Source: a virus. From it: DNA of 64,000 nucleotides. Shown one piece after another: positions 1 to 64,000 of this stretch (the first letter of the stretch is position 1; every line of letters begins with the position of its first letter). The notes under the pieces were generated by a model. It was given only the letters and a program-made list of their open reading frames with translations, made no database searches and had not been told where the DNA came from. The position numbers and the translations under genes were made by a program. The stretch spans positions 4,624-68,623 of IMG/VR virus record IMGVR_UViG_3300030099_007267. One strand, given 5' to 3'.

Positions 1-1
1 G

Positions 2-184
2 CGGTTGATCTGGTCGTGGTTCTTTGCAATCATTGTTCTGGAATACTTCGCTGGTACGTACAATTTCTATACTCTTTATCATGTGTGGATTGAACTTGTT
101 ATCTCGACATATAATATATGGAGAATCAATCGAGAAATAGCTCACAGAGCTTGTAGAGCAGGGAGAAATGATGGACAATACTAG
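2..184 (+). CDS. 3' part of a membrane protein (truncated by window edge)
   Basis: Hand translation RLIWSWFFAIIVLEYFAGTYNFYTLYHVWIELVISTYNIWR...GQY*; hydrophobic; stop overlaps the next gene. Confidence 0.5.
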   Translation, partial: RLIWSWFFAIIVLEYFAGTYNFYTLYHVWIELVISTYNIWRINREIAHRACRAGRNDGQY

Positions 185-500
185 CACAGTTGTAACAGTG
201 GTTTTGGCTATGATTACCGCCTTGTCAAGCACAAAGGCGTGGGACTATTATGCTAAAAAAGATGCCGCCAAAAAAGAATTATTGATTGACGAAAAGAACG
301 AAAAGAATTTATATCGAGATGATTTGCGAAAAGAAGTCGAGAGACTTCGGATTGAATTGAAGGATCTGTACGAGAAGAGAGATCGGGAAATGAGCAAGCT
401 GCACGAAGAAATGTCAGCACTTCGCGAAGAACTTGGTAAAATGAGAGCAAGAGTAGAAATGCTTGAAGCCGAGAACAAAAGACTACGTGAGGAATCATAA
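168..500 (+). CDS. N-terminal TM + coiled-coil protein (possible lysis accessory/holin-like)
   Basis: Hydrophobic TVVTVVLAMITAL then heptad-rich helix; GGAG RBS; TAATG coupling to next gene; function is a guess. Confidence 0.6.
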   Translation: MMDNTSTVVTVVLAMITALSSTKAWDYYAKKDAAKKELLIDEKNEKNLYRDDLRKEVERLRIELKDLYEKRDREMSKLHEEMSALREELGKMRARVEMLEAENKRLREES

Positions 501-859
501 TGGCGATTACAACCGAAATAAACGAAACGAATTTTGACAAGGTGGTGCAGCAAACAACAGCTTCAGCCACGCCCGATGACAATATCTTTAATGGTGCCGG
601 AAACATATTTTATATTCAGGCTAAAAATAGTAATGCGACCGCTGCATTTTTGAAGCTTTATGACAGCACTGGGCCAACTGTTGGCACAACTGCTCCAGAC
701 ATTCAAATCTTCTGCATTGGCAACGTTACACAAAACATCATTTGCCGTACCGGAATTTCATTCGCGACAGGTATCAGTATGTGTGGCGTTCAAGAGGATG
801 GTACCGAGGGCACATCAAATGCTGCCGATACTCTCCAAGTCACGATTATAGGAGCTTAA
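500..859 (+). CDS. putative virion structural protein (paralog of 861..1250)
   Basis: T/G/A-rich beta protein; FLKLYD..PTVGTTAPD motif shared with next ORF. Confidence 0.65.
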   Translation: MAITTEINETNFDKVVQQTTASATPDDNIFNGAGNIFYIQAKNSNATAAFLKLYDSTGPTVGTTAPDIQIFCIGNVTQNIICRTGISFATGISMCGVQEDGTEGTSNAADTLQVTIIGA

Positions 860-860
860 A

Positions 861-1250
861 ATGGCGACCTCAAAAACAACAATCAACTCTCCACTATATA
901 CAACCAAGTTTACTGATACGGACGCTTCTCCTGGATCTTCTGCTTCCAAAGTTGAAGTTAGTACCTCTAGTCCGACCAACGTCGGTGAAATCTTCATTGA
1001 TAACAGTGTCAAAGCTTCAAAAATGTATTTGAAATTGTACAATGCAGCTACAGGATCCGTAACGGTTGGGACCACCGATCCTCATCTGATATTGACTGTT
1101 GAGGCCTCGTCAACAGTCAAATATACGTTTGTTCCAAATATGGTTTTTAGCTCTGGTTGCACGTACTCTTTGGTCACGACAGCAGGGACAGCAGGTACAA
1201 CTGGAGCCAATGTTGCAGGAATTAAAGTTGAAATACTTATGGGATCGTAA
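861..1250 (+). CDS. putative virion structural protein (paralog of 500..859)
   Basis: YLKLYN..VTVGTTDPH motif; same length class and composition. Confidence 0.65.
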   Translation: MATSKTTINSPLYTTKFTDTDASPGSSASKVEVSTSSPTNVGEIFIDNSVKASKMYLKLYNAATGSVTVGTTDPHLILTVEASSTVKYTFVPNMVFSSGCTYSLVTTAGTAGTTGANVAGIKVEILMGS

Positions 1251-1771
1251 TGGCTGGACGAGGACTAGGCTGGGAAAAGGTTTGCAAGAACTCCCGAGAT
1301 AAGATGCAGCAAGACGGATGTATCCACTGGATGCGTATGTCTCCTCCTGTTCTGAAGGTTGGGCCAGGAATGAAGACTCGGAAAGGTTCTTTTTTGGCTG
1401 TGTACGTGGGAAAAGGTCCACCAGACTGGATTGTATTACACGCTGGATTGAGCATTTTGGGTGACGATAAAGACTCGAAGAAGGTTCGTTGGTCAACTGG
1501 CAACGTCAAAAAACATCAAGCACAAGCTTTCGAAAAACACGAACAGAATGGTGGTCAGGCCTGTGTCCTTCTTCGGATGCACGATCGATCTAGATGGGTC
1601 GTACCGTGGGAAATGTTGCGTCCACACTGGGAGAATCGTGCTACACTATCCGTGGAAGACTTGGTTGAAATGGACGCTATACAGTGGCGTAAGAAAGAAC
1701 CTGAAAATCCGAACTATGACTGGCTCACTCCTTTAATGGAGTGGCGTGCAAAGGAGAAATGCAATGCCTAA
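1250..1771 (+). CDS. RecU-like Holliday junction resolvase (PD-(D/E)XK)
   Basis: N-terminal GRGxxWE, PPDW..GDDK nuclease motif and VKKHQ signature typical of RecU. Confidence 0.75.
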   Translation: MAGRGLGWEKVCKNSRDKMQQDGCIHWMRMSPPVLKVGPGMKTRKGSFLAVYVGKGPPDWIVLHAGLSILGDDKDSKKVRWSTGNVKKHQAQAFEKHEQNGGQACVLLRMHDRSRWVVPWEMLRPHWENRATLSVEDLVEMDAIQWRKKEPENPNYDWLTPLMEWRAKEKCNA

Positions 1772-2015
1772 AAAATCAAGAACAGGTTCCATCAAGAAAC
1801 ACGAAAAGATAGCGGTGCGGTCATATACGCCAAAGCCTATGAAAGCAACGAAACCGATAAAGCGTGCTCCTAATCCTGTTGGACGTAGCTACAGTAGCAC
1901 AACTACTTTTGGTGGTGTTACAATGACACATCCGCAAGGTAAGTCACAACCGAAGAGTGCTGCTCGACGTAAAATGCAAACCAAAAAAGCAATCAGGAAG
2001 GCTAAGAGAAGATGA
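1764..2015 (+). CDS. small basic protein
   Basis: AAGGAG at 1751 precedes ATG 1764; MPKKSR..., K/R-rich. Confidence 0.7.
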   Translation: MPKKSRTGSIKKHEKIAVRSYTPKPMKATKPIKRAPNPVGRSYSSTTTFGGVTMTHPQGKSQPKSAARRKMQTKKAIRKAKRR

Positions 2016-2365
2016 CTTGGTTGTATGGTGGACTGATTGGATTGGCATTGGGTGTAGGAGGCACTGTAGGGGTCGTAAAGGCTCTTCAGAAGCCACAGGA
2101 GCCTATTGCTATACCTGAGCCAGTGATCGCTGAAAAACTGACCGATTTGGACTTGGTAAAGCCTCTTTGTTCTGAGAGCTTCATTGACAAGCACGGTGCC
2201 AATCTTTGCCGAGAAATTTGGTGTATGATGATGACCAGGGGAATAGATAGCCAAACTTCCGGCTCGTCTTGCGAATCTATATCGAACATTACAAACACGC
2301 TTGAAATTCTAAAAGCCTGTCAAGACTCTGAGGATTGCGAGCGACTTTTCAGGGAGAGAAAATGA
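2012..2365 (+). CDS. membrane-anchored Cys-rich protein
   Basis: N-terminal glycine-rich TM helix, six Cys downstream; ATGA overlaps at both ends. Confidence 0.7.
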   Translation: MTWLYGGLIGLALGVGGTVGVVKALQKPQEPIAIPEPVIAEKLTDLDLVKPLCSESFIDKHGANLCREIWCMMMTRGIDSQTSGSSCESISNITNTLEILKACQDSEDCERLFRERK

Positions 2366-2508
2366 GATACAATATGAAACCCAAGAGCACCAAAAAGAAA
2401 CCATCCAAAAAGAAAGTTTCGGGAATGATGAAGAAAGCTAAGGCTACTCGTGCCGGACAAAAACCAAAACGAGGCAACCGAGCTTCAAAAAATAAAGGGA
2501 AGAAATAA
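2362..2508 (+). CDS. 48-aa Lys-rich protein (not in ORF track)
   Basis: MRYNMKPKSTKKKPSKKKVSGMMKKAKATRAGQKPKRGNRASKNKGKK*; overlaps both neighbours. Confidence 0.7.
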   Translation: MRYNMKPKSTKKKPSKKKVSGMMKKAKATRAGQKPKRGNRASKNKGKK

Positions 2509-2813
2509 TGCCAAAGATATCAGAATCAGATGAATATTTAATTTATCGAGCGATAGCCGACGAAACCATAAGTCACTCTGGCTCAGAAGTTTGTGCCGTC
2601 GAAGAAATCCATTACAGCCTGATCGCAGGACACAAGGTAGAAATAAAATTTGACACCACCGCAGTGCTTGAACTGTATGGATCTGGAAGAATAGGAGGAT
2701 TGGGGCGCAAAATTACTGGCGATAGTTCAGCCGGAGAGGATGTTACGATTGACTTTTCAGCTTCTGCCGCTGGTACTGTCTACATTGTAATTCGGAAGGT
2801 GAAAGGATTCTGA
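2508..2813 (+). CDS. hypothetical, probable small structural protein
   Basis: Beta-rich 101 aa; TAATG coupling. Confidence 0.6.
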   Translation: MPKISESDEYLIYRAIADETISHSGSEVCAVEEIHYSLIAGHKVEIKFDTTAVLELYGSGRIGGLGRKITGDSSAGEDVTIDFSASAAGTVYIVIRKVKGF

Positions 2814-2814
2814 G

Positions 2815-2955
2815 ATGCCAAAGAAAAAATTAAGTAAGAAACAAAAAAAGCTCGACGTAAATAAAAATAACAGAATTGACGCTGGAGATTTTAAAAAATT
2901 ACGCGCCAAAAAGAAAAAATCTGTTGCAAAAAAGTCTGTACGGAAGAAGAAGTAA
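2815..2955 (+). CDS. 46-aa basic protein with EF-hand-like loop (not in ORF track)
   Basis: MPKKKLSKKQKKLDVNKNNRIDAGDFKKLRAKKKKSVAKKSVRKKK*; DxNxNxxIDxxD loop. Confidence 0.7.
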   Translation: MPKKKLSKKQKKLDVNKNNRIDAGDFKKLRAKKKKSVAKKSVRKKK

Positions 2956-3140
2956 TGCCTAGAAAGAAACGAAAATCTACTGTGAACAAAGCTGGTAACT
3001 ATACAAAACCAACGATGCGAAAACGTTTGTTTGAAAAAATTAAACGTGGTGGAAAAGGGGGCAAGCCCGGTCAGTGGTCTGCCAGAAAAGCACAAATGCT
3101 TGCCAAAGAATACAAATCGAAGGGCGGAGGATATAGATAA
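2955..3140 (+). CDS. small basic protein, DUF5872-like N-half
   Basis: YTKP..R..KGGKPGQWSARKAQMLAKEYK..GGGY motif. Confidence 0.75.
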   Translation: MPRKKRKSTVNKAGNYTKPTMRKRLFEKIKRGGKGGKPGQWSARKAQMLAKEYKSKGGGYR

Positions 3141-3322
3141 TGCCAATGAAGAAAAAGAAACCAACTATGAAAAAGAAATTGACCAAGCGTCAAGAAGAAA
3201 CGATGAAGAGACACAAACAGCATCATACAAAAAAGCATATGGACTTCATGCGGAAAGAGATGCTGAAGGGATCGACATTTACTGCTGCTCATAAGAAAGC
3301 TCAGAAAAAAGTAGGAAGATAG
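3140..3322 (+). CDS. small basic His-containing protein
   Basis: HKQHHTKKHM..G.TF.AAHKKA; coupled on both sides. Confidence 0.7.
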   Translation: MPMKKKKPTMKKKLTKRQEETMKRHKQHHTKKHMDFMRKEMLKGSTFTAAHKKAQKKVGR

Positions 3323-3564
3323 TGCCTCTGAAGAAAAGCCAGAAGTCCCTCAAAAAATGGACTAAGCAAAAGTGGACTACGCCCAGCGGAAAGCCCTCTG
3401 GCAAAACCGGAGAGGTGTACGCTCCGAAACGTGCCATTGATCGACTCAAGTCAACCAAAGCTGGACGAAAGAAGCTCGCTGCTGCAAACCGTAAAAAACG
3501 CGCTGCCACCAAAAAAGGAAAACAGCACGCAAAACACGGACTGCATAAAGGAAAAAAGAGGTGA
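3322..3564 (+). CDS. small basic protein, DUF5872-like C-half
   Basis: QKSLKKWTKQKWTT.SGK...GEVYAPKRAI motif; GTG start overlaps TAG. Confidence 0.7.
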   Translation: MPLKKSQKSLKKWTKQKWTTPSGKPSGKTGEVYAPKRAIDRLKSTKAGRKKLAAANRKKRAATKKGKQHAKHGLHKGKKR

Positions 3565-3567
3565 ATT

Positions 3568-3840
3568 ATGCCAAAGAAAAAAAAGAGTGTTAGCCTTACG
3601 GTGGGTCGTGGTGAAAAGTCCAAGAAAGGAGGACTGACCGCCAAAGGTCGCAAGAAGTACAATCGAGCCACGGGTAGTAAATTAAAGGCTCCAGTAACAG
3701 GAAAAGTTAAACGAGGCTCAAAAGCAGCGAAAAGACGTGCCAGCTTCTGCGCCAGAATGAAGGGCAACAAAGGCCCTATGAAGGACAAGAAGGGCAGACC
3801 AACGAGAAAGGCATTGGCTCTTCGTCGCTGGAAATGCTAA
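3568..3840 (+). CDS. small basic phage protein (DUF6321-like)
   Basis: GGLTAKGRKKYNRATGSKLKAPV...RRASFCARM...ALRRWKC; family name from recall. Confidence 0.7.
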   Translation: MPKKKKSVSLTVGRGEKSKKGGLTAKGRKKYNRATGSKLKAPVTGKVKRGSKAAKRRASFCARMKGNKGPMKDKKGRPTRKALALRRWKC

Positions 3841-3870
3841 AAGCCCTCACCTAATTAAAGATGAGGGCTT
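3839..3870. terminator. hairpin terminator between convergent operons
   Basis: AAGCCCTCA-12 nt-TGAGGGCTT, A-run on the left. Confidence 0.7.
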
Positions 3871-3893
3871 CGAGGGACATCCGAGGGTGGATG

Positions 3894-4223
3894 TTAATAG
3901 TGTTTGTCCATGTGGTCTTCAAGAACATCCTTGTGTACTCTGTGGTATTCTCGACCATCAATTCCATACATCGAAGCGTTTTTGTCCGCGAACGATAGGT
4001 TTGCGATATCACTGTATACTTCATCGATCTTACCCCACACGTAAATGTCTTGGACCTTAAATCCGTCTACAATAATTTGTGTGATCTCATGATATTCTCT
4101 TCGATCCCATATTACATATTCAGGCTGTACTATGGCAACCACCTGATGTGGATTTACATAGATCCACTGACCATTTAATTGGACGAGCTTGCTGAATAAT
4201 CGCTCATTCATTCTTTTGTTCAT
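3894..4223 (-). CDS. hypothetical protein
   Basis: AGGAG RBS; IYVNPHQVVAI resembles FlbD-like small domains. Confidence 0.65.
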   Translation of the reverse strand: MNKRMNERLFSKLVQLNGQWIYVNPHQVVAIVQPEYVIWDRREYHEITQIIVDGFKVQDIYVWGKIDEVYSDIANLSFADKNASMYGIDGREYHRVHKDVLEDHMDKHY

Positions 4224-4231
4224 TTCTGCTC

Positions 4232-4852
4232 CTAAAATAAAGTGTACTGTTTTCGCTTGCGTTTTACCGGTATTTCCTGACCACCGACTTGATTACCTAC
4301 ACTGATCCATCCAGGTCTTGTGTTTCGAGCATACATCTCTAGGTATGGACCGTTTGAACGCTCCTCGATGTAGTCATAAAATATCTCGGGCTTTTTGGAA
4401 TGTCTACCTCGATCTGCAATAATGTAATCTTTGGTTGTGGTCAATCCCTTCTTGCATACACTCGTCTCCGTCTCCCTAGCATAGGCCACATCATAGATAT
4501 GTCCCTTGCGAAAACGAGTAGCAAAAAGACAAAGCTCTGTGCAGCGCAAAGCATAGAGTGTGGGATTGCCGCTGTTCTTTATCCACGGAATAAATTGAAT
4601 AGGCTCAAAGCCCATCTCCCTGCACAACTCCAGAGCATCCATAACACCCTTCGAATTGACTTTTGGAAATGCGTTCATCGTCCACAGGTACAGATGAGCC
4701 TCCGGAGCAACCGGGTGTTGCTCCATCCAAGCTAAGCAAGTGTCAATAATCTGGTGTTGCTTCTGCGTTGGATAGTGAGCCTGAGCCGATAAGCCCTTCG
4801 ATCCTCCAGAGCACATCTCCCAAGGGGGGTCAACTAGAACTGTTTTGATCAT
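4232..4852 (-). CDS. MT-A70 family adenine methyltransferase
   Basis: DPPW, HYPT, LYLWT, HSKKP, LEMYAR motifs; start reassigned to ATG 4852 (TAATG overlap with helicase stop). Confidence 0.9.
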   Translation of the reverse strand: MIKTVLVDPPWEMCSGGSKGLSAQAHYPTQKQHQIIDTCLAWMEQHPVAPEAHLYLWTMNAFPKVNSKGVMDALELCREMGFEPIQFIPWIKNSGNPTLYALRCTELCLFATRFRKGHIYDVAYARETETSVCKKGLTTTKDYIIADRGRHSKKPEIFYDYIEERSNGPYLEMYARNTRPGWISVGNQVGGQEIPVKRKRKQYTLF

Positions 4853-6336
4853 TAATTTTTCTCCATTACAAACAATAATTGTTGTATTGCAAACTTTGGC
4901 TTTGGATACCGTATCTTGGGCAGGAAATAGTGTTGCTTCCTCTTCCGAGCAGTCTTGCTGGATTTGGCAAGGCCAAACAATATCGTCAGTAGATCGTTGA
5001 CGGTGCCCTTGTTGTACGTGTGGCATTGATCAAGTATCAGTTTGAACGATACCCTCACGTCTTCCGGAAGATACCTAGAACTCCACCGGACTTTTTCAAT
5101 TGTCATTAATTGTTTTCTGGATGGTGTCCCGCCTCTCCAATGATCGTCAACCCATTTCTTTGGTGGAGCACAAATACCTGACGATCGAAGAACAGATAGC
5201 AAACTCATTACATAGGAGTCCATCGCCTGAAAAGCAACCGCAGGAGGCATCTTGCGTATATAGTCCCTTTCCAACTCTTCTGGACAGAGCTTCACCAATT
5301 CATCCTCATATTCTTTCTCCTCCCTCGTCAGTACTTCCCCAAGCTTCTCAGGGTTGTTGAGACAATGGATGTTAAATAGAGAGTGCGGATCAATGATGTA
5401 CGCAACCTCTTTACCTGGATGACAACGCAGAACTCTTCCTACTTCCTGAACAAACCTTACACGCGCCCCAACAGGCCTTCTGAGGCACAACCAGCGCAAC
5501 CAAGGCATGTCGACACCTTCTGCCAGCAAGGAGACGTGTACGAGGCATTTTAGGCCTCCTGTGCGCAACTCTTCAATCAGGTCGTCTCTTTGCTGTCGTC
5601 TCATTTTCGAATGGATGGCAGCAGACTTGATACCATATCTATTAAGGTAACCAGCGTAGCTTTCAGCATCATCAATATTCAAAGCCGACACAACGCCCGG
5701 TCCCTCCATCTGAGAGATTAAACGATGACAAACATCGTCAGCATCCGAAGACCCAGTACCATCCCAATGAACTAGCTCCCACGGTACAATTACTCCATCA
5801 TTCAAAGCATCTGCCGCGCTGTATCTGTAAATCACTTCGTCCCACAAAGTCAGTGACTCGCGGTCGTCTGACCTGTATGGAGTGGCCGTAAAGCCAATAG
5901 CACACGCTGGATTTAGGTCTTCCCAAGAGTACTTAAAATGTTCCCCCTCCGTCCCGTGAACTTCATCACCAATCAGCATAGCACACTTAATACTCTTCGC
6001 GATTGTCGGGGTTGAAACGAAAGTCGTGACTACGACTTTTTTGGTCGTGTCCTTTTGATCCGAATAATACACCCCAACATTCTCCGCACCACAACGCACA
6101 GCGATAGTCTTTGATAGTTGACGAATTAAGTTCTGCCTAGGAGCTACGACAACGATCTTGTGGTCGGGTCGTAACTTCTTCAGGCCCTGAAACACTAACT
6201 CAGCCAAAAGCACAGATTTTCCGGCTCCCATAATCGCTGAGATGATTGGTTTTTTACCAGCCTTTAAAGCGTCAATGGCAACAGGGAGTGCTTCCTGCTG
6301 CCATCTTCGCGGTTTCCAAGGGGCATTATCCCACAT
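4852..6336 (-). CDS. superfamily 2 (DExH/ResIII-like) helicase
   Basis: MGAGKS, DEVH, TATP, LAEGVD, QEVGRVLR. Confidence 0.92.
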   Translation of the reverse strand: MWDNAPWKPRRWQQEALPVAIDALKAGKKPIISAIMGAGKSVLLAELVFQGLKKLRPDHKIVVVAPRQNLIRQLSKTIAVRCGAENVGVYYSDQKDTTKKVVVTTFVSTPTIAKSIKCAMLIGDEVHGTEGEHFKYSWEDLNPACAIGFTATPYRSDDRESLTLWDEVIYRYSAADALNDGVIVPWELVHWDGTGSSDADDVCHRLISQMEGPGVVSALNIDDAESYAGYLNRYGIKSAAIHSKMRRQQRDDLIEELRTGGLKCLVHVSLLAEGVDMPWLRWLCLRRPVGARVRFVQEVGRVLRCHPGKEVAYIIDPHSLFNIHCLNNPEKLGEVLTREEKEYEDELVKLCPEELERDYIRKMPPAVAFQAMDSYVMSLLSVLRSSGICAPPKKWVDDHWRGGTPSRKQLMTIEKVRWSSRYLPEDVRVSFKLILDQCHTYNKGTVNDLLTILFGLAKSSKTARKRKQHYFLPKIRYPKPKFAIQQLLFVMEKN

Positions 6337-6607
6337 TGCAAGCCTCCGATATTATGTTGTCTATTATCCGTTCAACGTGGTGCAACAAAACTTGATGCAA
6401 TACTTTTTTTTGATGATCAACCAACTGATCGATCTTGATCTGAAAATGATACCCTTGATGCAAAATGATGATGTGGCCATTGTCGTAGATTAAAAAATCT
6501 CCTTCGCTGTTCATCACCTCGACAAACAATTCATCTTCATCGTCGCACTCTCTAATTCCTTCGATCAAATGATCGAATATATTGCTATCAATCTTTATTT
6601 TGGACAC
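6326..6607 (-). CDS. hypothetical protein
   Basis: GGAG RBS with GTG start; in operon with helicase. Confidence 0.6.
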   Translation of the reverse strand: MSKIKIDSNIFDHLIEGIRECDDEDELFVEVMNSEGDFLIYDNGHIIILHQGYHFQIKIDQLVDHQKKVLHQVLLHHVERIIDNIISEACNVG

Positions 6608-6612
6608 GTCGT

Positions 6613-6999
6613 TTACTCCGGTACAATTATCTCAAATCGAGAAGCGCTCATTAGCAGATGTTCGATGACAGCGGTCTTCGAAACACCTCCTCTCGCGGCT
6701 AAGTCTTCTAACTTAAATCTAGCATCTTCAGACAGTTTAAACGACTGCAATTTTTTTCCGCTCCCCCTTTTGGGGCTGAGCGTTTTGTTCTTCATCTTCA
6801 GTAAAATAGTATATAATTGTTTGGCCTCTTCTGGACTAAGATCATAATATCTATTGCCCTTGACAAATGCAGTCTGTACCAAAGACAGTTCAAAGGCGAT
6901 CTCCGCTTTAGCAATTTCAAGATCGTGACACGCCAAAGATCGTCTCCATTTTTCCGCAATTTTTTTAGCTTTAATTATTATTTTATTTTCATCGTTCAT
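6613..6999 (-). CDS. putative regulator with C-terminal ribbon-helix-helix
   Basis: QSFKLSEDARFKLEDLAARGGVSKTAVIEHLL; AGGAG RBS. Confidence 0.7.
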   Translation of the reverse strand: MNDENKIIIKAKKIAEKWRRSLACHDLEIAKAEIAFELSLVQTAFVKGNRYYDLSPEEAKQLYTILLKMKNKTLSPKRGSGKKLQSFKLSEDARFKLEDLAARGGVSKTAVIEHLLMSASRFEIIVPE

Positions 7000-7017
7000 C
7001 TTTTTACTCCTTTTTTC

Positions 7018-7071
7018 TTGTACAAATAGTACATACCATATACAATAATCCCATCAACTAACAACTGTCAA
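7018..7071. promoter_or_regulatory. overlapping divergent sigma70-type promoters
   Basis: + TTGTAC(7018)-17-TACAAT(7041); - TTGACA(7071)-18-TATTGT. Confidence 0.6.
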
Positions 7072-7082
7072 GAGGAAAAATT

Positions 7083-9968
7083 ATGACACAAAAAACTCAC
7101 TGGATCCAAGAAGTGAAAAGTCGGTATTCGTTGGAGAGTATCGCTTATCAGCTTGGAATGAAAACAACCGGACGTAACGCCTTTGGGCCGTGTCCCTCCT
7201 GCAATGCACAGAAGAGAGGAGATCACGACAAAAGAGCACCGTTAGCTTTTTTTGTCCCCTTGGGTAGCAAGGAAGCCAGATGGCAATGCTTCTCTTGCGG
7301 AGACAAAGGAGATATGATCGATCTCGTTTCTTACAAGTTCAATGGAGTAAAGGGTAGCCAAGTTGGCGACTGGACTGAGATAAAAAACTTCTTCAAAACC
7401 CACGAGTTCACCGATATTCGAGTGATCGACAAACCAAAATCCAAGATTCCAAAAAAGGATCTGAAGAGACTTTGGTCAGAGGGAGTGGTCGGAAACCCTA
7501 TCGACGGAACCGCTCGTATCGACGTACAACAATTCTTTAAAGATCGAGGACTAAATCATTACTACATTGATGAAGGCTACATATTTGATATAAACTTTCC
7601 CTTTCAAGAACTGGAGAAAGTTATTACATCATCCGGAAAGCCTATGCCCTTTTGGCCTGCTGGATGGGCGTACAGCTATCCTATTGCAATTCCTTTGTTC
7701 GATGCCAATGGTACCTTCTGTTCTTTTCAGGGTCGCGCCATCCGAAAGCAAGAAGGTAAGCCCAAGACAATGTGCCCGGCCGGGTTCTCGATGGATGGGT
7801 TGTTCTTCGCCAATACAACGATGCGACAATTCCTACTGAAGGAATACAACAGCAATCGCTTTTGGATTGTTGAAGGAGAGATGGACTTTCTAGCGATCAC
7901 CTCCAAGCAAGCCAATGAGCCAGTGATGGGCATAAAAAATGGGTCGTTCAGTGCGTTCGATCACATCGCCTTCCCAGCAGGGGCCGAAGTCATCATTGCT
8001 ACTCACAACGACACTGCCGGAAACGAATATGCAAAGAAAATTGCTGTTCGGATCGCTCCACACAAACCTAAGCGCATCTTGCTTCAGGATGGAGATATCA
8101 ACGATTTCATTAAGGACGGTAACACCTTTCAAGACTTGGTTGGGAAAATACAAGATTACCCAGACTACGACAGCGTTTCGGGAGAGATGGCGATAAGAAT
8201 TATGAAAGATCAATTCTTTCGTATGGAAAATGCCAAACGTGCCGAACGTCAGAACTTGATGGATGATTTGATCGATCAAACAGAAGCGATCACAGCGGCG
8301 TTCAAGACCAACAGAGAAGAAGCTACGAAGATATTTACACGCATCAAAAACCTTCACGGTTGTGGAGCTATTGCCAGTAAAATGCTACAAGGTATCAACA
8401 GCCGCCTTCAATCCTATGAATCAGCCGCAGCGGATACTCTCTTGAATACTCCCACAGAAATAGCCACAGTTCAAGGCCCAGACCCAAGCGTAGAACTGCT
8501 TCGTAAGCCCATTCGAGCCAAAGGTCAGATCGTTGGGTACGGTGCGCCTCTTGCACTAGAAGCCAACATCCAACGCATCCTGACAAACGATAGACGTTGG
8601 GCTGGACGGCTTCGATACAATAAAATGAAAGGCGAAGTCGAGGTCGACGAAGAGTCCCTGAAGGCAATCCACGTAACAGAATTTATGATTTGGTTGCAGG
8701 AGAATTACGAAGGACTTCGACTTGACCCCTCTGCGGTTGGACGAGTAATGAACCAAATGGCAGAACGAAACTACGCCTACCATCCTGTCCAAGAAATCCT
8801 CACCGACTGGTGGAAAAACGTTGACCTCAGCGAAGCTCCAGACCACGCTCGACCAGAACATCTATTTACATATTACTTTCGAGCCGAGAGCAAGGTCGAC
8901 GAAAAGAAGATTGCAAAAGGTGGTATCAATCAGAAGTTGCTCAATGAAGCCTACGGACGTATCTTCTGTCGTGGCTTCGTTGCTCGTCAGTTTTTTCCTG
9001 ACTGCATCAGACGAGGAAAGTTTGACTACACCCCAATCGTCATTTCCCCTGCACAAGGTATCGGAAAAGGTAAGGCGCTTGAATCACTCGCAATCGAGCC
9101 TGAGTTCTTCCACCGTGGTAATCCAAACATAGACAAGAAGGACACCGAGATTATGCTCTCTGGGTGCTCTGTCTTTGAGTTTGAGGAGTGCGTCACGTTT
9201 ATCGAGAACCCCTTCACGAAAGTGAAGATGTTCCTGACAAAGTCATCGTTCAAACTTCGAAAACCATACGGAAAAGGCATGGAAGATATACCAGCCAGCG
9301 TTGTTTATGTCGGGTCAACCAACGAAGAAAGCCTTGACTTTCTGGGTGACCCCACAGGTTCTCGACGTTTTATGTCTATGATTGTTGGGGTCGGTGGTGA
9401 TCTACGAGTCGAGGAACTGAGACGCGATCTGAAATATATCTACGCCAGAGCTATGCACTCCTTCTACGGTACAGGTGAGTACGCAAATACTCAATATCAT
9501 CCAGAAGACAATCCAGAAGGCGTTGGACTTCCCAAAGGGTTTAACCTTGATTGTCGCAAAACAGGAAACAACAAAGCTTACCTAGAGATGCTTCCAAACG
9601 GCAAACAGTATCTCGAATGGCAAACCAGATCAAACGCTCGCTTTGCTGCAATGGATCCCTGGATACCATACGTTTCAGATTACTGCGAGGAGGTTTGGAA
9701 AGATTACCACCGAGCAAAAAGAGCAATGTTGGCTGACGCTGAAAAATTACTCTTCATCAGCGTTAAGACCCTTCTGGACAATGTCCTGAAAATACCAGCA
9801 ATGAAACAGGACCGGAAAGCATCTAAGAGAGTCGGAGAGGTGTTGATACAGGTAGGACTTAAACCTTCTGGGCAAAAGTGGCACGGTAAGAAGAAGGTCG
9901 CTGTCTGGAAAATACCAATGGGATTATTTAAAGAACCAACCCTTGACGAACTAAGCAAAGGAAGATAA
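7083..9968 (+). CDS. primase-helicase: Zn finger + TOPRIM + VirE/VapE-like ATPase
   Basis: CPSC/CFSC..GD.IDLV; IVEGEMD, HNDTAG, DIND; QGIGKG Walker A, RKPYG, GSTN, DPTGSRRF. Confidence 0.9.
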   Translation: MTQKTHWIQEVKSRYSLESIAYQLGMKTTGRNAFGPCPSCNAQKRGDHDKRAPLAFFVPLGSKEARWQCFSCGDKGDMIDLVSYKFNGVKGSQVGDWTEIKNFFKTHEFTDIRVIDKPKSKIPKKDLKRLWSEGVVGNPIDGTARIDVQQFFKDRGLNHYYIDEGYIFDINFPFQELEKVITSSGKPMPFWPAGWAYSYPIAIPLFDANGTFCSFQGRAIRKQEGKPKTMCPAGFSMDGLFFANTTMRQFLLKEYNSNRFWIVEGEMDFLAITSKQANEPVMGIKNGSFSAFDHIAFPAGAEVIIATHNDTAGNEYAKKIAVRIAPHKPKRILLQDGDINDFIKDGNTFQDLVGKIQDYPDYDSVSGEMAIRIMKDQFFRMENAKRAERQNLMDDLIDQTEAITAAFKTNREEATKIFTRIKNLHGCGAIASKMLQGINSRLQSYESAAADTLLNTPTEIATVQGPDPSVELLRKPIRAKGQIVGYGAPLALEANIQRILTNDRRWAGRLRYNKMKGEVEVDEESLKAIHVTEFMIWLQENYEGLRLDPSAVGRVMNQMAERNYAYHPVQEILTDWWKNVDLSEAPDHARPEHLFTYYFRAESKVDEKKIAKGGINQKLLNEAYGRIFCRGFVARQFFPDCIRRGKFDYTPIVISPAQGIGKGKALESLAIEPEFFHRGNPNIDKKDTEIMLSGCSVFEFEECVTFIENPFTKVKMFLTKSSFKLRKPYGKGMEDIPASVVYVGSTNEESLDFLGDPTGSRRFMSMIVGVGGDLRVEELRRDLKYIYARAMHSFYGTGEYANTQYHPEDNPEGVGLPKGFNLDCRKTGNNKAYLEMLPNGKQYLEWQTRSNARFAAMDPWIPYVSDYCEEVWKDYHRAKRAMLADAEKLLFISVKTLLDNVLKIPAMKQDRKASKRVGEVLIQVGLKPSGQKWHGKKKVAVWKIPMGLFKEPTLDELSKGR

Positions 9969-10010
9969 TAATTAGTGTGCTGCCATTTTTGGAAGTCGTT
10001 AGTTGATATG

Positions 10011-10040
10011 AAGCCCTCTCACCTCCTGAGAGGGTTTTTT
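10011..10040 (+). terminator. intrinsic terminator after primase (likely bidirectional)
   Basis: AAGCCCTCTCA-CCTCC-TGAGAGGGTTTTTT. Confidence 0.8.
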
Positions 10041-10170
10041 ATATTTTTAGGTCGATACTTGGATGGCAGTCGCAAGGATCGCAATCGCAAACAGGGCAGA
10101 CCTGACACGAGTAAACCATTACTGCCATCAATGCCCACAAACTTCCAATGAACAAAAACAAACCAATCAC
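10039..10170 (-). CDS. 43-aa TM + Cys-rich peptide (not in ORF track)
   Basis: GTG start after AGGTG; (M)IGLFLFIGSLWALMAVMVYSCQVCPVCDCDPCDCHPSIDLKI*. Confidence 0.55.
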   Translation of the reverse strand: MIGLFLFIGSLWALMAVMVYSCQVCPVCDCDPCDCHPSIDLKI

Positions 10171-10242
10171 GCTGCACCTATATTGCTGATCCCAATTAAC
10201 TTAAATAAACTGCCAAAGCAACATTCAACACAAGGAGACGAT

Positions 10243-10332
10243 ATGTTGTTTCTAATTACGTTGCTGGCCTGTGGTGCTTGCTCAGAAAAAAAGGACACTT
10301 CAGAAGACACAGCTACTGAACTTCCCGAATAA
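10243..10332 (+). CDS. 29-aa putative lipoprotein
   Basis: AGGAG RBS; MLFLITLLAC lipobox-like, then GACSEKKDTSEDTATELPE*. Confidence 0.45.
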   Translation: MLFLITLLACGACSEKKDTSEDTATELPE

Positions 10333-10486
10333 TTACTGTGCCCTCTCGGCACACAAACTTCTCTCCGTCTTCTATTCCGATGAAGATAAGAAATCCCCGC
10401 TTGACCCCACGGTATCGTACTATGCGCACCGTGGGGTCGTCGCTCCAACAGATGGCGTACTTTTCGTCGACAACCAAATCAATCAT
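10313..10486 (-). CDS. 57-aa hypothetical (not in ORF track)
   Basis: MIDLVVDEKYAICWSDDPTVRIVRYRGVKRGFLIF...; ATGA overlap with upstream gene. Confidence 0.6.
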   Translation of the reverse strand: MIDLVVDEKYAICWSDDPTVRIVRYRGVKRGFLIFIGIEDGEKFVCREGTVIIREVQ

Positions 10487-10767
10487 TGTACCGATGTTTC
10501 AAATTCTGAAGGCATCTCTTCTGTTGGATCATCATCAGTATGACGAATTACCTCGATGGAAAAGATGAGCGTCATCTCTTCTTCTCCATCTGAATCACTT
10601 ACTATAATCTTTTGACCATCTGAAAATCGATCAAACGCCTTCTCTGGAATAGCTTGCCACACGGCTTTGCCGTACTTCAATGCCGCCTCGATGCGAGTTC
10701 CAGCAGGGATCACTAGAGTTGCACCCTTCTCAGTCTTGACTATTTTCTTATCCATAAAACCATCCAC
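10483..10767 (-). CDS. hypothetical protein
   Basis: ORF in coupled minus-strand operon. Confidence 0.6.
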   Translation of the reverse strand: MDGFMDKKIVKTEKGATLVIPAGTRIEAALKYGKAVWQAIPEKAFDRFSDGQKIIVSDSDGEEEMTLIFSIEVIRHTDDDPTEEMPSEFETSVQ

Positions 10768-10934
10768 GCCATCAAAAAACGTCTCCAGAAGGTTAGACGG
10801 ATCGGCTCACTGGCCGAACGAGATCGATGACGTATTCGTTTTAACTCGTGATCTGTAATAAATAAACACTCTTGCTCATTTTTATCATTAATAACTCGGA
10901 CAACATTGTACATATCTACTTTTGTTATTCTCAT
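10740..10934 (-). CDS. hypothetical protein
   Basis: Start taken at MRITK (ATGA overlap with 10931 stop; GGAGG upstream). Confidence 0.55.
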   Translation of the reverse strand: MRITKVDMYNVVRVINDKNEQECLFITDHELKRIRHRSRSASEPIRLTFWRRFLMAWMVLWIRK

Positions 10935-11173
10935 TTCTTTCCCCTCCACAACACAGGATGCTCTTCCACCGCCTGGTATACAATCGTTCTAGGCGGTACA
11001 CCGAGAAGACGAGCAAGACTGCCGCATATCAACAGCACCGTGTCCAGACTAGGCTCTTCTCCATTGCGCCACCGTTTGATACTCCCTTTCGAAAGGCCAA
11101 CTCTGCGATTTAACCACGACTGAGTCTTGCCCATCTCATTAAGCTTAAATACTAACCACTCTCCAAAATTCAT
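10931..11173 (-). CDS. XRE-family HTH protein
   Basis: FGEWL..KL..MGKTQSWL..VGLS..SI.RW.NG..PSL. Confidence 0.85.
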   Translation of the reverse strand: MNFGEWLVFKLNEMGKTQSWLNRRVGLSKGSIKRWRNGEEPSLDTVLLICGSLARLLGVPPRTIVYQAVEEHPVLWRGKK

Positions 11174-11370
11174 TTTATATCCTCCATCTGTACAATCTCT
11201 ATGTACCGATCATCGTAACAAACACACGTTGAACTGTCAGCCATATCGTGCTTGTACGGTATGCAGTACTCAGTGCAAAGAGGACGGTTGATCTCCATCT
11301 TGAAGTAATCCCACAACAAGATGAAGATCATCGTCAGCACCGAAATGATTCCAGTTAACGTTACACGCAT
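11170..11370 (-). CDS. small TM + Cys protein
   Basis: N-terminal hydrophobic helix; CxxxC...CxC. Confidence 0.6.
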   Translation of the reverse strand: MRVTLTGIISVLTMIFILLWDYFKMEINRPLCTEYCIPYKHDMADSSTCVCYDDRYIEIVQMEDIK

Positions 11371-11609
11371 ATCACTTTGATCGCTTCACTGAACGGCAAC
11401 GGCATCCCAATCCCATTGCACAGTTGGAACATCGTGCGAGTTGTGACGGGTCGTCTGCCATACTCAATGTCCTGATAAAACTTTACGTTCAATCCAGCAC
11501 GCTTCGCTGCCTCTTTTTGAGTGATGCCCAACTGGCGACGATAACTCGCGACCACCTGACCTATACATTTTAACCAAGATTCATACTCTGTCTTTTGTTC
11601 TTCAGTCAT
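11361..11609 (-). CDS. XRE-family HTH protein
   Basis: IGQVVASYRRQLGITQKEAAKRAGL..FYQDIEYGRR. Confidence 0.9.
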   Translation of the reverse strand: MTEEQKTEYESWLKCIGQVVASYRRQLGITQKEAAKRAGLNVKFYQDIEYGRRPVTTRTMFQLCNGIGMPLPFSEAIKVICV

Positions 11610-11782
11610 CTGTTTTTTCTCCTAGACTTTTTTTGTTGTTTACGTTTCTTCTTCATCGCTTCCCTTTTGCTCTGCGATACTTCTTTACGTTCGTTTGCTT
11701 CCTGCTTTGGAAGATGCCTTATCTGCCAGCTATCTACACTGGACATGTGCTCCCCTGGCTTGTATGCCTTCTTTCCACTCAT
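11606..11782 (-). CDS. 58-aa basic protein (not in ORF track)
   Basis: MSGKKAYKPGEH...KKKRKQQKKSRRKNR*; ATGA overlaps at both ends. Confidence 0.65.
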   Translation of the reverse strand: MSGKKAYKPGEHMSSVDSWQIRHLPKQEANERKEVSQSKREAMKKKRKQQKKSRRKNR

Positions 11783-12207
11783 TCTTCTACTCCTTTGTAT
11801 AGGTAGATCATCCTACCGTTTATTATGTCTGCTCTTTCGTCGCGAAGAGCAATCTCCTCGTTCATTGAAATAGGGTTCGATCCCACTAAAACGGAAAGAC
11901 GATTGTCGATATACTCAAGGCGACCAAGCAAACGTTCGGTTCGAACCAAGTGCATCCTCATCGTTTGATCCACAAAAGTACCTTTAGGTGCTGACACCCT
12001 TCTATGCACTACAGGATGAGTACGACCATAAGGACTTTTTTCTACTTGTATCACCAGCAACCCTAAATCGAAAGTGGTACACAAATCGTCATCCGGAATA
12101 ATCGGCTGGTCTAGCTTCGAATACGCATAGAGAATATGCTCCGGTTGAGAGAACTTATCCAAGATCATTATGATCTCTTTTGTGTACATCTCTATTATTT
12201 TATTCAT
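11779..12207 (-). CDS. hypothetical protein
   Basis: 142-aa ORF, ATGA coupling. Confidence 0.65.
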   Translation of the reverse strand: MNKIIEMYTKEIIMILDKFSQPEHILYAYSKLDQPIIPDDDLCTTFDLGLLVIQVEKSPYGRTHPVVHRRVSAPKGTFVDQTMRMHLVRTERLLGRLEYIDNRLSVLVGSNPISMNEEIALRDERADIINGRMIYLYKGVEE

Positions 12208-12485
12208 CTGTTTGTCCTATAAAAAACTGAGTGTGTTGCCATCCAAGGCTCAACTCTTGGGTCGTTCGATATCGTGTGTCGATACCACATCTCTCGGTCC
12301 CAGCCACCATCCCTCGGTTGCCAAACCTTTATCGTTCCTTCTTTCATTGCCTGAGCACTCCAAGTCGTCCCATTAAGTTTGGTGCCAATCACCTCTATTC
12401 GGAAAGGCTCGTGGACTAGAACAAACTGTTCAGGAGAAGCAGACTTGTAGGCATCAATCACTTTCATTCGCTGCTCATTGTCCAT
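12204..12485 (-). CDS. hypothetical protein
   Basis: Start reassigned to MDNEQ (12485) to avoid long overlap. Confidence 0.55.
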   Translation of the reverse strand: MDNEQRMKVIDAYKSASPEQFVLVHEPFRIEVIGTKLNGTTWSAQAMKEGTIKVWQPRDGGWDREMWYRHTISNDPRVEPWMATHSVFYRTNR

Positions 12486-12777
12486 GCCTAGCATCCCAAA
12501 GCAACCCTGTAATCTTGTTGAACTCATCTCGTTGCTTTTGCTTAGATATCTCCCATTGCTCATCGTAATCCGCAGCATCCTCATCAAGCACACCAACAAA
12601 CAACTGATAGCAAACTTCATCGAGGATATGGAGACGAGGCCTTAGACCTCGCTCCCAACCAAGAAGAACGTGCTCTCCAATACCAGTCGCCCTAGCCAAG
12701 CTTGAATGAGTAAACCCAGCTTCCTTCATATGAGCGCGTAACCATTCCTTAAACACCAAGCCTTCTTCTTTACTCAT
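12475..12777 (-). CDS. XRE-family HTH protein
   Basis: FKEWLRAHMKEAGFTHSSLARATGI..WERGLRP; start MSKEE. Confidence 0.8.
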   Translation of the reverse strand: MSKEEGLVFKEWLRAHMKEAGFTHSSLARATGIGEHVLLGWERGLRPRLHILDEVCYQLFVGVLDEDAADYDEQWEISKQKQRDEFNKITGLLWDARHGQ

Positions 12778-13177
12778 CTTTATTCTCAATTTTTTTCGTT
12801 GTTTTCGACTTGTACAAGGCAATGTAATCTGAAATTAAATTCCAGTATTTGCTCAGGTTTTCCGACATCCCATCGCTCCAAATAATCACACCTGTCCTCG
12901 GATTAAGTTTTCCAATGTCGCCATCATAATATGCCACTGGTACGATGTATCCCTCTTCCTCACCTCGATTGTACAGGTCTAAATCAGGAACGGGAGCTTC
13001 CAATGCTGATTGCGGTATCACATGCCACGGAACTAGATCGGAAACCAGATCGTCATCTGAGGACTCCCAAATTATCTTCATAAGCTGAACAGTTTGCTCC
13101 GAAGATAAACCTGAGAGGGTTTCTCCGAGAGCTTCGTTCAGAAACTGAAGGATTTTAACTTTTAATCGTCTACTCAT
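12770..13177 (-). CDS. hypothetical protein
   Basis: 135-aa ORF overlapping neighbours by 8 nt. Confidence 0.65.
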   Translation of the reverse strand: MSRRLKVKILQFLNEALGETLSGLSSEQTVQLMKIIWESSDDDLVSDLVPWHVIPQSALEAPVPDLDLYNRGEEEGYIVPVAYYDGDIGKLNPRTGVIIWSDGMSENLSKYWNLISDYIALYKSKTTKKIENKDE

Positions 13178-14648
13178 CTCTAAATCTCCTTTTTAGAATA
13201 CTAAACGCTGCCGCTGCACACTGAGGCACCACTGAGTTGCCCAAGGCTTTTACACGATTGACTCGGTTGTCCTTGCGCTCAGTAAGGCGAGGGATGCCCT
13301 CCTCCCAACTGCCATCTTGCCAAGACGATGGATTGATTATCTCAACCGATACATCCTTCTCCAAATCTGTAAACCCAGACGGAAGACCCATAAGCGGCTC
13401 AACCCAATCTGGATTTAACTTCCCTGGTAGCCACTCAATAGGCTCTCCAGTCCCACGATGATCATCAGCAGAATACCGACGACCACCAGACTCGATGAAG
13501 CGAGACAACGAATGACTGCCCAACTTGTGTCCATCTCCTCTAACAGGTGTCGGCAAAAGCTCGTTCTGAAAAGCAGGAACATAAGACCCCAACCGAACAC
13601 TATTACCCTTGCGCTTGACCTGAGCACGAATAGAGTGCTCACTGCCTCCATCTTTGTAATCTGTCGACGTTGGAGTAGGCCACATCTTCGATTCTCTCAT
13701 ATCTCTTATTGGATACCCGAACTTCACTTGTTCAGACAAGTTCCCCGGTGGTACCGTTTTTCTCCCGCCCTTGTTTCGCCATTCCTCTCTCTTCTTTAAA
13801 GATTCAGCCGAACGCTCCTGAATGTTCGTTGCGCAAGGAGTCAGCCACATTAGTCTAGGATCTTCTCGTAGATTTCCTGATCGCTGCCTTTTGGAACCGT
13901 CATTTCCTCGATTAAGCTGACGCTCTAAGGCCTCTCCCTCTCGACGTGGAAGATGGTCCATTGTATTCGGAGTATTGAACCAACCAGGCTTACATACTGG
14001 CTGCTCACGAGAATACAATCTATTGCCGGTCGCCATCCCAGCCTTCGGTAGTTTATCAAACGACTGAGGACTGAATAAGTCTATTTGTTGTGGTGCCCAT
14101 TTGGAATTGTTCAGGAAACCAATCTGGTCGTAACCATCAAACAATAGCTCCTCTTTGTGAGCAATAGCCCACCATCTCTCTCGACGATGCCAAGCTCCCA
14201 CATCCGATGCAGACAAGCAGAACCATTCGATGGTCCAACCGCTCTTTACAATCGACTCGGTGACCACATCTAAACCTCGACCAGTAATCGCTGGCACGTT
14301 CTCGAACAAAACAAAGCGAGGGTGCAGGTAAAATGCTGCTAACTCCCACATGTCTAAGAATAGACCAGAACGTGTCCCCTCCTTAATACCCTTGCCGTGA
14401 CCGGCCACACTCAAATCCTGACACGGAAAGCCCCCCACCAAGATGTCAGGGCTGGTAATCTTCATACGTGGAAGGTCGGTTACATCATCGTAGATGGGTG
14501 TACCAGGAAATCGCTTGGACAATAGCTTCTGACAAAATGAATCTGACTCGCAAAACCAAACTGTCTCTGCATTGCCACCTAGAGCATCTATGACACCCAA
14601 GTCCAATGAACCTATACCACTAAACAGTGAGCCTATTTTAACGGGCAT
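13170..14648 (-). CDS. DNA (cytosine-5) methyltransferase with expanded repetitive variable region
   Basis: SLFSGIG, GGFPCQD, FENV, HRRERW, ALGNSVVP; AGGAGG RBS. Confidence 0.93.
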   Translation of the reverse strand: MPVKIGSLFSGIGSLDLGVIDALGGNAETVWFCESDSFCQKLLSKRFPGTPIYDDVTDLPRMKITSPDILVGGFPCQDLSVAGHGKGIKEGTRSGLFLDMWELAAFYLHPRFVLFENVPAITGRGLDVVTESIVKSGWTIEWFCLSASDVGAWHRRERWWAIAHKEELLFDGYDQIGFLNNSKWAPQQIDLFSPQSFDKLPKAGMATGNRLYSREQPVCKPGWFNTPNTMDHLPRREGEALERQLNRGNDGSKRQRSGNLREDPRLMWLTPCATNIQERSAESLKKREEWRNKGGRKTVPPGNLSEQVKFGYPIRDMRESKMWPTPTSTDYKDGGSEHSIRAQVKRKGNSVRLGSYVPAFQNELLPTPVRGDGHKLGSHSLSRFIESGGRRYSADDHRGTGEPIEWLPGKLNPDWVEPLMGLPSGFTDLEKDVSVEIINPSSWQDGSWEEGIPRLTERKDNRVNRVKALGNSVVPQCAAAAFSILKRRFRDE

Positions 14649-14793
14649 AGAACACCTCCTTATATATATCCAATAGCGCTAAGCGTCGATTGCCTTCCGC
14701 TTTAACCAAAACCTCTGAGAATAACTCTCTCGTTCGTTGCTTACCTTTTGTCCGGAGTATGTATCTCCAGTATCTTGCAGTTAGTTGTGTCAT
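14638..14793 (-). CDS. 51-aa hypothetical (not in ORF track)
   Basis: AGGAGG RBS; MTQLTARYWRYILRTKGKQRTRELFSEVL...YAR*. Confidence 0.65.
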   Translation of the reverse strand: MTQLTARYWRYILRTKGKQRTRELFSEVLVKAEGNRRLALLDIYKEVFYAR

Positions 14794-14817
14794 GTTTACC
14801 TCCTATGACGTATCAGT

Positions 14818-14846
14818 ATTGTACCACGAAATAGTGTTCTGGGCAC
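14818..14846 (-). promoter_or_regulatory. extended -10 promoter for the leftward arm
   Basis: GTGCCC-17-TACAAT with TG at the extended position. Confidence 0.6.
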
Positions 14847-14932
14847 CTTTTATTTGTCTCGTGGTTAGTTGGTTTGCTTATGGGCCCGAACAACTCGGCA
14901 ACATCACGAAAGTCAAAAAAGGATAGAAAAGT

Positions 14933-15196
14933 AAGTTGGTAGCCTATGTACTCGTCCAGTAGGAGCATATAGAAGAAATCGCACCAAAAAACCCCAATAT
15001 CGCAAAACTTTTCTGCCAAAAATAAATATTAAATTAATAATTAAAATAATTAAAGCTGATATCATACAATTATTTTAATTATTATAATTAAATATCTAAT
15101 ATTACAAAATACATATTTTTTTATAGCAATTTACTATATTTATATACTGTTTTTACCAGAGATGTAGAGAGGTAGGGGGTTGTAGACTACCAACTT
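14933..15196. other. candidate replication origin
   Basis: Near-pure A/T tract about 15019-15150 centred between inverted repeats AAGTTGGTAG (14933) / CTACCAACTT (15187); non-coding; apparent GC-skew inversion. Confidence 0.55.
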
Positions 15197-15422
15197 CAAA
15201 AACACACAGGATCTAGAGTTGTTCTATGATTACCACAGCAACGGACTTTGCAACAAAACCTAACTTCTGGAGAGAAAAAGCAAAGTTAGGAATTGACTAA
15301 TTTTTACTTCAAAAATCACCTTTTTGCCTCACAGGACAATTTTGTAAGAGAAATCTCGTGCAACACCTTTCAAAAGAAATAATACTCTACAAGAGACATC
15401 AGGAATATGGAGGCTATGTCAT

Positions 15423-15983
15423 TTGCGTCTATCACTAAAACCAAATCAACTATGTTGGATGGAGGAAGTCCCGAAGATACCGGTGCTTCGGATGATTCGG
15501 TCCAAGCACAGGATAAAGCAGCACGGTTATTTTCACCGGAAGAATGAACGAGTCAATTATCTATTAAGCTTGAAGACAGGGATCATTTGGTTTCGGTATT
15601 ATGGGGACAAACGGTTTGTATCTACTTGGCAAAGTGCATTTTTCAACTTTGAAAGATTGAAGCAACGAGGTGGGGACACGACAATTTGCTGTCCGTTTTG
15701 TGGTACTCAGGTAGAAGAGGTTTGGTTTTTTGCCAAAACATTGCGTTGTGAGCACTGTTTATGGGTTGCTGATCGATGGGGAAAACAGATGGATATGAGT
15801 AAATCTAGACGAATGAAAATACGAAAAGGAGATTTATTGTCTGTTGCGGAAGGATTATCTTCTGGAAATCCAATGGAAATTTATATGACAATGGTTGCGA
15901 TGGAGATGGCTGGATTATCCCCGCGAAAGCTTACAACAGAAAAAACAAATCAAAAATGGGATATTGTGAGATACAAATGGTAA
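15423..15983 (+). CDS. Zn-finger-containing hypothetical protein
   Basis: GGAGG 9 nt before TTG; CPFCG...CEHC. Confidence 0.7.
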   Translation: MRLSLKPNQLCWMEEVPKIPVLRMIRSKHRIKQHGYFHRKNERVNYLLSLKTGIIWFRYYGDKRFVSTWQSAFFNFERLKQRGGDTTICCPFCGTQVEEVWFFAKTLRCEHCLWVADRWGKQMDMSKSRRMKIRKGDLLSVAEGLSSGNPMEIYMTMVAMEMAGLSPRKLTTEKTNQKWDIVRYKW

Positions 15984-16291
15984 AAATTGTCGGTTTTGCC
16001 GGAAACTTTTATGTTTTATCTGGATGGAACATTGACCGGACCGGTACTTTTCAAAAAAAATACTGGATAAATCAAAAGGGAAAACGCCCGGCAGCAGTCG
16101 TCCTGTACTCGGATGGAAGATACAAAGCTCTCCTGTACGACCCAGAAGGAGAATTGATCGATGTTATCGCTGGTCAATCCAAACGAGAGTTCTTCAATCG
16201 GATACGTGATTCTCTAGCTTTCTATGTGGAAGAGGGAAAAATCCATCCCAACCGAACATCCAAGGAGTTCAAGGATTGGTTTGGTATTTAG
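15977..16291 (+). CDS. hypothetical protein
   Basis: Start at MVKIV overlapping previous stop. Confidence 0.6.
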   Translation: MVKIVGFAGNFYVLSGWNIDRTGTFQKKYWINQKGKRPAAVVLYSDGRYKALLYDPEGELIDVIAGQSKREFFNRIRDSLAFYVEEGKIHPNRTSKEFKDWFGI

Positions 16292-16336
16292 ACTATCGCG
16301 ACACTGTAACAAGCTGGCTCGTTGTCGCGTGGACTG

Positions 16337-16606
16337 TCATTTGTTGTACTTTCGACGATTGGTCTTTCGAGACACAACCCGAGTGTTTTTGCGGCCATTC
16401 CCACCGCCTTTGCTCAGTGGTCTTCTGTGATCCACTTCCTGAGTGGTCTTCAGCTTCGGTAACCCTCTCCGCTTTCGTGCAGCATTTATCCTGGCACGAG
16501 CACCATTACGAGCAGTTCTATTTTTAATTTGCTTGGGCTTCCCGTGATACTGCTTGTATTCACGTTTGTAATTTCGTTTGCCTGTCTTCGGATCTTTGTA
16601 CGGCAT
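16337..16606 (-). CDS. small HNH endonuclease
   Basis: EVDHRRPLSKGG.N...N.RVVS...NR; GGAGG RBS before ATG 16606. Confidence 0.85.
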   Translation of the reverse strand: MPYKDPKTGKRNYKREYKQYHGKPKQIKNRTARNGARARINAARKRRGLPKLKTTQEVDHRRPLSKGGGNGRKNTRVVSRKTNRRKYNK

Positions 16607-16670
16607 ACTCCCTCCACAACCTACAATATACCACGACACCACACACCCTGCCCACCTTCCTTCACCCAAA

Positions 16671-16722
16671 GATAGTCCTCCTCCTCCTCTGTGCCTGTGC
16701 CATACCATACGTATGGTCTATC
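16671..16722. repeat. GAYAGTCC element A
   Basis: GATAGTCC(16671)...GGTCTATC(16715). Confidence 0.6.
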
Positions 16723-16779
16723 AATGTGTAAAGATTTTGCCGTTTTATTTGCACGTCGGCACCCATATGTAAAGGAAAT

Positions 16780-16898
16780 GACAGTCCTCCTCCTCAGTTG
16801 CAGCCCACGTCCGATACGTTCGGTCTATCAGGCCCGAGATCTCAGGTCTCGGTGCCCGACCTCACTATCATCCGTGGGCTGCTAGGAGGAGGACTATC
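16780..16898. repeat. GAYAGTCC element B (long stem-loop)
   Basis: GACAGTCCTCCTCCT/AGGAGGAGGACTATC and GCAGCCCACG/CGTGGGCTGC stems; internal GGTCTATC at 16822. Confidence 0.85.
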
Positions 16899-16973
16899 CT
16901 CTGTCAAGGGGGTATTTTAGGGACATTTCCTGATATCCCGAGATACAGGGGGCCATAGGGAAAAATTAAGAAT

Positions 16974-17026
16974 GACCAAATTGTGTCCGGTATTTATTTG
17001 GTCTTATATTGTCCATCTGATAAAAT
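16974..17026 (+). promoter_or_regulatory. promoter with two GGWCA-N5-TGWCC-type boxes
   Basis: TTGGTC(16998)-17-TAAAAT(17021); boxes at 16974 and 17000. Confidence 0.65.
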
Positions 17027-17080
17027 GAGTATGTACCTACGGGTTTCATAAGCCCTAACATCCAAGGAGGATATAAAATT

Positions 17081-18979
17081 ATGATTATTCAAAAACAAAA
17101 ACTCTCTCATGTCGAATTGTTCTCGGGCCTCGGTTCTGCTAGCATAGCTCTTAGAAGCGTTTCACCTCTATTTGAAACCGTCGCTTATAGTGAGATTTGC
17201 ACGAAAGCTGAAGCTGTTCGTGCTGTACTCGTTAAAGATGGCGCTCGCAATATTGGAGATCTGACAGATGACTCCAATTGGAGAGATGACAAACGATTGA
17301 AAGATATCGACCTTGTAACGGCTGGATTTCCTTGCCAAGACTTTTCAGGAATGAATAGCAAAGCTCTAGGATGGAATAGCCCTCGCACTCGCTTTGTAAC
17401 AAACGCATTACACAGATATGTTTCACACACTCAACCGAAATATATTGTGATGGAGAATGTTAAAAATCTATTTTGTTCAACCCATATAAAAGGAACAAAG
17501 AGCTTCCTTGACTCCTTCAGTGGATACAGTTGGAATCACGTATCCTTCAATCCTGCCGATTATGGATATATTCAGAGTCGCGGCCGTGTTTACATTCTTC
17601 TTTGTCGTAAAGATGTACCACAAGCTGAACTTGATTTAAATGCTATAGTTGGAATCAAACAACAAACCTTTTCCGATGTTATGGATAAGCGGACTCTGAA
17701 AGACGATGTAAAAGGTGAATATTACCATGTTAAAACACAGTCAAGAATTGAGAGCGCTAAGAAGAGCAATAGATATTGGCAATTAACGCCCCGATCGACA
17801 CGCATGCAAACTATGGGAAGACGATCGATCGACGCGCGCTGCAATCGTTTCAGTTGGGTAAAAGGCAATCCAGACCCTCGTTATTCGCATCGATCCTTAT
17901 CAGTGAAAGAAGCTCTTCGTATTCAAGGCCATTCAAAAATACCCTCTCGCTTATCTTCTGTAAAAGGGTTGAGCCGATCATCATGTTTCATGGCTATTGG
18001 TAACGCTTGGCATATTGGCGCGGCTGTTCAAGTATTGAAGCAACTACCAATTCAAGGATTGCTAGAATTCAAATTCAGACAGTGGGCAAGTAAGTTTATT
18101 CGATGGGATAAGGTTGAAGCTCTCGCACGTCGTAAGACAGCACAGAACATCCGTGCTAGATATCTGATTGAAGATCTTATGACTTCAGGAAGAAGCAGTA
18201 ACAGACGAGCTTTGTTCGCTACCTCATCGTACAAATTTGATAAGAAGGACGGTAAGAAGATCGAGACTCGAGGTGTTTACTTGGCCCCTGCTAAGAGAGC
18301 TAGCCGTCCTAGTGAAGGTATTATTATCAATAGCTGTCCTAACGCTGGAGAGTGTGCAAAAGAGAAGAACTGTTTAATTGGATCGGGAACTATGCCCTTT
18401 CATTCTGATACTCGACAAGCTAAGACACTCTTCTTTTATGGTTACCCTGCTGAATACCTCATTCAGATCATCAGAGAAATTGTTGAGTTTGCACGAAAAG
18501 CTCATAAACGTGGCGACGAGCTACAGGTTCGTTTAAATGGAACTTCAGATATCCAATGGGAGCGCTATCTATATATGGATATGTTAGTGGCTTCTGTAAT
18601 TGGTTTCATTGGCTTCTATGACTATACGAAGAACGGAGTCAATCGGCTATCTAGAATAGAGCAATCTTATCATCTAACATTTTCCGTTAGTGAGGATAAG
18701 AATACTATGAAGAACGCACTTGAATATCTTAAAGCGGGATTCTCAGTGTCAATTGTAACCATTCCAAATGAGCATGACGATATATTGAATTGGGGCCATC
18801 CTCGAGTCTTAGACGGCGAATTGAACGATCACCGACCACAAGATCCCCCCGGATCGGTCGTGTTACTTCCAGCCCGTGGAGAGTTGAGATCTCAAATTGG
18901 TAAAACAAAATTTGTAAAATCCAGATCTTGGGTTGCATGGTTCCTTACTATGGTAGATTCATGTCCAGAGCTAGCTTAG
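17081..18979 (+). CDS. C5-cytosine DNA methyltransferase fused to GP88-like Cys-triad domain
   Basis: N-half ELFSGLG, GFPCQD, MENV, QSRGRVY, IGNAW; C-half YLAPA, CPNAGECAKEKNC, VRLNGTSDI.WE, FYDYTK, YHLTFS; AAGGAGG RBS. Confidence 0.85.
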   Translation: MIIQKQKLSHVELFSGLGSASIALRSVSPLFETVAYSEICTKAEAVRAVLVKDGARNIGDLTDDSNWRDDKRLKDIDLVTAGFPCQDFSGMNSKALGWNSPRTRFVTNALHRYVSHTQPKYIVMENVKNLFCSTHIKGTKSFLDSFSGYSWNHVSFNPADYGYIQSRGRVYILLCRKDVPQAELDLNAIVGIKQQTFSDVMDKRTLKDDVKGEYYHVKTQSRIESAKKSNRYWQLTPRSTRMQTMGRRSIDARCNRFSWVKGNPDPRYSHRSLSVKEALRIQGHSKIPSRLSSVKGLSRSSCFMAIGNAWHIGAAVQVLKQLPIQGLLEFKFRQWASKFIRWDKVEALARRKTAQNIRARYLIEDLMTSGRSSNRRALFATSSYKFDKKDGKKIETRGVYLAPAKRASRPSEGIIINSCPNAGECAKEKNCLIGSGTMPFHSDTRQAKTLFFYGYPAEYLIQIIREIVEFARKAHKRGDELQVRLNGTSDIQWERYLYMDMLVASVIGFIGFYDYTKNGVNRLSRIEQSYHLTFSVSEDKNTMKNALEYLKAGFSVSIVTIPNEHDDILNWGHPRVLDGELNDHRPQDPPGSVVLLPARGELRSQIGKTKFVKSRSWVAWFLTMVDSCPELA

Positions 18980-19078
18980 AGAAGTGGCTTCTGATTATCT
19001 TCTTTATCTTATGGTTACTTGGTGCTATAAGTGAAGGATTGAAGCCCGACAAACCCTGTTAACGGTCTCGAGCGAGGC

Positions 19079-19109
19079 AAGGGGGGAGCTAAGCTCCCCC
19101 TCTTCTTTT
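19079..19109 (+). terminator. intrinsic terminator
   Basis: GGGGGAGCT-A-AGCTCCCCC followed by TCTTCTTTT. Confidence 0.7.
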
Positions 19110-19161
19110 GCGCCTCTCTTATATGGCATAGAACTCGGGGCCCGAGAACCGGACATAAAAT

Positions 19162-19283
19162 GACCTCGCACTATAAAGCCGAGTGTACCGGCCTTATCGG
19201 GGCAGGCCCCGATAGTCCAACCAGACCCAAGGCTGGTTGGGCCAGACACGAGCAACAAAGTGCGAGGTCTATCAGTATGATGT
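19162..19283. repeat. GAYAGTCC element C; direct repeat of element E
   Basis: GACCTCGCACT/AGTGCGAGGTC 11-bp stem enclosing GATAGTCC(19211); GGTCTATC at 19266. Confidence 0.85.
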
Positions 19284-19318
19284 ATGGTTGGGTACCTACC
19301 TACATACTCAAACAATCC

Positions 19319-19374
19319 GATAGTCCTTCTCCTTTGCTGAGGGCGCAGCCCTCACTTCCTGGAGAAGGACTATC
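19319..19374. repeat. GAYAGTCC element D
   Basis: GATAGTCCTTCTCC/GGAGAAGGACTATC 14-bp stem, inner TGAGGGC/GCCCTCA. Confidence 0.9.
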
Positions 19375-19412
19375 ACGGGCCATGGCCGTAGCTGGTTCTC
19401 CGAGAAAGTCAA

Positions 19413-19466
19413 GACCAAAAACTGTCCGGTTCTGTCGGTGATATCTAGGTCGTCCTATGGTATAAT
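19413..19466 (+). promoter_or_regulatory. promoter with upstream box
   Basis: Box 19413-19427; GTGATA(19438)-17-TATAAT(19461) with TG extension. Confidence 0.75.
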
Positions 19467-19515
19467 AGAGATATCAACTAACGGGCCGCCAGCCCTACTA
19501 CACGGAGGTGTAACT

Positions 19516-19785
19516 ATGGCAATGACTAAAACACAACAAGCTCTAGAGGCTTTATTTTTGAAACTTCAGGATCATGACGATGTAATTGATCTGAACAATA
19601 TCTATATCCACTTTCCAGATCACTTTATCAGTCTGCTCTCCTGTTTGGAAATCGTTTCAAATCGTCTCGCTTGGACATACTGCTCACAATATGACGAGAA
19701 TGGTTATATTGTCGATCTTGAATACAAGAGAGATGAGATTTTGAACATCCTTGTCAGTGATGATTTTACCATTCAGAGCCACTAA
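19516..19785 (+). CDS. small acidic putative early protein
   Basis: GGAGGTG RBS; start MAMTK. Confidence 0.75.
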   Translation: MAMTKTQQALEALFLKLQDHDDVIDLNNIYIHFPDHFISLLSCLEIVSNRLAWTYCSQYDENGYIVDLEYKRDEILNILVSDDFTIQSH

Positions 19786-19797
19786 GGAGGTGTAACT

Positions 19798-20136
19798 ATG
19801 GCAATGACAACAGAACAAATCATGGCAACGATAGAACAAATCAAAGATCAGGTTCTAAAGCTAGGCTCATATGATTTTGAGCAAAATCTTGTATCTCATG
19901 CTGATCAATTATCGGAACTTATTTTTCACTGCGAAGAGCTTCAGAACAGCTTCCACCCTGATGATGACGAGTATGAAACACTCGATATTTATATCGGTGA
20001 TATATTGCAGCCGATTCTGGATAAGCTGGAAAAAGACCAAGAAGAATATCTATCTGATGAGTACATCAAAAAGCAAAAAGTTGCTCTTGAAGCAGGAAGA
20101 ATTTGGTTTCAAAAACTTATTGGAGGTGAGCAATGA
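19798..20136 (+). CDS. small acidic putative early protein
   Basis: Same 23-nt RBS/start block as previous gene. Confidence 0.8.
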   Translation: MAMTTEQIMATIEQIKDQVLKLGSYDFEQNLVSHADQLSELIFHCEELQNSFHPDDDEYETLDIYIGDILQPILDKLEKDQEEYLSDEYIKKQKVALEAGRIWFQKLIGGEQ

Positions 20137-20315
20137 GAACATATGTATATATCAAAGTAAAACTTTACCTTAAAGAGGGGCAGACAGAAGACTCAATTCA
20201 AGATATCGTTCAAGAGATGGATTATGATTTTGATCACGATGAAATTGTTGATACCGAGATTAAGGATATCATAGATTATGATATCCCTGAATCCTCTAAC
20301 AAAGGAGGTGAGTAA
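20133..20315 (+). CDS. 60-aa acidic putative early protein
   Basis: GGAGGTGAGCAATGA junction; IVQEMDYDF motif. Confidence 0.8.
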   Translation: MRTYVYIKVKLYLKEGQTEDSIQDIVQEMDYDFDHDEIVDTEIKDIIDYDIPESSNKGGE

Positions 20316-20482
20316 TGACTGTTTGTTTAGTGTGCGGAAGCTCTGATGTACTTATCAAAGCATGGGTCAATCCGAATGATGACAAAGCCGAACCCATCCC
20401 ACTCCCGTGGGACACAGACGCTTGGTGTAACATCTGCGATTGTATCGTCGATCTCAAAGAAGAAGAAGGAGGTAAGCAATGA
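20315..20482 (+). CDS. 55-aa Zn-ribbon protein (not in ORF track)
   Basis: MTVCLVCGSSDV..AWVNPN...AWCNICD...GGKQ*. Confidence 0.75.
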   Translation: MTVCLVCGSSDVLIKAWVNPNDDKAEPIPLPWDTDAWCNICDCIVDLKEEEGGKQ

Positions 20483-20886
20483 GAACCGTTAAAACCTTGC
20501 GCAAAGGGAGCTTCGTTCGGAAGTTCCTCGAGGAGTTTGTGAAGAATCATGAGAAGTACAGAGGGGCTTATTTTTGGCGACCACCGTCTACAGCTTCACA
20601 ACGCCGTAGAATGGAATTCGATCACTGCACCGTTTTTAAGTATCAAGGCGACGTGTACGAGCTTGAACAGAGCTTGGAGTGCTCTTGTAAAAATGTTTAT
20701 TGGACCAGTAGAGTCTTTGTCAATGAGAAGAAGAAGGATATCCGAGTCATCCATAAACTTATTGGTAGCAAAAAACCACCGATGTGGTCAGATGAACTTC
20801 TACCAACCCTAGACACTCCTGAAGAATTTACCGAGAAGTCTTTAGCGCATTTGGAGAGTTTGATAAACAAAGGAGGTGAGCAATGA
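20479..20886 (+). CDS. putative early protein
   Basis: GGAGG RBS, ATGA coupling. Confidence 0.8.
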   Translation: MRTVKTLRKGSFVRKFLEEFVKNHEKYRGAYFWRPPSTASQRRRMEFDHCTVFKYQGDVYELEQSLECSCKNVYWTSRVFVNEKKKDIRVIHKLIGSKKPPMWSDELLPTLDTPEEFTEKSLAHLESLINKGGEQ

Positions 20887-21182
20887 GAGTTAGAGTAAAA
20901 TGGAATTTGACGAATTGTAAATGGTCTGTGTGTGATTGCGAGGGTGTTACCCCTCCGTACCACACTGATTCGATTGTGCTGTTGAATTGTAAGCTACATC
21001 ATCCGTTTGGCCATATCGAGGGCGATGTGTCCACAGGTTCAACACGCTACCAATCTGAATGTATAACCCCTATTGGATTTGTGAATGATAAAAACGAGAT
21101 ACGCTTTGACGCTGAGTGTGTCTTCCTTACTTCATATGAGGGATCCCCCTCAGCCTATGCGAGTGTAACAGAGGACGCTTAG
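20883..21182 (+). CDS. putative early protein
   Basis: GGAGG RBS, ATGA coupling; VRVKWNL...WSV N-terminus. Confidence 0.75.
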   Translation: MRVRVKWNLTNCKWSVCDCEGVTPPYHTDSIVLLNCKLHHPFGHIEGDVSTGSTRYQSECITPIGFVNDKNEIRFDAECVFLTSYEGSPSAYASVTEDA

Positions 21183-21203
21183 AACGTCCCTCACGCCCCT
21201 TGT

Positions 21204-21227
21204 AAGCCCTCTTCGGAGGGCTTTTTT
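21204..21227 (+). terminator. intrinsic terminator
   Basis: AAGCCCTC-TTCG-GAGGGCTT-TTTT. Confidence 0.9.
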
Positions 21228-21229
21228 GT

Positions 21230-21336
21230 ACCTCGCACTGTACGCTCACGGCAGGTCCCAGGCCGATAGTCCAACCAGACCTTGGGCTGGTGGACCAGAC
21301 ACGAGCAACGCAGTGCGAGGTCTATCAGTATGATGC
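21230..21336. repeat. GAYAGTCC element E; direct repeat of element C
   Basis: ACCTCGCACTG/CAGTGCGAGGT stem; GATAGTCC 21265, GGTCTATC 21319. Confidence 0.85.
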
Positions 21337-21367
21337 CCCTGGCTCATCAAAGCAAACTCAGACAAAC

Positions 21368-21509
21368 GATAGTCCTCCTCCTAATGCGCCCTGCCGGGGG
21401 GCCTGCTTCAACTGGACTGTCACGGGCCGTAGGCCCTGGCCGTCTTCATTAGGAGGAGGACAGAATCTGACCTCAGTAAGTCAAGGTCAGAATTTGTCCT
21501 ATGTGTTAG
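21368..21509. repeat. GAYAGTCC element F plus twin boxes
   Basis: GTCCTCCTCCTAATG/CATTAGGAGGAGGAC 15-bp stem; GGACTGTC 21414; boxes 21458 and 21485. Confidence 0.85.
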
Positions 21510-21769
21510 GCTTCTTCGGATTCTTCTTCGTCAGCATAAGCGGACTCGATTCTCTCTGAACACTGAGTACAATAGAGATCGGGCGTTTCCCAATTGATAG
21601 CTGGGGTAAGCTCCTCGTTACCTAACCATTCGCAATCGTCCTCATGAGCCTCCGACTCTACGTCAGATTCGATGTTCTCATTAACGCAGTTAGTACAAAA
21701 CGCCTCACCTTGCCAAACGATGAATTGAGGGTAGCAACCGATAGAACAGTAGCGTTCAAACTTTCTCAT
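21506..21769 (-). CDS. small Zn-binding putative early protein
   Basis: GCYP..CTNC...INWE..LYCTQC..IESAY; start at MRKF (ATGA overlap). Confidence 0.75.
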   Translation of the reverse strand: MRKFERYCSIGCYPQFIVWQGEAFCTNCVNENIESDVESEAHEDDCEWLGNEELTPAINWETPDLYCTQCSERIESAYADEEESEEA

Positions 21770-22077
21770 GCCGCCCCCTTGATCATACAGATAGCTTTGC
21801 ACAAGCTATCTAGATCCGGATCAGCTTCGACCTCTCCAAAGGGGTCGTGGCTAGTCCAAGTCCAAACATGACGACCACCGTAGGTGACGTAAAACCCTTC
21901 TATATTGTTCCCTTGACTTCCCCATTTTAATCTAAGAATGTCGTCACGATAGAATTCGATATAGAGGACTCGCCCATGACATACAGTTTGTTGTTGGACG
22001 AATTTGAATCCAGTAGCTTTTGCAGTGCTACTGAACGTATCGATGATACTTTCGTAAATTCCAAATTCGAAGTTCAT
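21766..22077 (-). CDS. putative early protein
   Basis: GGAGG/AAGGA RBS, ATGA coupling. Confidence 0.75.
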   Translation of the reverse strand: MNFEFGIYESIIDTFSSTAKATGFKFVQQQTVCHGRVLYIEFYRDDILRLKWGSQGNNIEGFYVTYGGRHVWTWTSHDPFGEVEADPDLDSLCKAICMIKGAA

Positions 22078-22259
22078 GCTTCCTTCTCCGCTTCTTTGAA
22101 TACATCAATCTCAGTTAGTTGATCTTTCATGTTCTCGATTTTCACAGCTAAAGCCTTCATTCCGATCTCATTTAAATACTTTGTAGCTTCTTCTAATTGT
22201 TCAGAGGCAATAAAAATGCATTCCTCTGTTGCCATCATTGCATGCTTAACATATGCCAT
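22074..22259 (-). CDS. small helical putative early protein
   Basis: GGAG RBS before ATG 22259 (MAYVKH). Confidence 0.7.
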   Translation of the reverse strand: MAYVKHAMMATEECIFIASEQLEEATKYLNEIGMKALAVKIENMKDQLTEIDVFKEAEKEA

Positions 22260-22275
22260 GGTCTTTACTCCGTTA

Positions 22276-22413
22276 GTTAGTTGATTTTGAACAGAGCTTC
22301 CCATAGAGGCCCTATGCCCCTCGGTCCGCCCTGCAATGTTCTGTGCTTTACTCATACCTATATTTTATCTGATATCAGGCACAATTGAAAGTCAGAATAT
22401 GTCCGGAAAAATA
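22276..22413 (-). repeat. 138-bp promoter/leader repeat, copy 1
   Basis: 6 differences from 23278-23415; contains box, TTTCAA-17-TAAAAT and about 100-nt leader. Confidence 0.95.
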
Positions 22414-22502
22414 TCTCGCTAGGGCCGGCCCTACCGGAGACATAGAGCGACCATATTCTGTCCTTGACACGAGAAAGAGCTTGATATCATCGGCCCGAGG
22501 CC

Positions 22503-22636
22503 GATAGTCCTTTCAAAGGTGGGCCGGCAGGCCCGGCCTATTCTGTATTGGACTGTCACGGGCCAGCGTGACCCACCTTTAAAAGGACAGAATCTGACCC
22601 TGAAAAGTCAAGGTCAGAATTTGTCCTATGTGTTAG
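22503..22636. repeat. GAYAGTCC element G plus twin boxes
   Basis: GTCCTTTCAAAGGTGGG/CCCACCTTTAAAAGGAC stem (16/17); GGACTGTC 22550; boxes 22585 and 22612. Confidence 0.85.
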
Positions 22637-22959
22637 CTGTAGTACTCTAACATGTGATCGTTACTGCAGACAGGAACTGTAGTCCACCCAGCCTCATCGA
22701 TGTTAAACTCCCAGCCTCCATTTGTCATGGAGGTAACGCGCTCCGCTATGAGTGGCAGCAAGCACCACCAATCAACGTCTTTGAACTCCTTACGGATAGC
22801 TTCTTCATCGAAGCTATCCATTCCCACACGTGATTCAATCAGTAGTTCCATAGCTACCACTCGACAAAGACACCCGCGCTCCTCGGCCTTCTCCATCACG
22901 TACGCATCAAGAGAAGGAAGAATCAAATCCTTATATTCTTGTGATACTTCCCAACTCAT
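22633..22959 (-). CDS. acidic putative early protein
   Basis: 108-aa ORF, ATGA coupling. Confidence 0.7.
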   Translation of the reverse strand: MSWEVSQEYKDLILPSLDAYVMEKAEERGCLCRVVAMELLIESRVGMDSFDEEAIRKEFKDVDWWCLLPLIAERVTSMTNGGWEFNIDEAGWTTVPVCSNDHMLEYYS

Positions 22960-23258
22960 GGCTTCACCAAGCAGCCGCTATTATTCGCAAGCTCACGACT
23001 GGATTGACATGTGTTTTTATAGACCAGTTTAGCTAGCCTCGACGATATCTCATCAAGATTGTTTTTAACTTCCTCGATATCTCTTGTAGCATCGTTAACG
23101 CATTGACAAAACCCTTCATGAGGGTCGCTTGTTGTGTCAGCCATTGCGATCCATGCGAGGATCCAAGACACGGTTTCAATCTGGCCAGCTAGGCCTTCTA
23201 AGGTTGCAATTGCCGCTTCGACCTTCGCGAGGTCGTCTTTGAAAGTACGTACTTTCAT
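22956..23258 (-). CDS. coiled-coil putative early protein
   Basis: AGGAG RBS before ATG 23258 (MKVRTF). Confidence 0.7.
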   Translation of the reverse strand: MKVRTFKDDLAKVEAAIATLEGLAGQIETVSWILAWIAMADTTSDPHEGFCQCVNDATRDIEEVKNNLDEISSRLAKLVYKNTCQSSRELANNSGCLVKP

Positions 23259-23277
23259 GGTGTAACTCCTGTTACTT

Positions 23278-23415
23278 GTTAGTTGATTTTGAACAGAGCT
23301 TTCCATAGAGGCCCCATGCCCCTCGGTCCGCCCTGCAATGTGCTTTGCTTTACTCATACCTATATTGTATCCGATATCAGGCACAATTGAAAGTCAGAAT
23401 ATGTCCGGAAAAATA
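23278..23415 (-). repeat. 138-bp promoter/leader repeat, copy 2
   Basis: See copy 1; -10 is TACAAT. Confidence 0.95.
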
Positions 23416-23477
23416 GCCCTACACCCTCGGCCCTATGGAGAGAATAGAGCGGTCACATTATGTCCTTGACAACAAAA

Positions 23478-23539
23478 GATAGTCCCATTTGGCGGCCGCA
23501 GCACACACTGTTGTGCTGTTGGGACCAAATGGGACTATC
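23478..23539. repeat. GAYAGTCC element H
   Basis: GATAGTCCCATTTGG/CCAAATGGGACTATC perfect 15-bp stem; inner CAGCAC/GTGCTG. Confidence 0.9.
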
Positions 23540-23549
23540 GGAGATGGGC

Positions 23550-23575
23550 AAAATAAAAGCCCTCCGGAGAGGGCT
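23550..23575 (-). terminator. intrinsic terminator
   Basis: AGCCCTC-4 nt-GAGGGCT followed by TTTATTTT on the minus strand. Confidence 0.8.
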
Positions 23576-23617
23576 AGGATTACATAGCGAGGACGAGCTT
23601 ATGGAGTAGACTAGGGA

Positions 23618-23872
23618 TCATGGCGACACCGCCTTATGGGCCCAACGTCGAGCACATCCAACATGATGTGAAGTAGTCATAGAATAAAAGTTGTCTGGAC
23701 TAGTGTAATCCAAAACGATTTTTTTTCCTTCTTCGGTGTAGCCAATCAGAAGGTCATAAGACCATAGCTTCTCACCATCTGTGTGAAAGGTGATATCACC
23801 TCTTTTGTTTTTTCCTGTCTTAGCTTTGATACCGTTGTACCAAGCCAGAGCGACTTGTTTTTTAGTAGCCAT
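23618..23872 (-). CDS. putative early protein (YSxTTSxH type)
   Basis: GGAGGTG RBS before ATG 23872; LWSY..LIG...FYSMTTSHH. Confidence 0.8.
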   Translation of the reverse strand: MATKKQVALAWYNGIKAKTGKNKRGDITFHTDGEKLWSYDLLIGYTEEGKKIVLDYTSPDNFYSMTTSHHVGCARRWAHKAVSP

Positions 23873-23920
23873 TGTTTCACCTCCGTGAAGTAGGCTGGCC
23901 AGCCTGTTAGTTGATAAGGT

Positions 23921-24215
23921 GCCCCTCCTGAGAGGGGCTGTACGTTGCGTAAGGATTATTTTCACTGAGGGAGGAGTGCGCGTCCCCTTGTGAGAGAGGA
24001 GAGAGCGACGTAACCCTGAAAGCGGCCCTGAAAGGGCTTCGAGCTTTCCCGTTACCGAGGGAACGACGGTTCGATCAAGTCGACGTAAACGAGCGACCGA
24101 TCTTTGAAAATAATCCTTGATTCTTCCAACGACCGAGAGGGTTGGAAGAGGGTGTTTTTGCTTGGTGGTCCACCAAACTAAATCTTGATTGCGATTTAAA
24201 AGAGCCAACGTATGT
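23921..24215 (-). ncRNA. candidate structured ncRNA or long 5' leader
   Basis: At least 7 helices incl. a perfect 14-bp long-range stem; begins just after a consensus-like promoter. Confidence 0.55.
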
Positions 24216-24219
24216 ATAT

Positions 24220-24283
24220 ATAATACCATTGGAGATCATAGATATCAACATAAAAGGCCCTATAAACCGGACACATATTGTCC
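24220..24283 (-). promoter_or_regulatory. promoter with upstream box
   Basis: TTGATA(24248)-17-TATTAT(24225) with TG extension; box 24269-24283. Confidence 0.75.
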
Positions 24284-24335
24284 TTGACAAACTGAGAGTA
24301 ATGTCTTAGGCCTTAGACCCCCAGGACAAACACAC

Positions 24336-24400
24336 GATAGTCTTCCGAGAGGGCGTATGTGGACCAGAGTGTCCGCACGCTTCCGGCTCGGAAGACTGTC
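24336..24400. repeat. GAYAGTCY element I
   Basis: GATAGTCTTCCGAG/CTCGGAAGACTGTC stem; inner TGTGGAC/GTCCGCA. Confidence 0.85.
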
Positions 24401-24411
24401 ATAGAATGTTG

Positions 24412-24440
24412 TTGCTATGTCAACTCTCGTCTGGTATAAC
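24412..24440 (+). promoter_or_regulatory. promoter giving probable leaderless transcript
   Basis: TTGCTA-17-TATAAC(24435), 6 nt before ATG 24447; no RBS. Confidence 0.6.
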
Positions 24441-24446
24441 GTGTCT

Positions 24447-25181
24447 ATGCGATACAACGTTAACGAATTTGCCAGTTTACCTTTATATGGTTTACCTGTA
24501 GCTGTATTTGATTTTGAGACAACAGGAATAGATGCTACTTCTTGTCGTGCTGTGGAGCTTGCGATTGTACATTTGAACTTAGGTTATGACAATGCCGAGG
24601 TAGTCTTTGACAAGCGTTTCAATCCTGGTATCAGCATACCAGATGAAGCGGCAATGATACACGGTATAGGGGACAGTCAGGTAGCAGATTGTCCAACTTT
24701 CTGGGAGTGCTGGGAAGAGATAAGTGAATTACTTTTTGGACGTGTCCTTGCAGCATACAATCTACCGTATGACTGGACGGTATTGAATCACGAATACAGA
24801 CGGAATGTACAATGGCAACCGACGCATCATCATGATGCGGTATTTGGCAGTCAGTTATTTGGCATATGTGGTTTAGTGATGGCGAGGGCAGTAGACAGCA
24901 ATGTACGAGGAAAGGGCAGTCATCGTTTGAGCAGAGTGTGTGACAGACGTGGTATAGAGATAATTCAGGAGCACAGTTCGATAGGTGACACGTTAGCTAG
25001 TGCTCAGTTAATAGAGTGTTTAATGTCAGAGATACGTCATGCTAGAGGGAAGAAGTTTAATACAATGCGTGATTATTGGGCTTGGCAAAAGATACGTGCG
25101 ATTGAGCAAGAGTTTGATATTCGGGAATGGTTATTGAAGAAGGGGGTTAAAAATGATGTATGGCCTTGGACGGATTACTGA
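24447..25181 (+). CDS. DEDDh 3'-5' exonuclease (DnaQ/epsilon-like)
   Basis: VFDFETTG, IHGI, AYNLPYD, HSSIGD. Confidence 0.9.
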   Translation: MRYNVNEFASLPLYGLPVAVFDFETTGIDATSCRAVELAIVHLNLGYDNAEVVFDKRFNPGISIPDEAAMIHGIGDSQVADCPTFWECWEEISELLFGRVLAAYNLPYDWTVLNHEYRRNVQWQPTHHHDAVFGSQLFGICGLVMARAVDSNVRGKGSHRLSRVCDRRGIEIIQEHSSIGDTLASAQLIECLMSEIRHARGKKFNTMRDYWAWQKIRAIEQEFDIREWLLKKGVKNDVWPWTDY

Positions 25182-25182
25182 G

Positions 25183-25488
25183 ATGACGAAGGGTCAAGAA
25201 GCTTATGAATATCGTCAACGATACAGGTGTTCTTGGTCTATTGTAGCGAAGAACATAGGGTATTGTAATAGTCAATCAGCATTGAGGGCTGCTCGTAATT
25301 ATGCGAACAATTCTGGTTGTCCTTGGCCATTGAAGAAGGCTTCGAAGGGTGCTTGTATTTATCAGGCTCGGAAGCATGGTATGACTTGGATGGCATTGTC
25401 GAGGACTTACAATCAGGATATAGCTGCAGTACAGAGATGTGCCTACAAGTGGGCGAAGAGGTATCAGGTACAATGGCCACCAAAATAA
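25183..25488 (+). CDS. protein with two tandem HTH-like repeats
   Basis: KG..AY..R.....W...A..YA.....WP unit occurs twice. Confidence 0.7.
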   Translation: MTKGQEAYEYRQRYRCSWSIVAKNIGYCNSQSALRAARNYANNSGCPWPLKKASKGACIYQARKHGMTWMALSRTYNQDIAAVQRCAYKWAKRYQVQWPPK

Positions 25489-25727
25489 GACGTAGTGAGG
25501 CAGCTAAGGCGGTAGTGATGTCTTTGATGCACGTTATAGAGCCATTGAATGAGGCAGGTGTACGTCCTGATGATATAGCTCATTCGTTGGCATTTGTTCT
25601 GGTAGCGTACAAGGTCAATGCGGGTTGGAGTACGGAGCAGATACTTCAGCTATTGGAGCATTACATAACGGAGACAGACAAGCTTATGCCTGATGAGTTA
25701 CCTCCTGATGATGGAGAATACAACTAG
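25473..25727 (+). CDS. hypothetical protein
   Basis: Start taken at MATKIRR. Confidence 0.6.
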   Translation: MATKIRRSEAAKAVVMSLMHVIEPLNEAGVRPDDIAHSLAFVLVAYKVNAGWSTEQILQLLEHYITETDKLMPDELPPDDGEYN

Positions 25728-25975
25728 GTAAAATATTGCGATGCTTCATTGTATACATCTAGCTCTGAGGTATTTTCTTCCATTGCGATGAACTTACAGA
25801 TCCAGATAAAGTTTCTGATAGACGGTTCACGATAGTCTGTTGTCCAGCTAGTGACGGTATTTGGTGAGACGCATATTTGTTTAGCGAAGACTTTTTGTTG
25901 AACTTTGCAGTGTTTGAGTTTTAGTTTTAGCCATTTTCCGAATGTCATAGAATCTCCTAGAATGGTATAGGCCAC
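25724..25975 (-). CDS. XRE-family HTH protein
   Basis: MTFGKWLKLKL...QKVFAKQICVSPNTVTSW....REPS; start may be 25948. Confidence 0.85.
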   Translation of the reverse strand: MAYTILGDSMTFGKWLKLKLKHCKVQQKVFAKQICVSPNTVTSWTTDYREPSIRNFIWICKFIAMEENTSELDVYNEASQYFT

Positions 25976-26625
25976 ATTACTTTTTGGACATGATCAGGTA
26001 TATTTTTACTCTCGAGTCTGGGAATGACCACAACGCCTTCTCCGGTAGCGTCGAATCCCCAGCAATGCCATCCTTCGTGTGCTTTTCTGGAGAAGAGTTC
26101 GATTTTGTTTTGGGTTGGGTGCATCCGATCGATTCGTTCGATGAATCTGGTAGGTTTAGCTGAATGATGTTGTCTTTTTTCCTGATAGAATTGTCGTTCA
26201 TTTCGTGTACCTCTTGGTTTAGGTATAGCGCCTTTAGTTCCGACGATACAGATTTCGACGGACGACATGGTGTAATATCCGGGATTGGTGATAAGTTTTT
26301 CCCAAACGAAGCCGATTGTTTTGTACTTGAAGCCCCAGGCTTTGAGAACCTCTATGGAGATATCGAGTTGTGGGCCAGTTGTCCACATGTAGCAGATACA
26401 GTTTTTGGCCAAGATGTGTTTAACGTCCATAGCGCAGAGTTCATCTGGCTTCATAGTTGGGTAGTGATCGGATGCTGCTCCTGTGTCATTGGCTTCTTTG
26501 TTTAGGAAGGTGCGCTCATTGTAGTCCCATGGTGGGTCGCAGTAGATCACTTCGAATTCTTGTGGAGGTTCATTGGATGGTGGTTCAATAGAGATGATTG
26601 GTTTTTTGAATAAGTCGAGTTGCAT
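25957..26625 (-). CDS. MT-A70 family adenine methyltransferase (second copy)
   Basis: YCDPPW, HYPTM, YMWTT, WGFKY, HSAKP, IELFSR. Confidence 0.92.
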   Translation of the reverse strand: MQLDLFKKPIISIEPPSNEPPQEFEVIYCDPPWDYNERTFLNKEANDTGAASDHYPTMKPDELCAMDVKHILAKNCICYMWTTGPQLDISIEVLKAWGFKYKTIGFVWEKLITNPGYYTMSSVEICIVGTKGAIPKPRGTRNERQFYQEKRQHHSAKPTRFIERIDRMHPTQNKIELFSRKAHEGWHCWGFDATGEGVVVIPRLESKNIPDHVQKVMWPIPF

Positions 26626-27830
26626 TATTTATCCTTGTGGATACCGAAGCTGGAGTATGGTTCTTCTTTTGTGATTTGTTGTATAAGTTGTTCGCGTTCT
26701 TTTTTAGAGGATGTAATTTTTCGAGCTATTTTTTCGACGACTCGTATAGAGAGGTCCATAGAAGCGAAGAGTTCGTGTAGTGTTCCGTCTTGTTCTGTCC
26801 ATTTTTGTAGAATAGTTTGTTGTGCTGTTGGCAGTATTTTTTTTCTTTTTTTCTGTGCGTATCCGACGAGTCCGAGTCCGATACGTTTTGGTGGTTTAGC
26901 CTTGTGTATTTTTCGGATTTGCGGTTCAAGTTTAGCGACGATTTCTTTAGCAGCGATGTATTTTCTGTACACGTCATCGGATTTGTACATAGAGTCGAAG
27001 TATTCGCAGTATGGAGAGTACTGGCATTGAACGCATCCTGCGCCTGGGTTTGGGTTGAGTTGTTTATCGAGAGTACGGATAGCAGTGGAGATATTGTCTT
27101 GCCATTCTTGGAGCATATTTTGTTGTGCGTGGCAGTCGATTTCTTTGAAGAAGTTACACCTTAGTCTAAGGTTTGCGATTTCTAGTGTGATGAAGTCAGG
27201 TCGATAGAAAAGCCAGACGACAACGGCTTGGCATCTTCGTTGGAAACTGTCGAGTTCATCGTAAGTGGCGACCCAAGAGGTTTTGTAGTCACGGATGATT
27301 GCTCTTGTGTGTGTTTCTCCTGTATCGCTATTGTATTCCTCGTGTATTTCGACAACATCGAGTAGGGTTCTAAACTTTGCTGTTTTGTCATTGTAGTCGA
27401 CACTAGCCCATTGGTCGGTAAATGCGAAGGGGTGTTCGTGTGTGATGCCATCTCCGAATGGAACGGGAAACTTTCTGTGCCAATCGAGGGCAAGTTTAGC
27501 GCCTTCTAGGGCATCTGCTAGTGGAGCGGGTGGTTCAGGTATGCTGTCATACGCTCGCCCTTCGGAGCAGTACTTTTCGACGATTTTATCGGCTACTTGT
27601 CTAGCATCTTTGTCTGGATTTTTTCCGATTTCTTCGAGGATGGCGTGTGCGATCACGCCCGTATGAAAGATGGATCGATCATACGGGGTGTTAAGCTTCC
27701 ACAATTCCACTGCGTGAGGGCAGTTATTGGAGTGTAGTCTGATGGTTGTTGGGTGATATGCTGGCATATGTTCCTCAATTTCGATGGGGAATTCGAATAT
27801 TGTTTCGTGATCGCAGGTTTGCCATTTCAT
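26625..27830 (-). CDS. PD-(D/E)XK (RecB/Cas4-like) exonuclease
   Basis: GVIAHAILE, LLD, RDYKT, N-terminal CP and C-terminal CVQCQYSPYC. Confidence 0.85.
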   Translation of the reverse strand: MKWQTCDHETIFEFPIEIEEHMPAYHPTTIRLHSNNCPHAVELWKLNTPYDRSIFHTGVIAHAILEEIGKNPDKDARQVADKIVEKYCSEGRAYDSIPEPPAPLADALEGAKLALDWHRKFPVPFGDGITHEHPFAFTDQWASVDYNDKTAKFRTLLDVVEIHEEYNSDTGETHTRAIIRDYKTSWVATYDELDSFQRRCQAVVVWLFYRPDFITLEIANLRLRCNFFKEIDCHAQQNMLQEWQDNISTAIRTLDKQLNPNPGAGCVQCQYSPYCEYFDSMYKSDDVYRKYIAAKEIVAKLEPQIRKIHKAKPPKRIGLGLVGYAQKKRKKILPTAQQTILQKWTEQDGTLHELFASMDLSIRVVEKIARKITSSKKEREQLIQQITKEEPYSSFGIHKDK

Positions 27831-27838
27831 TGTAGACT

Positions 27839-28534
27839 TTATTTGTTGATTTGGTTGAAGATTTTGGTAAGATTTGGGTCTTTGATTGTGCCGGTGAGCG
27901 GGAAGGTTGGTTTACAAAGTACGTTTTGATTTCCTTCGAGCATAAGGTATCGGCTGGTCTTCTTTTCTTCTTTGTTCTGTGCTGGATATAGGAAGCCAAC
28001 AAAGTTAAAGAACTGAGCGATTTCTCCGGATGTTTTCTTTCCATCGAAGGCTGGTCTGAGGTGTCTGGTACCGCTTCCTTCTTCGTATGTAGTTTCGAGG
28101 AGAGCTAGGCATACGATGTGTTTTGGGACTTGTCTGAGTGCTCGAATGAAGCGTCTCATATAGTCAGCGAGTTTGCCCCAGTCTTGTAGTTTCATTGGGT
28201 GTCTACCTTTATTTGTGAGATCGTCTTTGCACAGTCTTTGGACTTCTGTGAGTGAGTCGATGACGATTGTATCGTACTGTGCCCATTGTTCTGGACTGGT
28301 TGTAATGCTGTTGAGGACATCTCCGAGTAATTTAACGGAAGAGATATGTAAGAGATCAGCGTTTGGGTTGCTGTGCATGATACTGGTTTGTCCGTTCGGT
28401 TCGGTCAACAAAACGAGTGGTTTTGGTGCGGTCACAGCGAGAAAAGACTTACCTGCTCCGCTGTCTCCGTATACCAAGCATTTGATGTGAGTTTTTGCTT
28501 TTTGTTTTCCAGCATTTAAAATTTGAAATTTCAT
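27839..28534 (-). CDS. AAA_24/Sak4-like P-loop NTPase
   Basis: LVYGDSGAGKS, TIVIDSLTE, QDWG; GGAG RBS before ATG 28534. Confidence 0.88.
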   Translation of the reverse strand: MKFQILNAGKQKAKTHIKCLVYGDSGAGKSFLAVTAPKPLVLLTEPNGQTSIMHSNPNADLLHISSVKLLGDVLNSITTSPEQWAQYDTIVIDSLTEVQRLCKDDLTNKGRHPMKLQDWGKLADYMRRFIRALRQVPKHIVCLALLETTYEEGSGTRHLRPAFDGKKTSGEIAQFFNFVGFLYPAQNKEEKKTSRYLMLEGNQNVLCKPTFPLTGTIKDPNLTKIFNQINK

Positions 28535-28568
28535 AGTTTTACTCCAAAGGTTGTGAGGTTCTAGAACA

Positions 28569-28603
28569 ATGGTATTGACATTTGTTTTGTTTGTCAATAG
28601 TCT
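28569..28603. promoter_or_regulatory. symmetric overlapping divergent promoters
   Basis: + TTGACA(28575)-17-TAGTCT; - TTGACA(28597)-17-TACCAT. Confidence 0.75.
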
Positions 28604-28609
28604 GGAGAT

Positions 28610-29086
28610 ATGACATTAGATAACATATTGAAAATACTCGATAGGGACGAGGCTGTGCGTGTCGCTCAGTGTGGAAAAAATGCAGCGTGGCATTGGTACA
28701 AGGAAGACCATAGGCGCAAAGTGCCAGGGATGCCGATATTAGTGGCGTGGGCAGATCATTTAGAGCTATCTGATGCAGATTTGGGGGAGTTAATCCGTGA
28801 TGCACAGCAGGTACGGATACGCATTTTTGAATTATTGGCACAGGAAGACAAGCGTCGTATCAAGCCTCGGTCGACGTTACGGAAGGATTTGGCTCGTGAG
28901 ATAGCAGAAGAGCTAGAAGCAATGCGCCAGCTAGAGCTTGAAGAGAAGCAGCGTTTAGTGGAAAAAAAAGAAGAGGCTTTACGCCGCGAGACACAGGAAC
29001 AAGTGGTCGAATCGGAGCGTCAAGATCGTCTTGAACAGATTCGAGACAAATTAAAACATCTCAGGAGAAAACATGGGGATTATTGA
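28610..29086 (+). CDS. HTH-like + coiled-coil protein
   Basis: VAQCGKNAAWHWY...KVP resembles XRE helix 3; charged coiled-coil C-half. Confidence 0.6.
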   Translation: MTLDNILKILDRDEAVRVAQCGKNAAWHWYKEDHRRKVPGMPILVAWADHLELSDADLGELIRDAQQVRIRIFELLAQEDKRRIKPRSTLRKDLAREIAEELEAMRQLELEEKQRLVEKKEEALRRETQEQVVESERQDRLEQIRDKLKHLRRKHGDY

Positions 29087-29885
29087 AAATTACCGAAAGA
29101 GCAATCGACGTTATGGTCAGTACAATGAGCCGACGCGCAAGGACACTTCGTCGATCACGTCTAAGATTCTGGACTTGTCATATATGAAAAAGATGATTGA
29201 CAATGTAATGAAGCATCATACGACAGAGGAGAGCAAGAAGTCTGTTGAGCACAACAGACGTTGGACGTATGTTCAGACGTATCGGTTGCAGAACATGCTT
29301 GGTAGAGTGGACACACCGACGTTTGTATTTATGTTGGAGAGTTTATTGGAGTGGTGTATAGATTCTCGTTCAGCGATACAGCCAAACGCGAAGTGGGAGT
29401 TGTGCAGTTACGAGTATTCGATCGAAGTGGTAGAGAAGACAAGCAATAAGTTTGTTGGAAAGGATCAAGACGGTAAGCCAATGACCAATGAGATCAAGGA
29501 AGATGTACAGCATTTGGTCATCGGAATGGAATTTGTGGACATCTTAGGAAATGAAGATGTGCAGTATGATATGGGTCGAATCAGACGAAGTAGTGAGTCA
29601 CAATTGACACCGAAGATGTTCCGAGAATTGTTAGCAAATCAAAACAGCAAGGTTGTCGAGCCTCCGCCTAGTGTAGATGTAACAGTGTACAAAGAGAAGC
29701 TTGCAAAGCAGGACGAGATGTTGCTTGCTCAGGACCAGCAATTGACGGATATGCGGTCACAGATGGATACAATGCAAGAGATGATGGCTGGTCTAATAAC
29801 TGAGTTGCAGACGGCAAAAACGTCGAGTACAACAATTGATAAGGATACACCGACAAAGAAAGTAACAAAGCGAAAGGCTAAATAA
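29073..29885 (+). CDS. hypothetical protein, C-terminal coiled coil
   Basis: AGGAG RBS; 270-aa ORF. Confidence 0.75.
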   Translation: MGIIENYRKSNRRYGQYNEPTRKDTSSITSKILDLSYMKKMIDNVMKHHTTEESKKSVEHNRRWTYVQTYRLQNMLGRVDTPTFVFMLESLLEWCIDSRSAIQPNAKWELCSYEYSIEVVEKTSNKFVGKDQDGKPMTNEIKEDVQHLVIGMEFVDILGNEDVQYDMGRIRRSSESQLTPKMFRELLANQNSKVVEPPPSVDVTVYKEKLAKQDEMLLAQDQQLTDMRSQMDTMQEMMAGLITELQTAKTSSTTIDKDTPTKKVTKRKAK

Positions 29886-30073
29886 TGTCTCGGAAAAGCA
29901 CTCCTCAACAATTACTACGTTTGGTCAAGGCGCGGCAGCGACTGCAAGAAAAGAACAGTCGCAAGCCTGCTCACCTTCGTCAGACGGAGGATCAGATAGA
30001 AGAGATAGCTAGAAGAGCTTTACGAGAGAACAGAATAAATGATTACGGTGTGATCCTGAAAAGGGAGTCGTAA
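29885..30073 (+). CDS. hypothetical protein
   Basis: TAATG coupling both sides. Confidence 0.65.
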   Translation: MSRKSTPQQLLRLVKARQRLQEKNSRKPAHLRQTEDQIEEIARRALRENRINDYGVILKRES

Positions 30074-30480
30074 TGAAAAAGAAGAAGTTTTGTCCGAGTG
30101 AAGAGCAAGTCCAGATTCGACGTAGTGCGAGGAGCTTGTATAACAGTGGGATGTATTTGGTTGGAGAGTGGGTTGCTAGGATACCGACGTTAACGCTATC
30201 TAAGTGGAGAAATTGGGAGAGCACCAAGGGTTTCATGGACTGGTGGTCAGAGCTTCTTCCAGAACACGGGGGCGTGACCTTATCAGATTTGAAGGCATTG
30301 GAGTTTGAGGCGAACAAGAGCTTGATGCGAGCGATGATGGAGGGTGACTTGGCCGCGACTAAGATTGTTATCTCGATGGTATCTCAGGCAAGAGAGGCTG
30401 AGAAGATAACGGACAATGGTATGGAGGAGTGGTTCGACTCTTCCACCGAACAGAACGGTTGGACACAAGAGTGGAATTAG
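30073..30480 (+). CDS. putative terminase small subunit
   Basis: HTH-like N-half, GDLAATK helix, directly before TerL. Confidence 0.65.
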   Translation: MKKKKFCPSEEQVQIRRSARSLYNSGMYLVGEWVARIPTLTLSKWRNWESTKGFMDWWSELLPEHGGVTLSDLKALEFEANKSLMRAMMEGDLAATKIVISMVSQAREAEKITDNGMEEWFDSSTEQNGWTQEWN

Positions 30481-32006
30481 AAGCTATTCTCAGTGATCCA
30501 AAGCAATTCATACCTCGTTTGCGGTTTGAGGATGCGGATGCAAACTTGTCTTATTTCCGCAATCCATTTTCGGAGCAAGTTGCATTGATCGAGGCTCTAA
30601 ACGATCCTGAAGTAAAGACAATAGTTGTGCTCAAACCTCGTCAGATTGGAATAACGACAGCGAATTGTGCTGACACTTGGTATCGGACGTTTACAGCGAA
30701 GAAGCCTTTGAGAACGATTGTTGTTGCTGACCACAACAAAACAACAAAATCAATATTCAAAAAGTTCTGTACGTACTTTCATCATCTTCCCAAGACCTTA
30801 AAGGAGTCAAATCCATTTAAGATCAATCAAAATGATAAAACACTTGTATCTGAGCGAACGGATGCCCTGATCGACCATATGACTGCGCGAGGAGACACGC
30901 ACGGTCGTGGTTGGACATATCAAAGATTTGTGGCAGAAGAGTTGGCTTTCTGGCCGCATCCAGAAGAAGTCTGGTCGGGTATCCGTTCGACTCTCCATGG
31001 TGGAGCAGATAGCAAGATTGTAATTGTATCAACTCCCAACGGGCCGGGTAATTTTTACCACGAGCGTGTTTTGATAGCTCAGGAGGCGGAGAGAACGGGA
31101 AACAAATCAATTAAGTTTCTATTTTCGAGGTGGAGTGATCACAGAACATATACATTAACACCTCCAAAAGATTGGGAGCCGAATGAGGAAGAGCACCAAT
31201 TGGGTGAGAAATTTGGTCTTGATTGGGGTCAATTGTACTGGCGACACGAGATGATCTATGGTGTCGAGGGTATGGGGGACAGGAAGTTCCGTCGAGAGTT
31301 CCCACTGACGATTGAAGACGGCTTTCTTGTATTGGAGGGGTCTTGGTTTGACTCAGACTATTTGAATAATCGTTTAGAGGAGCTTCCAGCCTCCGAAAAG
31401 GCGGAGCTTCGTGTATATAGAGAGCCTGAAATAAATGTTGAATATGTAATCGGTGTAGACCCCAGTTGGTGTACAGGTGGAGACTTTGCAACGGCTTGTG
31501 TGATGAGCGAATATGGAGAGCAGGTTGCTGTGTTTTCGACGAACCAAGGTGGCGAGAATCGGTTTGCTTTGGAGGTAAATAATCTGTCTCGATATTACAA
31601 TCGGGCGAGAGTTCTTTGCGAAGCGAACACAGGTGGTGCAGGTCGAGTAGTTATCAGATCGATGTATCAGGAGTCGACCCCAGTGTGGAAGGATACGAAG
31701 GGAAAAGACTGGGTGACGCACAAGGGCAACAAGGAGCTTGCTTACTCTTTTGCGCGTCAGATGGTGAATGGTGATGGGCTTGAATTGAATGATCACCAAA
31801 CGATACAGGAGTTGATGCACGTGAGAGAGGAACGTGGTAGAATAGAGGGTCAGGATGGTTATCATGATGACCACGCGGATGCTTTTGTTTTGGCTGTTTG
31901 GGCGTTGCGTCGTCTACCAGGGTTCAATGGCAAAGAGAGGCACCGTCCACGCTTAAGGCGTGAAAAACGCAACCCTATGGACAAGATTAGGATGAGAACG
32001 CCATGA
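30429..32006 (+). CDS. terL: terminase large subunit
   Basis: LKPRQIGITT, EELAFW, STPNG, IGVDPS, GYHDDHADA; start may be GTG 30471. Confidence 0.95.
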   Translation: MVRLFHRTERLDTRVELEAILSDPKQFIPRLRFEDADANLSYFRNPFSEQVALIEALNDPEVKTIVVLKPRQIGITTANCADTWYRTFTAKKPLRTIVVADHNKTTKSIFKKFCTYFHHLPKTLKESNPFKINQNDKTLVSERTDALIDHMTARGDTHGRGWTYQRFVAEELAFWPHPEEVWSGIRSTLHGGADSKIVIVSTPNGPGNFYHERVLIAQEAERTGNKSIKFLFSRWSDHRTYTLTPPKDWEPNEEEHQLGEKFGLDWGQLYWRHEMIYGVEGMGDRKFRREFPLTIEDGFLVLEGSWFDSDYLNNRLEELPASEKAELRVYREPEINVEYVIGVDPSWCTGGDFATACVMSEYGEQVAVFSTNQGGENRFALEVNNLSRYYNRARVLCEANTGGAGRVVIRSMYQESTPVWKDTKGKDWVTHKGNKELAYSFARQMVNGDGLELNDHQTIQELMHVREERGRIEGQDGYHDDHADAFVLAVWALRRLPGFNGKERHRPRLRREKRNPMDKIRMRTP

Positions 32007-34288
32007 ACAAAGATCAAATAAAAGGTTACGATTTCAGCGATGATTCATTGCCACCAAAGGTGGTTCTGGAGCACCTAAGAGCACACGACGCTAGGATGGA
32101 CGATGAGCAGCCGTATATGGCCTTGGCCAAGGCAAGCTATACGACAAGGTTCTGGAGGTACATTGAAGGTTCTGAGGATCTAAACTCGACTTATGAGATG
32201 AGTAAGCTGGATCAAGTAGAGGTGAACAGAATAAAGCCAGCGCTGACGGGATACTTGGCGAACCTGTATCCAAGACGAATGAAGGTTGTTGTTGGTCAAT
32301 CTCCTTATACAACGGGAGACACCGCAAAAGCTGAAATGCTTGTCAACGATTGGATTAACCAGCCAACAATGAGAGAGCGAATTTTGGCTGCTTCTCGACA
32401 GGCGTTGTTGTACAAAGGAGCAGGAGCGAAAGTTGGATACGACCCTGCTGAGGAGGGTTTAAACCGTGTTTGGATGCGCGTTTTTCCTTATTGGGAGATG
32501 GTTCTTGATAGCGACGTACATGACTGGGATGATGCTCGTTTTGTCGGTCATGTTAGTTACCAACCTCGTTCCGAAATCATTAAGAAGTACGGTTTGGAGG
32601 AGGATCTTAGTGGCGTTGCTCGCGACGATTATCTTGGAGCTTATCTGGCAAATTCGAAAAGAGTCGGTCACAAGGAGCAAGATGCGGACGATGACTCGAC
32701 AGCTTTTGTTCGAGTTCTAGAGTTCTGTAACTTGGTTGATGACTTCTACGATACCGACGGAACCAGATACAAAGGTCGTTTGGAAATATACGTTCTGGAT
32801 GGCTATGATGGAGACAAACCAGTATATATTGGGCCTCTTCCACTTGTGGATGGAAACGGGAAGAGCCTACCTCATATTGTGCCGTTGATATTCGAACACG
32901 AACCAGAGTATCCGTATCGAGGATTGGCGTATGCTGAGCAGCTACTTCCACAACAAAAGGAACTGAATACAATGCGTTCGTATTTGGCTCAGTCAGCCAG
33001 ACGAGATGCACGTATGTATTTGGCACCGAAGGGAGCTTTGGATGCTGACGCGATGGATAATCTGTCGAGTGGTGAGGATGGTTCCATTATAGAGGTAGAC
33101 GAACAGTATGCAGGTAACCTAGGGAACGTTGTTGTCCCAGTTATGCACGGACCTGTGAGTAGTAACATATTTAATTCTATGAGTTTGTCGGAAGCGGATT
33201 TTGATCGATCACAGGCCATCTCTCCTTCTGCTCTTGGACAAGTAACCAAGGCAACAGCCAGTGAGATTATGGCGATTGAGGGGCATACTCAGTCGGAGTT
33301 TGGTCGTCACGCAGAACAAAGAGACTTGTTTTTGATACGTATCGTTGAGCGTTGTTTGGCTGCACACGTGGCTTCATTGTACGACACAGGAGACTCAGAA
33401 GGTGCAGAACAAAACATTGACGAACAAGGAATTGAACTGAGCGATTCTGAACTCGAGGAACGTAGAGACGCACAAGGAATTGAAGAGAAGCCGGAGTTCA
33501 CGCCGCACGAAATGTATGATCCTGAAACTGGCAAAGCTGAGTTTGCGGAGACAGAAGAAGAACATTTGCGTTTGGGTGAAGAAGGATACGGACACGAAAA
33601 GATAGAAGAAATAAAAGAAGACGACGATGATTTGGATGAAGACGATTCATCCATCATTGATCTTGCTGCTCGTGTTGAGCCTGAACGTCAGACCGCTGAG
33701 CAGTCAAGAGTGGAACGTTCCTTGGTTTTGTTAGACAGCAGAGGAGAACGAGTAGACGTTATGGCGGAGGACATAGACAGTGATTTTGACATCGGATTTT
33801 CAGAAGCTGGTCGTTCTCCATTATCTCGGATCGAAATGCGAAATAACATCTTGCAATTATCCGACAAGCTATTGCAATTACTACAAGTTGCCCAGCAAGC
33901 ACAGGGTACAATGTCAACGTTGGCAATTGAAATGTATAAAACAATTCATGAGCAATTCGAGTTCCCGAAAAACCTTTCGTTTGATTACATTGAGGGACAG
34001 GCTGCTCAGCAAGCCGAAGAGGCTCCACAAGAGGTTCCACCAGAAGCTCAAGAGGAACCTGCCGAAGCTCCTCCAGAGGAGACCCAGCAAAGTGAAGCGC
34101 CATCTCCGGAAGAGGTCATAGAGCAGATCAAACAGTTACCCCCTGAGCAAGCATTGGAAGCTTTGAGCCAGATTTTTGCTGACGATCCCAAAGCGATGGA
34201 AGTAATTGAGAAGGCAAAGGGTCTTCCAGCAGAACAGCAACAACAGGCTGTACAGATGCTTTTAGAAGCAATTGAGGTCGCGCAATGA
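32003..34288 (+). CDS. portal protein with acidic insertion and tail
   Basis: Follows TerL; VNRIKP, KVGYD, KATASEI motifs typical of P22/T7-like portals. Confidence 0.85.
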   Translation: MNKDQIKGYDFSDDSLPPKVVLEHLRAHDARMDDEQPYMALAKASYTTRFWRYIEGSEDLNSTYEMSKLDQVEVNRIKPALTGYLANLYPRRMKVVVGQSPYTTGDTAKAEMLVNDWINQPTMRERILAASRQALLYKGAGAKVGYDPAEEGLNRVWMRVFPYWEMVLDSDVHDWDDARFVGHVSYQPRSEIIKKYGLEEDLSGVARDDYLGAYLANSKRVGHKEQDADDDSTAFVRVLEFCNLVDDFYDTDGTRYKGRLEIYVLDGYDGDKPVYIGPLPLVDGNGKSLPHIVPLIFEHEPEYPYRGLAYAEQLLPQQKELNTMRSYLAQSARRDARMYLAPKGALDADAMDNLSSGEDGSIIEVDEQYAGNLGNVVVPVMHGPVSSNIFNSMSLSEADFDRSQAISPSALGQVTKATASEIMAIEGHTQSEFGRHAEQRDLFLIRIVERCLAAHVASLYDTGDSEGAEQNIDEQGIELSDSELEERRDAQGIEEKPEFTPHEMYDPETGKAEFAETEEEHLRLGEEGYGHEKIEEIKEDDDDLDEDDSSIIDLAARVEPERQTAEQSRVERSLVLLDSRGERVDVMAEDIDSDFDIGFSEAGRSPLSRIEMRNNILQLSDKLLQLLQVAQQAQGTMSTLAIEMYKTIHEQFEFPKNLSFDYIEGQAAQQAEEAPQEVPPEAQEEPAEAPPEETQQSEAPSPEEVIEQIKQLPPEQALEALSQIFADDPKAMEVIEKAKGLPAEQQQQAVQMLLEAIEVAQ

Positions 34289-34767
34289 TCAGAGAATATT
34301 TAGTCTGTAAGAACTACAGATGTAGACAATGCAGATTTGAAGGGGAGACGTACGGGTACATTAAGGGTGATGAATTTTTAATGGATACGTTTGATCCTTG
34401 TGAAGAGTGTGGAAGCCTCGATTTGGACTTCCTTTTATCGGTTCCTGCGATTGAGGATACGGAGAGATATCCGTATTTTGATCGAGGGTTGGGCATAACG
34501 TTGGAAAGCAAAGAACACCGAAAGCGTGAGTGCAAGAAGAGAGGGGTTGTTGCGATTGATGGGGACATTGATTTTGCAGACGACTATGGAAAACTAGAGC
34601 GAAAGAACGCAGAAGCGGATAAAATTGTAGCAGATATGCAGGATCGAATTGACAATCATCCTGGATACGCTGAATACAGAAAAAAGAAAGATCAAGGTTG
34701 GAAACCAAAACACGTGCATCGAGATCAAGGAATTGCTCCCGGTGTGGATCCATTTAATGAGGGATAA
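34285..34767 (+). CDS. FmdB-like Zn-ribbon protein
   Basis: YRCRQC...CEECGS; YFDRGLG...S..HR. Confidence 0.7.
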   Translation: MIREYLVCKNYRCRQCRFEGETYGYIKGDEFLMDTFDPCEECGSLDLDFLLSVPAIEDTERYPYFDRGLGITLESKEHRKRECKKRGVVAIDGDIDFADDYGKLERKNAEADKIVADMQDRIDNHPGYAEYRKKKDQGWKPKHVHRDQGIAPGVDPFNEG

Positions 34768-34768
34768 A

Positions 34769-35317
34769 ATGCAAGAAGAAATGAACGAACAACAAGAGAT
34801 GCAGCCTGAAGGGGCACCACCAGCAGATCCGATGATGGCTGAACAACAAGCTCAAATCGAACAGATTGCTGCTACTGCACCGATGCCGGAAAAGCCTTAC
34901 ACCTATAAGGCGATTGATAAGTTTGCTGATGCAATGAACGCTTTTGTTGGTGGTATTGATCCAAACATGGCTGCTGCTGAGTACAACCCACCGGAAGGAG
35001 AGAAGAAACTTGACGCTCCTCTTCCTGCTGAAGTATACGTACCATTTGCAGTAATTATGGGTTTTATTTCACAACTTGGTGGATTTGACAAATATATTAT
35101 GCGACCGGAAGACTTGGTGTCTGACACTGCACTGTCCAAAGGTGCTGCCAATTTCAAGCGAATGGGCAAAGACAAGAAGCTGAATGAAGCATTGAAAGCT
35201 GGGCCCGAGGCTCCTCCTGCTGAGCAAGATCCAGCGATGAGTGATGCTGAAATGGAAGCTGGTCGCATGCCAGGCTCTCCGTCTCCAGAAGACGAAGAAA
35301 TTATGAACATGATGTAA
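34769..35317 (+). CDS. hypothetical head-region protein
   Basis: Start MQEEM after GAGG; acidic, Pro/Met-rich. Confidence 0.7.
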   Translation: MQEEMNEQQEMQPEGAPPADPMMAEQQAQIEQIAATAPMPEKPYTYKAIDKFADAMNAFVGGIDPNMAAAEYNPPEGEKKLDAPLPAEVYVPFAVIMGFISQLGGFDKYIMRPEDLVSDTALSKGAANFKRMGKDKKLNEALKAGPEAPPAEQDPAMSDAEMEAGRMPGSPSPEDEEIMNMM

Positions 35318-35327
35318 TGAGGTAAAA

Positions 35328-36338
35328 ATGAACGACACCCCAGTAGAAACCCCTGCCGCAGAAACAGCGGTAGCTGAAACCCCTATAGAAACCCCTGCCG
35401 TTGAAACAGCGGTAGCCGAAGAAACCCCTGCCGTTGAAACAGCGGTAGCCGTAGAGACTCCTGTTGTTGAAACGACAGAAGCTCCTGTTGCTGAGGCGAG
35501 TTCTAGCCCATCCAAACTTGATGGTTTACTGGACGCGTTTGGAGATTTTCCGGACGAACCGAGTGAAGCTTTGTTGGAAACGTTAGACGAGAAGACCATT
35601 CGCAATCTTCCAGATTCGATGAAAGGTCTTTTCAAGCATATGGTAGCCGCAGAGCGTCGTCGAGTGCGTGAATTGGAAGAGAAGATTAATTCTAGAAACG
35701 AGCAGTTGGACAAAAAATACGAAGAATTAAAAGAGCAGAACCGAGTAGTTATTCGCAATCGTGCTCAATTAAATCAGGTTTTGTTGGATCCAAAGTTTCA
35801 AGAGTATTTGAAGGCGGCTGACACTCCAGAAGAAGAGATGAAGGATCCACTGTCTCCTGAAGGGATTGAGCAAAGAATTAAGAAAGGCGTTGCTGAGGCA
35901 ATGAGGAGCTTTCAACAGCCCATTCAAGAAAGTGCTACTCGTGCAAGACAGATGGCTCGATATCAAGATTTTGTCGCTGAACATCCTCAAATGGAGGACA
36001 AAGGCTTTAAAACTCAGGTTCGTGATTTAATGCAAACGAGAAGAGATTCAGGCACAGCTATCTCTTTGGAAGACGCTTATGCGCTTGTAGAAAGAGACAG
36101 AATGTTGAAAGAGCGAGAAAAACAGACTGCTAAGGACAGATTGAAAAGAAGCGAAAGTGCCCGACAAGTTGCGAGAAGTACAGTATCTTCCTCTAACGAT
36201 TCTGGTGACCCTGTACCAAAGTGGGTTACAGAACGTGGCTATAACGGTGTACGTGGAGCCTCTGCTCGTATAATGTATTTACGAGACAACCCGTCTGCGT
36301 TAAAAAAATTACGCGCTCAACAGAAGTCTCGTAGATAA
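35328..36338 (+). CDS. capsid scaffolding protein
   Basis: Acidic repeat N-terminus, coiled coil, SLEDAY; directly before capsid gene. Confidence 0.8.
   Translation: MNDTPVETPAAETAVAETPIETPAVETAVAEETPAVETAVAVETPVVETTEAPVAEASSSPSKLDGLLDAFGDFPDEPSEALLETLDEKTIRNLPDSMKGLFKHMVAAERRRVRELEEKINSRNEQLDKKYEELKEQNRVVIRNRAQLNQVLLDPKFQEYLKAADTPEEEMKDPLSPEGIEQRIKKGVAEAMRSFQQPIQESATRARQMARYQDFVAEHPQMEDKGFKTQVRDLMQTRRDSGTAISLEDAYALVERDRMLKEREKQTAKDRLKRSESARQVARSTVSSSNDSGDPVPKWVTERGYNGVRGASARIMYLRDNPSALKKLRAQQKSRR
35345..35480 (+). repeat. tandem ETP(A/V)VETAVA coding repeats
   Basis: GAAACCCCTGCCG(TT/CA)GAAACAGCGGTAGC three times plus degenerate copies. Confidence 0.9.
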
Positions 36339-36358
36339 AATTTTTATGGAGTAATCAA

Positions 36359-37417
36359 ATGGCTACTACAACTTTAACAGTAGATAATGAGCTTCTCTCG
36401 GCTACCTCGATAGAAGCGGCAAAAGAAGCTCGTGACTTGCGTCACGTCGTAACTCCTTTTCTGGCTGAGCAAGCTCGCGTTCACGGAGAGGGACAACCAA
36501 GCAAAGGATCTGGACACAAATGGATAGGGGCTTTCTCTACCGGTAATCACAGTTCTGCTACAAAAAGACAGACTGGATATGAGCAAATGAATCTGTCGTT
36601 CAGTGGAGTTCTTACTCCGTTGGTTTTGACTCCTGCTGAGGTTAGCTATCCGATTGGTATCTCTGCAGTTGAAGAAGACCTTAATGGTGGTGATTTACAA
36701 ACAATCGAATTGGCATCTCGACGCGCTAAGGCGGTAATGAACAAAGCCAAGCGTGACTTCGAAGAGCACATTCTTTGTGGATCTGTAAGTCAGTATGATG
36801 ATTGGCATACCTTGGAAGGTACAGTCAACGGTGATGGATTCCTTGAAGCTGTTGCTTTTGGTTCTCAAAACAACGTCATCGGTGGTTTCTCCAAAGCTAC
36901 CTTCGCTGCTTTGCCAGGTGCAAACAATCAATTTGCAGATGTAGGTGGTTCATTTAATACTTCTGGTTTAAGTAGTATTTATCGTACAATCATCAAAGCC
37001 AAAGCACGCGCAACTGACGATTTGGCGGGGCTTACCGTAATTTGTTCAGAAAAGTCGCTTGAGAACTACAAAAGGACTCTACAAGCGAATGAGCGGTACA
37101 TGATTATGGACAATGATGACAAGATCGACGGTGCAAATATGAACCTGATGATTTCTGGAATTCCTGCTCACGTATCAACCTTCTTGGGTAGCTACAGTGC
37201 GCAAGCTGGTCAACGACACAGTATGTACATCTTGGATCTAAATGCTATTTACGTTTGTTGGTCAAAAGTAATCCGCGATGGTTATTTCAGCATGAGTGAT
37301 TTCGCCAATGTTGGTAACGGATACAATGTACGCGTAGCTGAAGTATTGGTTAGAGGTCAACTCTGGGCTGAAAACTTTGGATCTTCCGCTGTTATTGCTG
37401 ACGCAGAAACCTTTTAA
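36359..37417 (+). CDS. major capsid protein
   Basis: 352 aa after scaffold; TPFL, MYILD, RGQL pattern of HK97-fold podovirus capsids. Confidence 0.85.
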   Translation: MATTTLTVDNELLSATSIEAAKEARDLRHVVTPFLAEQARVHGEGQPSKGSGHKWIGAFSTGNHSSATKRQTGYEQMNLSFSGVLTPLVLTPAEVSYPIGISAVEEDLNGGDLQTIELASRRAKAVMNKAKRDFEEHILCGSVSQYDDWHTLEGTVNGDGFLEAVAFGSQNNVIGGFSKATFAALPGANNQFADVGGSFNTSGLSSIYRTIIKAKARATDDLAGLTVICSEKSLENYKRTLQANERYMIMDNDDKIDGANMNLMISGIPAHVSTFLGSYSAQAGQRHSMYILDLNAIYVCWSKVIRDGYFSMSDFANVGNGYNVRVAEVLVRGQLWAENFGSSAVIADAETF

Positions 37418-37444
37418 TTAGAATAATCTTAGGAGAATAAGAAA

Positions 37445-37984
37445 ATGGCTAACTACCCAAACAAAATTGATGGAATTGGAACTCGTAAAGATGGTTCTGG
37501 TGGATTTAAAGCGAATACAAGTGTACAGCCTAAGAGAATTATACGGATGATCGGTTTTTCTACCGACAGCGGTTCTGCTGTTACTTACACCAAAGGCGAC
37601 GCAGTGGCTTTGCAGATTGCTTCTGCTAACGTTGGTGGAACTGACATTCTCAGTTCTTTTGGAACTGGAAATGTAATAAAACTAGCCTCAGCAACAACAG
37701 AACTGTTGTGTGTAGGAATTGTTGCGGAAACTATAACTGCATCTGTAAATGATACTGTAGGTGAAAGCGTTATTGTGCAAGTACAAGTTTCAGGTATTTT
37801 CGAAAAAGCTAATGTGGCAACAGGGTCAACAAGTGGTTTACATGTGTTCCCTTCTTCAACTGGTGGTCGGTTGGATCTAATACCTTCTTCAGATGCAGAT
37901 ACGAACAAGCCTCTTGCGATTGCTCTTGGAAATGCTTCAAGCAATAAAGCCAATGTTATGTTGCTCAATCCTTTGAGTTACTAA
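37445..37984 (+). CDS. capsid decoration/cement protein
   Basis: KGDAV..VGIVAE..VQVSG..AIAL pattern; follows capsid gene. Confidence 0.7.
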   Translation: MANYPNKIDGIGTRKDGSGGFKANTSVQPKRIIRMIGFSTDSGSAVTYTKGDAVALQIASANVGGTDILSSFGTGNVIKLASATTELLCVGIVAETITASVNDTVGESVIVQVQVSGIFEKANVATGSTSGLHVFPSSTGGRLDLIPSSDADTNKPLAIALGNASSNKANVMLLNPLSY

Positions 37985-38013
37985 TAAAAATCAAGAAGTC
38001 TAGTGAATAACGG

Positions 38014-38039
38014 AGGGGGTGGCTTGCCATCCCCTTTTT
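38014..38039 (+). terminator. terminator after capsid genes
   Basis: AGGGGGTGGC-TT-GCCATCCCCT-TTTT. Confidence 0.75.
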
Positions 38040-38055
38040 CAATTGGAGAGTAAAA

Positions 38056-39444
38056 ATGAATGTATCTGAGATACGACAGCGTATATTTGACCAGATGGAT
38101 TACTTTCCGGACTTGCAGCAGTACAGAGACTCTGTTGTCCGTCGATTAAACGATCGATATCAGGAGCTATGCGACTCTGCTCATTGGTTGTTTTTGCAGA
38201 AGGAAAGAGAAATTACCTTGCGAAAAGCCATCGAGGGAAGCTCAACGGGTCCAGGTATACAGGTTACAAGTGCCACCAATGCGAGAAAGGTCACAGCAGT
38301 AGGTTTTACTCCAAATCTTCAGATGGAGTCGCAAACCTTAACGAACACAACAACAAGCAAAGAATTTACAATTATCCGAGTTGAGGAGGACACTTCTTCT
38401 AATCCTTCGACATTTCATTTCTTCATTGATGATGATTGGGACGGCACGGCAGATGGCTCCACTGTGTTCAACTGGAAGATTACGTATCAACGTTTTGCCC
38501 TTCCAAGAGACTGCATTGAGGTGCTGTCTTTTACCGACCGGGATGCAGACAGGGGTAAGCTGTTGTACGTCAATCGCAGAAGAGAGGAGTTTGCTTATTT
38601 GGATGCAGACAACACGGGTGATTCTTCTGCAGTTGTTGAAGATGAGCATATCACAGATGACCCTCCTTTGAACACACCGACATTCATAACCGTTAATTCT
38701 GGTGCCTTTACTGCCAACAATTTGTTGGGGAGCACGACGTATGAGTACAAGTACACGATATATCGAGAAGGAAGAGAATCACCACCGTCTCTTCCGGTAA
38801 GCGTCACCACTGGTGCCGTAGCTAATCCAACGGGTCCAAATCAACCAATTATCTCGTTGGGAAATTTAGATAACACTGGTTTTTTTGCAACAGCATCATC
38901 ATTGACGAGAACAGACAGTGGAATGGCAAAACTGATATATCGTAGAGATGTAACCAATGATGGTAAATGGATGTTGGTTGGGTCGGCAGACAGCAACAGT
39001 TTGGTTTTTACTGATCAAGAACTTCATCCAAAGAAGGCGTTCAGCTATCAAATTAATCCTGACTTTCGGTTTTCCAACTCAACAAATGTTTTACGATTTG
39101 AGGACTCTGGGCCGGTTCAATATGTTCGGTTTTGGTATACTCCAGATACAGATAAGAACATTCATATTCGATATCATTATCGTCCCAAGGATTTGATTGC
39201 CGACAATGACGCTCCAGTCATACCTCGTCAATATCATGTTGTCCTTGTGTATATGACGTTACAAGACATGTTCTTGCAAATGCAAGATACGACACAGAGT
39301 CAGTTGTACGAGAGGCGAGCAGCATTGTTGTTGGCTCAGTTGAGGCGACGTTATCTGACTAGAGATGACGACAGGAAGAGGATGCAGCGATGGGATCGAC
39401 CACGCAGGAACAGAAATGTGTACGGTACCCCAACGATTAATTAA
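38056..39444 (+). CDS. head-tail adaptor with inserted beta domain
   Basis: N-terminal helix + W.FL, LPRDC, C-terminal DAPVIPRQYHVVLVY; internal YEYKYT..GRESPPS. Confidence 0.7.
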   Translation: MNVSEIRQRIFDQMDYFPDLQQYRDSVVRRLNDRYQELCDSAHWLFLQKEREITLRKAIEGSSTGPGIQVTSATNARKVTAVGFTPNLQMESQTLTNTTTSKEFTIIRVEEDTSSNPSTFHFFIDDDWDGTADGSTVFNWKITYQRFALPRDCIEVLSFTDRDADRGKLLYVNRRREEFAYLDADNTGDSSAVVEDEHITDDPPLNTPTFITVNSGAFTANNLLGSTTYEYKYTIYREGRESPPSLPVSVTTGAVANPTGPNQPIISLGNLDNTGFFATASSLTRTDSGMAKLIYRRDVTNDGKWMLVGSADSNSLVFTDQELHPKKAFSYQINPDFRFSNSTNVLRFEDSGPVQYVRFWYTPDTDKNIHIRYHYRPKDLIADNDAPVIPRQYHVVLVYMTLQDMFLQMQDTTQSQLYERRAALLLAQLRRRYLTRDDDRKRMQRWDRPRRNRNVYGTPTIN

Positions 39445-39490
39445 TCATATTTGAGTACACAACGAATAAATTCCAATCAAGAGATCAAAT

Positions 39491-41695
39491 ATGAGTATTA
39501 AAACATCCAAGTTTATTGTAGCACCACTAAGAGGCATAGATCAGCGTTGGGAAGCTAGAGCAAATCAAGCTTCGCACATTGAGAACATGGTGTGGAGTGA
39601 TCAAGATAGCTGGAGAACCGCGTTTGGATATCGCAGGTTGGTTGAGGATTACACGACAGATTCTAAGGAAGGTGTGGTAACGGGCGATGATGGGCCGGGT
39701 GCCTTAACGCTTCCCTCTTCGTCCACGATTAATTATTACGACTACAATTCTCCTCCAAATAGTTTGTTTTGGTTTGGTCAGCACGGAAGTGCACTGCAGT
39801 GGTTGGTGTACGAAAATAAGAATGGAGGCTTTCGTTATTTCAATGGATCTAAAGCTCCAAATGATCCCAGTACAATTATTCAGTTTGTGAATGGCACGCT
39901 CATCAATGGCGATCCGTCATCGTATCGAAACAGATCAGGAGCCAATGGTCAGGATATTAGTCATACATATTTTACATTATATGGAAGCAATTTGTACTTG
40001 GTTAATGGAGTAGACGCTCCTCTTGTTTTTGACGGAAAAAAATGCACTCGCGCAGGATTTAGCACCAAACCAAATCAACCTCGGGCATACATTACGCAGA
40101 AAACGGCTATACGCAGTACGTTTCCAACAGGTGTTGGTCACGCAGGATCCAACAACGAATTTAAATATGTAGTGACCTTTGTCAATGAACGTGGTCAAGA
40201 GAGCAGGATGTCAACAGCTTCTGCGACAGTCAAAATAGATACAACAGAAAATTTTGATGCAAGAGACTCTGACAATGCAACGTCTACATTGACGGCAGAC
40301 ACGTATAGGCATTTTGTCGTTGTCGAGATACCAAGAGGGCCAATAGGAACAGTAGCCAGAAGATTGTACAGAACTTTAAATTTAGAAACATTTATTGAAG
40401 GTTCAAATGTTGTGACGCTACCCAAAGAATCTTTATTCGGTGGCGAGTATTACTTTTTGGACGAAATACAGGACAATATAACAGAGTTATATGTAGACGG
40501 ACTGGGAGATTTTGACTTAGGCGCATTGACGTTGGAGCACGACTATGGAGATTTTCCAAAGAACAGTTCAAAGCTAGCTGTGTTCAAAAATACAATGTTT
40601 GTTGCTGGTGATACAAACGAAGAGTTGAGATACAGTCGACCTCTAAATCCAGAAGTATTCCCACCGGACAATGTTTTTAGTTTGGCAGACAATCAAACCT
40701 CATTGATCACTGGATTGTATCCAACAGGAGACTCTTTGGTGGTCTTTAAGCATAGAGCGATTTACCTAGTGAAAGGTGATCCGGTCAGTGGTTTTTTCGC
40801 ACAGACTCTAACAACTGATATCGGTTGCATTTCAAATCAGACAATTCGAGAGGTACCTGGCGTTGGTTTGGTTTTTATGGCCAATGATGGCATTTATGTT
40901 TTGGAAGGCACCTACCACAGCACACAGCAGACTAGGTTCTTCAAGCTGTCTCAGGGATTGAGAGATATTTTCAATCGAGTCAACACTCAATTTGCAAATA
41001 ATTTCCGTAGTCTTATTTACCACAAAGATCGAGAATACTGGGTTACTGTTGCAATGGATGGAGAAACAATTCCACACAAGGTGTTCAAGTTTTCTTATGA
41101 GATCGGTGCTTGGTCAGTTTATGAATCCAGCCAAGTGGCAGGATTAATTGAGACACAAGATCACAGAGGATACTTGATGCTTGCTGGGCCAAATTTGGTG
41201 TCTACGACTGCTTCTAGAGGATTGTATGTATATGGAGGCACAAATCAGTTAGGATTGCTCGGAACAATAACCTCGACCTACGAAACAGTAAACCTACCGT
41301 TCAATAGTGTGTACGAAAACTTCTCTCCCGTTCGAGTGATGAGTAGAATTGTTGGATACGGCAATACGATGACAATGGAGGTAACAGTAAATAGAGAGCC
41401 AGCTACGGTTGCAACAACAGCAACCGTCACTCAACTTAGACCATTAGAAGATGCTCAATTTCCTTTGTATGGTTCTACAACATTTGATGGTACAGCGGTA
41501 TACAAAGAACACCGACCAGTTGTGGCTCGTCTTGATTTTTCCACGATGCACAAAGGGCCAGTCAACGAGTTAAAATTAAAGTTCACTTGTTCTGACGAGA
41601 TGGAAATTGTAAACTATGAGCTAGAGGGTCGACTAGGGACTCGCAGAGATGTTATACCATTGACAGAAAAGTTAGGTGGGAGTTTGAAGAGATAA
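39491..41695 (+). CDS. tail nozzle/stabilisation protein (P22 gp10/T7 gp12-like)
   Basis: LRYSRPLNPEVFP, LVVFK, DIGCIS, DGIY beta-propeller motifs. Confidence 0.8.
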   Translation: MSIKTSKFIVAPLRGIDQRWEARANQASHIENMVWSDQDSWRTAFGYRRLVEDYTTDSKEGVVTGDDGPGALTLPSSSTINYYDYNSPPNSLFWFGQHGSALQWLVYENKNGGFRYFNGSKAPNDPSTIIQFVNGTLINGDPSSYRNRSGANGQDISHTYFTLYGSNLYLVNGVDAPLVFDGKKCTRAGFSTKPNQPRAYITQKTAIRSTFPTGVGHAGSNNEFKYVVTFVNERGQESRMSTASATVKIDTTENFDARDSDNATSTLTADTYRHFVVVEIPRGPIGTVARRLYRTLNLETFIEGSNVVTLPKESLFGGEYYFLDEIQDNITELYVDGLGDFDLGALTLEHDYGDFPKNSSKLAVFKNTMFVAGDTNEELRYSRPLNPEVFPPDNVFSLADNQTSLITGLYPTGDSLVVFKHRAIYLVKGDPVSGFFAQTLTTDIGCISNQTIREVPGVGLVFMANDGIYVLEGTYHSTQQTRFFKLSQGLRDIFNRVNTQFANNFRSLIYHKDREYWVTVAMDGETIPHKVFKFSYEIGAWSVYESSQVAGLIETQDHRGYLMLAGPNLVSTTASRGLYVYGGTNQLGLLGTITSTYETVNLPFNSVYENFSPVRVMSRIVGYGNTMTMEVTVNREPATVATTATVTQLRPLEDAQFPLYGSTTFDGTAVYKEHRPVVARLDFSTMHKGPVNELKLKFTCSDEMEIVNYELEGRLGTRRDVIPLTEKLGGSLKR

Positions 41696-42366
41696 TGGCA
41701 CACAGGTATAAAAAATATGAGGTGCGAACCGGAGAAGTCATCGAACCCACAAGAATACGTGACAATATGCAGATATTGGGTCACGAGCTTAATGGGCATG
41801 TTGATCGAGACAATCTCCCGATGAAGGCTATAACTTCCAAGTCTATTGCGGATGAGGCTTTTAATATTGTTAAGACAGTAGCTTTCGACAGTATCAGTGT
41901 TCCGTTGGAAGATCAACCAATCCATTATGTGGATGTACAAGCACTTAAAATTACAGTTGATGTACCTGTTGATTGTGTGATCATTGGTCATTTTGGAGCT
42001 TGGTTCGAATGGGAAACCTTGACAGCATTAACCTCTGATTTATTTGATGACGGGAACAATGTTAAAACCAGATACGATACTTTAAATGCTTTTGGAGAGG
42101 GTCATTACCACGAAGCCCAAGAGCATTTTATTGATTTTAGAATGATGGTCAACGGAGAGGACATTTGCCAAACATTTAGCTTTCCGTTTGTGCGTCAATC
42201 ACAGAGTGTGTATATGACTGGGGCTATACCGGTAGCCGCTGGTAGTATAGAGCTTAAAATACAAGCTAGAATGTATCGAGATAACCTAGGGCAGAGAGAG
42301 GTCATAAGGGGTTTCAAGGTTACTATTCGAAACCGAAATTTAATTTTACATGCGAAAAAGAGGTAG
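41695..42366 (+). CDS. putative tail appendage protein 1
   Basis: LNGHVDRDNL N-terminal motif plus beta-sandwich; paralogous to next two. Confidence 0.65.
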   Translation: MAHRYKKYEVRTGEVIEPTRIRDNMQILGHELNGHVDRDNLPMKAITSKSIADEAFNIVKTVAFDSISVPLEDQPIHYVDVQALKITVDVPVDCVIIGHFGAWFEWETLTALTSDLFDDGNNVKTRYDTLNAFGEGHYHEAQEHFIDFRMMVNGEDICQTFSFPFVRQSQSVYMTGAIPVAAGSIELKIQARMYRDNLGQREVIRGFKVTIRNRNLILHAKKR

Positions 42367-42368
42367 CA

Positions 42369-43052
42369 ATGGCACAAGTAAAAATTCCATCGTTACTCAC
42401 AGGTAATCAGATAACAACAACTGATATCAATGATTTTATTAATTCGGTCAACAGTATTTCTGGAAATGTTAATTCTGACAATGTTAGAGACGAAGGAATT
42501 GACAGAAGAAATTTAGGATTGCAGTCTGTACAAATAATTAGTGGCGCGACACAAACACCAACACAAACAGGAAGTCATTTTATTTCAAGTGGCAGTTATA
42601 CGATTCCCACACAAGCTAATTTTTGTTATGATCCTATTTTGTCTAGTACCGGTACACGAATACAGGTGTCAGGTATTCAATGTGATAATGGAGATAAAAT
42701 ATTGGTCCACTGTTCATTTTCGTTTCAAACGCTGACAAGATCCAATAATAATATAGGCGGCCCAGAAGTTCGATTTAAAATATTTGAAACAGAGTCTCAG
42801 GGGTCTACGTTTGGAGGAATACCTGGTTCTGAGAGAAGATTTAACAATTTCTTGGAGATAGATGGCCAATCAACCAATGTAGACTATAGTTGTACGATTG
42901 TATGTTTGTTGGAGGCCTCGACCACAAGCAGTGGTGTCAACGATTACACTTTTGATTTACGCGGCTTTGCAATGCCCTCACTGGGCAGCAATGTTGCTAT
43001 TACGGGGATACTACGAAACTGCCACATGTTTTACCGAGTGATAAAAAAATAA
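42369..43052 (+). CDS. putative tail appendage protein 2
   Basis: ISGNVNSDNV..GIDRRNL. Confidence 0.65.
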   Translation: MAQVKIPSLLTGNQITTTDINDFINSVNSISGNVNSDNVRDEGIDRRNLGLQSVQIISGATQTPTQTGSHFISSGSYTIPTQANFCYDPILSSTGTRIQVSGIQCDNGDKILVHCSFSFQTLTRSNNNIGGPEVRFKIFETESQGSTFGGIPGSERRFNNFLEIDGQSTNVDYSCTIVCLLEASTTSSGVNDYTFDLRGFAMPSLGSNVAITGILRNCHMFYRVIKK

Positions 43053-43789
43053 TGCCTGTCAATATACCAGCACTAACAACAGCGGCATCATTAAATGCCG
43101 CAACGTTAAACGATATCTTTCTTTTGGTCGAAAAATTCTTGAATGGAGGAATGGACTCTACTGATATTGACACGTCTTCCGAATGGATTGAATCTCGCCA
43201 CGTGGTTAAACCAGACTTTTTTGGAGCACCTGCCCCAAGAGTACATCTTACATCCAGTGATGTACACATCCGAGAGCGATTAAATAATCTTCATACATTT
43301 GTTGTAACAAACGACATGAGCAATGGATTTATTCCAATACCAGGGCTGTCGGCTTCTTTTTACGTTGACTTAAACGCAGACGAGGCTGACACTTGTTTTG
43401 CCATAGTCAATGCAAACTTCTTCTGCTTAGAAAAGGAAGCTGTATCAGGAGACAGAAATTCAGGATTGGTTGATGACAGTCCGAATGGTGATTTTGATCC
43501 CGATGACTATGAATCGTCGAGTTATCTAGCAGGTATTTTTGCTTTGTTTGTTAACGGAAGCGAAATAAGTAGTACAAGAAGAAACATATACGCCAACTAC
43601 GATGGATTTGCGTTCAAGAACCATTCAATATCTGCTATGATTGAATTGTCAAAAGGGATGAATGACGTATCCATACGCATCAAACCTAGTCCTGATGAAC
43701 AGCCAGCGAGTGCTGGTAATAACAAAGTGTATTTTTATCAAATAATGATCCGAGAACGAAACATGAACATTGAAGTACTGTACAGGTAG
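43052..43789 (+). CDS. putative tail appendage protein 3
   Basis: LNGGMDSTDI; C-terminal IRERNM echoes IRNRNL of protein 1. Confidence 0.65.
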   Translation: MPVNIPALTTAASLNAATLNDIFLLVEKFLNGGMDSTDIDTSSEWIESRHVVKPDFFGAPAPRVHLTSSDVHIRERLNNLHTFVVTNDMSNGFIPIPGLSASFYVDLNADEADTCFAIVNANFFCLEKEAVSGDRNSGLVDDSPNGDFDPDDYESSSYLAGIFALFVNGSEISSTRRNIYANYDGFAFKNHSISAMIELSKGMNDVSIRIKPSPDEQPASAGNNKVYFYQIMIRERNMNIEVLYR

Positions 43790-43796
43790 GTAACAA

Positions 43797-44309
43797 ATGG
43801 CATCCGAATATTTTACAACATATGATACCAAAAAGAAGCAGAGTCAGTTTAAAGGGCCTGCGGTAGACCTAAGAGGCGAAGACGCTCCTCAACCAAGTGA
43901 TTTTAAGAAGCCTGGACAAGCTTTTCTTCAGGCACTACCAGGTGCAATGCAGGGAGCAGCCACTGGAGCCAAGGTAGGGTCGCTTGTGCCTGGAATAGGC
44001 ACAGGTGTTGGCGCTATTGCCGGAGGAACGATTGGTTTGGTTACTGGCTTGATGCAAGCAGACATGCAACAAGACGCAGCTTTTGCAGCCGCAGTGACCA
44101 AATATGGCTCAGCGAAAACGGCTGAGAAGGCAGCAAAGAAGTCTCAACAAGCTCAGAAGTCTATGGCCAAGCGAGCAAAAGAGGGTGCTGGTCGTGCCCC
44201 AGACTTGGCTCCAATTGTAGATACAGACAATGAAATATTAGCAATGATGCAACAAGGTGGCACATCTCAGTATGATCAAGGGATGGGCGGTTTGTATGGA
44301 TACGGATAA
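43797..44309 (+). CDS. ejection/pilot protein with glycine zipper
   Basis: GAATGAKVGSLVPGIGTGVGAIAGGTIGL. Confidence 0.7.
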   Translation: MASEYFTTYDTKKKQSQFKGPAVDLRGEDAPQPSDFKKPGQAFLQALPGAMQGAATGAKVGSLVPGIGTGVGAIAGGTIGLVTGLMQADMQQDAAFAAAVTKYGSAKTAEKAAKKSQQAQKSMAKRAKEGAGRAPDLAPIVDTDNEILAMMQQGGTSQYDQGMGGLYGYG

Positions 44310-44320
44310 GGAGATTTAAA

Positions 44321-45475
44321 ATGGCTATTGACCCTAAAACTGGATATGAAATTATTGGTAGAGAGCTAGACGCAGATTCTGCTCAACAACCTTTAATGTC
44401 AGACAGGTTTGGTACTCAGAACAAGCAAATATATAACGATCTGTTACAGGATACTGCGACAGGACAGTTTTATTACCAAAACAACAAGACAGGCAAAGTA
44501 TCTCCGATTGGTGCAGACAACGTTGACTTGGTTTTGAAAAGTGCCAATTTTGCATTAGCGTCAGACAAAAAAATGGGCGAGACTGGGATTGAGCCTAATT
44601 TAATATCAGACATCCCTAAGTTTGATGACGCATCCGGTTTGACGATGGAGATGTTAGATATCGACCGTCCAGAAGAGAAAACCATTACTGAAATGCAACA
44701 ACAGTATGATCCAGACACCAAAGCAGCAATGGAGAGAGCGCAGTTGTTGGACTTACAAAAACAACAACGAGCAAAACAAGTTGGTGATGTTGGAGTGGGA
44801 GCACTTTTAGCAGGTCTAAACTATGCTACAAAGTTTGTCGGTGATAATGCAGCCCAAGAACGTGTCAAAGAGCAGTTTTCAGAACTCCGCCAAAAAGAAA
44901 AGGAGGGTCGATTGGGAGAACTGACAGGTGCCCAAGAAGAAGGTATACAAGCATTACAACGTGGTGTTGCTGCTGGTGCCAGAGAGAGACAAGTTGATAC
45001 AGAAGCAAGACAAGCGGCACAGGGCGGCACTACTTCTGTTGCTGGAATGGTCGCAGGAAGAAGACAGGCGGCACAAGAAGATTTGCGAGGTAAGCAAGCT
45101 GCGTTCGGTGAGATGATACAAGCAGCCACACGGAATCTACAATTCAATACAGGTCGTCTAGATCAGTTGGGTGCTGCGATGGATTCGATCGCACAGCGTG
45201 ACAAAGCGGCCGCTCAGAAATTTACGACAGAAGTTGGAGCTCTACTTGGTGCTGTAAGAGGAGCCAAGCCACTGATGAAGGATGACACCATTGATCAGTT
45301 GTATGCTGCGGCTGGTCGTCAAGATGTCTCTTTGAAGGCTGACGCTGCTGTGAAGCTGGCACAACGATTGCGGTTTGCCCCTTATTACAGTCAAGAGAGA
45401 ATTGCCAAGATACTGACAGAAGAAGGTCTTGAAGCGACACCCGAACTAATTGAGAGTATATCAAGGAGTGTATAG
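44321..45475 (+). CDS. putative ejection protein
   Basis: A/Q/G-rich helical; position after tail genes. Confidence 0.65.
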   Translation: MAIDPKTGYEIIGRELDADSAQQPLMSDRFGTQNKQIYNDLLQDTATGQFYYQNNKTGKVSPIGADNVDLVLKSANFALASDKKMGETGIEPNLISDIPKFDDASGLTMEMLDIDRPEEKTITEMQQQYDPDTKAAMERAQLLDLQKQQRAKQVGDVGVGALLAGLNYATKFVGDNAAQERVKEQFSELRQKEKEGRLGELTGAQEEGIQALQRGVAAGARERQVDTEARQAAQGGTTSVAGMVAGRRQAAQEDLRGKQAAFGEMIQAATRNLQFNTGRLDQLGAAMDSIAQRDKAAAQKFTTEVGALLGAVRGAKPLMKDDTIDQLYAAAGRQDVSLKADAAVKLAQRLRFAPYYSQERIAKILTEEGLEATPELIESISRSV

Positions 45476-47605
45476 ATGTTGAACCCAAACTCACCATATA
45501 TGCCAGGAGCAGGAAGCTTAGCGTATTTTGACAGTTTTATGAAGACTGTTTCCAATATGAACGAAGCTATTATTGCGGAGAAGCAAAGAACTGATGATCC
45601 TACAATTGCTTTGAGAAACAAACAAGCTGCCCAAAGGCGACAACAACAGTTGGCAAGAGAATTAGCTGAATTAAGAAAGCTAGAAGTCACGAAAGCAAAA
45701 GCTGTTGGTCAAGACTACTCTAGTGGGATGAAAACTCAAAGAACAGCGATGTTGACTGCAGACAGGCAAAGAGCGAAAACTCAAACTGATGCTAGCAAAA
45801 CCAGCAGTGATGTAAAAAAGAAAATTGATTCTGTTACAAGTGAAGACTTTATCAAAAACTTGCACAAATCGTTGAAAGTGGATCTTCGGAATAGCGGGTT
45901 TGATGACGCAACGAGTGATACTGAACTGCGCGAAGCTATTTACGTTTTCATAAAGGGACAGGATGATTCAACAGACGAGCAAATAAACGCTCGTAAAAGA
46001 CAAGTAGAAATTGCAATTGGAAAGGCAATCGCAAAACAATTGGAAGTACAGGCTGACCCAGAAGGAAAAAATCCTGGTATAGAGTTAAAATATCAAAATC
46101 AACCTATTGGCGCTATACCGCAAAAAGCGTTGACCGAATTGGTTATGCGACAGTATGGATTTGGTGGTCAAGAAGCAAATCCAAGTGCGGTTAAGGACTT
46201 TAAATCTCGTATTGAAACTGATGCAGAACGATTGGTTTTTGAAGCGTCAAAGTCTGGCAGAATAGGAGTTCCAAGTCCGTCTCTTTCTGAATCTCAAAAG
46301 CGACAAGAGGAAATTTTTGCTGTTCCAACAGCGGAAACAAAAGCTCGCATAGAACAGATACAAAAAGAGATTAAAGATCTTGATACAGAGATCGACTTGT
46401 ATGACGCGAAAATAAAGGAAGGCCCAACATCAAGAGCAGATATTTATGCTCAAGCAGGTGTCACCTCTCCAATGATGCAAACTTTAAATATTCAAGATGA
46501 TTTAAGACGCAGAAAGCTTCGACCTGACATCAATATCGACGAACAAATTGCTGGCTTAATGAGAGATAGAGATACTTCTTACGACCCTGAATTTGAACCA
46601 CCAACGCCCCAACCGTTTGCTGGTGATTTTGAATTAGATGAGTTTGATGCGAGCGGAAGAACAGTTCCGTTCGAACAGGGATTTGGCAGAGGTCGAGGAT
46701 ACTTGAAAAATGTTATGAGTGAACCACAAGAGCCTTTGGCTTTGGATGAGTTTGATGCCAGTGGAAGAACAGTTCCGTTTAAAGAAGGATTTGGCAGAGG
46801 TCGAGGGTACTTAAAAAACGTTATGAGCGAACCACAAGCAACAGAAGAAGAAATTGAATTTCTTCCTTCCGAAGTAAAAAGAGTGGAAGACCCTTTTCTT
46901 TTAGATGATTTTGATGCCAGTGGAAGAACAGTTCCGTTCGAACAGGGATTTGGCAGAGGTCAAGGGTACTTGAAGAACGTTATGAGCGAACCACAACCAA
47001 GAGATCAAAAAGCAGACGGATTGTTTCCTGAAGGGAGAACAATGCCTTTGTTATTGCCAGAGTTTGATGCCAGAGGTAGAACCGCCACTCGTAAACCTCC
47101 TTCACGACAAGCTTTTCCATCTCCTTTGGATGCGTATAGAGATCCGGAGCCACGATCGTTTTTAGGAGATGATGAAGATTTTGATATATATGGTCTTCAA
47201 GGATCGCCCGAATACTCTAGGATGCAATCAAAAAGTCAATTAATCCAAGATATTATGGATTTTCAAGACTTTACAGGCCGTCAAATTACTCCAAAAGAAC
47301 AACTTCAAAGATTTGATTACGATCAACTAAAATCTCTTGATGAACAACTTAGACTTATCCAAAGAGGATACACGTCAGAAATGCTTCAAAAAGGATTTAG
47401 AGCAGAAACAAGAATGGACGTTGAGTCTCAGATTAAAGTCAATGGACTTGATCTAAATGACTTTGATTTACTTCGAGACAACAATGGAGACTTTATTGCT
47501 GTTCCCAAAGGAACATCTGTCAATATGAATCGCTTTACAAAGGTTCCATTTTTAAGCACACCAAAAGACATAAACATCCCATCTTTAAGAGAGAGTCGTA
47601 GATAA
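45476..47605 (+). CDS. putative ejection protein with internal repeats
   Basis: Helical N-half; three 32-aa repeats. Confidence 0.7.
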   Translation: MLNPNSPYMPGAGSLAYFDSFMKTVSNMNEAIIAEKQRTDDPTIALRNKQAAQRRQQQLARELAELRKLEVTKAKAVGQDYSSGMKTQRTAMLTADRQRAKTQTDASKTSSDVKKKIDSVTSEDFIKNLHKSLKVDLRNSGFDDATSDTELREAIYVFIKGQDDSTDEQINARKRQVEIAIGKAIAKQLEVQADPEGKNPGIELKYQNQPIGAIPQKALTELVMRQYGFGGQEANPSAVKDFKSRIETDAERLVFEASKSGRIGVPSPSLSESQKRQEEIFAVPTAETKARIEQIQKEIKDLDTEIDLYDAKIKEGPTSRADIYAQAGVTSPMMQTLNIQDDLRRRKLRPDINIDEQIAGLMRDRDTSYDPEFEPPTPQPFAGDFELDEFDASGRTVPFEQGFGRGRGYLKNVMSEPQEPLALDEFDASGRTVPFKEGFGRGRGYLKNVMSEPQATEEEIEFLPSEVKRVEDPFLLDDFDASGRTVPFEQGFGRGQGYLKNVMSEPQPRDQKADGLFPEGRTMPLLLPEFDARGRTATRKPPSRQAFPSPLDAYRDPEPRSFLGDDEDFDIYGLQGSPEYSRMQSKSQLIQDIMDFQDFTGRQITPKEQLQRFDYDQLKSLDEQLRLIQRGYTSEMLQKGFRAETRMDVESQIKVNGLDLNDFDLLRDNNGDFIAVPKGTSVNMNRFTKVPFLSTPKDINIPSLRESRR
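46634..47085 (+). repeat. three full and one partial copy of a 32-aa coding repeat
   Basis: LD(E/D)FDASGRTVPF(EQ/KE)GFGRG(R/Q)GYLKNVMSEPQ at 46634, 46742, 46901; partial near 47060. Confidence 0.95.
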
Positions 47606-48030
47606 TGAAAGAAGATCTAGATAAAGATATTATTCAAGACATGTCATCTTTGGAAGAGTCTAAACATTACCGTAGGTATCTCACAGATAGATTTGAAGTT
47701 CAAATGATCCACGAGATTGAAAACGGTCTGTGCGCACACGTGCTTGATATCGAAACGGGTCAAGAAATGAAGCTTCATACTGGTGACGAACTAGCAGACG
47801 GCACAGTCCAAGTAACAGAAGGGGGTGTGATTTTTCAACCTCCCCGAGCAGATGTAGAATCATTCGTCTTGCGTTCTTCATCGGAAATGTCACCATTAAA
47901 GTCACATTCTTCCAGAAATAAACGTCACGAAATGAACAACCTTTTAAGACAGGAGCATCAATCCTCGCCATTGGACGATGATGATGATACTATGATCATA
48001 GTATTGAGCGCAGAACCGATGACGTATTGA
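47605..48030 (+). CDS. hypothetical protein
   Basis: TAATG coupling; 141 aa. Confidence 0.65.
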   Translation: MKEDLDKDIIQDMSSLEESKHYRRYLTDRFEVQMIHEIENGLCAHVLDIETGQEMKLHTGDELADGTVQVTEGGVIFQPPRADVESFVLRSSSEMSPLKSHSSRNKRHEMNNLLRQEHQSSPLDDDDDTMIIVLSAEPMTY

Positions 48031-48037
48031 GGTAAAT

Positions 48038-51000
48038 ATGGGTACTCCTGAAAACAAGATTATCTTAACTCCAGATGATGTTGAAAAGTATACACAATTC
48101 GAAGACTTTAGAAAATATCATGGAGAGCTTGGGACAGTTGTAATCGATGCACACAAAGTTCTTATCGAGGAAGGAAACACACCAAGTAGCATTACACCAG
48201 GGATGCTTCAAACCCAAGTGAACAAATTAGACTCTTCCCAACAGGGTGTACTTCCCGTAGCTGAAGAATTTCTTGAAAAGTTTGAATCTGTCAACCCAAT
48301 ATCTTCAATGACTCTAGATACAAATGAGTTGGAAAGTGATGTTGACAAACTGTATAAAAATTACATAGAACCTCATCTTACTCCTGTTAAAACTCATAAA
48401 GAGTCAAGGGAGTCTAGGCCGGTTGACCCTAGCGCGGCTGGTTTTGAGCCAAAGAACTTACAACAAGCTCAAAACGATTACTTGAAAGCTGTAAATGATC
48501 TTATTGAAGATAGAGCAAATGAAAGGATTGCGGAATACAGCAGACAAAAAACCAAAGATAACAAATTAAAATACACAAAGGATCAGTTAGATACATTAAA
48601 TAGACAAACTAAAATGATACTTCAGAAGTATTATTTGGCCAATACTTTGTACATTACCAATGAGCCGGATGGGATACGGCAAGATATAAAAAAGTTGTTG
48701 CCGGATGAGATACCACAAGTCAGCCCAAAAGAAATTGACGATGCTATTGAACAAAAAATTAAAGTAGGAGGTATCGATCCAATAAAACTTACACAGCTTC
48801 AAAATGATTTAGATTTTATTAAGAAAGCAGATGAAACGGGAATTATTCCTATTCCGACTAGAGAACTCACTTTGTTTAAGTTCTCGTCAACGGATTTTCC
48901 GGCTCAAAGAATAGTTGGAATTAAAGAAGAAGTTGAAAAGGATGAACAAGAACTCGTAAAGAAAAAGCAGCAAGAAGGCCATACTCCATCTGCTGCCCAA
49001 AAATCTGCGAGACTTCAAAAGAAAGAAGAAACAAAAGAGTCGTTATTAGTTGACACTGCTGAAAGTGCCGTAGACTTTGGAATGAAGATTTTTGGTTTTA
49101 AAGAAGCATATGGGGATATTGATAATCAATCTATTTCTCAAGCTGTAAGAAAAATAGGTGATGCGAATATCCAAGCAAAAGCTTTAAATTCTTTGGAAAA
49201 CGCACAGAAAGAACATCGGAAAAGTCAAGCTGTCAGAAAAGAAATCTCAGAAGATTTGTCTTCAATTATTTATACATTGTCTGAATCCAATAAACATCCA
49301 AAAGAAATTGAGCAGGTTGTAAAGGAAATAAGAGAAAGAACTATTTCTGAATCAGACAAGCGATTTATTGAAGCAATAAATCGCAGAAACATAAATAATC
49401 TTGATGATCTTTTGAGAGAGACACACGCTTTAGTTTCCGCAACAAAGAATTCCAAAAAGCAAGAGTTTTTACTTGAAACGACAGTTATGAGTCCAGAGCT
49501 ATGGGAAAAGGGGATGGCTGATGTTTCTCCAACACAGATAGTTGAGATTGCAAAAAAACAAGGTTTTGATGAAAAGTATGGAAATTTTTTAAAGCAAAAT
49601 TTTGATGTAGCATCAATGCAGAGTTCATTGGATGAAGAGTTTTCTCAAATTGAAGAGGGTTTTTTTATTAGTGATGATTCCAGACAACCTATTGCTAAAA
49701 CCATATTCCGTCTTGGAACTGAATATGAAAAGATGGACAAAACAGAGTCTGTTGCAGATATTCCTTTAACTCCAATTGATAATCTTAAATTTTACTATGA
49801 GCTTCATGAATATGTAAAGCAAGAAATAGATAAAGAATGGGAGCCTGAACTTCGGGAGTTTACAAATCCAACGTCAGTCGCGTCAACTTACTCTAAATCT
49901 TCACTGGCTTTATCTTTGAAAACAACAGAAAATATTCTTTACTCTACTCCCTTTGAGGAAAGGGAGAAACGATCAGAGTTAAATAGACAAATTAAATCTT
50001 TGAGAAAAATGTTAGATGCTCAAACTCAACTCGATGATTACCATCAAGAGAAACCTTGGTTTGGTTTACTTTATCAAGTTGAACCAGGAGTTCTTTCTTA
50101 CACTAAAGAAGGTGGCCCCTTCCGTGGGTTTGGTAATATTACGGTTTACGAAGGTGTGCGCGATATTATTGATCAATATCAAGCTAGAGCCTTAGAAGAG
50201 ATACAACAAGAGCAACAAGCAGGGGAACAGCGACCAGTAGAACAGAAGCCTAGGTATCATCAAAGTATTGACTACGGAAAGGAATATAAGGCTACTGACG
50301 CATTTGTTAAGCAAGTAGCACTTGATACAATGAGGGAAGAATATTTAGACATATATGGAAAGCCCAAAGCCTTTAGCTCTGGTGATGAAACCAAAGTAAT
50401 CACAACGTATCTTCAAGAAGGTTTGACTTTTGATGAAATGAAAGACCTTTCTAAGGCGAACGCTCAAAAATCATTGGAAGCATATCAAATAAACAGAATA
50501 ATCCAAGATGATATGAGTCATCCATTTGCACGGGCTTTAATTGATATAGATTCTGCAAGTGAACTCCTTGCATCTGAGACTATATCAGGAATGAAAAAGA
50601 AGGAAGTACCTGAATTCTTTAGACAAATGCTTCCTGGTGAAGATGATGATACCATCGAGAACTTAATTATATCTGATCAAATAGATGATTTGTTAATGAG
50701 AAGACTCAACATTGAAGCTAATTTTGTTGTAGACTCTTTTATTTCTCAACCTCTTACCGAGAACTTTGCATTTTATCTAGAAAAGCTTACTGCAAAAGCC
50801 GTTACAGATTCTTCTTCAATGGAAGCTAAAGTACAGTATACACCGATTACCTTTGCTTTTGAAACACTTACTGCATTAGCAGAAGAGGCCGTTGTTGTTC
50901 TTCCTGTTGAAACCCCAAGTTTTGGCATGTCTATGGCCACGTATTTTGGAGGAGGCCGAGCCGATTTAAACGAATACTGGGAAATCAGAAAACAACAACT

Positions 51001-54000
51001 TGAAAAAATGGGAACTGTAAAGACACCAGACGGCCAATTTAAACACCCTCTTTCTGTGTATTTTGAACAAGAATGGGTAAGAGATGGTTTGGTTGAACAT
51101 ATTGACAAAAGAAAGAAAGAAGAAGAAACAGGTGACGCGAAGATAACATTTGGAGATCTTGAGAAATATACTATTGAATACTTTAGCAGCTTGGTTGAGC
51201 CACAAGCCTTTGATGCGATGGTTCAACAAGGTTACTTTGATGATATCCTTCAAGTATACGGAAAGGCTCTTGCTGTTATCTTGACAGGTCGTATGGACCA
51301 AGTTCCTTTTACTATTGCCACTCCAATGGAAATGGACTTTTATCTTCAAGAGCAAATGCCTGATATATATTCTGGGGTTATTCCTCCTTCTTACAATTCT
51401 TGGTCAGGACGGTTTTCTGTTTTTCTCGACTCAATGACGAATGAGCCTTTGGGCTTTCAGGAGTCTTATAGTTACCTTGGAGATGGATTAGGGTTTAGTT
51501 ATGGATCTGTTCATCAAACTTTTTTAAACACTGGAACAGCTTTGTCTGTGTTTGTTCCATTTGAAAAAATCGCTGCCTCTCCAGTAAAAGCAACCTTAAA
51601 AACAGGTTCAGTGATGGCTTCTTCGACGCGTCAAGCTTTGGTTGCCATGAACAAAACCCCAATAGAAGCCGGTCTTGGCACGCAAGCAGTGCGAGGTTTA
51701 AAAGCGGGTGCCTTAGAAGCGGCTGAAATTGTGGAGGTCATTCCTTTCGTTGATGATAGGGGAACACGAATAGTAAGAGGTTTTCTACAAGAACAGATGA
51801 GTTACGAAAAGGAAACCCCTAACGCAACATTTTCAGATAGATTTCTTCGCGATGAAGAACTTTGGAGTGAAGCAATAGAGGCTTCAGCAATTACTGAACC
51901 AGACTTGAATAAATCTTTTAGAGCAGAACTCGTTAATGTTGCTGGCCAATCTGCAATAGGAGGTTTAATAGCCGGAACGCCAGGTGCGTTGTTCTATGGT
52001 TTTAAACAAGGAATTCCATCTGCTTCAAAATTAATTGTTGATGGAGTTTTTAAAATCGCGGGACTGACAACGGAAAAGAACTTGTTGGCATTGTCATATT
52101 ATTATCGAAGAAAAGGAGACTTAGCGAGTGTAGTTCACCAACAACAAATGTCACAAATGATTAAAGACGTAAGAGCAGGTCATTTAGACTCACTCTTTGA
52201 GCTTGTTAACAACACCAGCAAAAATGGTCAATACTATGAAGCAGACTACTTTCGTCAAGCAGCAAGCTCTTTAGGTATCGATCCTAATGCGCTGGTTCTT
52301 AGTTTAATGGATCTTGGATTTGAGAACGCAAAAAAACAAAAAAGAGAAATCGAATATTTAATGGACGGAAGAAAAATACTCAAAGACAAATATAGTCGTA
52401 AACTGAAGAAAATAAAAAATGAAGAGCTATACAAAACAATATTTGGTCGAGATGAGATTATCTATAGAAGTAATGAGTACAAGAACCTAGAACGACAACA
52501 TAAGATTCTAGTGAGAAGAAATACTTTGACCGAAACACAAGCGGCATACAATTTAGCTATATATCGATATCTAGCCTTAACTAAAGATGATCCTAAGAAG
52601 TTCCTTAAACAATTACAAGTAGTAGATTTAAACGAAACTGATTCTCTTAAAAATTTAGAAGACTACGTAAGAAATTTTGATACAGAAGAATTAGAATTTT
52701 TAAAAAAAGAAAAAGGTCAACAAGCCGTAGAATTTTTAAAATCAGACACGACGTATGAGCAAGATGCGTATAACAAGTCTATTGGATTGTATTCTTTTCT
52801 AAGTCAGAAAAAACAAGATTTAAATCCTGGTGATGCTAGAGAATATGTAAAGTCTTTTCAAGATATGAGTCTTGTCGAGCAAGAAGCCAAAGAGAAACCT
52901 AGTGTTGTTAAAGGCACCGAGGCTCAGAAACACAATCCTCCATCTAAAGAAATGGAAAAATTTGCTAGTGCTATTGTAACAATTGGTAACAATCGAGTTC
53001 AAGTATTCTTTGAAATATCCAAAAAGGATAAAAAATTATCCATAAAAGAAATCCATATCGACAATCCACCGATGATTCCTTTGGACGATGTAATGTTGCG
53101 AGTTAAAGCAACCAAAAAATTGTTTTCAAAGAAACTGCTAGAAAACAATTTAACATTAGAGTGGAATCCAGAGTTGGTATTCTTTCAATTAAAAGAAGCA
53201 CCACAGGAAATGTTGAACTCATATACAGAGTTAATGCACCAATATATGGATAATTTTGTTGACAACATTGATGAATCTAAAAAAACCCAAAGAAGACAAC
53301 AACCAAAAAGAACTGTCGCGCTACAGGTTGTAACCTCATTACGCAAAAATAAAAACATAGCCAAGAATAAGGACTTAGGAACCTTCAAGGTTGTAGACAC
53401 AAATGAAGAATTATCGTTACATCCTCAATATCAGAAGATGATTAATGTAGACTATGAAATTGCGTCTAGAGCTATACAAGAACAACTTAATTCAATACAA
53501 AAAGCAAACAAAAAAATTAAAGATATTGAAAAGAAAAATGTTTCAATCTTACAAGACAAATTAAGCTTGATTGAGTTTAATGCAGAAGCAAAAGAAACAC
53601 CGAAAAAGTCTGTTACTGAGAACGCTTTAGCTGAGTTAGCTACGTATATGTACAACAGTAAAATATATTATGATATTGAAGACAAGATAAAAGCATTCGC
53701 AAAGAAAATTGATGAACAAGACACTCCTGAAAAAAAGCAACAAAAGTTTGATGAAATCCGAGAAGCTTTGAGAAGCGGAGTAGGCAATCAGTACAGAAAA
53801 GCAATGACAACAGAAATTGTTAGGAAAAACCGTGCTGAACAGAAAATTAGAAAGGCTGAAAAAGCTATTGATATTGTCAAGCCTACTTTTGATGAAGTGG
53901 TTGAAGAAAAAGTTCAGAAGCCTTTGGTTACTGAAGACTTAAGCGACGGTGGTCTTGAAACTATTCTCTCAACGGAACCTCGCGAGCCTACACCTACAAA

Positions 54001-57000
54001 GATTTTTCGAGGCTTAACGAGCAGTGAGTTTATTGCAGTCAAAGGAACAGCGAGTGCTTTGTTCCGGAAAGGTCAGGTTGGAAATAAGTCTGTAATTTTA
54101 ATGGAAAATATAGAGACACAGCAACCTACTAATTCTATAAATATATCTGAAATTTATTTTCAGTTAGAACAAGTTGATCTTTTGATCGGAACAGAAGAAC
54201 GTAAGAAGCTTCGCAAAGAATTAATGAACGATTTAGAACAAGCCAGAAAAGACTTGACTACCGCTGTCCCTCCAGATTTAAGAGAATACTATTCCGATGC
54301 CAGGCAAATCATACGTGAAATGCTTACAAAAGATAAGCCTGACTCTGATTACATTGGATATCAAACAGATAATCTAGCTTTGGGGTCAGCATTAGTTGGT
54401 GAATTCAAGAAGGCTGGCATTGAAGTTGTTCAACACAAGATTAAAGATCCTTACGGTGTTCCATACACAATTATTGAATTAACGGATAACGTTCGCAACA
54501 AACTCCAAAGAGACTCACTACCAATTATTGAATCTAGTGAAGATGTACGTTTTGTTGGTGTAGAGTTGCGTTCTTTGTATGACTTTCTTAAAGCGGCTCC
54601 AGTTTTTGAATTAGGTGAACTTAAGGAAAATGACAAGTCAATTTTTATTGATGACACAACCGTCTTGAATAAGAAATACCTGAACAACATGCGAAAATGG
54701 ATGGGTCTTACAAATGAAACAGATGTAAAAAAGCTTATAGATGCCATTGAACAACAGGGTATGAGTTTACATACAATAAGAGAAGACTTGTACGCTGGAT
54801 ACTCTCTTAGCGAGCTTAAGGATATTGTAAAAGAAGAAAGTTTAAACGACAAACAACAACAAAAATTAAAAGATTATATTGATTCGATTGAAGACTTCGA
54901 TGAACAATTTGAATTCGTGAACAAAGATGGTCAGTTCAAGTCTTTCAGATTGTTTGATGGTGATGAAACATTGTTTATTACGGATGACAGTGGATTGACC
55001 ACACAGGAGGCGCGAAACATAGTGTATATGGCCGCGCAAGAAGGCAAAAGCAGTGTGAAGTTCATAAACGCATCTCGGGGCGCAAGAGAACTAAAAACAG
55101 GCATCAATTGGGGTAATGAGGTTAAAATAGACGATACATCGAATACTGTTGAAGTCGAAATAACTGAAGAGATGAGGTATTCCGTTAGTCCCAGAAGACA
55201 GCCACTTTTTCAAAAAAGCAAAACCAAAAAACTTGAACAGTCTTTGGTTGAAAGACTAACTCCTGAAGCCTATGATCAGTTAAACGTAAATCAAAAAAGA
55301 TTAGCGTTGAACAATATGATGAATCACTCAGGTGAAGACTTATATATGGCAGAGAGTGTTGTTATTCAGCCCTCTAGATCTGGAAAAACGTTTCAGCTTG
55401 ATGTTGATGGGAAAAGAATAAAAAAGAACTTTAAAACCAAAGAAGATGCAGAGCAATATGTAAAAGACAAGTATCTAGCAAATCCAGATGAAGATCTTGT
55501 GGTTGGTGTGGCTCCCATCACAACCGACCCAGAAACGACCATCAAGGCATTGCATAATGAAATCCTAGAGCACATAGTGATACATACTGAGGATGGCAAG
55601 ATAAGACGTGCAGTGGCCTCCAAAAAGTCAAATGCGTTCGACTCGAAAGCAATAGAAGTCACTGCGTCAGATTCTGTTTTTGACAACGCCACTGTTATTG
55701 TCAACAGAGACGCACCTTTGTCTTTAACGTTAAACGATATAAATTTTTTGCTGGCATCTAAAGTAAAAGAATTTGTAATTGTTACTCCAACCAGGACGTT
55801 CACATACAGTTTGTCAAATAAATTTGATGTAACAAGCAGTCAAATAAAAAACCTGAGAATTTTAAACAATCGTTTGGGAGAAGAGGGACAGAAAAGATAC
55901 AAACCTTCAGTCAGCATTGATATCTTTACTGAAATAGCATCTCAAATTGATACTAAGAATAAAAGTGCTGTTGAGGTTTTAAATGTTGCGTTGCATGCTT
56001 GTCAAGACTACAAAAACAAACAATTGCAATCTATTTTTCCAGAATTAAAAATAGACATAAAAGAACTAGAATTTACAGAAGTAGGTACATATGGATATAA
56101 AAAAGACGGAACCGGTAGTTTTCAATTTGATGGCAAGCTCCGAAGAAAAGAACTTAAACTTATTGACGCAAGTCGCCCAACTGCTGATCCAAAGAGACGA
56201 GAAGCTCAAAAAAGAAACAGAGCAATCGGACCAGCAACAACCCATATCTTCTCCACAAGAGAAAGAATAAAAGACAACTATATTGCTAAACAAGCCGCAT
56301 CAAGAGTAGCACAGATATCTTTGTATAAAGATTTAGAATATGTTAGTCAGCGAGACTTTGAAATTTTTGTTGGTTTGGATGATATTACCTATGGATCTAT
56401 GCCAGAATGGATGGAAGACCTAAACAAAGTTCTTCTGGAACGGTTGGATATATTCCTCAACGGCCAAATCAAACCCAGCGAAGTTTTGTCTGCTTATTTC
56501 ATTACGGTTGCTAGTCAGCAAGCCGGAGAGATAGAGTACTCCCTTTTTAAACGTAGAATGGAAAAAAGGGGAATGATGAACGCAGTATCTCCGTTAATCA
56601 GTCAAAAAATGGATCCGACGAAGGGTCGATTTAATCTTGATTTTTTCATTGTAGGCAAAGACGGAAAAATAAACGTGCGCGCAGAAGAAATGATGGCGGC
56701 TTGGTTAATTACTCCAAAAGGCAGAAAAGCAATGCGAGCTTTTGATGAAGCTATTGCAAATGGCATGTTGCCAGAGTTTGATTTCTATACTGAATTTGTA
56801 GATTTATTAAATATTCGTAGGTTTGGCTGGTCAGGAACCAAAAACAACTTTCCTTTAGGAGAGAGTTTTGACTCTTTAAAATTTAAACTTGCAGAAATGA
56901 CTGAAACCATGAATCAACAGGGTAAAGCTTACAATGAAGGCTTGAAACAAAAGAGGGCATTTGCAGCCACTCCAAAAATAACCCAAGACGCTCTTGAAGC

Positions 57001-60000
57001 AAATTTAAAAAGACTTAGAGGTGTAGGGCCCGTTAAGGCTCCTTTCCTTGCTCAATTGCTAGGTTTTGGAGCCGGAACAACCATAGACAGTAAAGAGATA
57101 CAAGCATTACTTGGTTTAGACCCGATGGATCCTAAAGATATAGATAAAAAAGCCAAGGAAATCAATAAAAAAGCTTTATCAAATCTCAAAAAATGGGAAC
57201 TTCAGTACTTGAAACAAGGTGTTAAACGGTATGGAAAAGGTAGATTTTCAGAGATGCGAACTTTGATTGGACATCTTAGGGATGCTGTTGAATACCGTTA
57301 TAAAGGAATGAATAAAGAGCTACAAAAAAGAGGTATCAATATAAGACCAGAACACTACCAAGCAATCATGCATCAATGGATCTGGGCTAAAATGGCACGT
57401 TATGAAGAGACGAGGATAGCTCAACTAGAGATGTATGCTCCACTTTTATCGAAGAGGAGAGATATTGCCAGTGATGCAGAAATCGACATGTACATTGCTT
57501 TGTTGCAATCTGGAGATGTCGGCTATGAATTGGCTATGCAACAGTTGTCAGCATATCTTTCGGATGATGCAAGTCCATTGATGGATAAAGAGGGACTAAT
57601 AGTTGGAAAATTGAAAGCCGTTGCAGAAGCGCTTGAAGAAGTTCAATATGGAGAGCTTTCTGCTTTGTTGGATAATAAATTTCCTGACATTAAAGCTCTT
57701 CCTGTTGAGTTGGAGATTAATTCTAAAGCTTTTTCTATTGAAGAGGATAGAATAAGCGAAAGCAAACAAATCGAATATTTAGAAAGAACAGGTTTGTATC
57801 AAATAAAAGACGGTCAACCTTTGGGTCGATATCGTTCTGATGGAAATATAAAAGAATTAGCATTTGCAGAAGGAGCCGATGTAAAAACTATAATCCACGA
57901 AAATGCTCACCTTCTAGAAGATATGCTTAGTCCAAAAGATTATGCAGAGCTTTTGGATATGGTAGATCCAGATTTTATCGTACAAACGACAACAGGAAAA
58001 AAGATTCTTACGAAGGAAGGGCGAGAATACTTAGCTACGATGTATGAACAATTTGTAGTCAATAATATTCGATCTGCTGGCCCGAGAGAGAAAAACATGA
58101 TGGCCAAAATTAAAGTTGCTTTTTCTCAAGTTGCTTTAGAATACCTACGTGGAAAGTATAGGGAAAAATTTGGTTCACAAAATAAAGCAGATCCCACGGT
58201 GACAGATAGAGTTATGTTTGAGAATTTTAATCCTTTTGATCTTTTGCGAGAGGATGCAAAAATTCTTGCTGGTGATGAATTAACAGCTAATCAAATAAAA
58301 GTTGCTCAACAACTAGAGGCTCCAATTTCCAGAGGAATTCAGGGTTTATTAGATACTTCAAGCAAATCTGGAAAGTCTTTTAAAAAGTCTTTGATTGACA
58401 GGACAGAAGTATTTTTAGATGAGGATCCGGCAGTACGTCAAGCAGAAGACAAAGAGTCAAAAGCTACCGCAAAAAGAAGAGTGCAAAGTAGGGACACTTT
58501 GCAACCAAATGACAATCTAATATTTGATCTTCGTCCAAGTCAATTTCCCACGTGGGAAATGGAAGGTCACCTGCGTCCAGAAAAAGAACGAGCATACAGG
58601 AATAGAGCGGAAGCAAATCTGAGGAACAAGGGTGAACAAATAACACCAGAAAACATAGCTCAAGAATTACAAAATATGGAGCGTACGAAGTTAACAGCAA
58701 CCGAAATAGATCAAGCATTTTTTGATCTTAAGAATGAAGGCAAAAACGTTGACATTCTTCATTTGTCACTGAGACTAGCTGCATACACAAAAGGGAAAAC
58801 CGCTCTCAGAAGAACAGCCTATCAACCGAGAACACCTATCACAAATCGGACTATCGTTCGCGAAACCGATGTTGCAATGTATTCTAATTTTGCAGTTGTT
58901 AAACTAATGAGGATTTTTGGAGTTGAAGACATACGTCAACTCCAAGATATGTTCAACAATACAGAAGATCTTGATATTGATAAATTGGAACGGTATGAAG
59001 ACTTTACTCAGAAGAATCAAATCAAAGCGGTGATAAGAGATCCTAAAGTTAAGAGTTCTCTCATTTCTTTTGTTAATGAAATAGAAGGAACGCCAGGGAT
59101 GTTTGCTCTTTCTAGAGACTTGAGGAATAGAATAAAAAATGGCTTCAAAGAAGACGTAAAAAAAATAGATATATACCTAAGTGAAATTGCTGAAATCCGT
59201 AATGCGATTATTGATGTTTCTGTGCCAGCTTCATCTCGGAGAAACAAAATAGTAGAAGCAGGTGCAAAGTCTATTTTATTTTCATTTGCTCATGGTATAT
59301 CTGGATTGATTGATCTAATCCCGGGAGCAAATTTACAACCTGTTTTTAGAAAAATTGAAAGTTTAACAGAATCATTTATTGATCGATTTTATGAAAAAAC
59401 CTCTCCTCGACTTTTAGCCCTTGAAGGTGGTTTTACAGACTTAGATGTATCTCCAAGAATTACAGAATTAATGGAAGAGTACCATAGAGAGATGAGATCA
59501 CTTCCATCCGAACTTTTAAATTTGATACAATTATTGAATGAAAAGCATAATCAACAAAAAATCAGAGAAGCACAGTCTATACTTGGTATAGACAACAATT
59601 CGCCATCTCCTGAATATCAAAAATTACAACCTGGCATGCTTCAAATCGGTCGGCTGCTAAGAAGATTTATCCATCCTCCAGTTGATATAATGCACCTCCC
59701 AAAACTCTTGCAGGTTGCAAAAGTACTCCAACAAAACAAAGACGGTGTTAAATCTGTATCGGATTTGGAATTAGAAGTTACTGATGCAAGCTCTACTTTA
59801 AGGTCTAAAGCCAAAGAACTAGAAGAATCTGGAGTTGTCGATCATTTTAAACACTATGATGTTCTTCGAAAGCATCTAGACGATCCAGATCGACACAACC
59901 TTAGCCAGGCAGAAGGAGATAAAATACAAGATTCTCTTGACGAGTTCAACAAAATTTACAAACAAACTTTTGCAAGCCAAAAAGTTTTGACTGTCAATCA

Positions 60001-63000
60001 ATTAGCGGAAACTAATTTCCTCGATAAAATAGACACGTTCTTTGCTCCTGAAATGCACGAAAGAGAATTAAAAGCCATTACAGATGTTCGTGTTTTAGTT
60101 TCAGAAGTAAACAACAAAATGCTGTCTGATGAACAAGTCAACCAGTTCAATAAAAATATGGATATTATTTATGATGGTGTCTTGCGAAGAGAAAGCGAAG
60201 TAATGAGAAAAGGGGCCGTTATATACAGCAGTTTAAGTAGGCGAGGAGATGAATTTAAAGAATTGTCTTTAACCAGTCCAAGTGACAAAGCAAAAGCACT
60301 CCAAGCATACACTCTATTCTACACAGGTAAAATAAACATTGGAGACATTGACGTAGAGATATTGCAACAAAAATTATACAAAGAAAAAGAACCAATCAAT
60401 GGCGACAAGTGGACTACTCAGGATTTGATTACTCTTGCACAAATGCACGGAGTTCTTGCCCCAGAATATACAGAATCAGTTCAACGTTTTATTGAAAGTC
60501 GATTTGACGTTAAATTTGAAAATATTGAGGAAGATCAAAAGCAAATTGTACATATTGCCAATCGAATTGTTACAGAGCCAGCTTCTGGTAATTTTGAGTC
60601 TTTAATGCAGATGCTTGACGCAAACAATGATATCAACCTTCCTACTTCAACGATAAAAACTGACTTGGGACAAATGATGTTGGAAATGTTTGTCCGTTTG
60701 ATTGCAGAAGAGAAATTAGATGCTCTTTCGCGAAAGATAGCTGAAACTCATATTTATGGTGACTTAAGACAAGTAGCTCGTGAAAAACTCATTGAAAATG
60801 GTTTTAATCCAATAACGGATGGAGATGCTTTTTTGGAGAGGGTAAAAACGCTTTTGAATAATTGGATGAAAAATGGAGATATGAACGTTGCCTACCAAGT
60901 TGGAGAAAAACGTACGTATCGTCGAAGAGCAGACACTGAGTTAGAGAGAAGTGCTTCAGAAGTAGCTAATCAAATTATCAACACTTATGGACTGCTACCT
61001 GGCACCAATGACAATATAGAAGTATACACATCTCCATCTGGAGAAAAATTCTTATTGCCAAAAACAATAATCGACCATCTTAATCAAATTATTGATGATG
61101 TAGCCCCTATTTCAGCAGCAAAAACAAAAGGCTTGGCATCCTTTACTGAGTTTAAAGATCGTCGATCTAATGCTAGAAGGCTAAATGAAGCTTTAAACCA
61201 CGGAATGGCAATCAAAGACGATATTGTAAAGATGTTAAAAGAAAGGAATTTTTCAGAAGAAGACGCTCAGGTTCTTGCTGATCAATACATGTTAGAAATC
61301 AATCCTGAGTATCCAGAACTCAAAAGAATGATTGATGAGAAAATTAAAGAACAAAGAAAGCAACAAACTCTACTCACACAAGGTTCTGAACAACTAGACC
61401 AAATTGACATAAAGAACACTGTTGATTTCATTAAAGAATTAGATAAAGCAGGAGAGAAAGTCTATGCTTCTTTATTAAGAGACACTTTAAATATGGATGA
61501 GCCGTTTGTAATTATGGACGACGGAGAAATTATCAATCAAGCATTTGACCTTATTTCCTCTCGACCTGAAATCAAAGAAGCTTTCATTACCAAAAGTGCA
61601 ATATCAAAAAGGTTAGAAGACGAGAAAAACAAACGTGACCTTGTAAACACTGAGCTTGAACAGTCTAATTTTGTAACGCAAACCCTTGAAAACAGTGCGA
61701 TGTATTTTAAATACGTTTTACAGATCTTAATGAATAAAGTTGCAACTAAAGAAAAAGTTCTTAAGACTCTATTCTTGGATGTATTTTTACTGAGGCCTAT
61801 TAACTTATTGACCAAACAAGCTGTGACCACTGGGTTTATTGTTTTGAACTTTGCATATTACGTTAACAACTTTTTTGGGGCTTTTCAGCAAGCATTTGTC
61901 GAAGGTGGGGTTGAAGGTATCGGGGATTTGCTTTCTGCTACAGTTCGCGATCCGAGTGTGTTTATGACAACACTAAGTCTCTTACACAAAAATACTGGAA
62001 GGTTTGACCCGTTTGGTTTGGATCCGTCTCAAAAACGATCTACCAGTGTTTTTACAACCAAAGACGGAAGAATGTACACACCGGAAACTTTGGCCAATGC
62101 GGCACAAAAATATGGTATTGGGGCCGCGTTTATTACTGCTGAGTTGGCCAGGTCATTGGCTGAAGATATTCGCAAAAGAGATCCAAATCATCCATCTTTA
62201 AAAGACCTACTGACCTTGAATTCAGTCAGTGAGTTTAATATGGAAATTGCTCAGTCAATGGACAATATTTTTAGATTGAGTTTGTTTATGAATGAACTAA
62301 ACCGAGGATTGTCTGAGGCAGAAGCGGCTAAAAAAGTTCGCGATACGTTTTATGATTATTCTGACCTTTCAGAGTTTGAGAGAACGTATTTACGAGAAGC
62401 CTTTTTGTTTTATGCGTATGCCAGGAAGAATCAAATACAATTCATGCGAGCATTACGAGACAATCCATCTAGGGTAATGAATGTTTTGAGAATGGTTCGA
62501 AACTCACAACAAGAAGCTTTGGGAGAAGAAACGGACGAAAGACTTCTAAATCCTTTCCTTCAGAACAGATACTTTTATTACAGTGAAGATGACCCCACAA
62601 AGATCTTTCGTGGAATTGAAGAATGGTATCAGTTTCGAGACAAAACCGGAAATAAAATTGGTTATGCTCCGATGATAGGTGTAATGGATGCTTCCATATG
62701 GTTTTCACTTCTTAGACCTCTACTTGATCCTCAGTATGGGATTATTGATATGGGAGAAGAAATTTCTAAATATCTTGCTGGTCAAACTGCTGTATCTCCA
62801 AGAGCGTTCTTGGAGTTATACTCGGGCGAACAAATATTTAACGATCAACAATTAAGCAACATGAAAATTCCAGCAAAAACTGTTGATCTAGTAAATAAAT
62901 TACCTATCGCAGGAACGTCTTTGTTTGGAACAGCATCAAACTCAGGACTTATACAATTAAAGTTGAAAATGGATTTACAATACAATCAACTTTATTCTGA

Positions 63001-63316
63001 CGAACCGTATTACATTCCTGCCAATCCTTCTGAAGCAAAAAAGTTGTATGCTGCTTTAGTCTTTCTTAAAGCTTTTCCAGCGACATCGCCAATATTCGGT
63101 CGAGGATCAAAACAAAATTTTCTGCTTGCAGAACTTTTCTCTCGGTATGCTCTTGGTTACAAAATGGGTGAGCCTATAACGGCACCAGTTGGACAAGATT
63201 TGATGGACAAGTTTTTGGGAAGTGTTTCGTTACCTACGATGCTTATGCCAAGTGTCGAACAACAACAAATACGAGCTATCAATAAAGAAACAAAACAAAT
63301 GCGAGAACAAAAGTAA
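48038..63316 (+). CDS. giant (5,092 aa) polyvalent internal virion protein
   Basis: Uninterrupted 15.3-kb ORF; HENAH zincin motif, HhH-like GVGPVKA, LPD38-like C-terminus (FYDYSDLSEFER..F.FYAY.RKN). Confidence 0.85.
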   Translation: MGTPENKIILTPDDVEKYTQFEDFRKYHGELGTVVIDAHKVLIEEGNTPSSITPGMLQTQVNKLDSSQQGVLPVAEEFLEKFESVNPISSMTLDTNELESDVDKLYKNYIEPHLTPVKTHKESRESRPVDPSAAGFEPKNLQQAQNDYLKAVNDLIEDRANERIAEYSRQKTKDNKLKYTKDQLDTLNRQTKMILQKYYLANTLYITNEPDGIRQDIKKLLPDEIPQVSPKEIDDAIEQKIKVGGIDPIKLTQLQNDLDFIKKADETGIIPIPTRELTLFKFSSTDFPAQRIVGIKEEVEKDEQELVKKKQQEGHTPSAAQKSARLQKKEETKESLLVDTAESAVDFGMKIFGFKEAYGDIDNQSISQAVRKIGDANIQAKALNSLENAQKEHRKSQAVRKEISEDLSSIIYTLSESNKHPKEIEQVVKEIRERTISESDKRFIEAINRRNINNLDDLLRETHALVSATKNSKKQEFLLETTVMSPELWEKGMADVSPTQIVEIAKKQGFDEKYGNFLKQNFDVASMQSSLDEEFSQIEEGFFISDDSRQPIAKTIFRLGTEYEKMDKTESVADIPLTPIDNLKFYYELHEYVKQEIDKEWEPELREFTNPTSVASTYSKSSLALSLKTTENILYSTPFEEREKRSELNRQIKSLRKMLDAQTQLDDYHQEKPWFGLLYQVEPGVLSYTKEGGPFRGFGNITVYEGVRDIIDQYQARALEEIQQEQQAGEQRPVEQKPRYHQSIDYGKEYKATDAFVKQVALDTMREEYLDIYGKPKAFSSGDETKVITTYLQEGLTFDEMKDLSKANAQKSLEAYQINRIIQDDMSHPFARALIDIDSASELLASETISGMKKKEVPEFFRQMLPGEDDDTIENLIISDQIDDLLMRRLNIEANFVVDSFISQPLTENFAFYLEKLTAKAVTDSSSMEAKVQYTPITFAFETLTALAEEAVVVLPVETPSFGMSMATYFGGGRADLNEYWEIRKQQLEKMGTVKTPDGQFKHPLSVYFEQEWVRDGLVEHIDKRKKEEETGDAKITFGDLEKYTIEYFSSLVEPQAFDAMVQQGYFDDILQVYGKALAVILTGRMDQVPFTIATPMEMDFYLQEQMPDIYSGVIPPSYNSWSGRFSVFLDSMTNEPLGFQESYSYLGDGLGFSYGSVHQTFLNTGTALSVFVPFEKIAASPVKATLKTGSVMASSTRQALVAMNKTPIEAGLGTQAVRGLKAGALEAAEIVEVIPFVDDRGTRIVRGFLQEQMSYEKETPNATFSDRFLRDEELWSEAIEASAITEPDLNKSFRAELVNVAGQSAIGGLIAGTPGALFYGFKQGIPSASKLIVDGVFKIAGLTTEKNLLALSYYYRRKGDLASVVHQQQMSQMIKDVRAGHLDSLFELVNNTSKNGQYYEADYFRQAASSLGIDPNALVLSLMDLGFENAKKQKREIEYLMDGRKILKDKYSRKLKKIKNEELYKTIFGRDEIIYRSNEYKNLERQHKILVRRNTLTETQAAYNLAIYRYLALTKDDPKKFLKQLQVVDLNETDSLKNLEDYVRNFDTEELEFLKKEKGQQAVEFLKSDTTYEQDAYNKSIGLYSFLSQKKQDLNPGDAREYVKSFQDMSLVEQEAKEKPSVVKGTEAQKHNPPSKEMEKFASAIVTIGNNRVQVFFEISKKDKKLSIKEIHIDNPPMIPLDDVMLRVKATKKLFSKKLLENNLTLEWNPELVFFQLKEAPQEMLNSYTELMHQYMDNFVDNIDESKKTQRRQQPKRTVALQVVTSLRKNKNIAKNKDLGTFKVVDTNEELSLHPQYQKMINVDYEIASRAIQEQLNSIQKANKKIKDIEKKNVSILQDKLSLIEFNAEAKETPKKSVTENALAELATYMYNSKIYYDIEDKIKAFAKKIDEQDTPEKKQQKFDEIREALRSGVGNQYRKAMTTEIVRKNRAEQKIRKAEKAIDIVKPTFDEVVEEKVQKPLVTEDLSDGGLETILSTEPREPTPTKIFRGLTSSEFIAVKGTASALFRKGQVGNKSVILMENIETQQPTNSINISEIYFQLEQVDLLIGTEERKKLRKELMNDLEQARKDLTTAVPPDLREYYSDARQIIREMLTKDKPDSDYIGYQTDNLALGSALVGEFKKAGIEVVQHKIKDPYGVPYTIIELTDNVRNKLQRDSLPIIESSEDVRFVGVELRSLYDFLKAAPVFELGELKENDKSIFIDDTTVLNKKYLNNMRKWMGLTNETDVKKLIDAIEQQGMSLHTIREDLYAGYSLSELKDIVKEESLNDKQQQKLKDYIDSIEDFDEQFEFVNKDGQFKSFRLFDGDETLFITDDSGLTTQEARNIVYMAAQEGKSSVKFINASRGARELKTGINWGNEVKIDDTSNTVEVEITEEMRYSVSPRRQPLFQKSKTKKLEQSLVERLTPEAYDQLNVNQKRLALNNMMNHSGEDLYMAESVVIQPSRSGKTFQLDVDGKRIKKNFKTKEDAEQYVKDKYLANPDEDLVVGVAPITTDPETTIKALHNEILEHIVIHTEDGKIRRAVASKKSNAFDSKAIEVTASDSVFDNATVIVNRDAPLSLTLNDINFLLASKVKEFVIVTPTRTFTYSLSNKFDVTSSQIKNLRILNNRLGEEGQKRYKPSVSIDIFTEIASQIDTKNKSAVEVLNVALHACQDYKNKQLQSIFPELKIDIKELEFTEVGTYGYKKDGTGSFQFDGKLRRKELKLIDASRPTADPKRREAQKRNRAIGPATTHIFSTRERIKDNYIAKQAASRVAQISLYKDLEYVSQRDFEIFVGLDDITYGSMPEWMEDLNKVLLERLDIFLNGQIKPSEVLSAYFITVASQQAGEIEYSLFKRRMEKRGMMNAVSPLISQKMDPTKGRFNLDFFIVGKDGKINVRAEEMMAAWLITPKGRKAMRAFDEAIANGMLPEFDFYTEFVDLLNIRRFGWSGTKNNFPLGESFDSLKFKLAEMTETMNQQGKAYNEGLKQKRAFAATPKITQDALEANLKRLRGVGPVKAPFLAQLLGFGAGTTIDSKEIQALLGLDPMDPKDIDKKAKEINKKALSNLKKWELQYLKQGVKRYGKGRFSEMRTLIGHLRDAVEYRYKGMNKELQKRGINIRPEHYQAIMHQWIWAKMARYEETRIAQLEMYAPLLSKRRDIASDAEIDMYIALLQSGDVGYELAMQQLSAYLSDDASPLMDKEGLIVGKLKAVAEALEEVQYGELSALLDNKFPDIKALPVELEINSKAFSIEEDRISESKQIEYLERTGLYQIKDGQPLGRYRSDGNIKELAFAEGADVKTIIHENAHLLEDMLSPKDYAELLDMVDPDFIVQTTTGKKILTKEGREYLATMYEQFVVNNIRSAGPREKNMMAKIKVAFSQVALEYLRGKYREKFGSQNKADPTVTDRVMFENFNPFDLLREDAKILAGDELTANQIKVAQQLEAPISRGIQGLLDTSSKSGKSFKKSLIDRTEVFLDEDPAVRQAEDKESKATAKRRVQSRDTLQPNDNLIFDLRPSQFPTWEMEGHLRPEKERAYRNRAEANLRNKGEQITPENIAQELQNMERTKLTATEIDQAFFDLKNEGKNVDILHLSLRLAAYTKGKTALRRTAYQPRTPITNRTIVRETDVAMYSNFAVVKLMRIFGVEDIRQLQDMFNNTEDLDIDKLERYEDFTQKNQIKAVIRDPKVKSSLISFVNEIEGTPGMFALSRDLRNRIKNGFKEDVKKIDIYLSEIAEIRNAIIDVSVPASSRRNKIVEAGAKSILFSFAHGISGLIDLIPGANLQPVFRKIESLTESFIDRFYEKTSPRLLALEGGFTDLDVSPRITELMEEYHREMRSLPSELLNLIQLLNEKHNQQKIREAQSILGIDNNSPSPEYQKLQPGMLQIGRLLRRFIHPPVDIMHLPKLLQVAKVLQQNKDGVKSVSDLELEVTDASSTLRSKAKELEESGVVDHFKHYDVLRKHLDDPDRHNLSQAEGDKIQDSLDEFNKIYKQTFASQKVLTVNQLAETNFLDKIDTFFAPEMHERELKAITDVRVLVSEVNNKMLSDEQVNQFNKNMDIIYDGVLRRESEVMRKGAVIYSSLSRRGDEFKELSLTSPSDKAKALQAYTLFYTGKINIGDIDVEILQQKLYKEKEPINGDKWTTQDLITLAQMHGVLAPEYTESVQRFIESRFDVKFENIEEDQKQIVHIANRIVTEPASGNFESLMQMLDANNDINLPTSTIKTDLGQMMLEMFVRLIAEEKLDALSRKIAETHIYGDLRQVAREKLIENGFNPITDGDAFLERVKTLLNNWMKNGDMNVAYQVGEKRTYRRRADTELERSASEVANQIINTYGLLPGTNDNIEVYTSPSGEKFLLPKTIIDHLNQIIDDVAPISAAKTKGLASFTEFKDRRSNARRLNEALNHGMAIKDDIVKMLKERNFSEEDAQVLADQYMLEINPEYPELKRMIDEKIKEQRKQQTLLTQGSEQLDQIDIKNTVDFIKELDKAGEKVYASLLRDTLNMDEPFVIMDDGEIINQAFDLISSRPEIKEAFITKSAISKRLEDEKNKRDLVNTELEQSNFVTQTLENSAMYFKYVLQILMNKVATKEKVLKTLFLDVFLLRPINLLTKQAVTTGFIVLNFAYYVNNFFGAFQQAFVEGGVEGIGDLLSATVRDPSVFMTTLSLLHKNTGRFDPFGLDPSQKRSTSVFTTKDGRMYTPETLANAAQKYGIGAAFITAELARSLAEDIRKRDPNHPSLKDLLTLNSVSEFNMEIAQSMDNIFRLSLFMNELNRGLSEAEAAKKVRDTFYDYSDLSEFERTYLREAFLFYAYARKNQIQFMRALRDNPSRVMNVLRMVRNSQQEALGEETDERLLNPFLQNRYFYYSEDDPTKIFRGIEEWYQFRDKTGNKIGYAPMIGVMDASIWFSLLRPLLDPQYGIIDMGEEISKYLAGQTAVSPRAFLELYSGEQIFNDQQLSNMKIPAKTVDLVNKLPIAGTSLFGTASNSGLIQLKLKMDLQYNQLYSDEPYYIPANPSEAKKLYAALVFLKAFPATSPIFGRGSKQNFLLAELFSRYALGYKMGEPITAPVGQDLMDKFLGSVSLPTMLMPSVEQQQIRAINKETKQMREQK

Positions 63317-63357
63317 ATAAATGAATTATGCTATAACCGACTACTAGGAGATTTATT

Positions 63358-63933
63358 ATGTCACAAATTCCACAATTAATGGGTGAGCGTGCCTTAGAGC
63401 ACGGGATTGCAATGGCCGTCGATCACGGAGGCGGAAGCTCTTCTAAAATGTATGTTGGTGGACAAGCTCATGCACAAGTGGCAGCTAGTTCAGCACTTAC
63501 CAATGATGCTGACCCAAAAGAACTGAGCGAATATAAAATACCAGCAAATGCTCTTGTTGCAGGATCCACGATTCGTGTTCGTGCTGCGGGAATAGCTACC
63601 GCCTACAACTCTGGAAATCTGACCATCACGTTGAAACTTGGATCTGAAACGATTGCTAGTAGTGCGATAACTCCTAGTCAAGATGACATTTATGACTTTC
63701 AAAGCTTGATACAAGTTCGAACTTCTGGAAGCACTGGGACTGCTGTTGGTATCAGTAACTTTAGAGTTAATGCTCCAGCCGACCAGTCAACAGGAAGCTT
63801 GAAAGCCTCATTTACGCTAGACACAACGGCTAAAAATTCTTTGCAACTTGTTGCAGAATGGGGGGCAGCACATAGTGGAAACTCCATTCGTTCTGACATT
63901 TTCGTAGTAGACATCGTAAATCCCGAAACCTAA
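63358..63933 (+). CDS. putative virion structural protein
   Basis: IPANALVAGSTIRVRAAG..LTITLKLG..LDTTA motif; AGGAG RBS; TGCTATAAC upstream. Confidence 0.7.
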   Translation: MSQIPQLMGERALEHGIAMAVDHGGGSSSKMYVGGQAHAQVAASSALTNDADPKELSEYKIPANALVAGSTIRVRAAGIATAYNSGNLTITLKLGSETIASSAITPSQDDIYDFQSLIQVRTSGSTGTAVGISNFRVNAPADQSTGSLKASFTLDTTAKNSLQLVAEWGAAHSGNSIRSDIFVVDIVNPET

Positions 63934-63970
63934 AGTTACATATCTCTGGACAAAACAATACAAGGAGTGT

Positions 63971-64000
63971 ATGTTTAAGGTAACTTGGGGGTACGAATGG
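63971..64000 (+). CDS. start of next gene (truncated)
   Basis: AAGGAG RBS then MFKVTWGYEW. Confidence 0.5.
   Translation, partial: MFKVTWGYEW

Follow-up and report, generated by a model that had tools for sequence, protein, structure and literature searches.

The closest described systems for the protein considered here are the C5 DNA methyltransferases of the M.HhaI type, the canonical radical SAM enzymes, the phage-linked DUF5131 family (PF07505, phage Gp37/Gp68), and the polyvalent proteins (PMC5512222). Within the radical SAM superfamily, SFLD/RadicalSAM.org has DUF5131 as a subgroup, listed beside spore photoproduct lyase in the accessible part of the source (PMC9477430), and the clusters for thymidine hypermodification in the phages M6 and SP10 include radical SAM genes according to the portion of text available (PMC5889632). 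Iyer et al. 2017, as far as the available text of this paper goes, have as a theme the combination of DNA methylases with further conflict domains, and a term search in it did not find gp88, radical SAM, TIM barrel, or Fe-S (PMC5512222). No publication on the GP88 family (PF17338) was found in a literature search, which agrees with the initial annotation of the DNA, where the family had been called uncharacterised. A protein of Pseudomonas phage 14-1 also named "gp88" (anti-END1, 10.1101/2025.03.31.646159) was set aside; by its description in the part of the source at hand, it apparently shares the gene number alone.

The gene is located in a stretch of 64,000 nucleotides, the window, of a metagenomic virus contig (IMG/VR record IMGVR_UViG_3300030099_007267). 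Positions 17081 to 18979 of the plus strand are a single uninterrupted open reading frame (ORF) of 632 aa, in which a C5 DNA methyltransferase, a helical connector, and a GP88 module follow each other; the fusion of methyltransferase and GP88 had been proposed and was confirmed by the reading of the ORF together with Pfam and PHROGs. Judged by its sequence, the gene product is a genuine phage enzyme that consists of two modules and recurs elsewhere. The Shine-Dalgarno motif AAGGAGG (17064 to 17070, +), read directly in the sequence, is positioned 10 nt 5' of the ATG, and an intrinsic-terminator-like hairpin of 9 pairs, 7 of them GC, followed by a T-run (CTTCTTTT) begins at 19081 (about 19081 to 19110, +), in line with the strong ribosome-binding site and the terminator assigned to this gene. 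The boxed promoter assigned to it was correct with respect to the boxes: the octamer GATAGTCC occurs in 11 copies in the window compared to 1.13 expected copies. Two of them, at 16671 (+) and 16891 (−), are in the intergenic region 5' of the gene (16671 to 16898), which also contains a strong hairpin (16800 to 16883); three more, at 19211 (+), 19319 (+), and 19367 (−), occupy 19211 to 19374 within an element of approximately 230 nt that is repeated at 21255 to 21510. With respect to the promoter itself, a sigma-70 scan of 16300 to 17080 returned no promoter-like site on the plus strand. Ten of the 11 copies cluster between 16671 and 23539, flanking the methylase-GP88 gene and the next cassettes, which gives a real basis to the remark that the gene belongs to an island. 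An Rfam scan of the whole window gave no match.

Residues 1 to 325 (17081 to 18055, +) constitute the methyltransferase module. It matched PF00145 (DNA_methylase) at residues 10 to 284 with an E value of 3.1e-32 and 112.8 bits compared to a cut-off of 22, as well as phrog_116 (DNA methyltransferase) at residues 4 to 331, and it could be aligned to M.HhaI with an E value of 3.6e-14. The motifs FSGLGS (residues 14 to 19), GFPCQ (82 to 86, with Cys85), ENV (125 to 127), QSRGR (165 to 169), and GNAW (307 to 310), which we take to be motifs I (SAM binding), IV (catalytic cysteine), VI, VIII, and X, were invariant in all eight aligned fusion proteins; FxGxG, PCQ, ENV, and QxRxR aligned with their counterparts in M.HhaI. 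The complete set of C5 methyltransferase motifs claimed for about the first 325 aa is thus in place. Three DNA methylases are encoded in the window, the methylase-GP88 protein included, and Pfam recognised no restriction partner among the 68 ORFs of the window. By its motifs, the module is an orphan C5 DNA methyltransferase with its catalytic equipment complete. Most likely it methylates the phage DNA at a specific motif, which would protect this DNA from host restriction.

The second half of the protein had been recognised as GP88, and this assignment was borne out. The module, residues 351 to 632 (18131 to 18976, +), scored 80.8 bits with PF17338 (residues 397 to 610, E value of 1.7e-22, cut-off of 24.4) and 83.6 bits when the genome was searched with PF17338, and it matched phrog_1617, a PHROG of unknown function, at residues 359 to 614 with an E value of 7.4e-45. 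All motifs quoted in the initial annotation were found, including YLAPA at residues 400 to 404. The three-cysteine loop C419-x5-C425-x5-C431 (CPNAGECAKEKNC, residues 419 to 431; 18335 to 18373, +) is located shortly after the first barrel strand of the predicted model and contains the candidate Fe-S ligands. RLNGTSD (484 to 490; 18530 to 18550, +) forms the end of strand 2, with R484 invariant and N486, S489, and D490 near-invariant; FYDYTK (512 to 517; 18614 to 18631, +) is on strand 3, with Y515 invariant and T516 and K517 near-invariant; YHLTFS (530 to 535; 18668 to 18685, +) is on strand 4, with S535 invariant; and DGELNDHRPQDP (578 to 589; 18812 to 18847, +) follows strand 6, with D583 invariant and G579, R585, and D588 near-invariant. 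An alignment of 84 family members contained the invariant positions C419, C425, C431, R484, Y515, S535, D583, and L596, all of them present here, and the three cysteines were found in 84 of 84 members and eight of eight fusions. Their spacing was CX6CX3C in 55 members, CX5CX3C in 24, CX5CX5C in two, CX7CX3C in two, and CX5CX6C in one. The C-x5-C-x5-C spacing given previously is consequently right for this protein but not the pattern of the family, since it is common to only 2 of the 84 members; this protein also differs from the others by seven extra residues inserted between strand 1 and the cysteine loop. Among the acidic residues, D490, D514, D580, D583, and D588 are invariant or near-invariant. 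Such conserved acidic residues would equally fit a metal-dependent hydrolase.

Evaluation of the two modules needs to consider whether the fusion could be an assembly or frameshift artefact that joined two neighbouring genes. The combination of PF00145 and PF17338 was present in nine protein clusters of 552 to 632 aa from several sources, in an identical arrangement and with 46 to 100% identity over the GP88 part, and one of these clusters was found on seven contigs, the longest of 69,007 bp. Conservation was unbroken through the junction in the eight aligned proteins. On these sequence comparisons, the artefact is refuted for practical purposes, and the search for recurring fusions that had been suggested delivered a real one. 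A profile search of the genome contigs with the fusion alignment yielded no fusion relative. The closest stand-alone relatives, with 42 to 52% identity, were not found in IMG/VR, the best match there having 40% identity. In a quick tree, seven fusion rows and eight unfused rows formed one clade of 15 rows (fusion row P0007 was left out), a branching that fits one fusion event as well as several and cannot tell which.

The connector, residues 326 to 350 (18056 to 18130, +), was conserved among the fusions, and its helix is predicted to pack on the GP88 module. When the methylase and GP88 chains were submitted to complex prediction, a score of 0.81 was obtained compared to 0.01 for the best control. 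Of 80 solved complexes, 58 attained the mark used for this score, as did 2 of 110 mismatched pairs; these counts are only roughly valid here because an own alignment was used and ligands were included. The runs agreed in at least 77% of the contacts, and the pLDDT of the partner was at least 84. All confident contacts of the first chain were made by residues 332 to 340, against residues 341 to 345, 457 to 465, and 496 to 505 of GP88. These residues are beside the cut between the two chains, and the contacts therefore demonstrate only that the connector helix is a part of GP88. The score was rejected as evidence for docking of the methylase core on GP88, being carried solely by the connector residues beside the cut.

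A model of the GP88 module predicted with AF2 (pLDDT of 95.5, pTM of 0.92) displayed an alternating beta/alpha partial barrel. Comparison with 48,161 representative chains by VIA-align gave 16 chains with a Z score of at least 5, and those on ranks 1 to 14 were all radical SAM enzymes: the PFL-activating enzyme 3c8f (Z of 6.4, rmsd of 5.2, 180 aligned residues) and spore photoproduct lyase 4fhc (Z of 6.2, rmsd of 6.7, 215 aligned residues), with ChlB, NifB, LIAS, and QueE among the others. Following realignment of the top 1000 Foldseek matches, ranks 1 to 24 were again all radical SAM enzymes, with the viperin-like 9dgw as the best of these 1000 (Z of 6.7, rmsd of 5.2, 168 aligned residues). 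In topology, the model is compatible with a partial (beta/alpha)6 barrel whose cluster loop comes after strand 1. The fold check that had been proposed thus delivered partial-barrel matches of the radical SAM type and pointed to this fold class, with modest scores: Z ranged from 5.1 to 6.7 and never reached 8, which is "middling" on the scale of the tool, and Foldseek against the PDB gave no match at an E value of ≤0.001. In BFVD, the rows beyond GP88 included "Radical SAM family," "Fe-S oxidoreductase," and DUF7227, with E values between 0.009 and 0.05; a search of the Atlas returned GP88, then DUF7227 (0.92) and DUF5131 (0.75, a lead only).

At the sequence level, the canonical CX3CX2C motif was absent and replaced by C-x(5-7)-C-x(3-6)-C across the 84 members. 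A Pfam scan of these members at an E value of ≤1 gave no link to Radical_SAM (PF04055), Fer4, DUF5131, or another family; sequence searches of the PDB with the GP88 part and with the profile of 84 sequences returned rows at chance level; and NCBIfam had no match for the GP88 part. Alignment of GP88 by hhalign to a PFL-AE profile of 14 sequences (P of 0.12) was not colinear and paired non-equivalent positions, and that to a single radical SAM ORF of a phage was insignificant. The profile of DUF5131 gave a weak match, with a score of 28.3, a P value of 0.0031, and a probability of 10%, compared to controls of 8.1 to 19.8 for 30 column shuffles, 11.0 for the reversed profile, and 14.0 and 19.3 for two methylase profiles. 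Greedy extension made this alignment colinear over 195 columns with all three cysteines paired. The motif pairs were NGTSD with NSMSD, YTKxP with LTKRP, and VIDGD..D.R with VIVGGES..AR, so that RLNGTSD aligned with VNSMSD of DUF5131 and FYDYTK with LTKRP. The DUF5131 HMM matched one GP88 gene in 50 records with 16.3 bits, below the cut-off of 28.9, and Pfam at an E value of ≤1 found no DUF5131 match in the methylase-GP88 protein. An alignment of DUF5131 itself with PFL-AE (P of 8.7e-4) paired the C-terminal GGES with GGE of PFL-AE, with the cysteines out of register, and was not used.

As judged from the sequences retrieved, GP88 is a large family that is almost confined to phages. A library of 1.84 billion proteins contained 2932 cluster representatives at an E value of ≤1e-3, and tblastn identified 267 phage records, among them 238 Mycobacterium and 11 Pelagibacter phages; no plasmid record with GP88 was found. 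The family had been described as usually stand-alone, and this was indeed the case: 75 of 80 viral loci had GP88 in ORFs of 225 to 358 aa, and all of 80 further loci had it in open frames of 225 to 373 aa. In the pelagiphage HTVC134P, GP88 is gp3 and belongs to the leftmost gene block, which precedes the RNA polymerase gene; its location in Unn EXVC019P is the same. In Mycobacterium phage Twister, only two annotated genes lie between GP88 and the right end, where the early lytic promoter Pleft of cluster A phages is situated according to the part of the source available (PMC5712189). GP88 genes are usually in early-gene regions. BLASTP clustering of the neighbours at 78 loci revealed no conserved partner, the largest cluster being small ORFs without known function at 10 loci, and when the nearest 150 of 258 neighbour ORFs from 71 loci were assigned by Pfam, the commonest family was the small terminase with nine cases, because GP88 is near the genome ends. 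Neither the clustering nor the Pfam tally revealed conserved neighbours pointing to a pathway.

Partners on the same polypeptide were diverse. The 98 long forms of GP88 contained, by Pfam, PF00145 in nine cases, GNAT and ART-PolyVal in two each, and PF01555, PF13489, LPD38, and a T7-type RNA polymerase in one each. Fusions to RadC formed four clusters; GP88 was also joined to an N6/N4 methylase and to many unknown regions, and a ParB C-terminal PHROG occurred in one of seven long forms scanned. ART-PolyVal, LPD38, GNAT, or methylase domains were seen in GP88 proteins as long as 1945 aa. That GP88 is fused to a DNA methylase here, and elsewhere to RadC, to an N6/N4 methylase, and to domains of polyvalent proteins, suggests that it acts on DNA.

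How the two halves of the protein work together may be understood in several ways. In the initial annotation, cytosine methylation was linked to a further modification or repair of the base. In the most explicit version of such a coupling, the methylase would flip the cytosine and either convert it to 5-methylcytosine or hold it, and the 5'-deoxyadenosyl radical of the early-expressed GP88, which would be a new branch of DNA-directed radical SAM enzymes, would elaborate the methyl group or C5 of the same base, resulting in a so far unseen post-replicative hypermodification by one polypeptide. The fusion kept in nine clusters with its conserved connector argues for this pathway, as do the radical SAM genes of the M6 and SP10 clusters mentioned above and the proximity of GP88 to a C5 methylase on the same strand, approximately 0.5 to 1.7 kb apart, in HTVC134P, Twister, and the loci L013, L027, L030, and L164. 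The GNAT-GP88 fusions moreover resemble the layout of Elp3, which consists of radical SAM plus acetyltransferase, and Elp3 8ptx_C was among the weaker fold matches (Foldseek TMq of 0.39, Z of 4.3). Adjacency was nevertheless rare: in two sets of 80 GP88 loci each, only 6 and 3 loci had a C5 methylase in their flanks, and the split cases were ordered GP88 before methylase, the reverse of the fusion. A C5 methylase was present in 8 of 50 GP88 phage records and in one of the 12 that were at least 90% complete, so 11 of these 12 had none. The methylase core and GP88 had no confident contact in the predicted complex, and among the 68 ORFs of the window no further gene known from hypermodification was recognised, there being no TET/JBP, glycosyltransferase, or thymidylate-synthase-like match. 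Considering also the other fusion partners, the proposed link between cytosine methylation and GP88 was not supported as a rule of the family, and both the coupled pathway and action of the two modules on the same base are improbable. A second possibility, just as improbable, is that GP88 is a DNA repair lyase like spore photoproduct lyase, produced first after injection to clear UV or other lesions from the densely packed incoming genome, with the methylase as an unrelated fellow traveller. The longest structural alignment was that with spore photoproduct lyase (Z of 6.2, 215 residues), beside which DUF5131 is placed in the part of the RadicalSAM.org grouping available; GP88 is positioned among early genes; RadC, described as a DNA repair protein in one source, is a fusion partner; a DNA ligase was found in 3 of the 150 neighbour ORFs; and the hosts include bacteria of the surface ocean and of soil. 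The radical SAM matches are tied within 1 Z unit, and spore photoproduct lyase is therefore not singled out. Repair genes were not consistently adjacent, HhH-GPD being found in one of 50 records and below the cut-off, a model that a divergent glycosylase could escape, and we know of no phage lesion that requires such a lyase.

Alternatively, GP88 may use no radical chemistry. It could be a DNA-binding module, or a barrel-shaped hydrolase or nuclease that depends on a metal, and the three cysteines would then bind zinc or Fe-S at a structural site. This is also unlikely but has a somewhat greater claim than the two previous alternatives. The Z scores are modest, and the radical SAM enzymes are closely followed by GH18 chitinases, EAL domains, and xylose-isomerase-like barrels; many conserved Asp and Glu residues are at the strand ends; and CX3CX2C as well as any Radical_SAM sequence signal are missing. 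On the other hand, exactly three cysteines are invariant and not four, as is usual for a site-differentiated cluster. In addition, the two structural searches had only radical SAM enzymes, and no full TIM barrels, on their first 14 and 24 ranks, and the motifs are colinear with those of DUF5131.

The explanation preferred here, with a probability of roughly one half, is that an orphan C5 methylase and a divergent, DNA-directed GP88 of the radical SAM type are present on one early protein. GP88 (residues ~330 to 632) would be a very divergent (beta/alpha) partial-barrel enzyme, distantly related to DUF5131, which may hold a site-differentiated [4Fe-4S] cluster on the three invariant cysteines after the first strand and perform radical chemistry with SAM, probably on DNA. 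GP88 is normally a stand-alone early gene, and its reaction should therefore proceed without a need for 5-methylcytosine. The fusion would simply combine, in one polypeptide, two early functions that both use SAM and are directed at DNA.

Among the phage protein families that lack an assigned function, GP88 is one of the larger ones; hundreds of cultured mycobacteriophages and also pelagiphages carry it, and its gene is among the first to be transcribed. The natural fusion with a methylase is a "Rosetta stone" hint that DNA is its substrate, and the evidence from fold and motifs leads to a concrete hypothesis that is cheap to test, an Fe-S cluster on three cysteines and cleavage of SAM. A DNA-acting radical enzyme would mean new chemistry for the anti-restriction or genome care of phages and would extend the radical SAM superfamily to the motif C-x(5-7)-C-x(3-6)-C. 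If only plain 5-methylcytosine is made beside an unrelated module, the gene would be that of an ordinary orphan methylase to which a passenger domain is attached.

Compared to the M.HhaI-type C5 methyltransferases, the protein has all motifs for catalysis and SAM binding, arranged in the usual order, and differs by the GP88 module of approximately 300 residues added at the C terminus; compared to most other GP88 members, which stand alone with 225 to 373 aa, it is fused to a methylase. In its predicted model, GP88 resembles PFL-activating enzyme, viperin, QueE, and spore photoproduct lyase, all canonical radical SAM enzymes, by a partial barrel and a cysteine loop after strand 1, but it is without CX3CX2C, without sequence or profile similarity, and without identifiable SAM-binding motifs, and the rmsd of these structural matches is above 5 Å. 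DUF5131 is phage linked and about 250 aa in length like GP88, and it has an N-terminal three-cysteine motif, CX6CX2C in an alignment of 18 sequences, as GP88 has three cysteines. The two can be aligned over the colinear motifs N..SD, TK.P, S.E, and VI.G.....R, whereas a long extra helix pair follows the cysteine loop in GP88 and the GGES motif of DUF5131 is missing from it. With the polyvalent proteins (PMC5512222), GP88 has in common that it occurs within very long multidomain proteins together with ART-PolyVal, LPD38, and methylases; the protein described here differs from them in that it consists of two modules only.

The fusion gene is an open reading frame at positions 17081-18979 (+) that runs without interruption for 632 amino acids and contains all motifs quoted in the initial annotation. 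Pfam assigned residues 10-284 to the C5 DNA methylases (PF00145, E 3.1e-32) and residues 397-610 to the phage family GP88 (PF17338, E 1.7e-22), and the PHROGs search gave one DNA methyltransferase family plus phrog_1617, a family with no assigned function. The methylase part aligned with M.HhaI (E 3.6e-14) across the FxGxG, PCQ, ENV, and QxRxR motifs. A strong ribosome-binding site and a terminator had been ascribed to the gene and were found as a strong Shine-Dalgarno sequence 10 nt upstream of the frame and a terminator-like hairpin at 19081-19101, respectively; a promoter of its own had also been claimed, but a sigma-70 scan gave none on the plus strand upstream of the gene. The best-supported interpretation is that of a two-module early phage protein, composed of a predicted intact orphan C5 methylase and a GP88 module. 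For the GP88 module, the probable identity is that of a radical SAM-type Fe-S enzyme with three cysteines, a distant relationship to DUF5131 (PF07505, phage Gp37/Gp68), and DNA as its probable substrate.

The methylase-GP88 fusion is genuine. A search with the GP88 part alone as query, admitting proteins of 347-1106 amino acids, retrieved 27 proteins, and the PF00145-PF17338 architecture was present in 9 clusters with 46-100% identity from several sources, one of them on 7 contigs, the longest with 69,007 bp. In an alignment of 8 fusion proteins, the junction was conserved throughout, and neither the methylase motifs nor the three cysteines nor the GP88 motifs varied. The shared architecture and conserved junction exclude the assembly or frameshift artifact considered initially. 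A rapid tree built from 60 GP88 domains, with one fusion row left out, placed the 7 included fusion rows and 8 unfused rows into one clade of 15 rows; since the branch order inside this clade was not resolved, the tree is compatible with one fusion origin or several. GP88 was fused to RadC (PF04002) in 4 further clusters (P0013, P0017, P0018, and P0029; 426-550 amino acids), a second recurrent GP88 architecture.

The source record, 68,623 bp with a CheckV completeness of 100%, is a tailed-phage genome, of which the window comprises bases 4624-68623. It encodes an SNF2-type helicase (4852-6336, minus strand), a primase-helicase (7083-9968), the large terminase (30429-32006), the portal (32003-34288), and, also within the window, an exonuclease and a PD-(D/E)XK nuclease. 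A giant open reading frame of 5092 amino acids at 48038-63316 (+) accounts for roughly 22% of the genome, has a G+C content of 0.34-0.40 compared with 0.44-0.46 elsewhere, and gave no Pfam match at E <= 0.001 for either half. A second C5 DNA methylase of 492 amino acids is encoded at 13170-14648 on the minus strand. Its Pfam match is limited to the first 169 residues, while PHROG profiles covered residues 2-485, which indicates that its conserved halves are split by a large insert. An MT-A70 methylase appeared in the family tally of the window's frames, without an assigned position, and the 68 other frames gave no match to TET/JBP, glycosyltransferase, or thymidylate-synthase-like proteins. 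The octamer GATAGTCC is probably a box for a phage regulator or promoter. The window contains 11 copies where 1.13 would be expected, a count that no shuffle out of 100 attained, and 10 of them lie at 16671-23539, in the gaps that separate the small cassettes surrounding the fusion gene. An intergenic element of about 230 nt follows each of two successive terminators (19200-19440 and 21255-21510), the copies having 75% column identity and core stretches of 90-93%, and matched no Rfam family. Upstream of the fusion gene, the divergent intergenic region contains a long, stable hairpin at 16800-16883 (+), which reached -55.9 kcal/mol for 121 nt (z -4.3) and matched neither a tRNA nor an Rfam family.

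GP88 is mostly a stand-alone protein. HMMER searches of the full library gave 2932 cluster representatives at E <= 1e-3, mostly of 210-320 amino acids among the 150 matches listed. By tblastn, GP88 was present in 267 phage records, including 238 Mycobacterium and 11 Pelagibacter phages, the remainder being Caulobacter, Xanthomonas, Roseobacter, and other phages, and in no plasmid record. The GP88 match lay within a frame of 225-358 amino acids in 75 of 80 IMG/VR loci; the frame rule gave no assignment for the other five, two of which (L027 and L030) carry GP88 and methylase in separate frames. All 80 loci of a second set had GP88 frames of 225-373 amino acids. Among 98 long GP88 proteins (558-1945 amino acids), Pfam partners were PF00145 in 9, GNAT and ART-PolyVal in 2 each, and PF13489, PF01555, a T7-type RNA polymerase, and LPD38 in 1 each, the rest having none; a PHROGs scan of 7 long forms added only one ParB C-terminal domain. 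P0177-P0261 are phage proteins with an internal GP88 and a length of up to 1945 amino acids; in the 7 that were scanned, the other 700-1700 residues matched no Pfam or functional PHROG family. A literature search by family name, with candidates judged mostly by their listing, gave no publication on GP88 (PF17338), its pairing with radical SAM included. The "gp88" of phage 14-1 was rejected as a report on this family, being that phage's own gene number.

No constant neighbor gene accompanies GP88. BLASTP clustering of six flanking frames at 78 loci gave no neighbor cluster in more than 10 loci. A pairing of GP88 with a glycosylase was not seen in the records sampled. Among the 150 nearest of 258 frames of at least 130 amino acids within 3 kb (71 loci), the families seen most often were small terminase (9), DUF932 (6), and DNA ligase (3), followed by C5 methylase, Radical_SAM, and 2OG-Fe oxygenase (twice each) and ArdA, ArdC-N, and MPTase-PolyVal (once each). 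The terminase signal results from the position of GP88 at the termini of genomes. Pelagiphage HTVC134P encodes GP88 as gp3 within its leftmost gene block, which lies upstream of the RNA polymerase gene; the placement in Unn EXVC019P is similar, and in Mycobacterium phage Twister two annotated genes separate GP88 from the right end. Early lytic transcription of cluster A phages begins at the right end, from Pleft (PMC5712189).

GP88 is only loosely tied to cytosine methylation. A search for recurring fusion or adjacency, proposed in the initial annotation, was positive for fusion in the 9 clusters, but a C5 methylase was inside the GP88 flanks in only 6 of 80 loci of the first set and 3 of 80 of the second. 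PF00145 was present anywhere in the genome in 8 of 50 GP88 records. Separate genes on the same strand, about 0.5-1.7 kb apart, were found in HTVC134P, Twister, L013, L027, L030, and L164, with GP88 first and the methylase second, the reverse of the fusion order. The first two of these are a cultured pelagiphage (L084, 505-3184) and a mycobacteriophage of cluster A (L001, 1462-4595); the other four are viral contigs. Contacts between the modules were predicted with the protein cut at residue 340 and with 4Fe-4S and SAM as ligands. The score was 0.81 compared with 0.01 for the best control. Among solved complexes, 58 of 80 attained this mark, as did 2 of 110 mismatched pairs, a calibration that is only approximate here due to the custom 8-row alignments and the ligands. 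The runs had at least 77% contact agreement and a partner pLDDT of at least 84. Confident contacts of the methylase chain were confined to residues 332-340, which touched GP88 residues 341-345, 457-465, and 496-505, which shows that the connector helix belongs to the GP88 module. Lying beside the cut, these contacts were rejected as evidence that the methylase core docks on GP88. A pathway that methylates cytosine and then elaborates the base within one polypeptide, the coupling suggested in the initial annotation, would be the most interesting of the readings. It is nevertheless an improbable minority reading because GP88 usually acts on its own and its phages mostly lack a C5 methylase; only 1 of the 12 records at least 90% complete had one.

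An AlphaFold2 model of residues 351-632, based on an 84-sequence alignment, was very confident (pLDDT 95.5, pTM 0.92), with regular beta/alpha alternation. After strand 1 come the cysteine loop and a long helix pair, the later strands end in RLNGTSD, FYDYTK, and YHLTFS, and strands 5 and 6 precede DGELNDHRPQDP. All three cysteines were kept in 84 of 84 aligned members, spaced as CX6CX3C (55), CX5CX3C (24), CX5CX5C (2), CX7CX3C (2), or CX5CX6C (1). The annotated C-x5-C-x5-C triad is thus correct for the fusion protein, one of the two members with this spacing, but is a local variant and not that of the family. In the proposed fold comparison, Foldseek found nothing in the PDB at E <= 0.001. VIA-align against 48,161 representative chains yielded 16 chains with Z >= 5, ranks 1-14 being radical SAM enzymes without exception, with GH18 chitinases next. 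The radical SAM chains included PFL-activating enzyme (Z 6.4, rmsd 5.2, 180 aligned), spore photoproduct lyase (Z 6.2, rmsd 6.7, 215 aligned), ChlB, NifB, lipoyl synthase, QueE, and others. After re-ranking of the top 1000 Foldseek chains, the first 24 were radical SAM enzymes, led by a viperin-like enzyme (Z 6.7, rmsd 5.2, 168 aligned). Since these Z values are only in the middling range, the radical SAM fold class is indicated, not proven. Alternatively, GP88 may be a repair lyase, or it may be a metalloenzyme that does not use radicals.

A possible link between GP88 and a recognized subgroup of radical SAM enzymes runs through DUF5131. In an Atlas search, the nearest families after GP88 itself were DUF7227 (0.92), on which a literature search by name gave nothing, and, weakly, DUF5131 (0.75). 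The latter is a subgroup of the radical SAM superfamily beside spore photoproduct lyase at RadicalSAM.org (PMC9477430). The Pfam models Radical_SAM and DUF5131 matched none of 84 GP88 members at E <= 1; a sub-threshold DUF5131 match (16.3 bits) was seen in one GP88 gene among 50 records. The GP88 profile was not significantly similar to that of PFL-activating enzyme (P 0.12). From cyanobacterial genomes and one clostridial genome, 29 DUF5131 genes were extracted and 18 aligned, yielding a CX6CX2C motif. The C-terminal VIVGGES of the DUF5131 alignment was matched to the SAM-binding GGE of PFL-activating enzyme (P 8.7e-4), a pairing that is not in register with the cysteine motif at the N-terminus and that may reflect chance similarity of motifs or a rearranged DUF5131 topology. 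Direct alignment of the GP88 and DUF5131 profiles by hhalign scored 28.3 (P 0.0031, probability 10%), above 30 column shuffles (8.1-19.8), the reversed profile (11.0), and two methylase profiles (14.0 and 19.3). Greedy extension was colinear over 195 columns with all three cysteines paired, and the motifs of GP88 correspond to those of DUF5131 as NGTSD to NSMSD, YTKxP to LTKRP, TFSxSE to GVSVE, and VIDGDxxDxR to VIVGGESxxAR.
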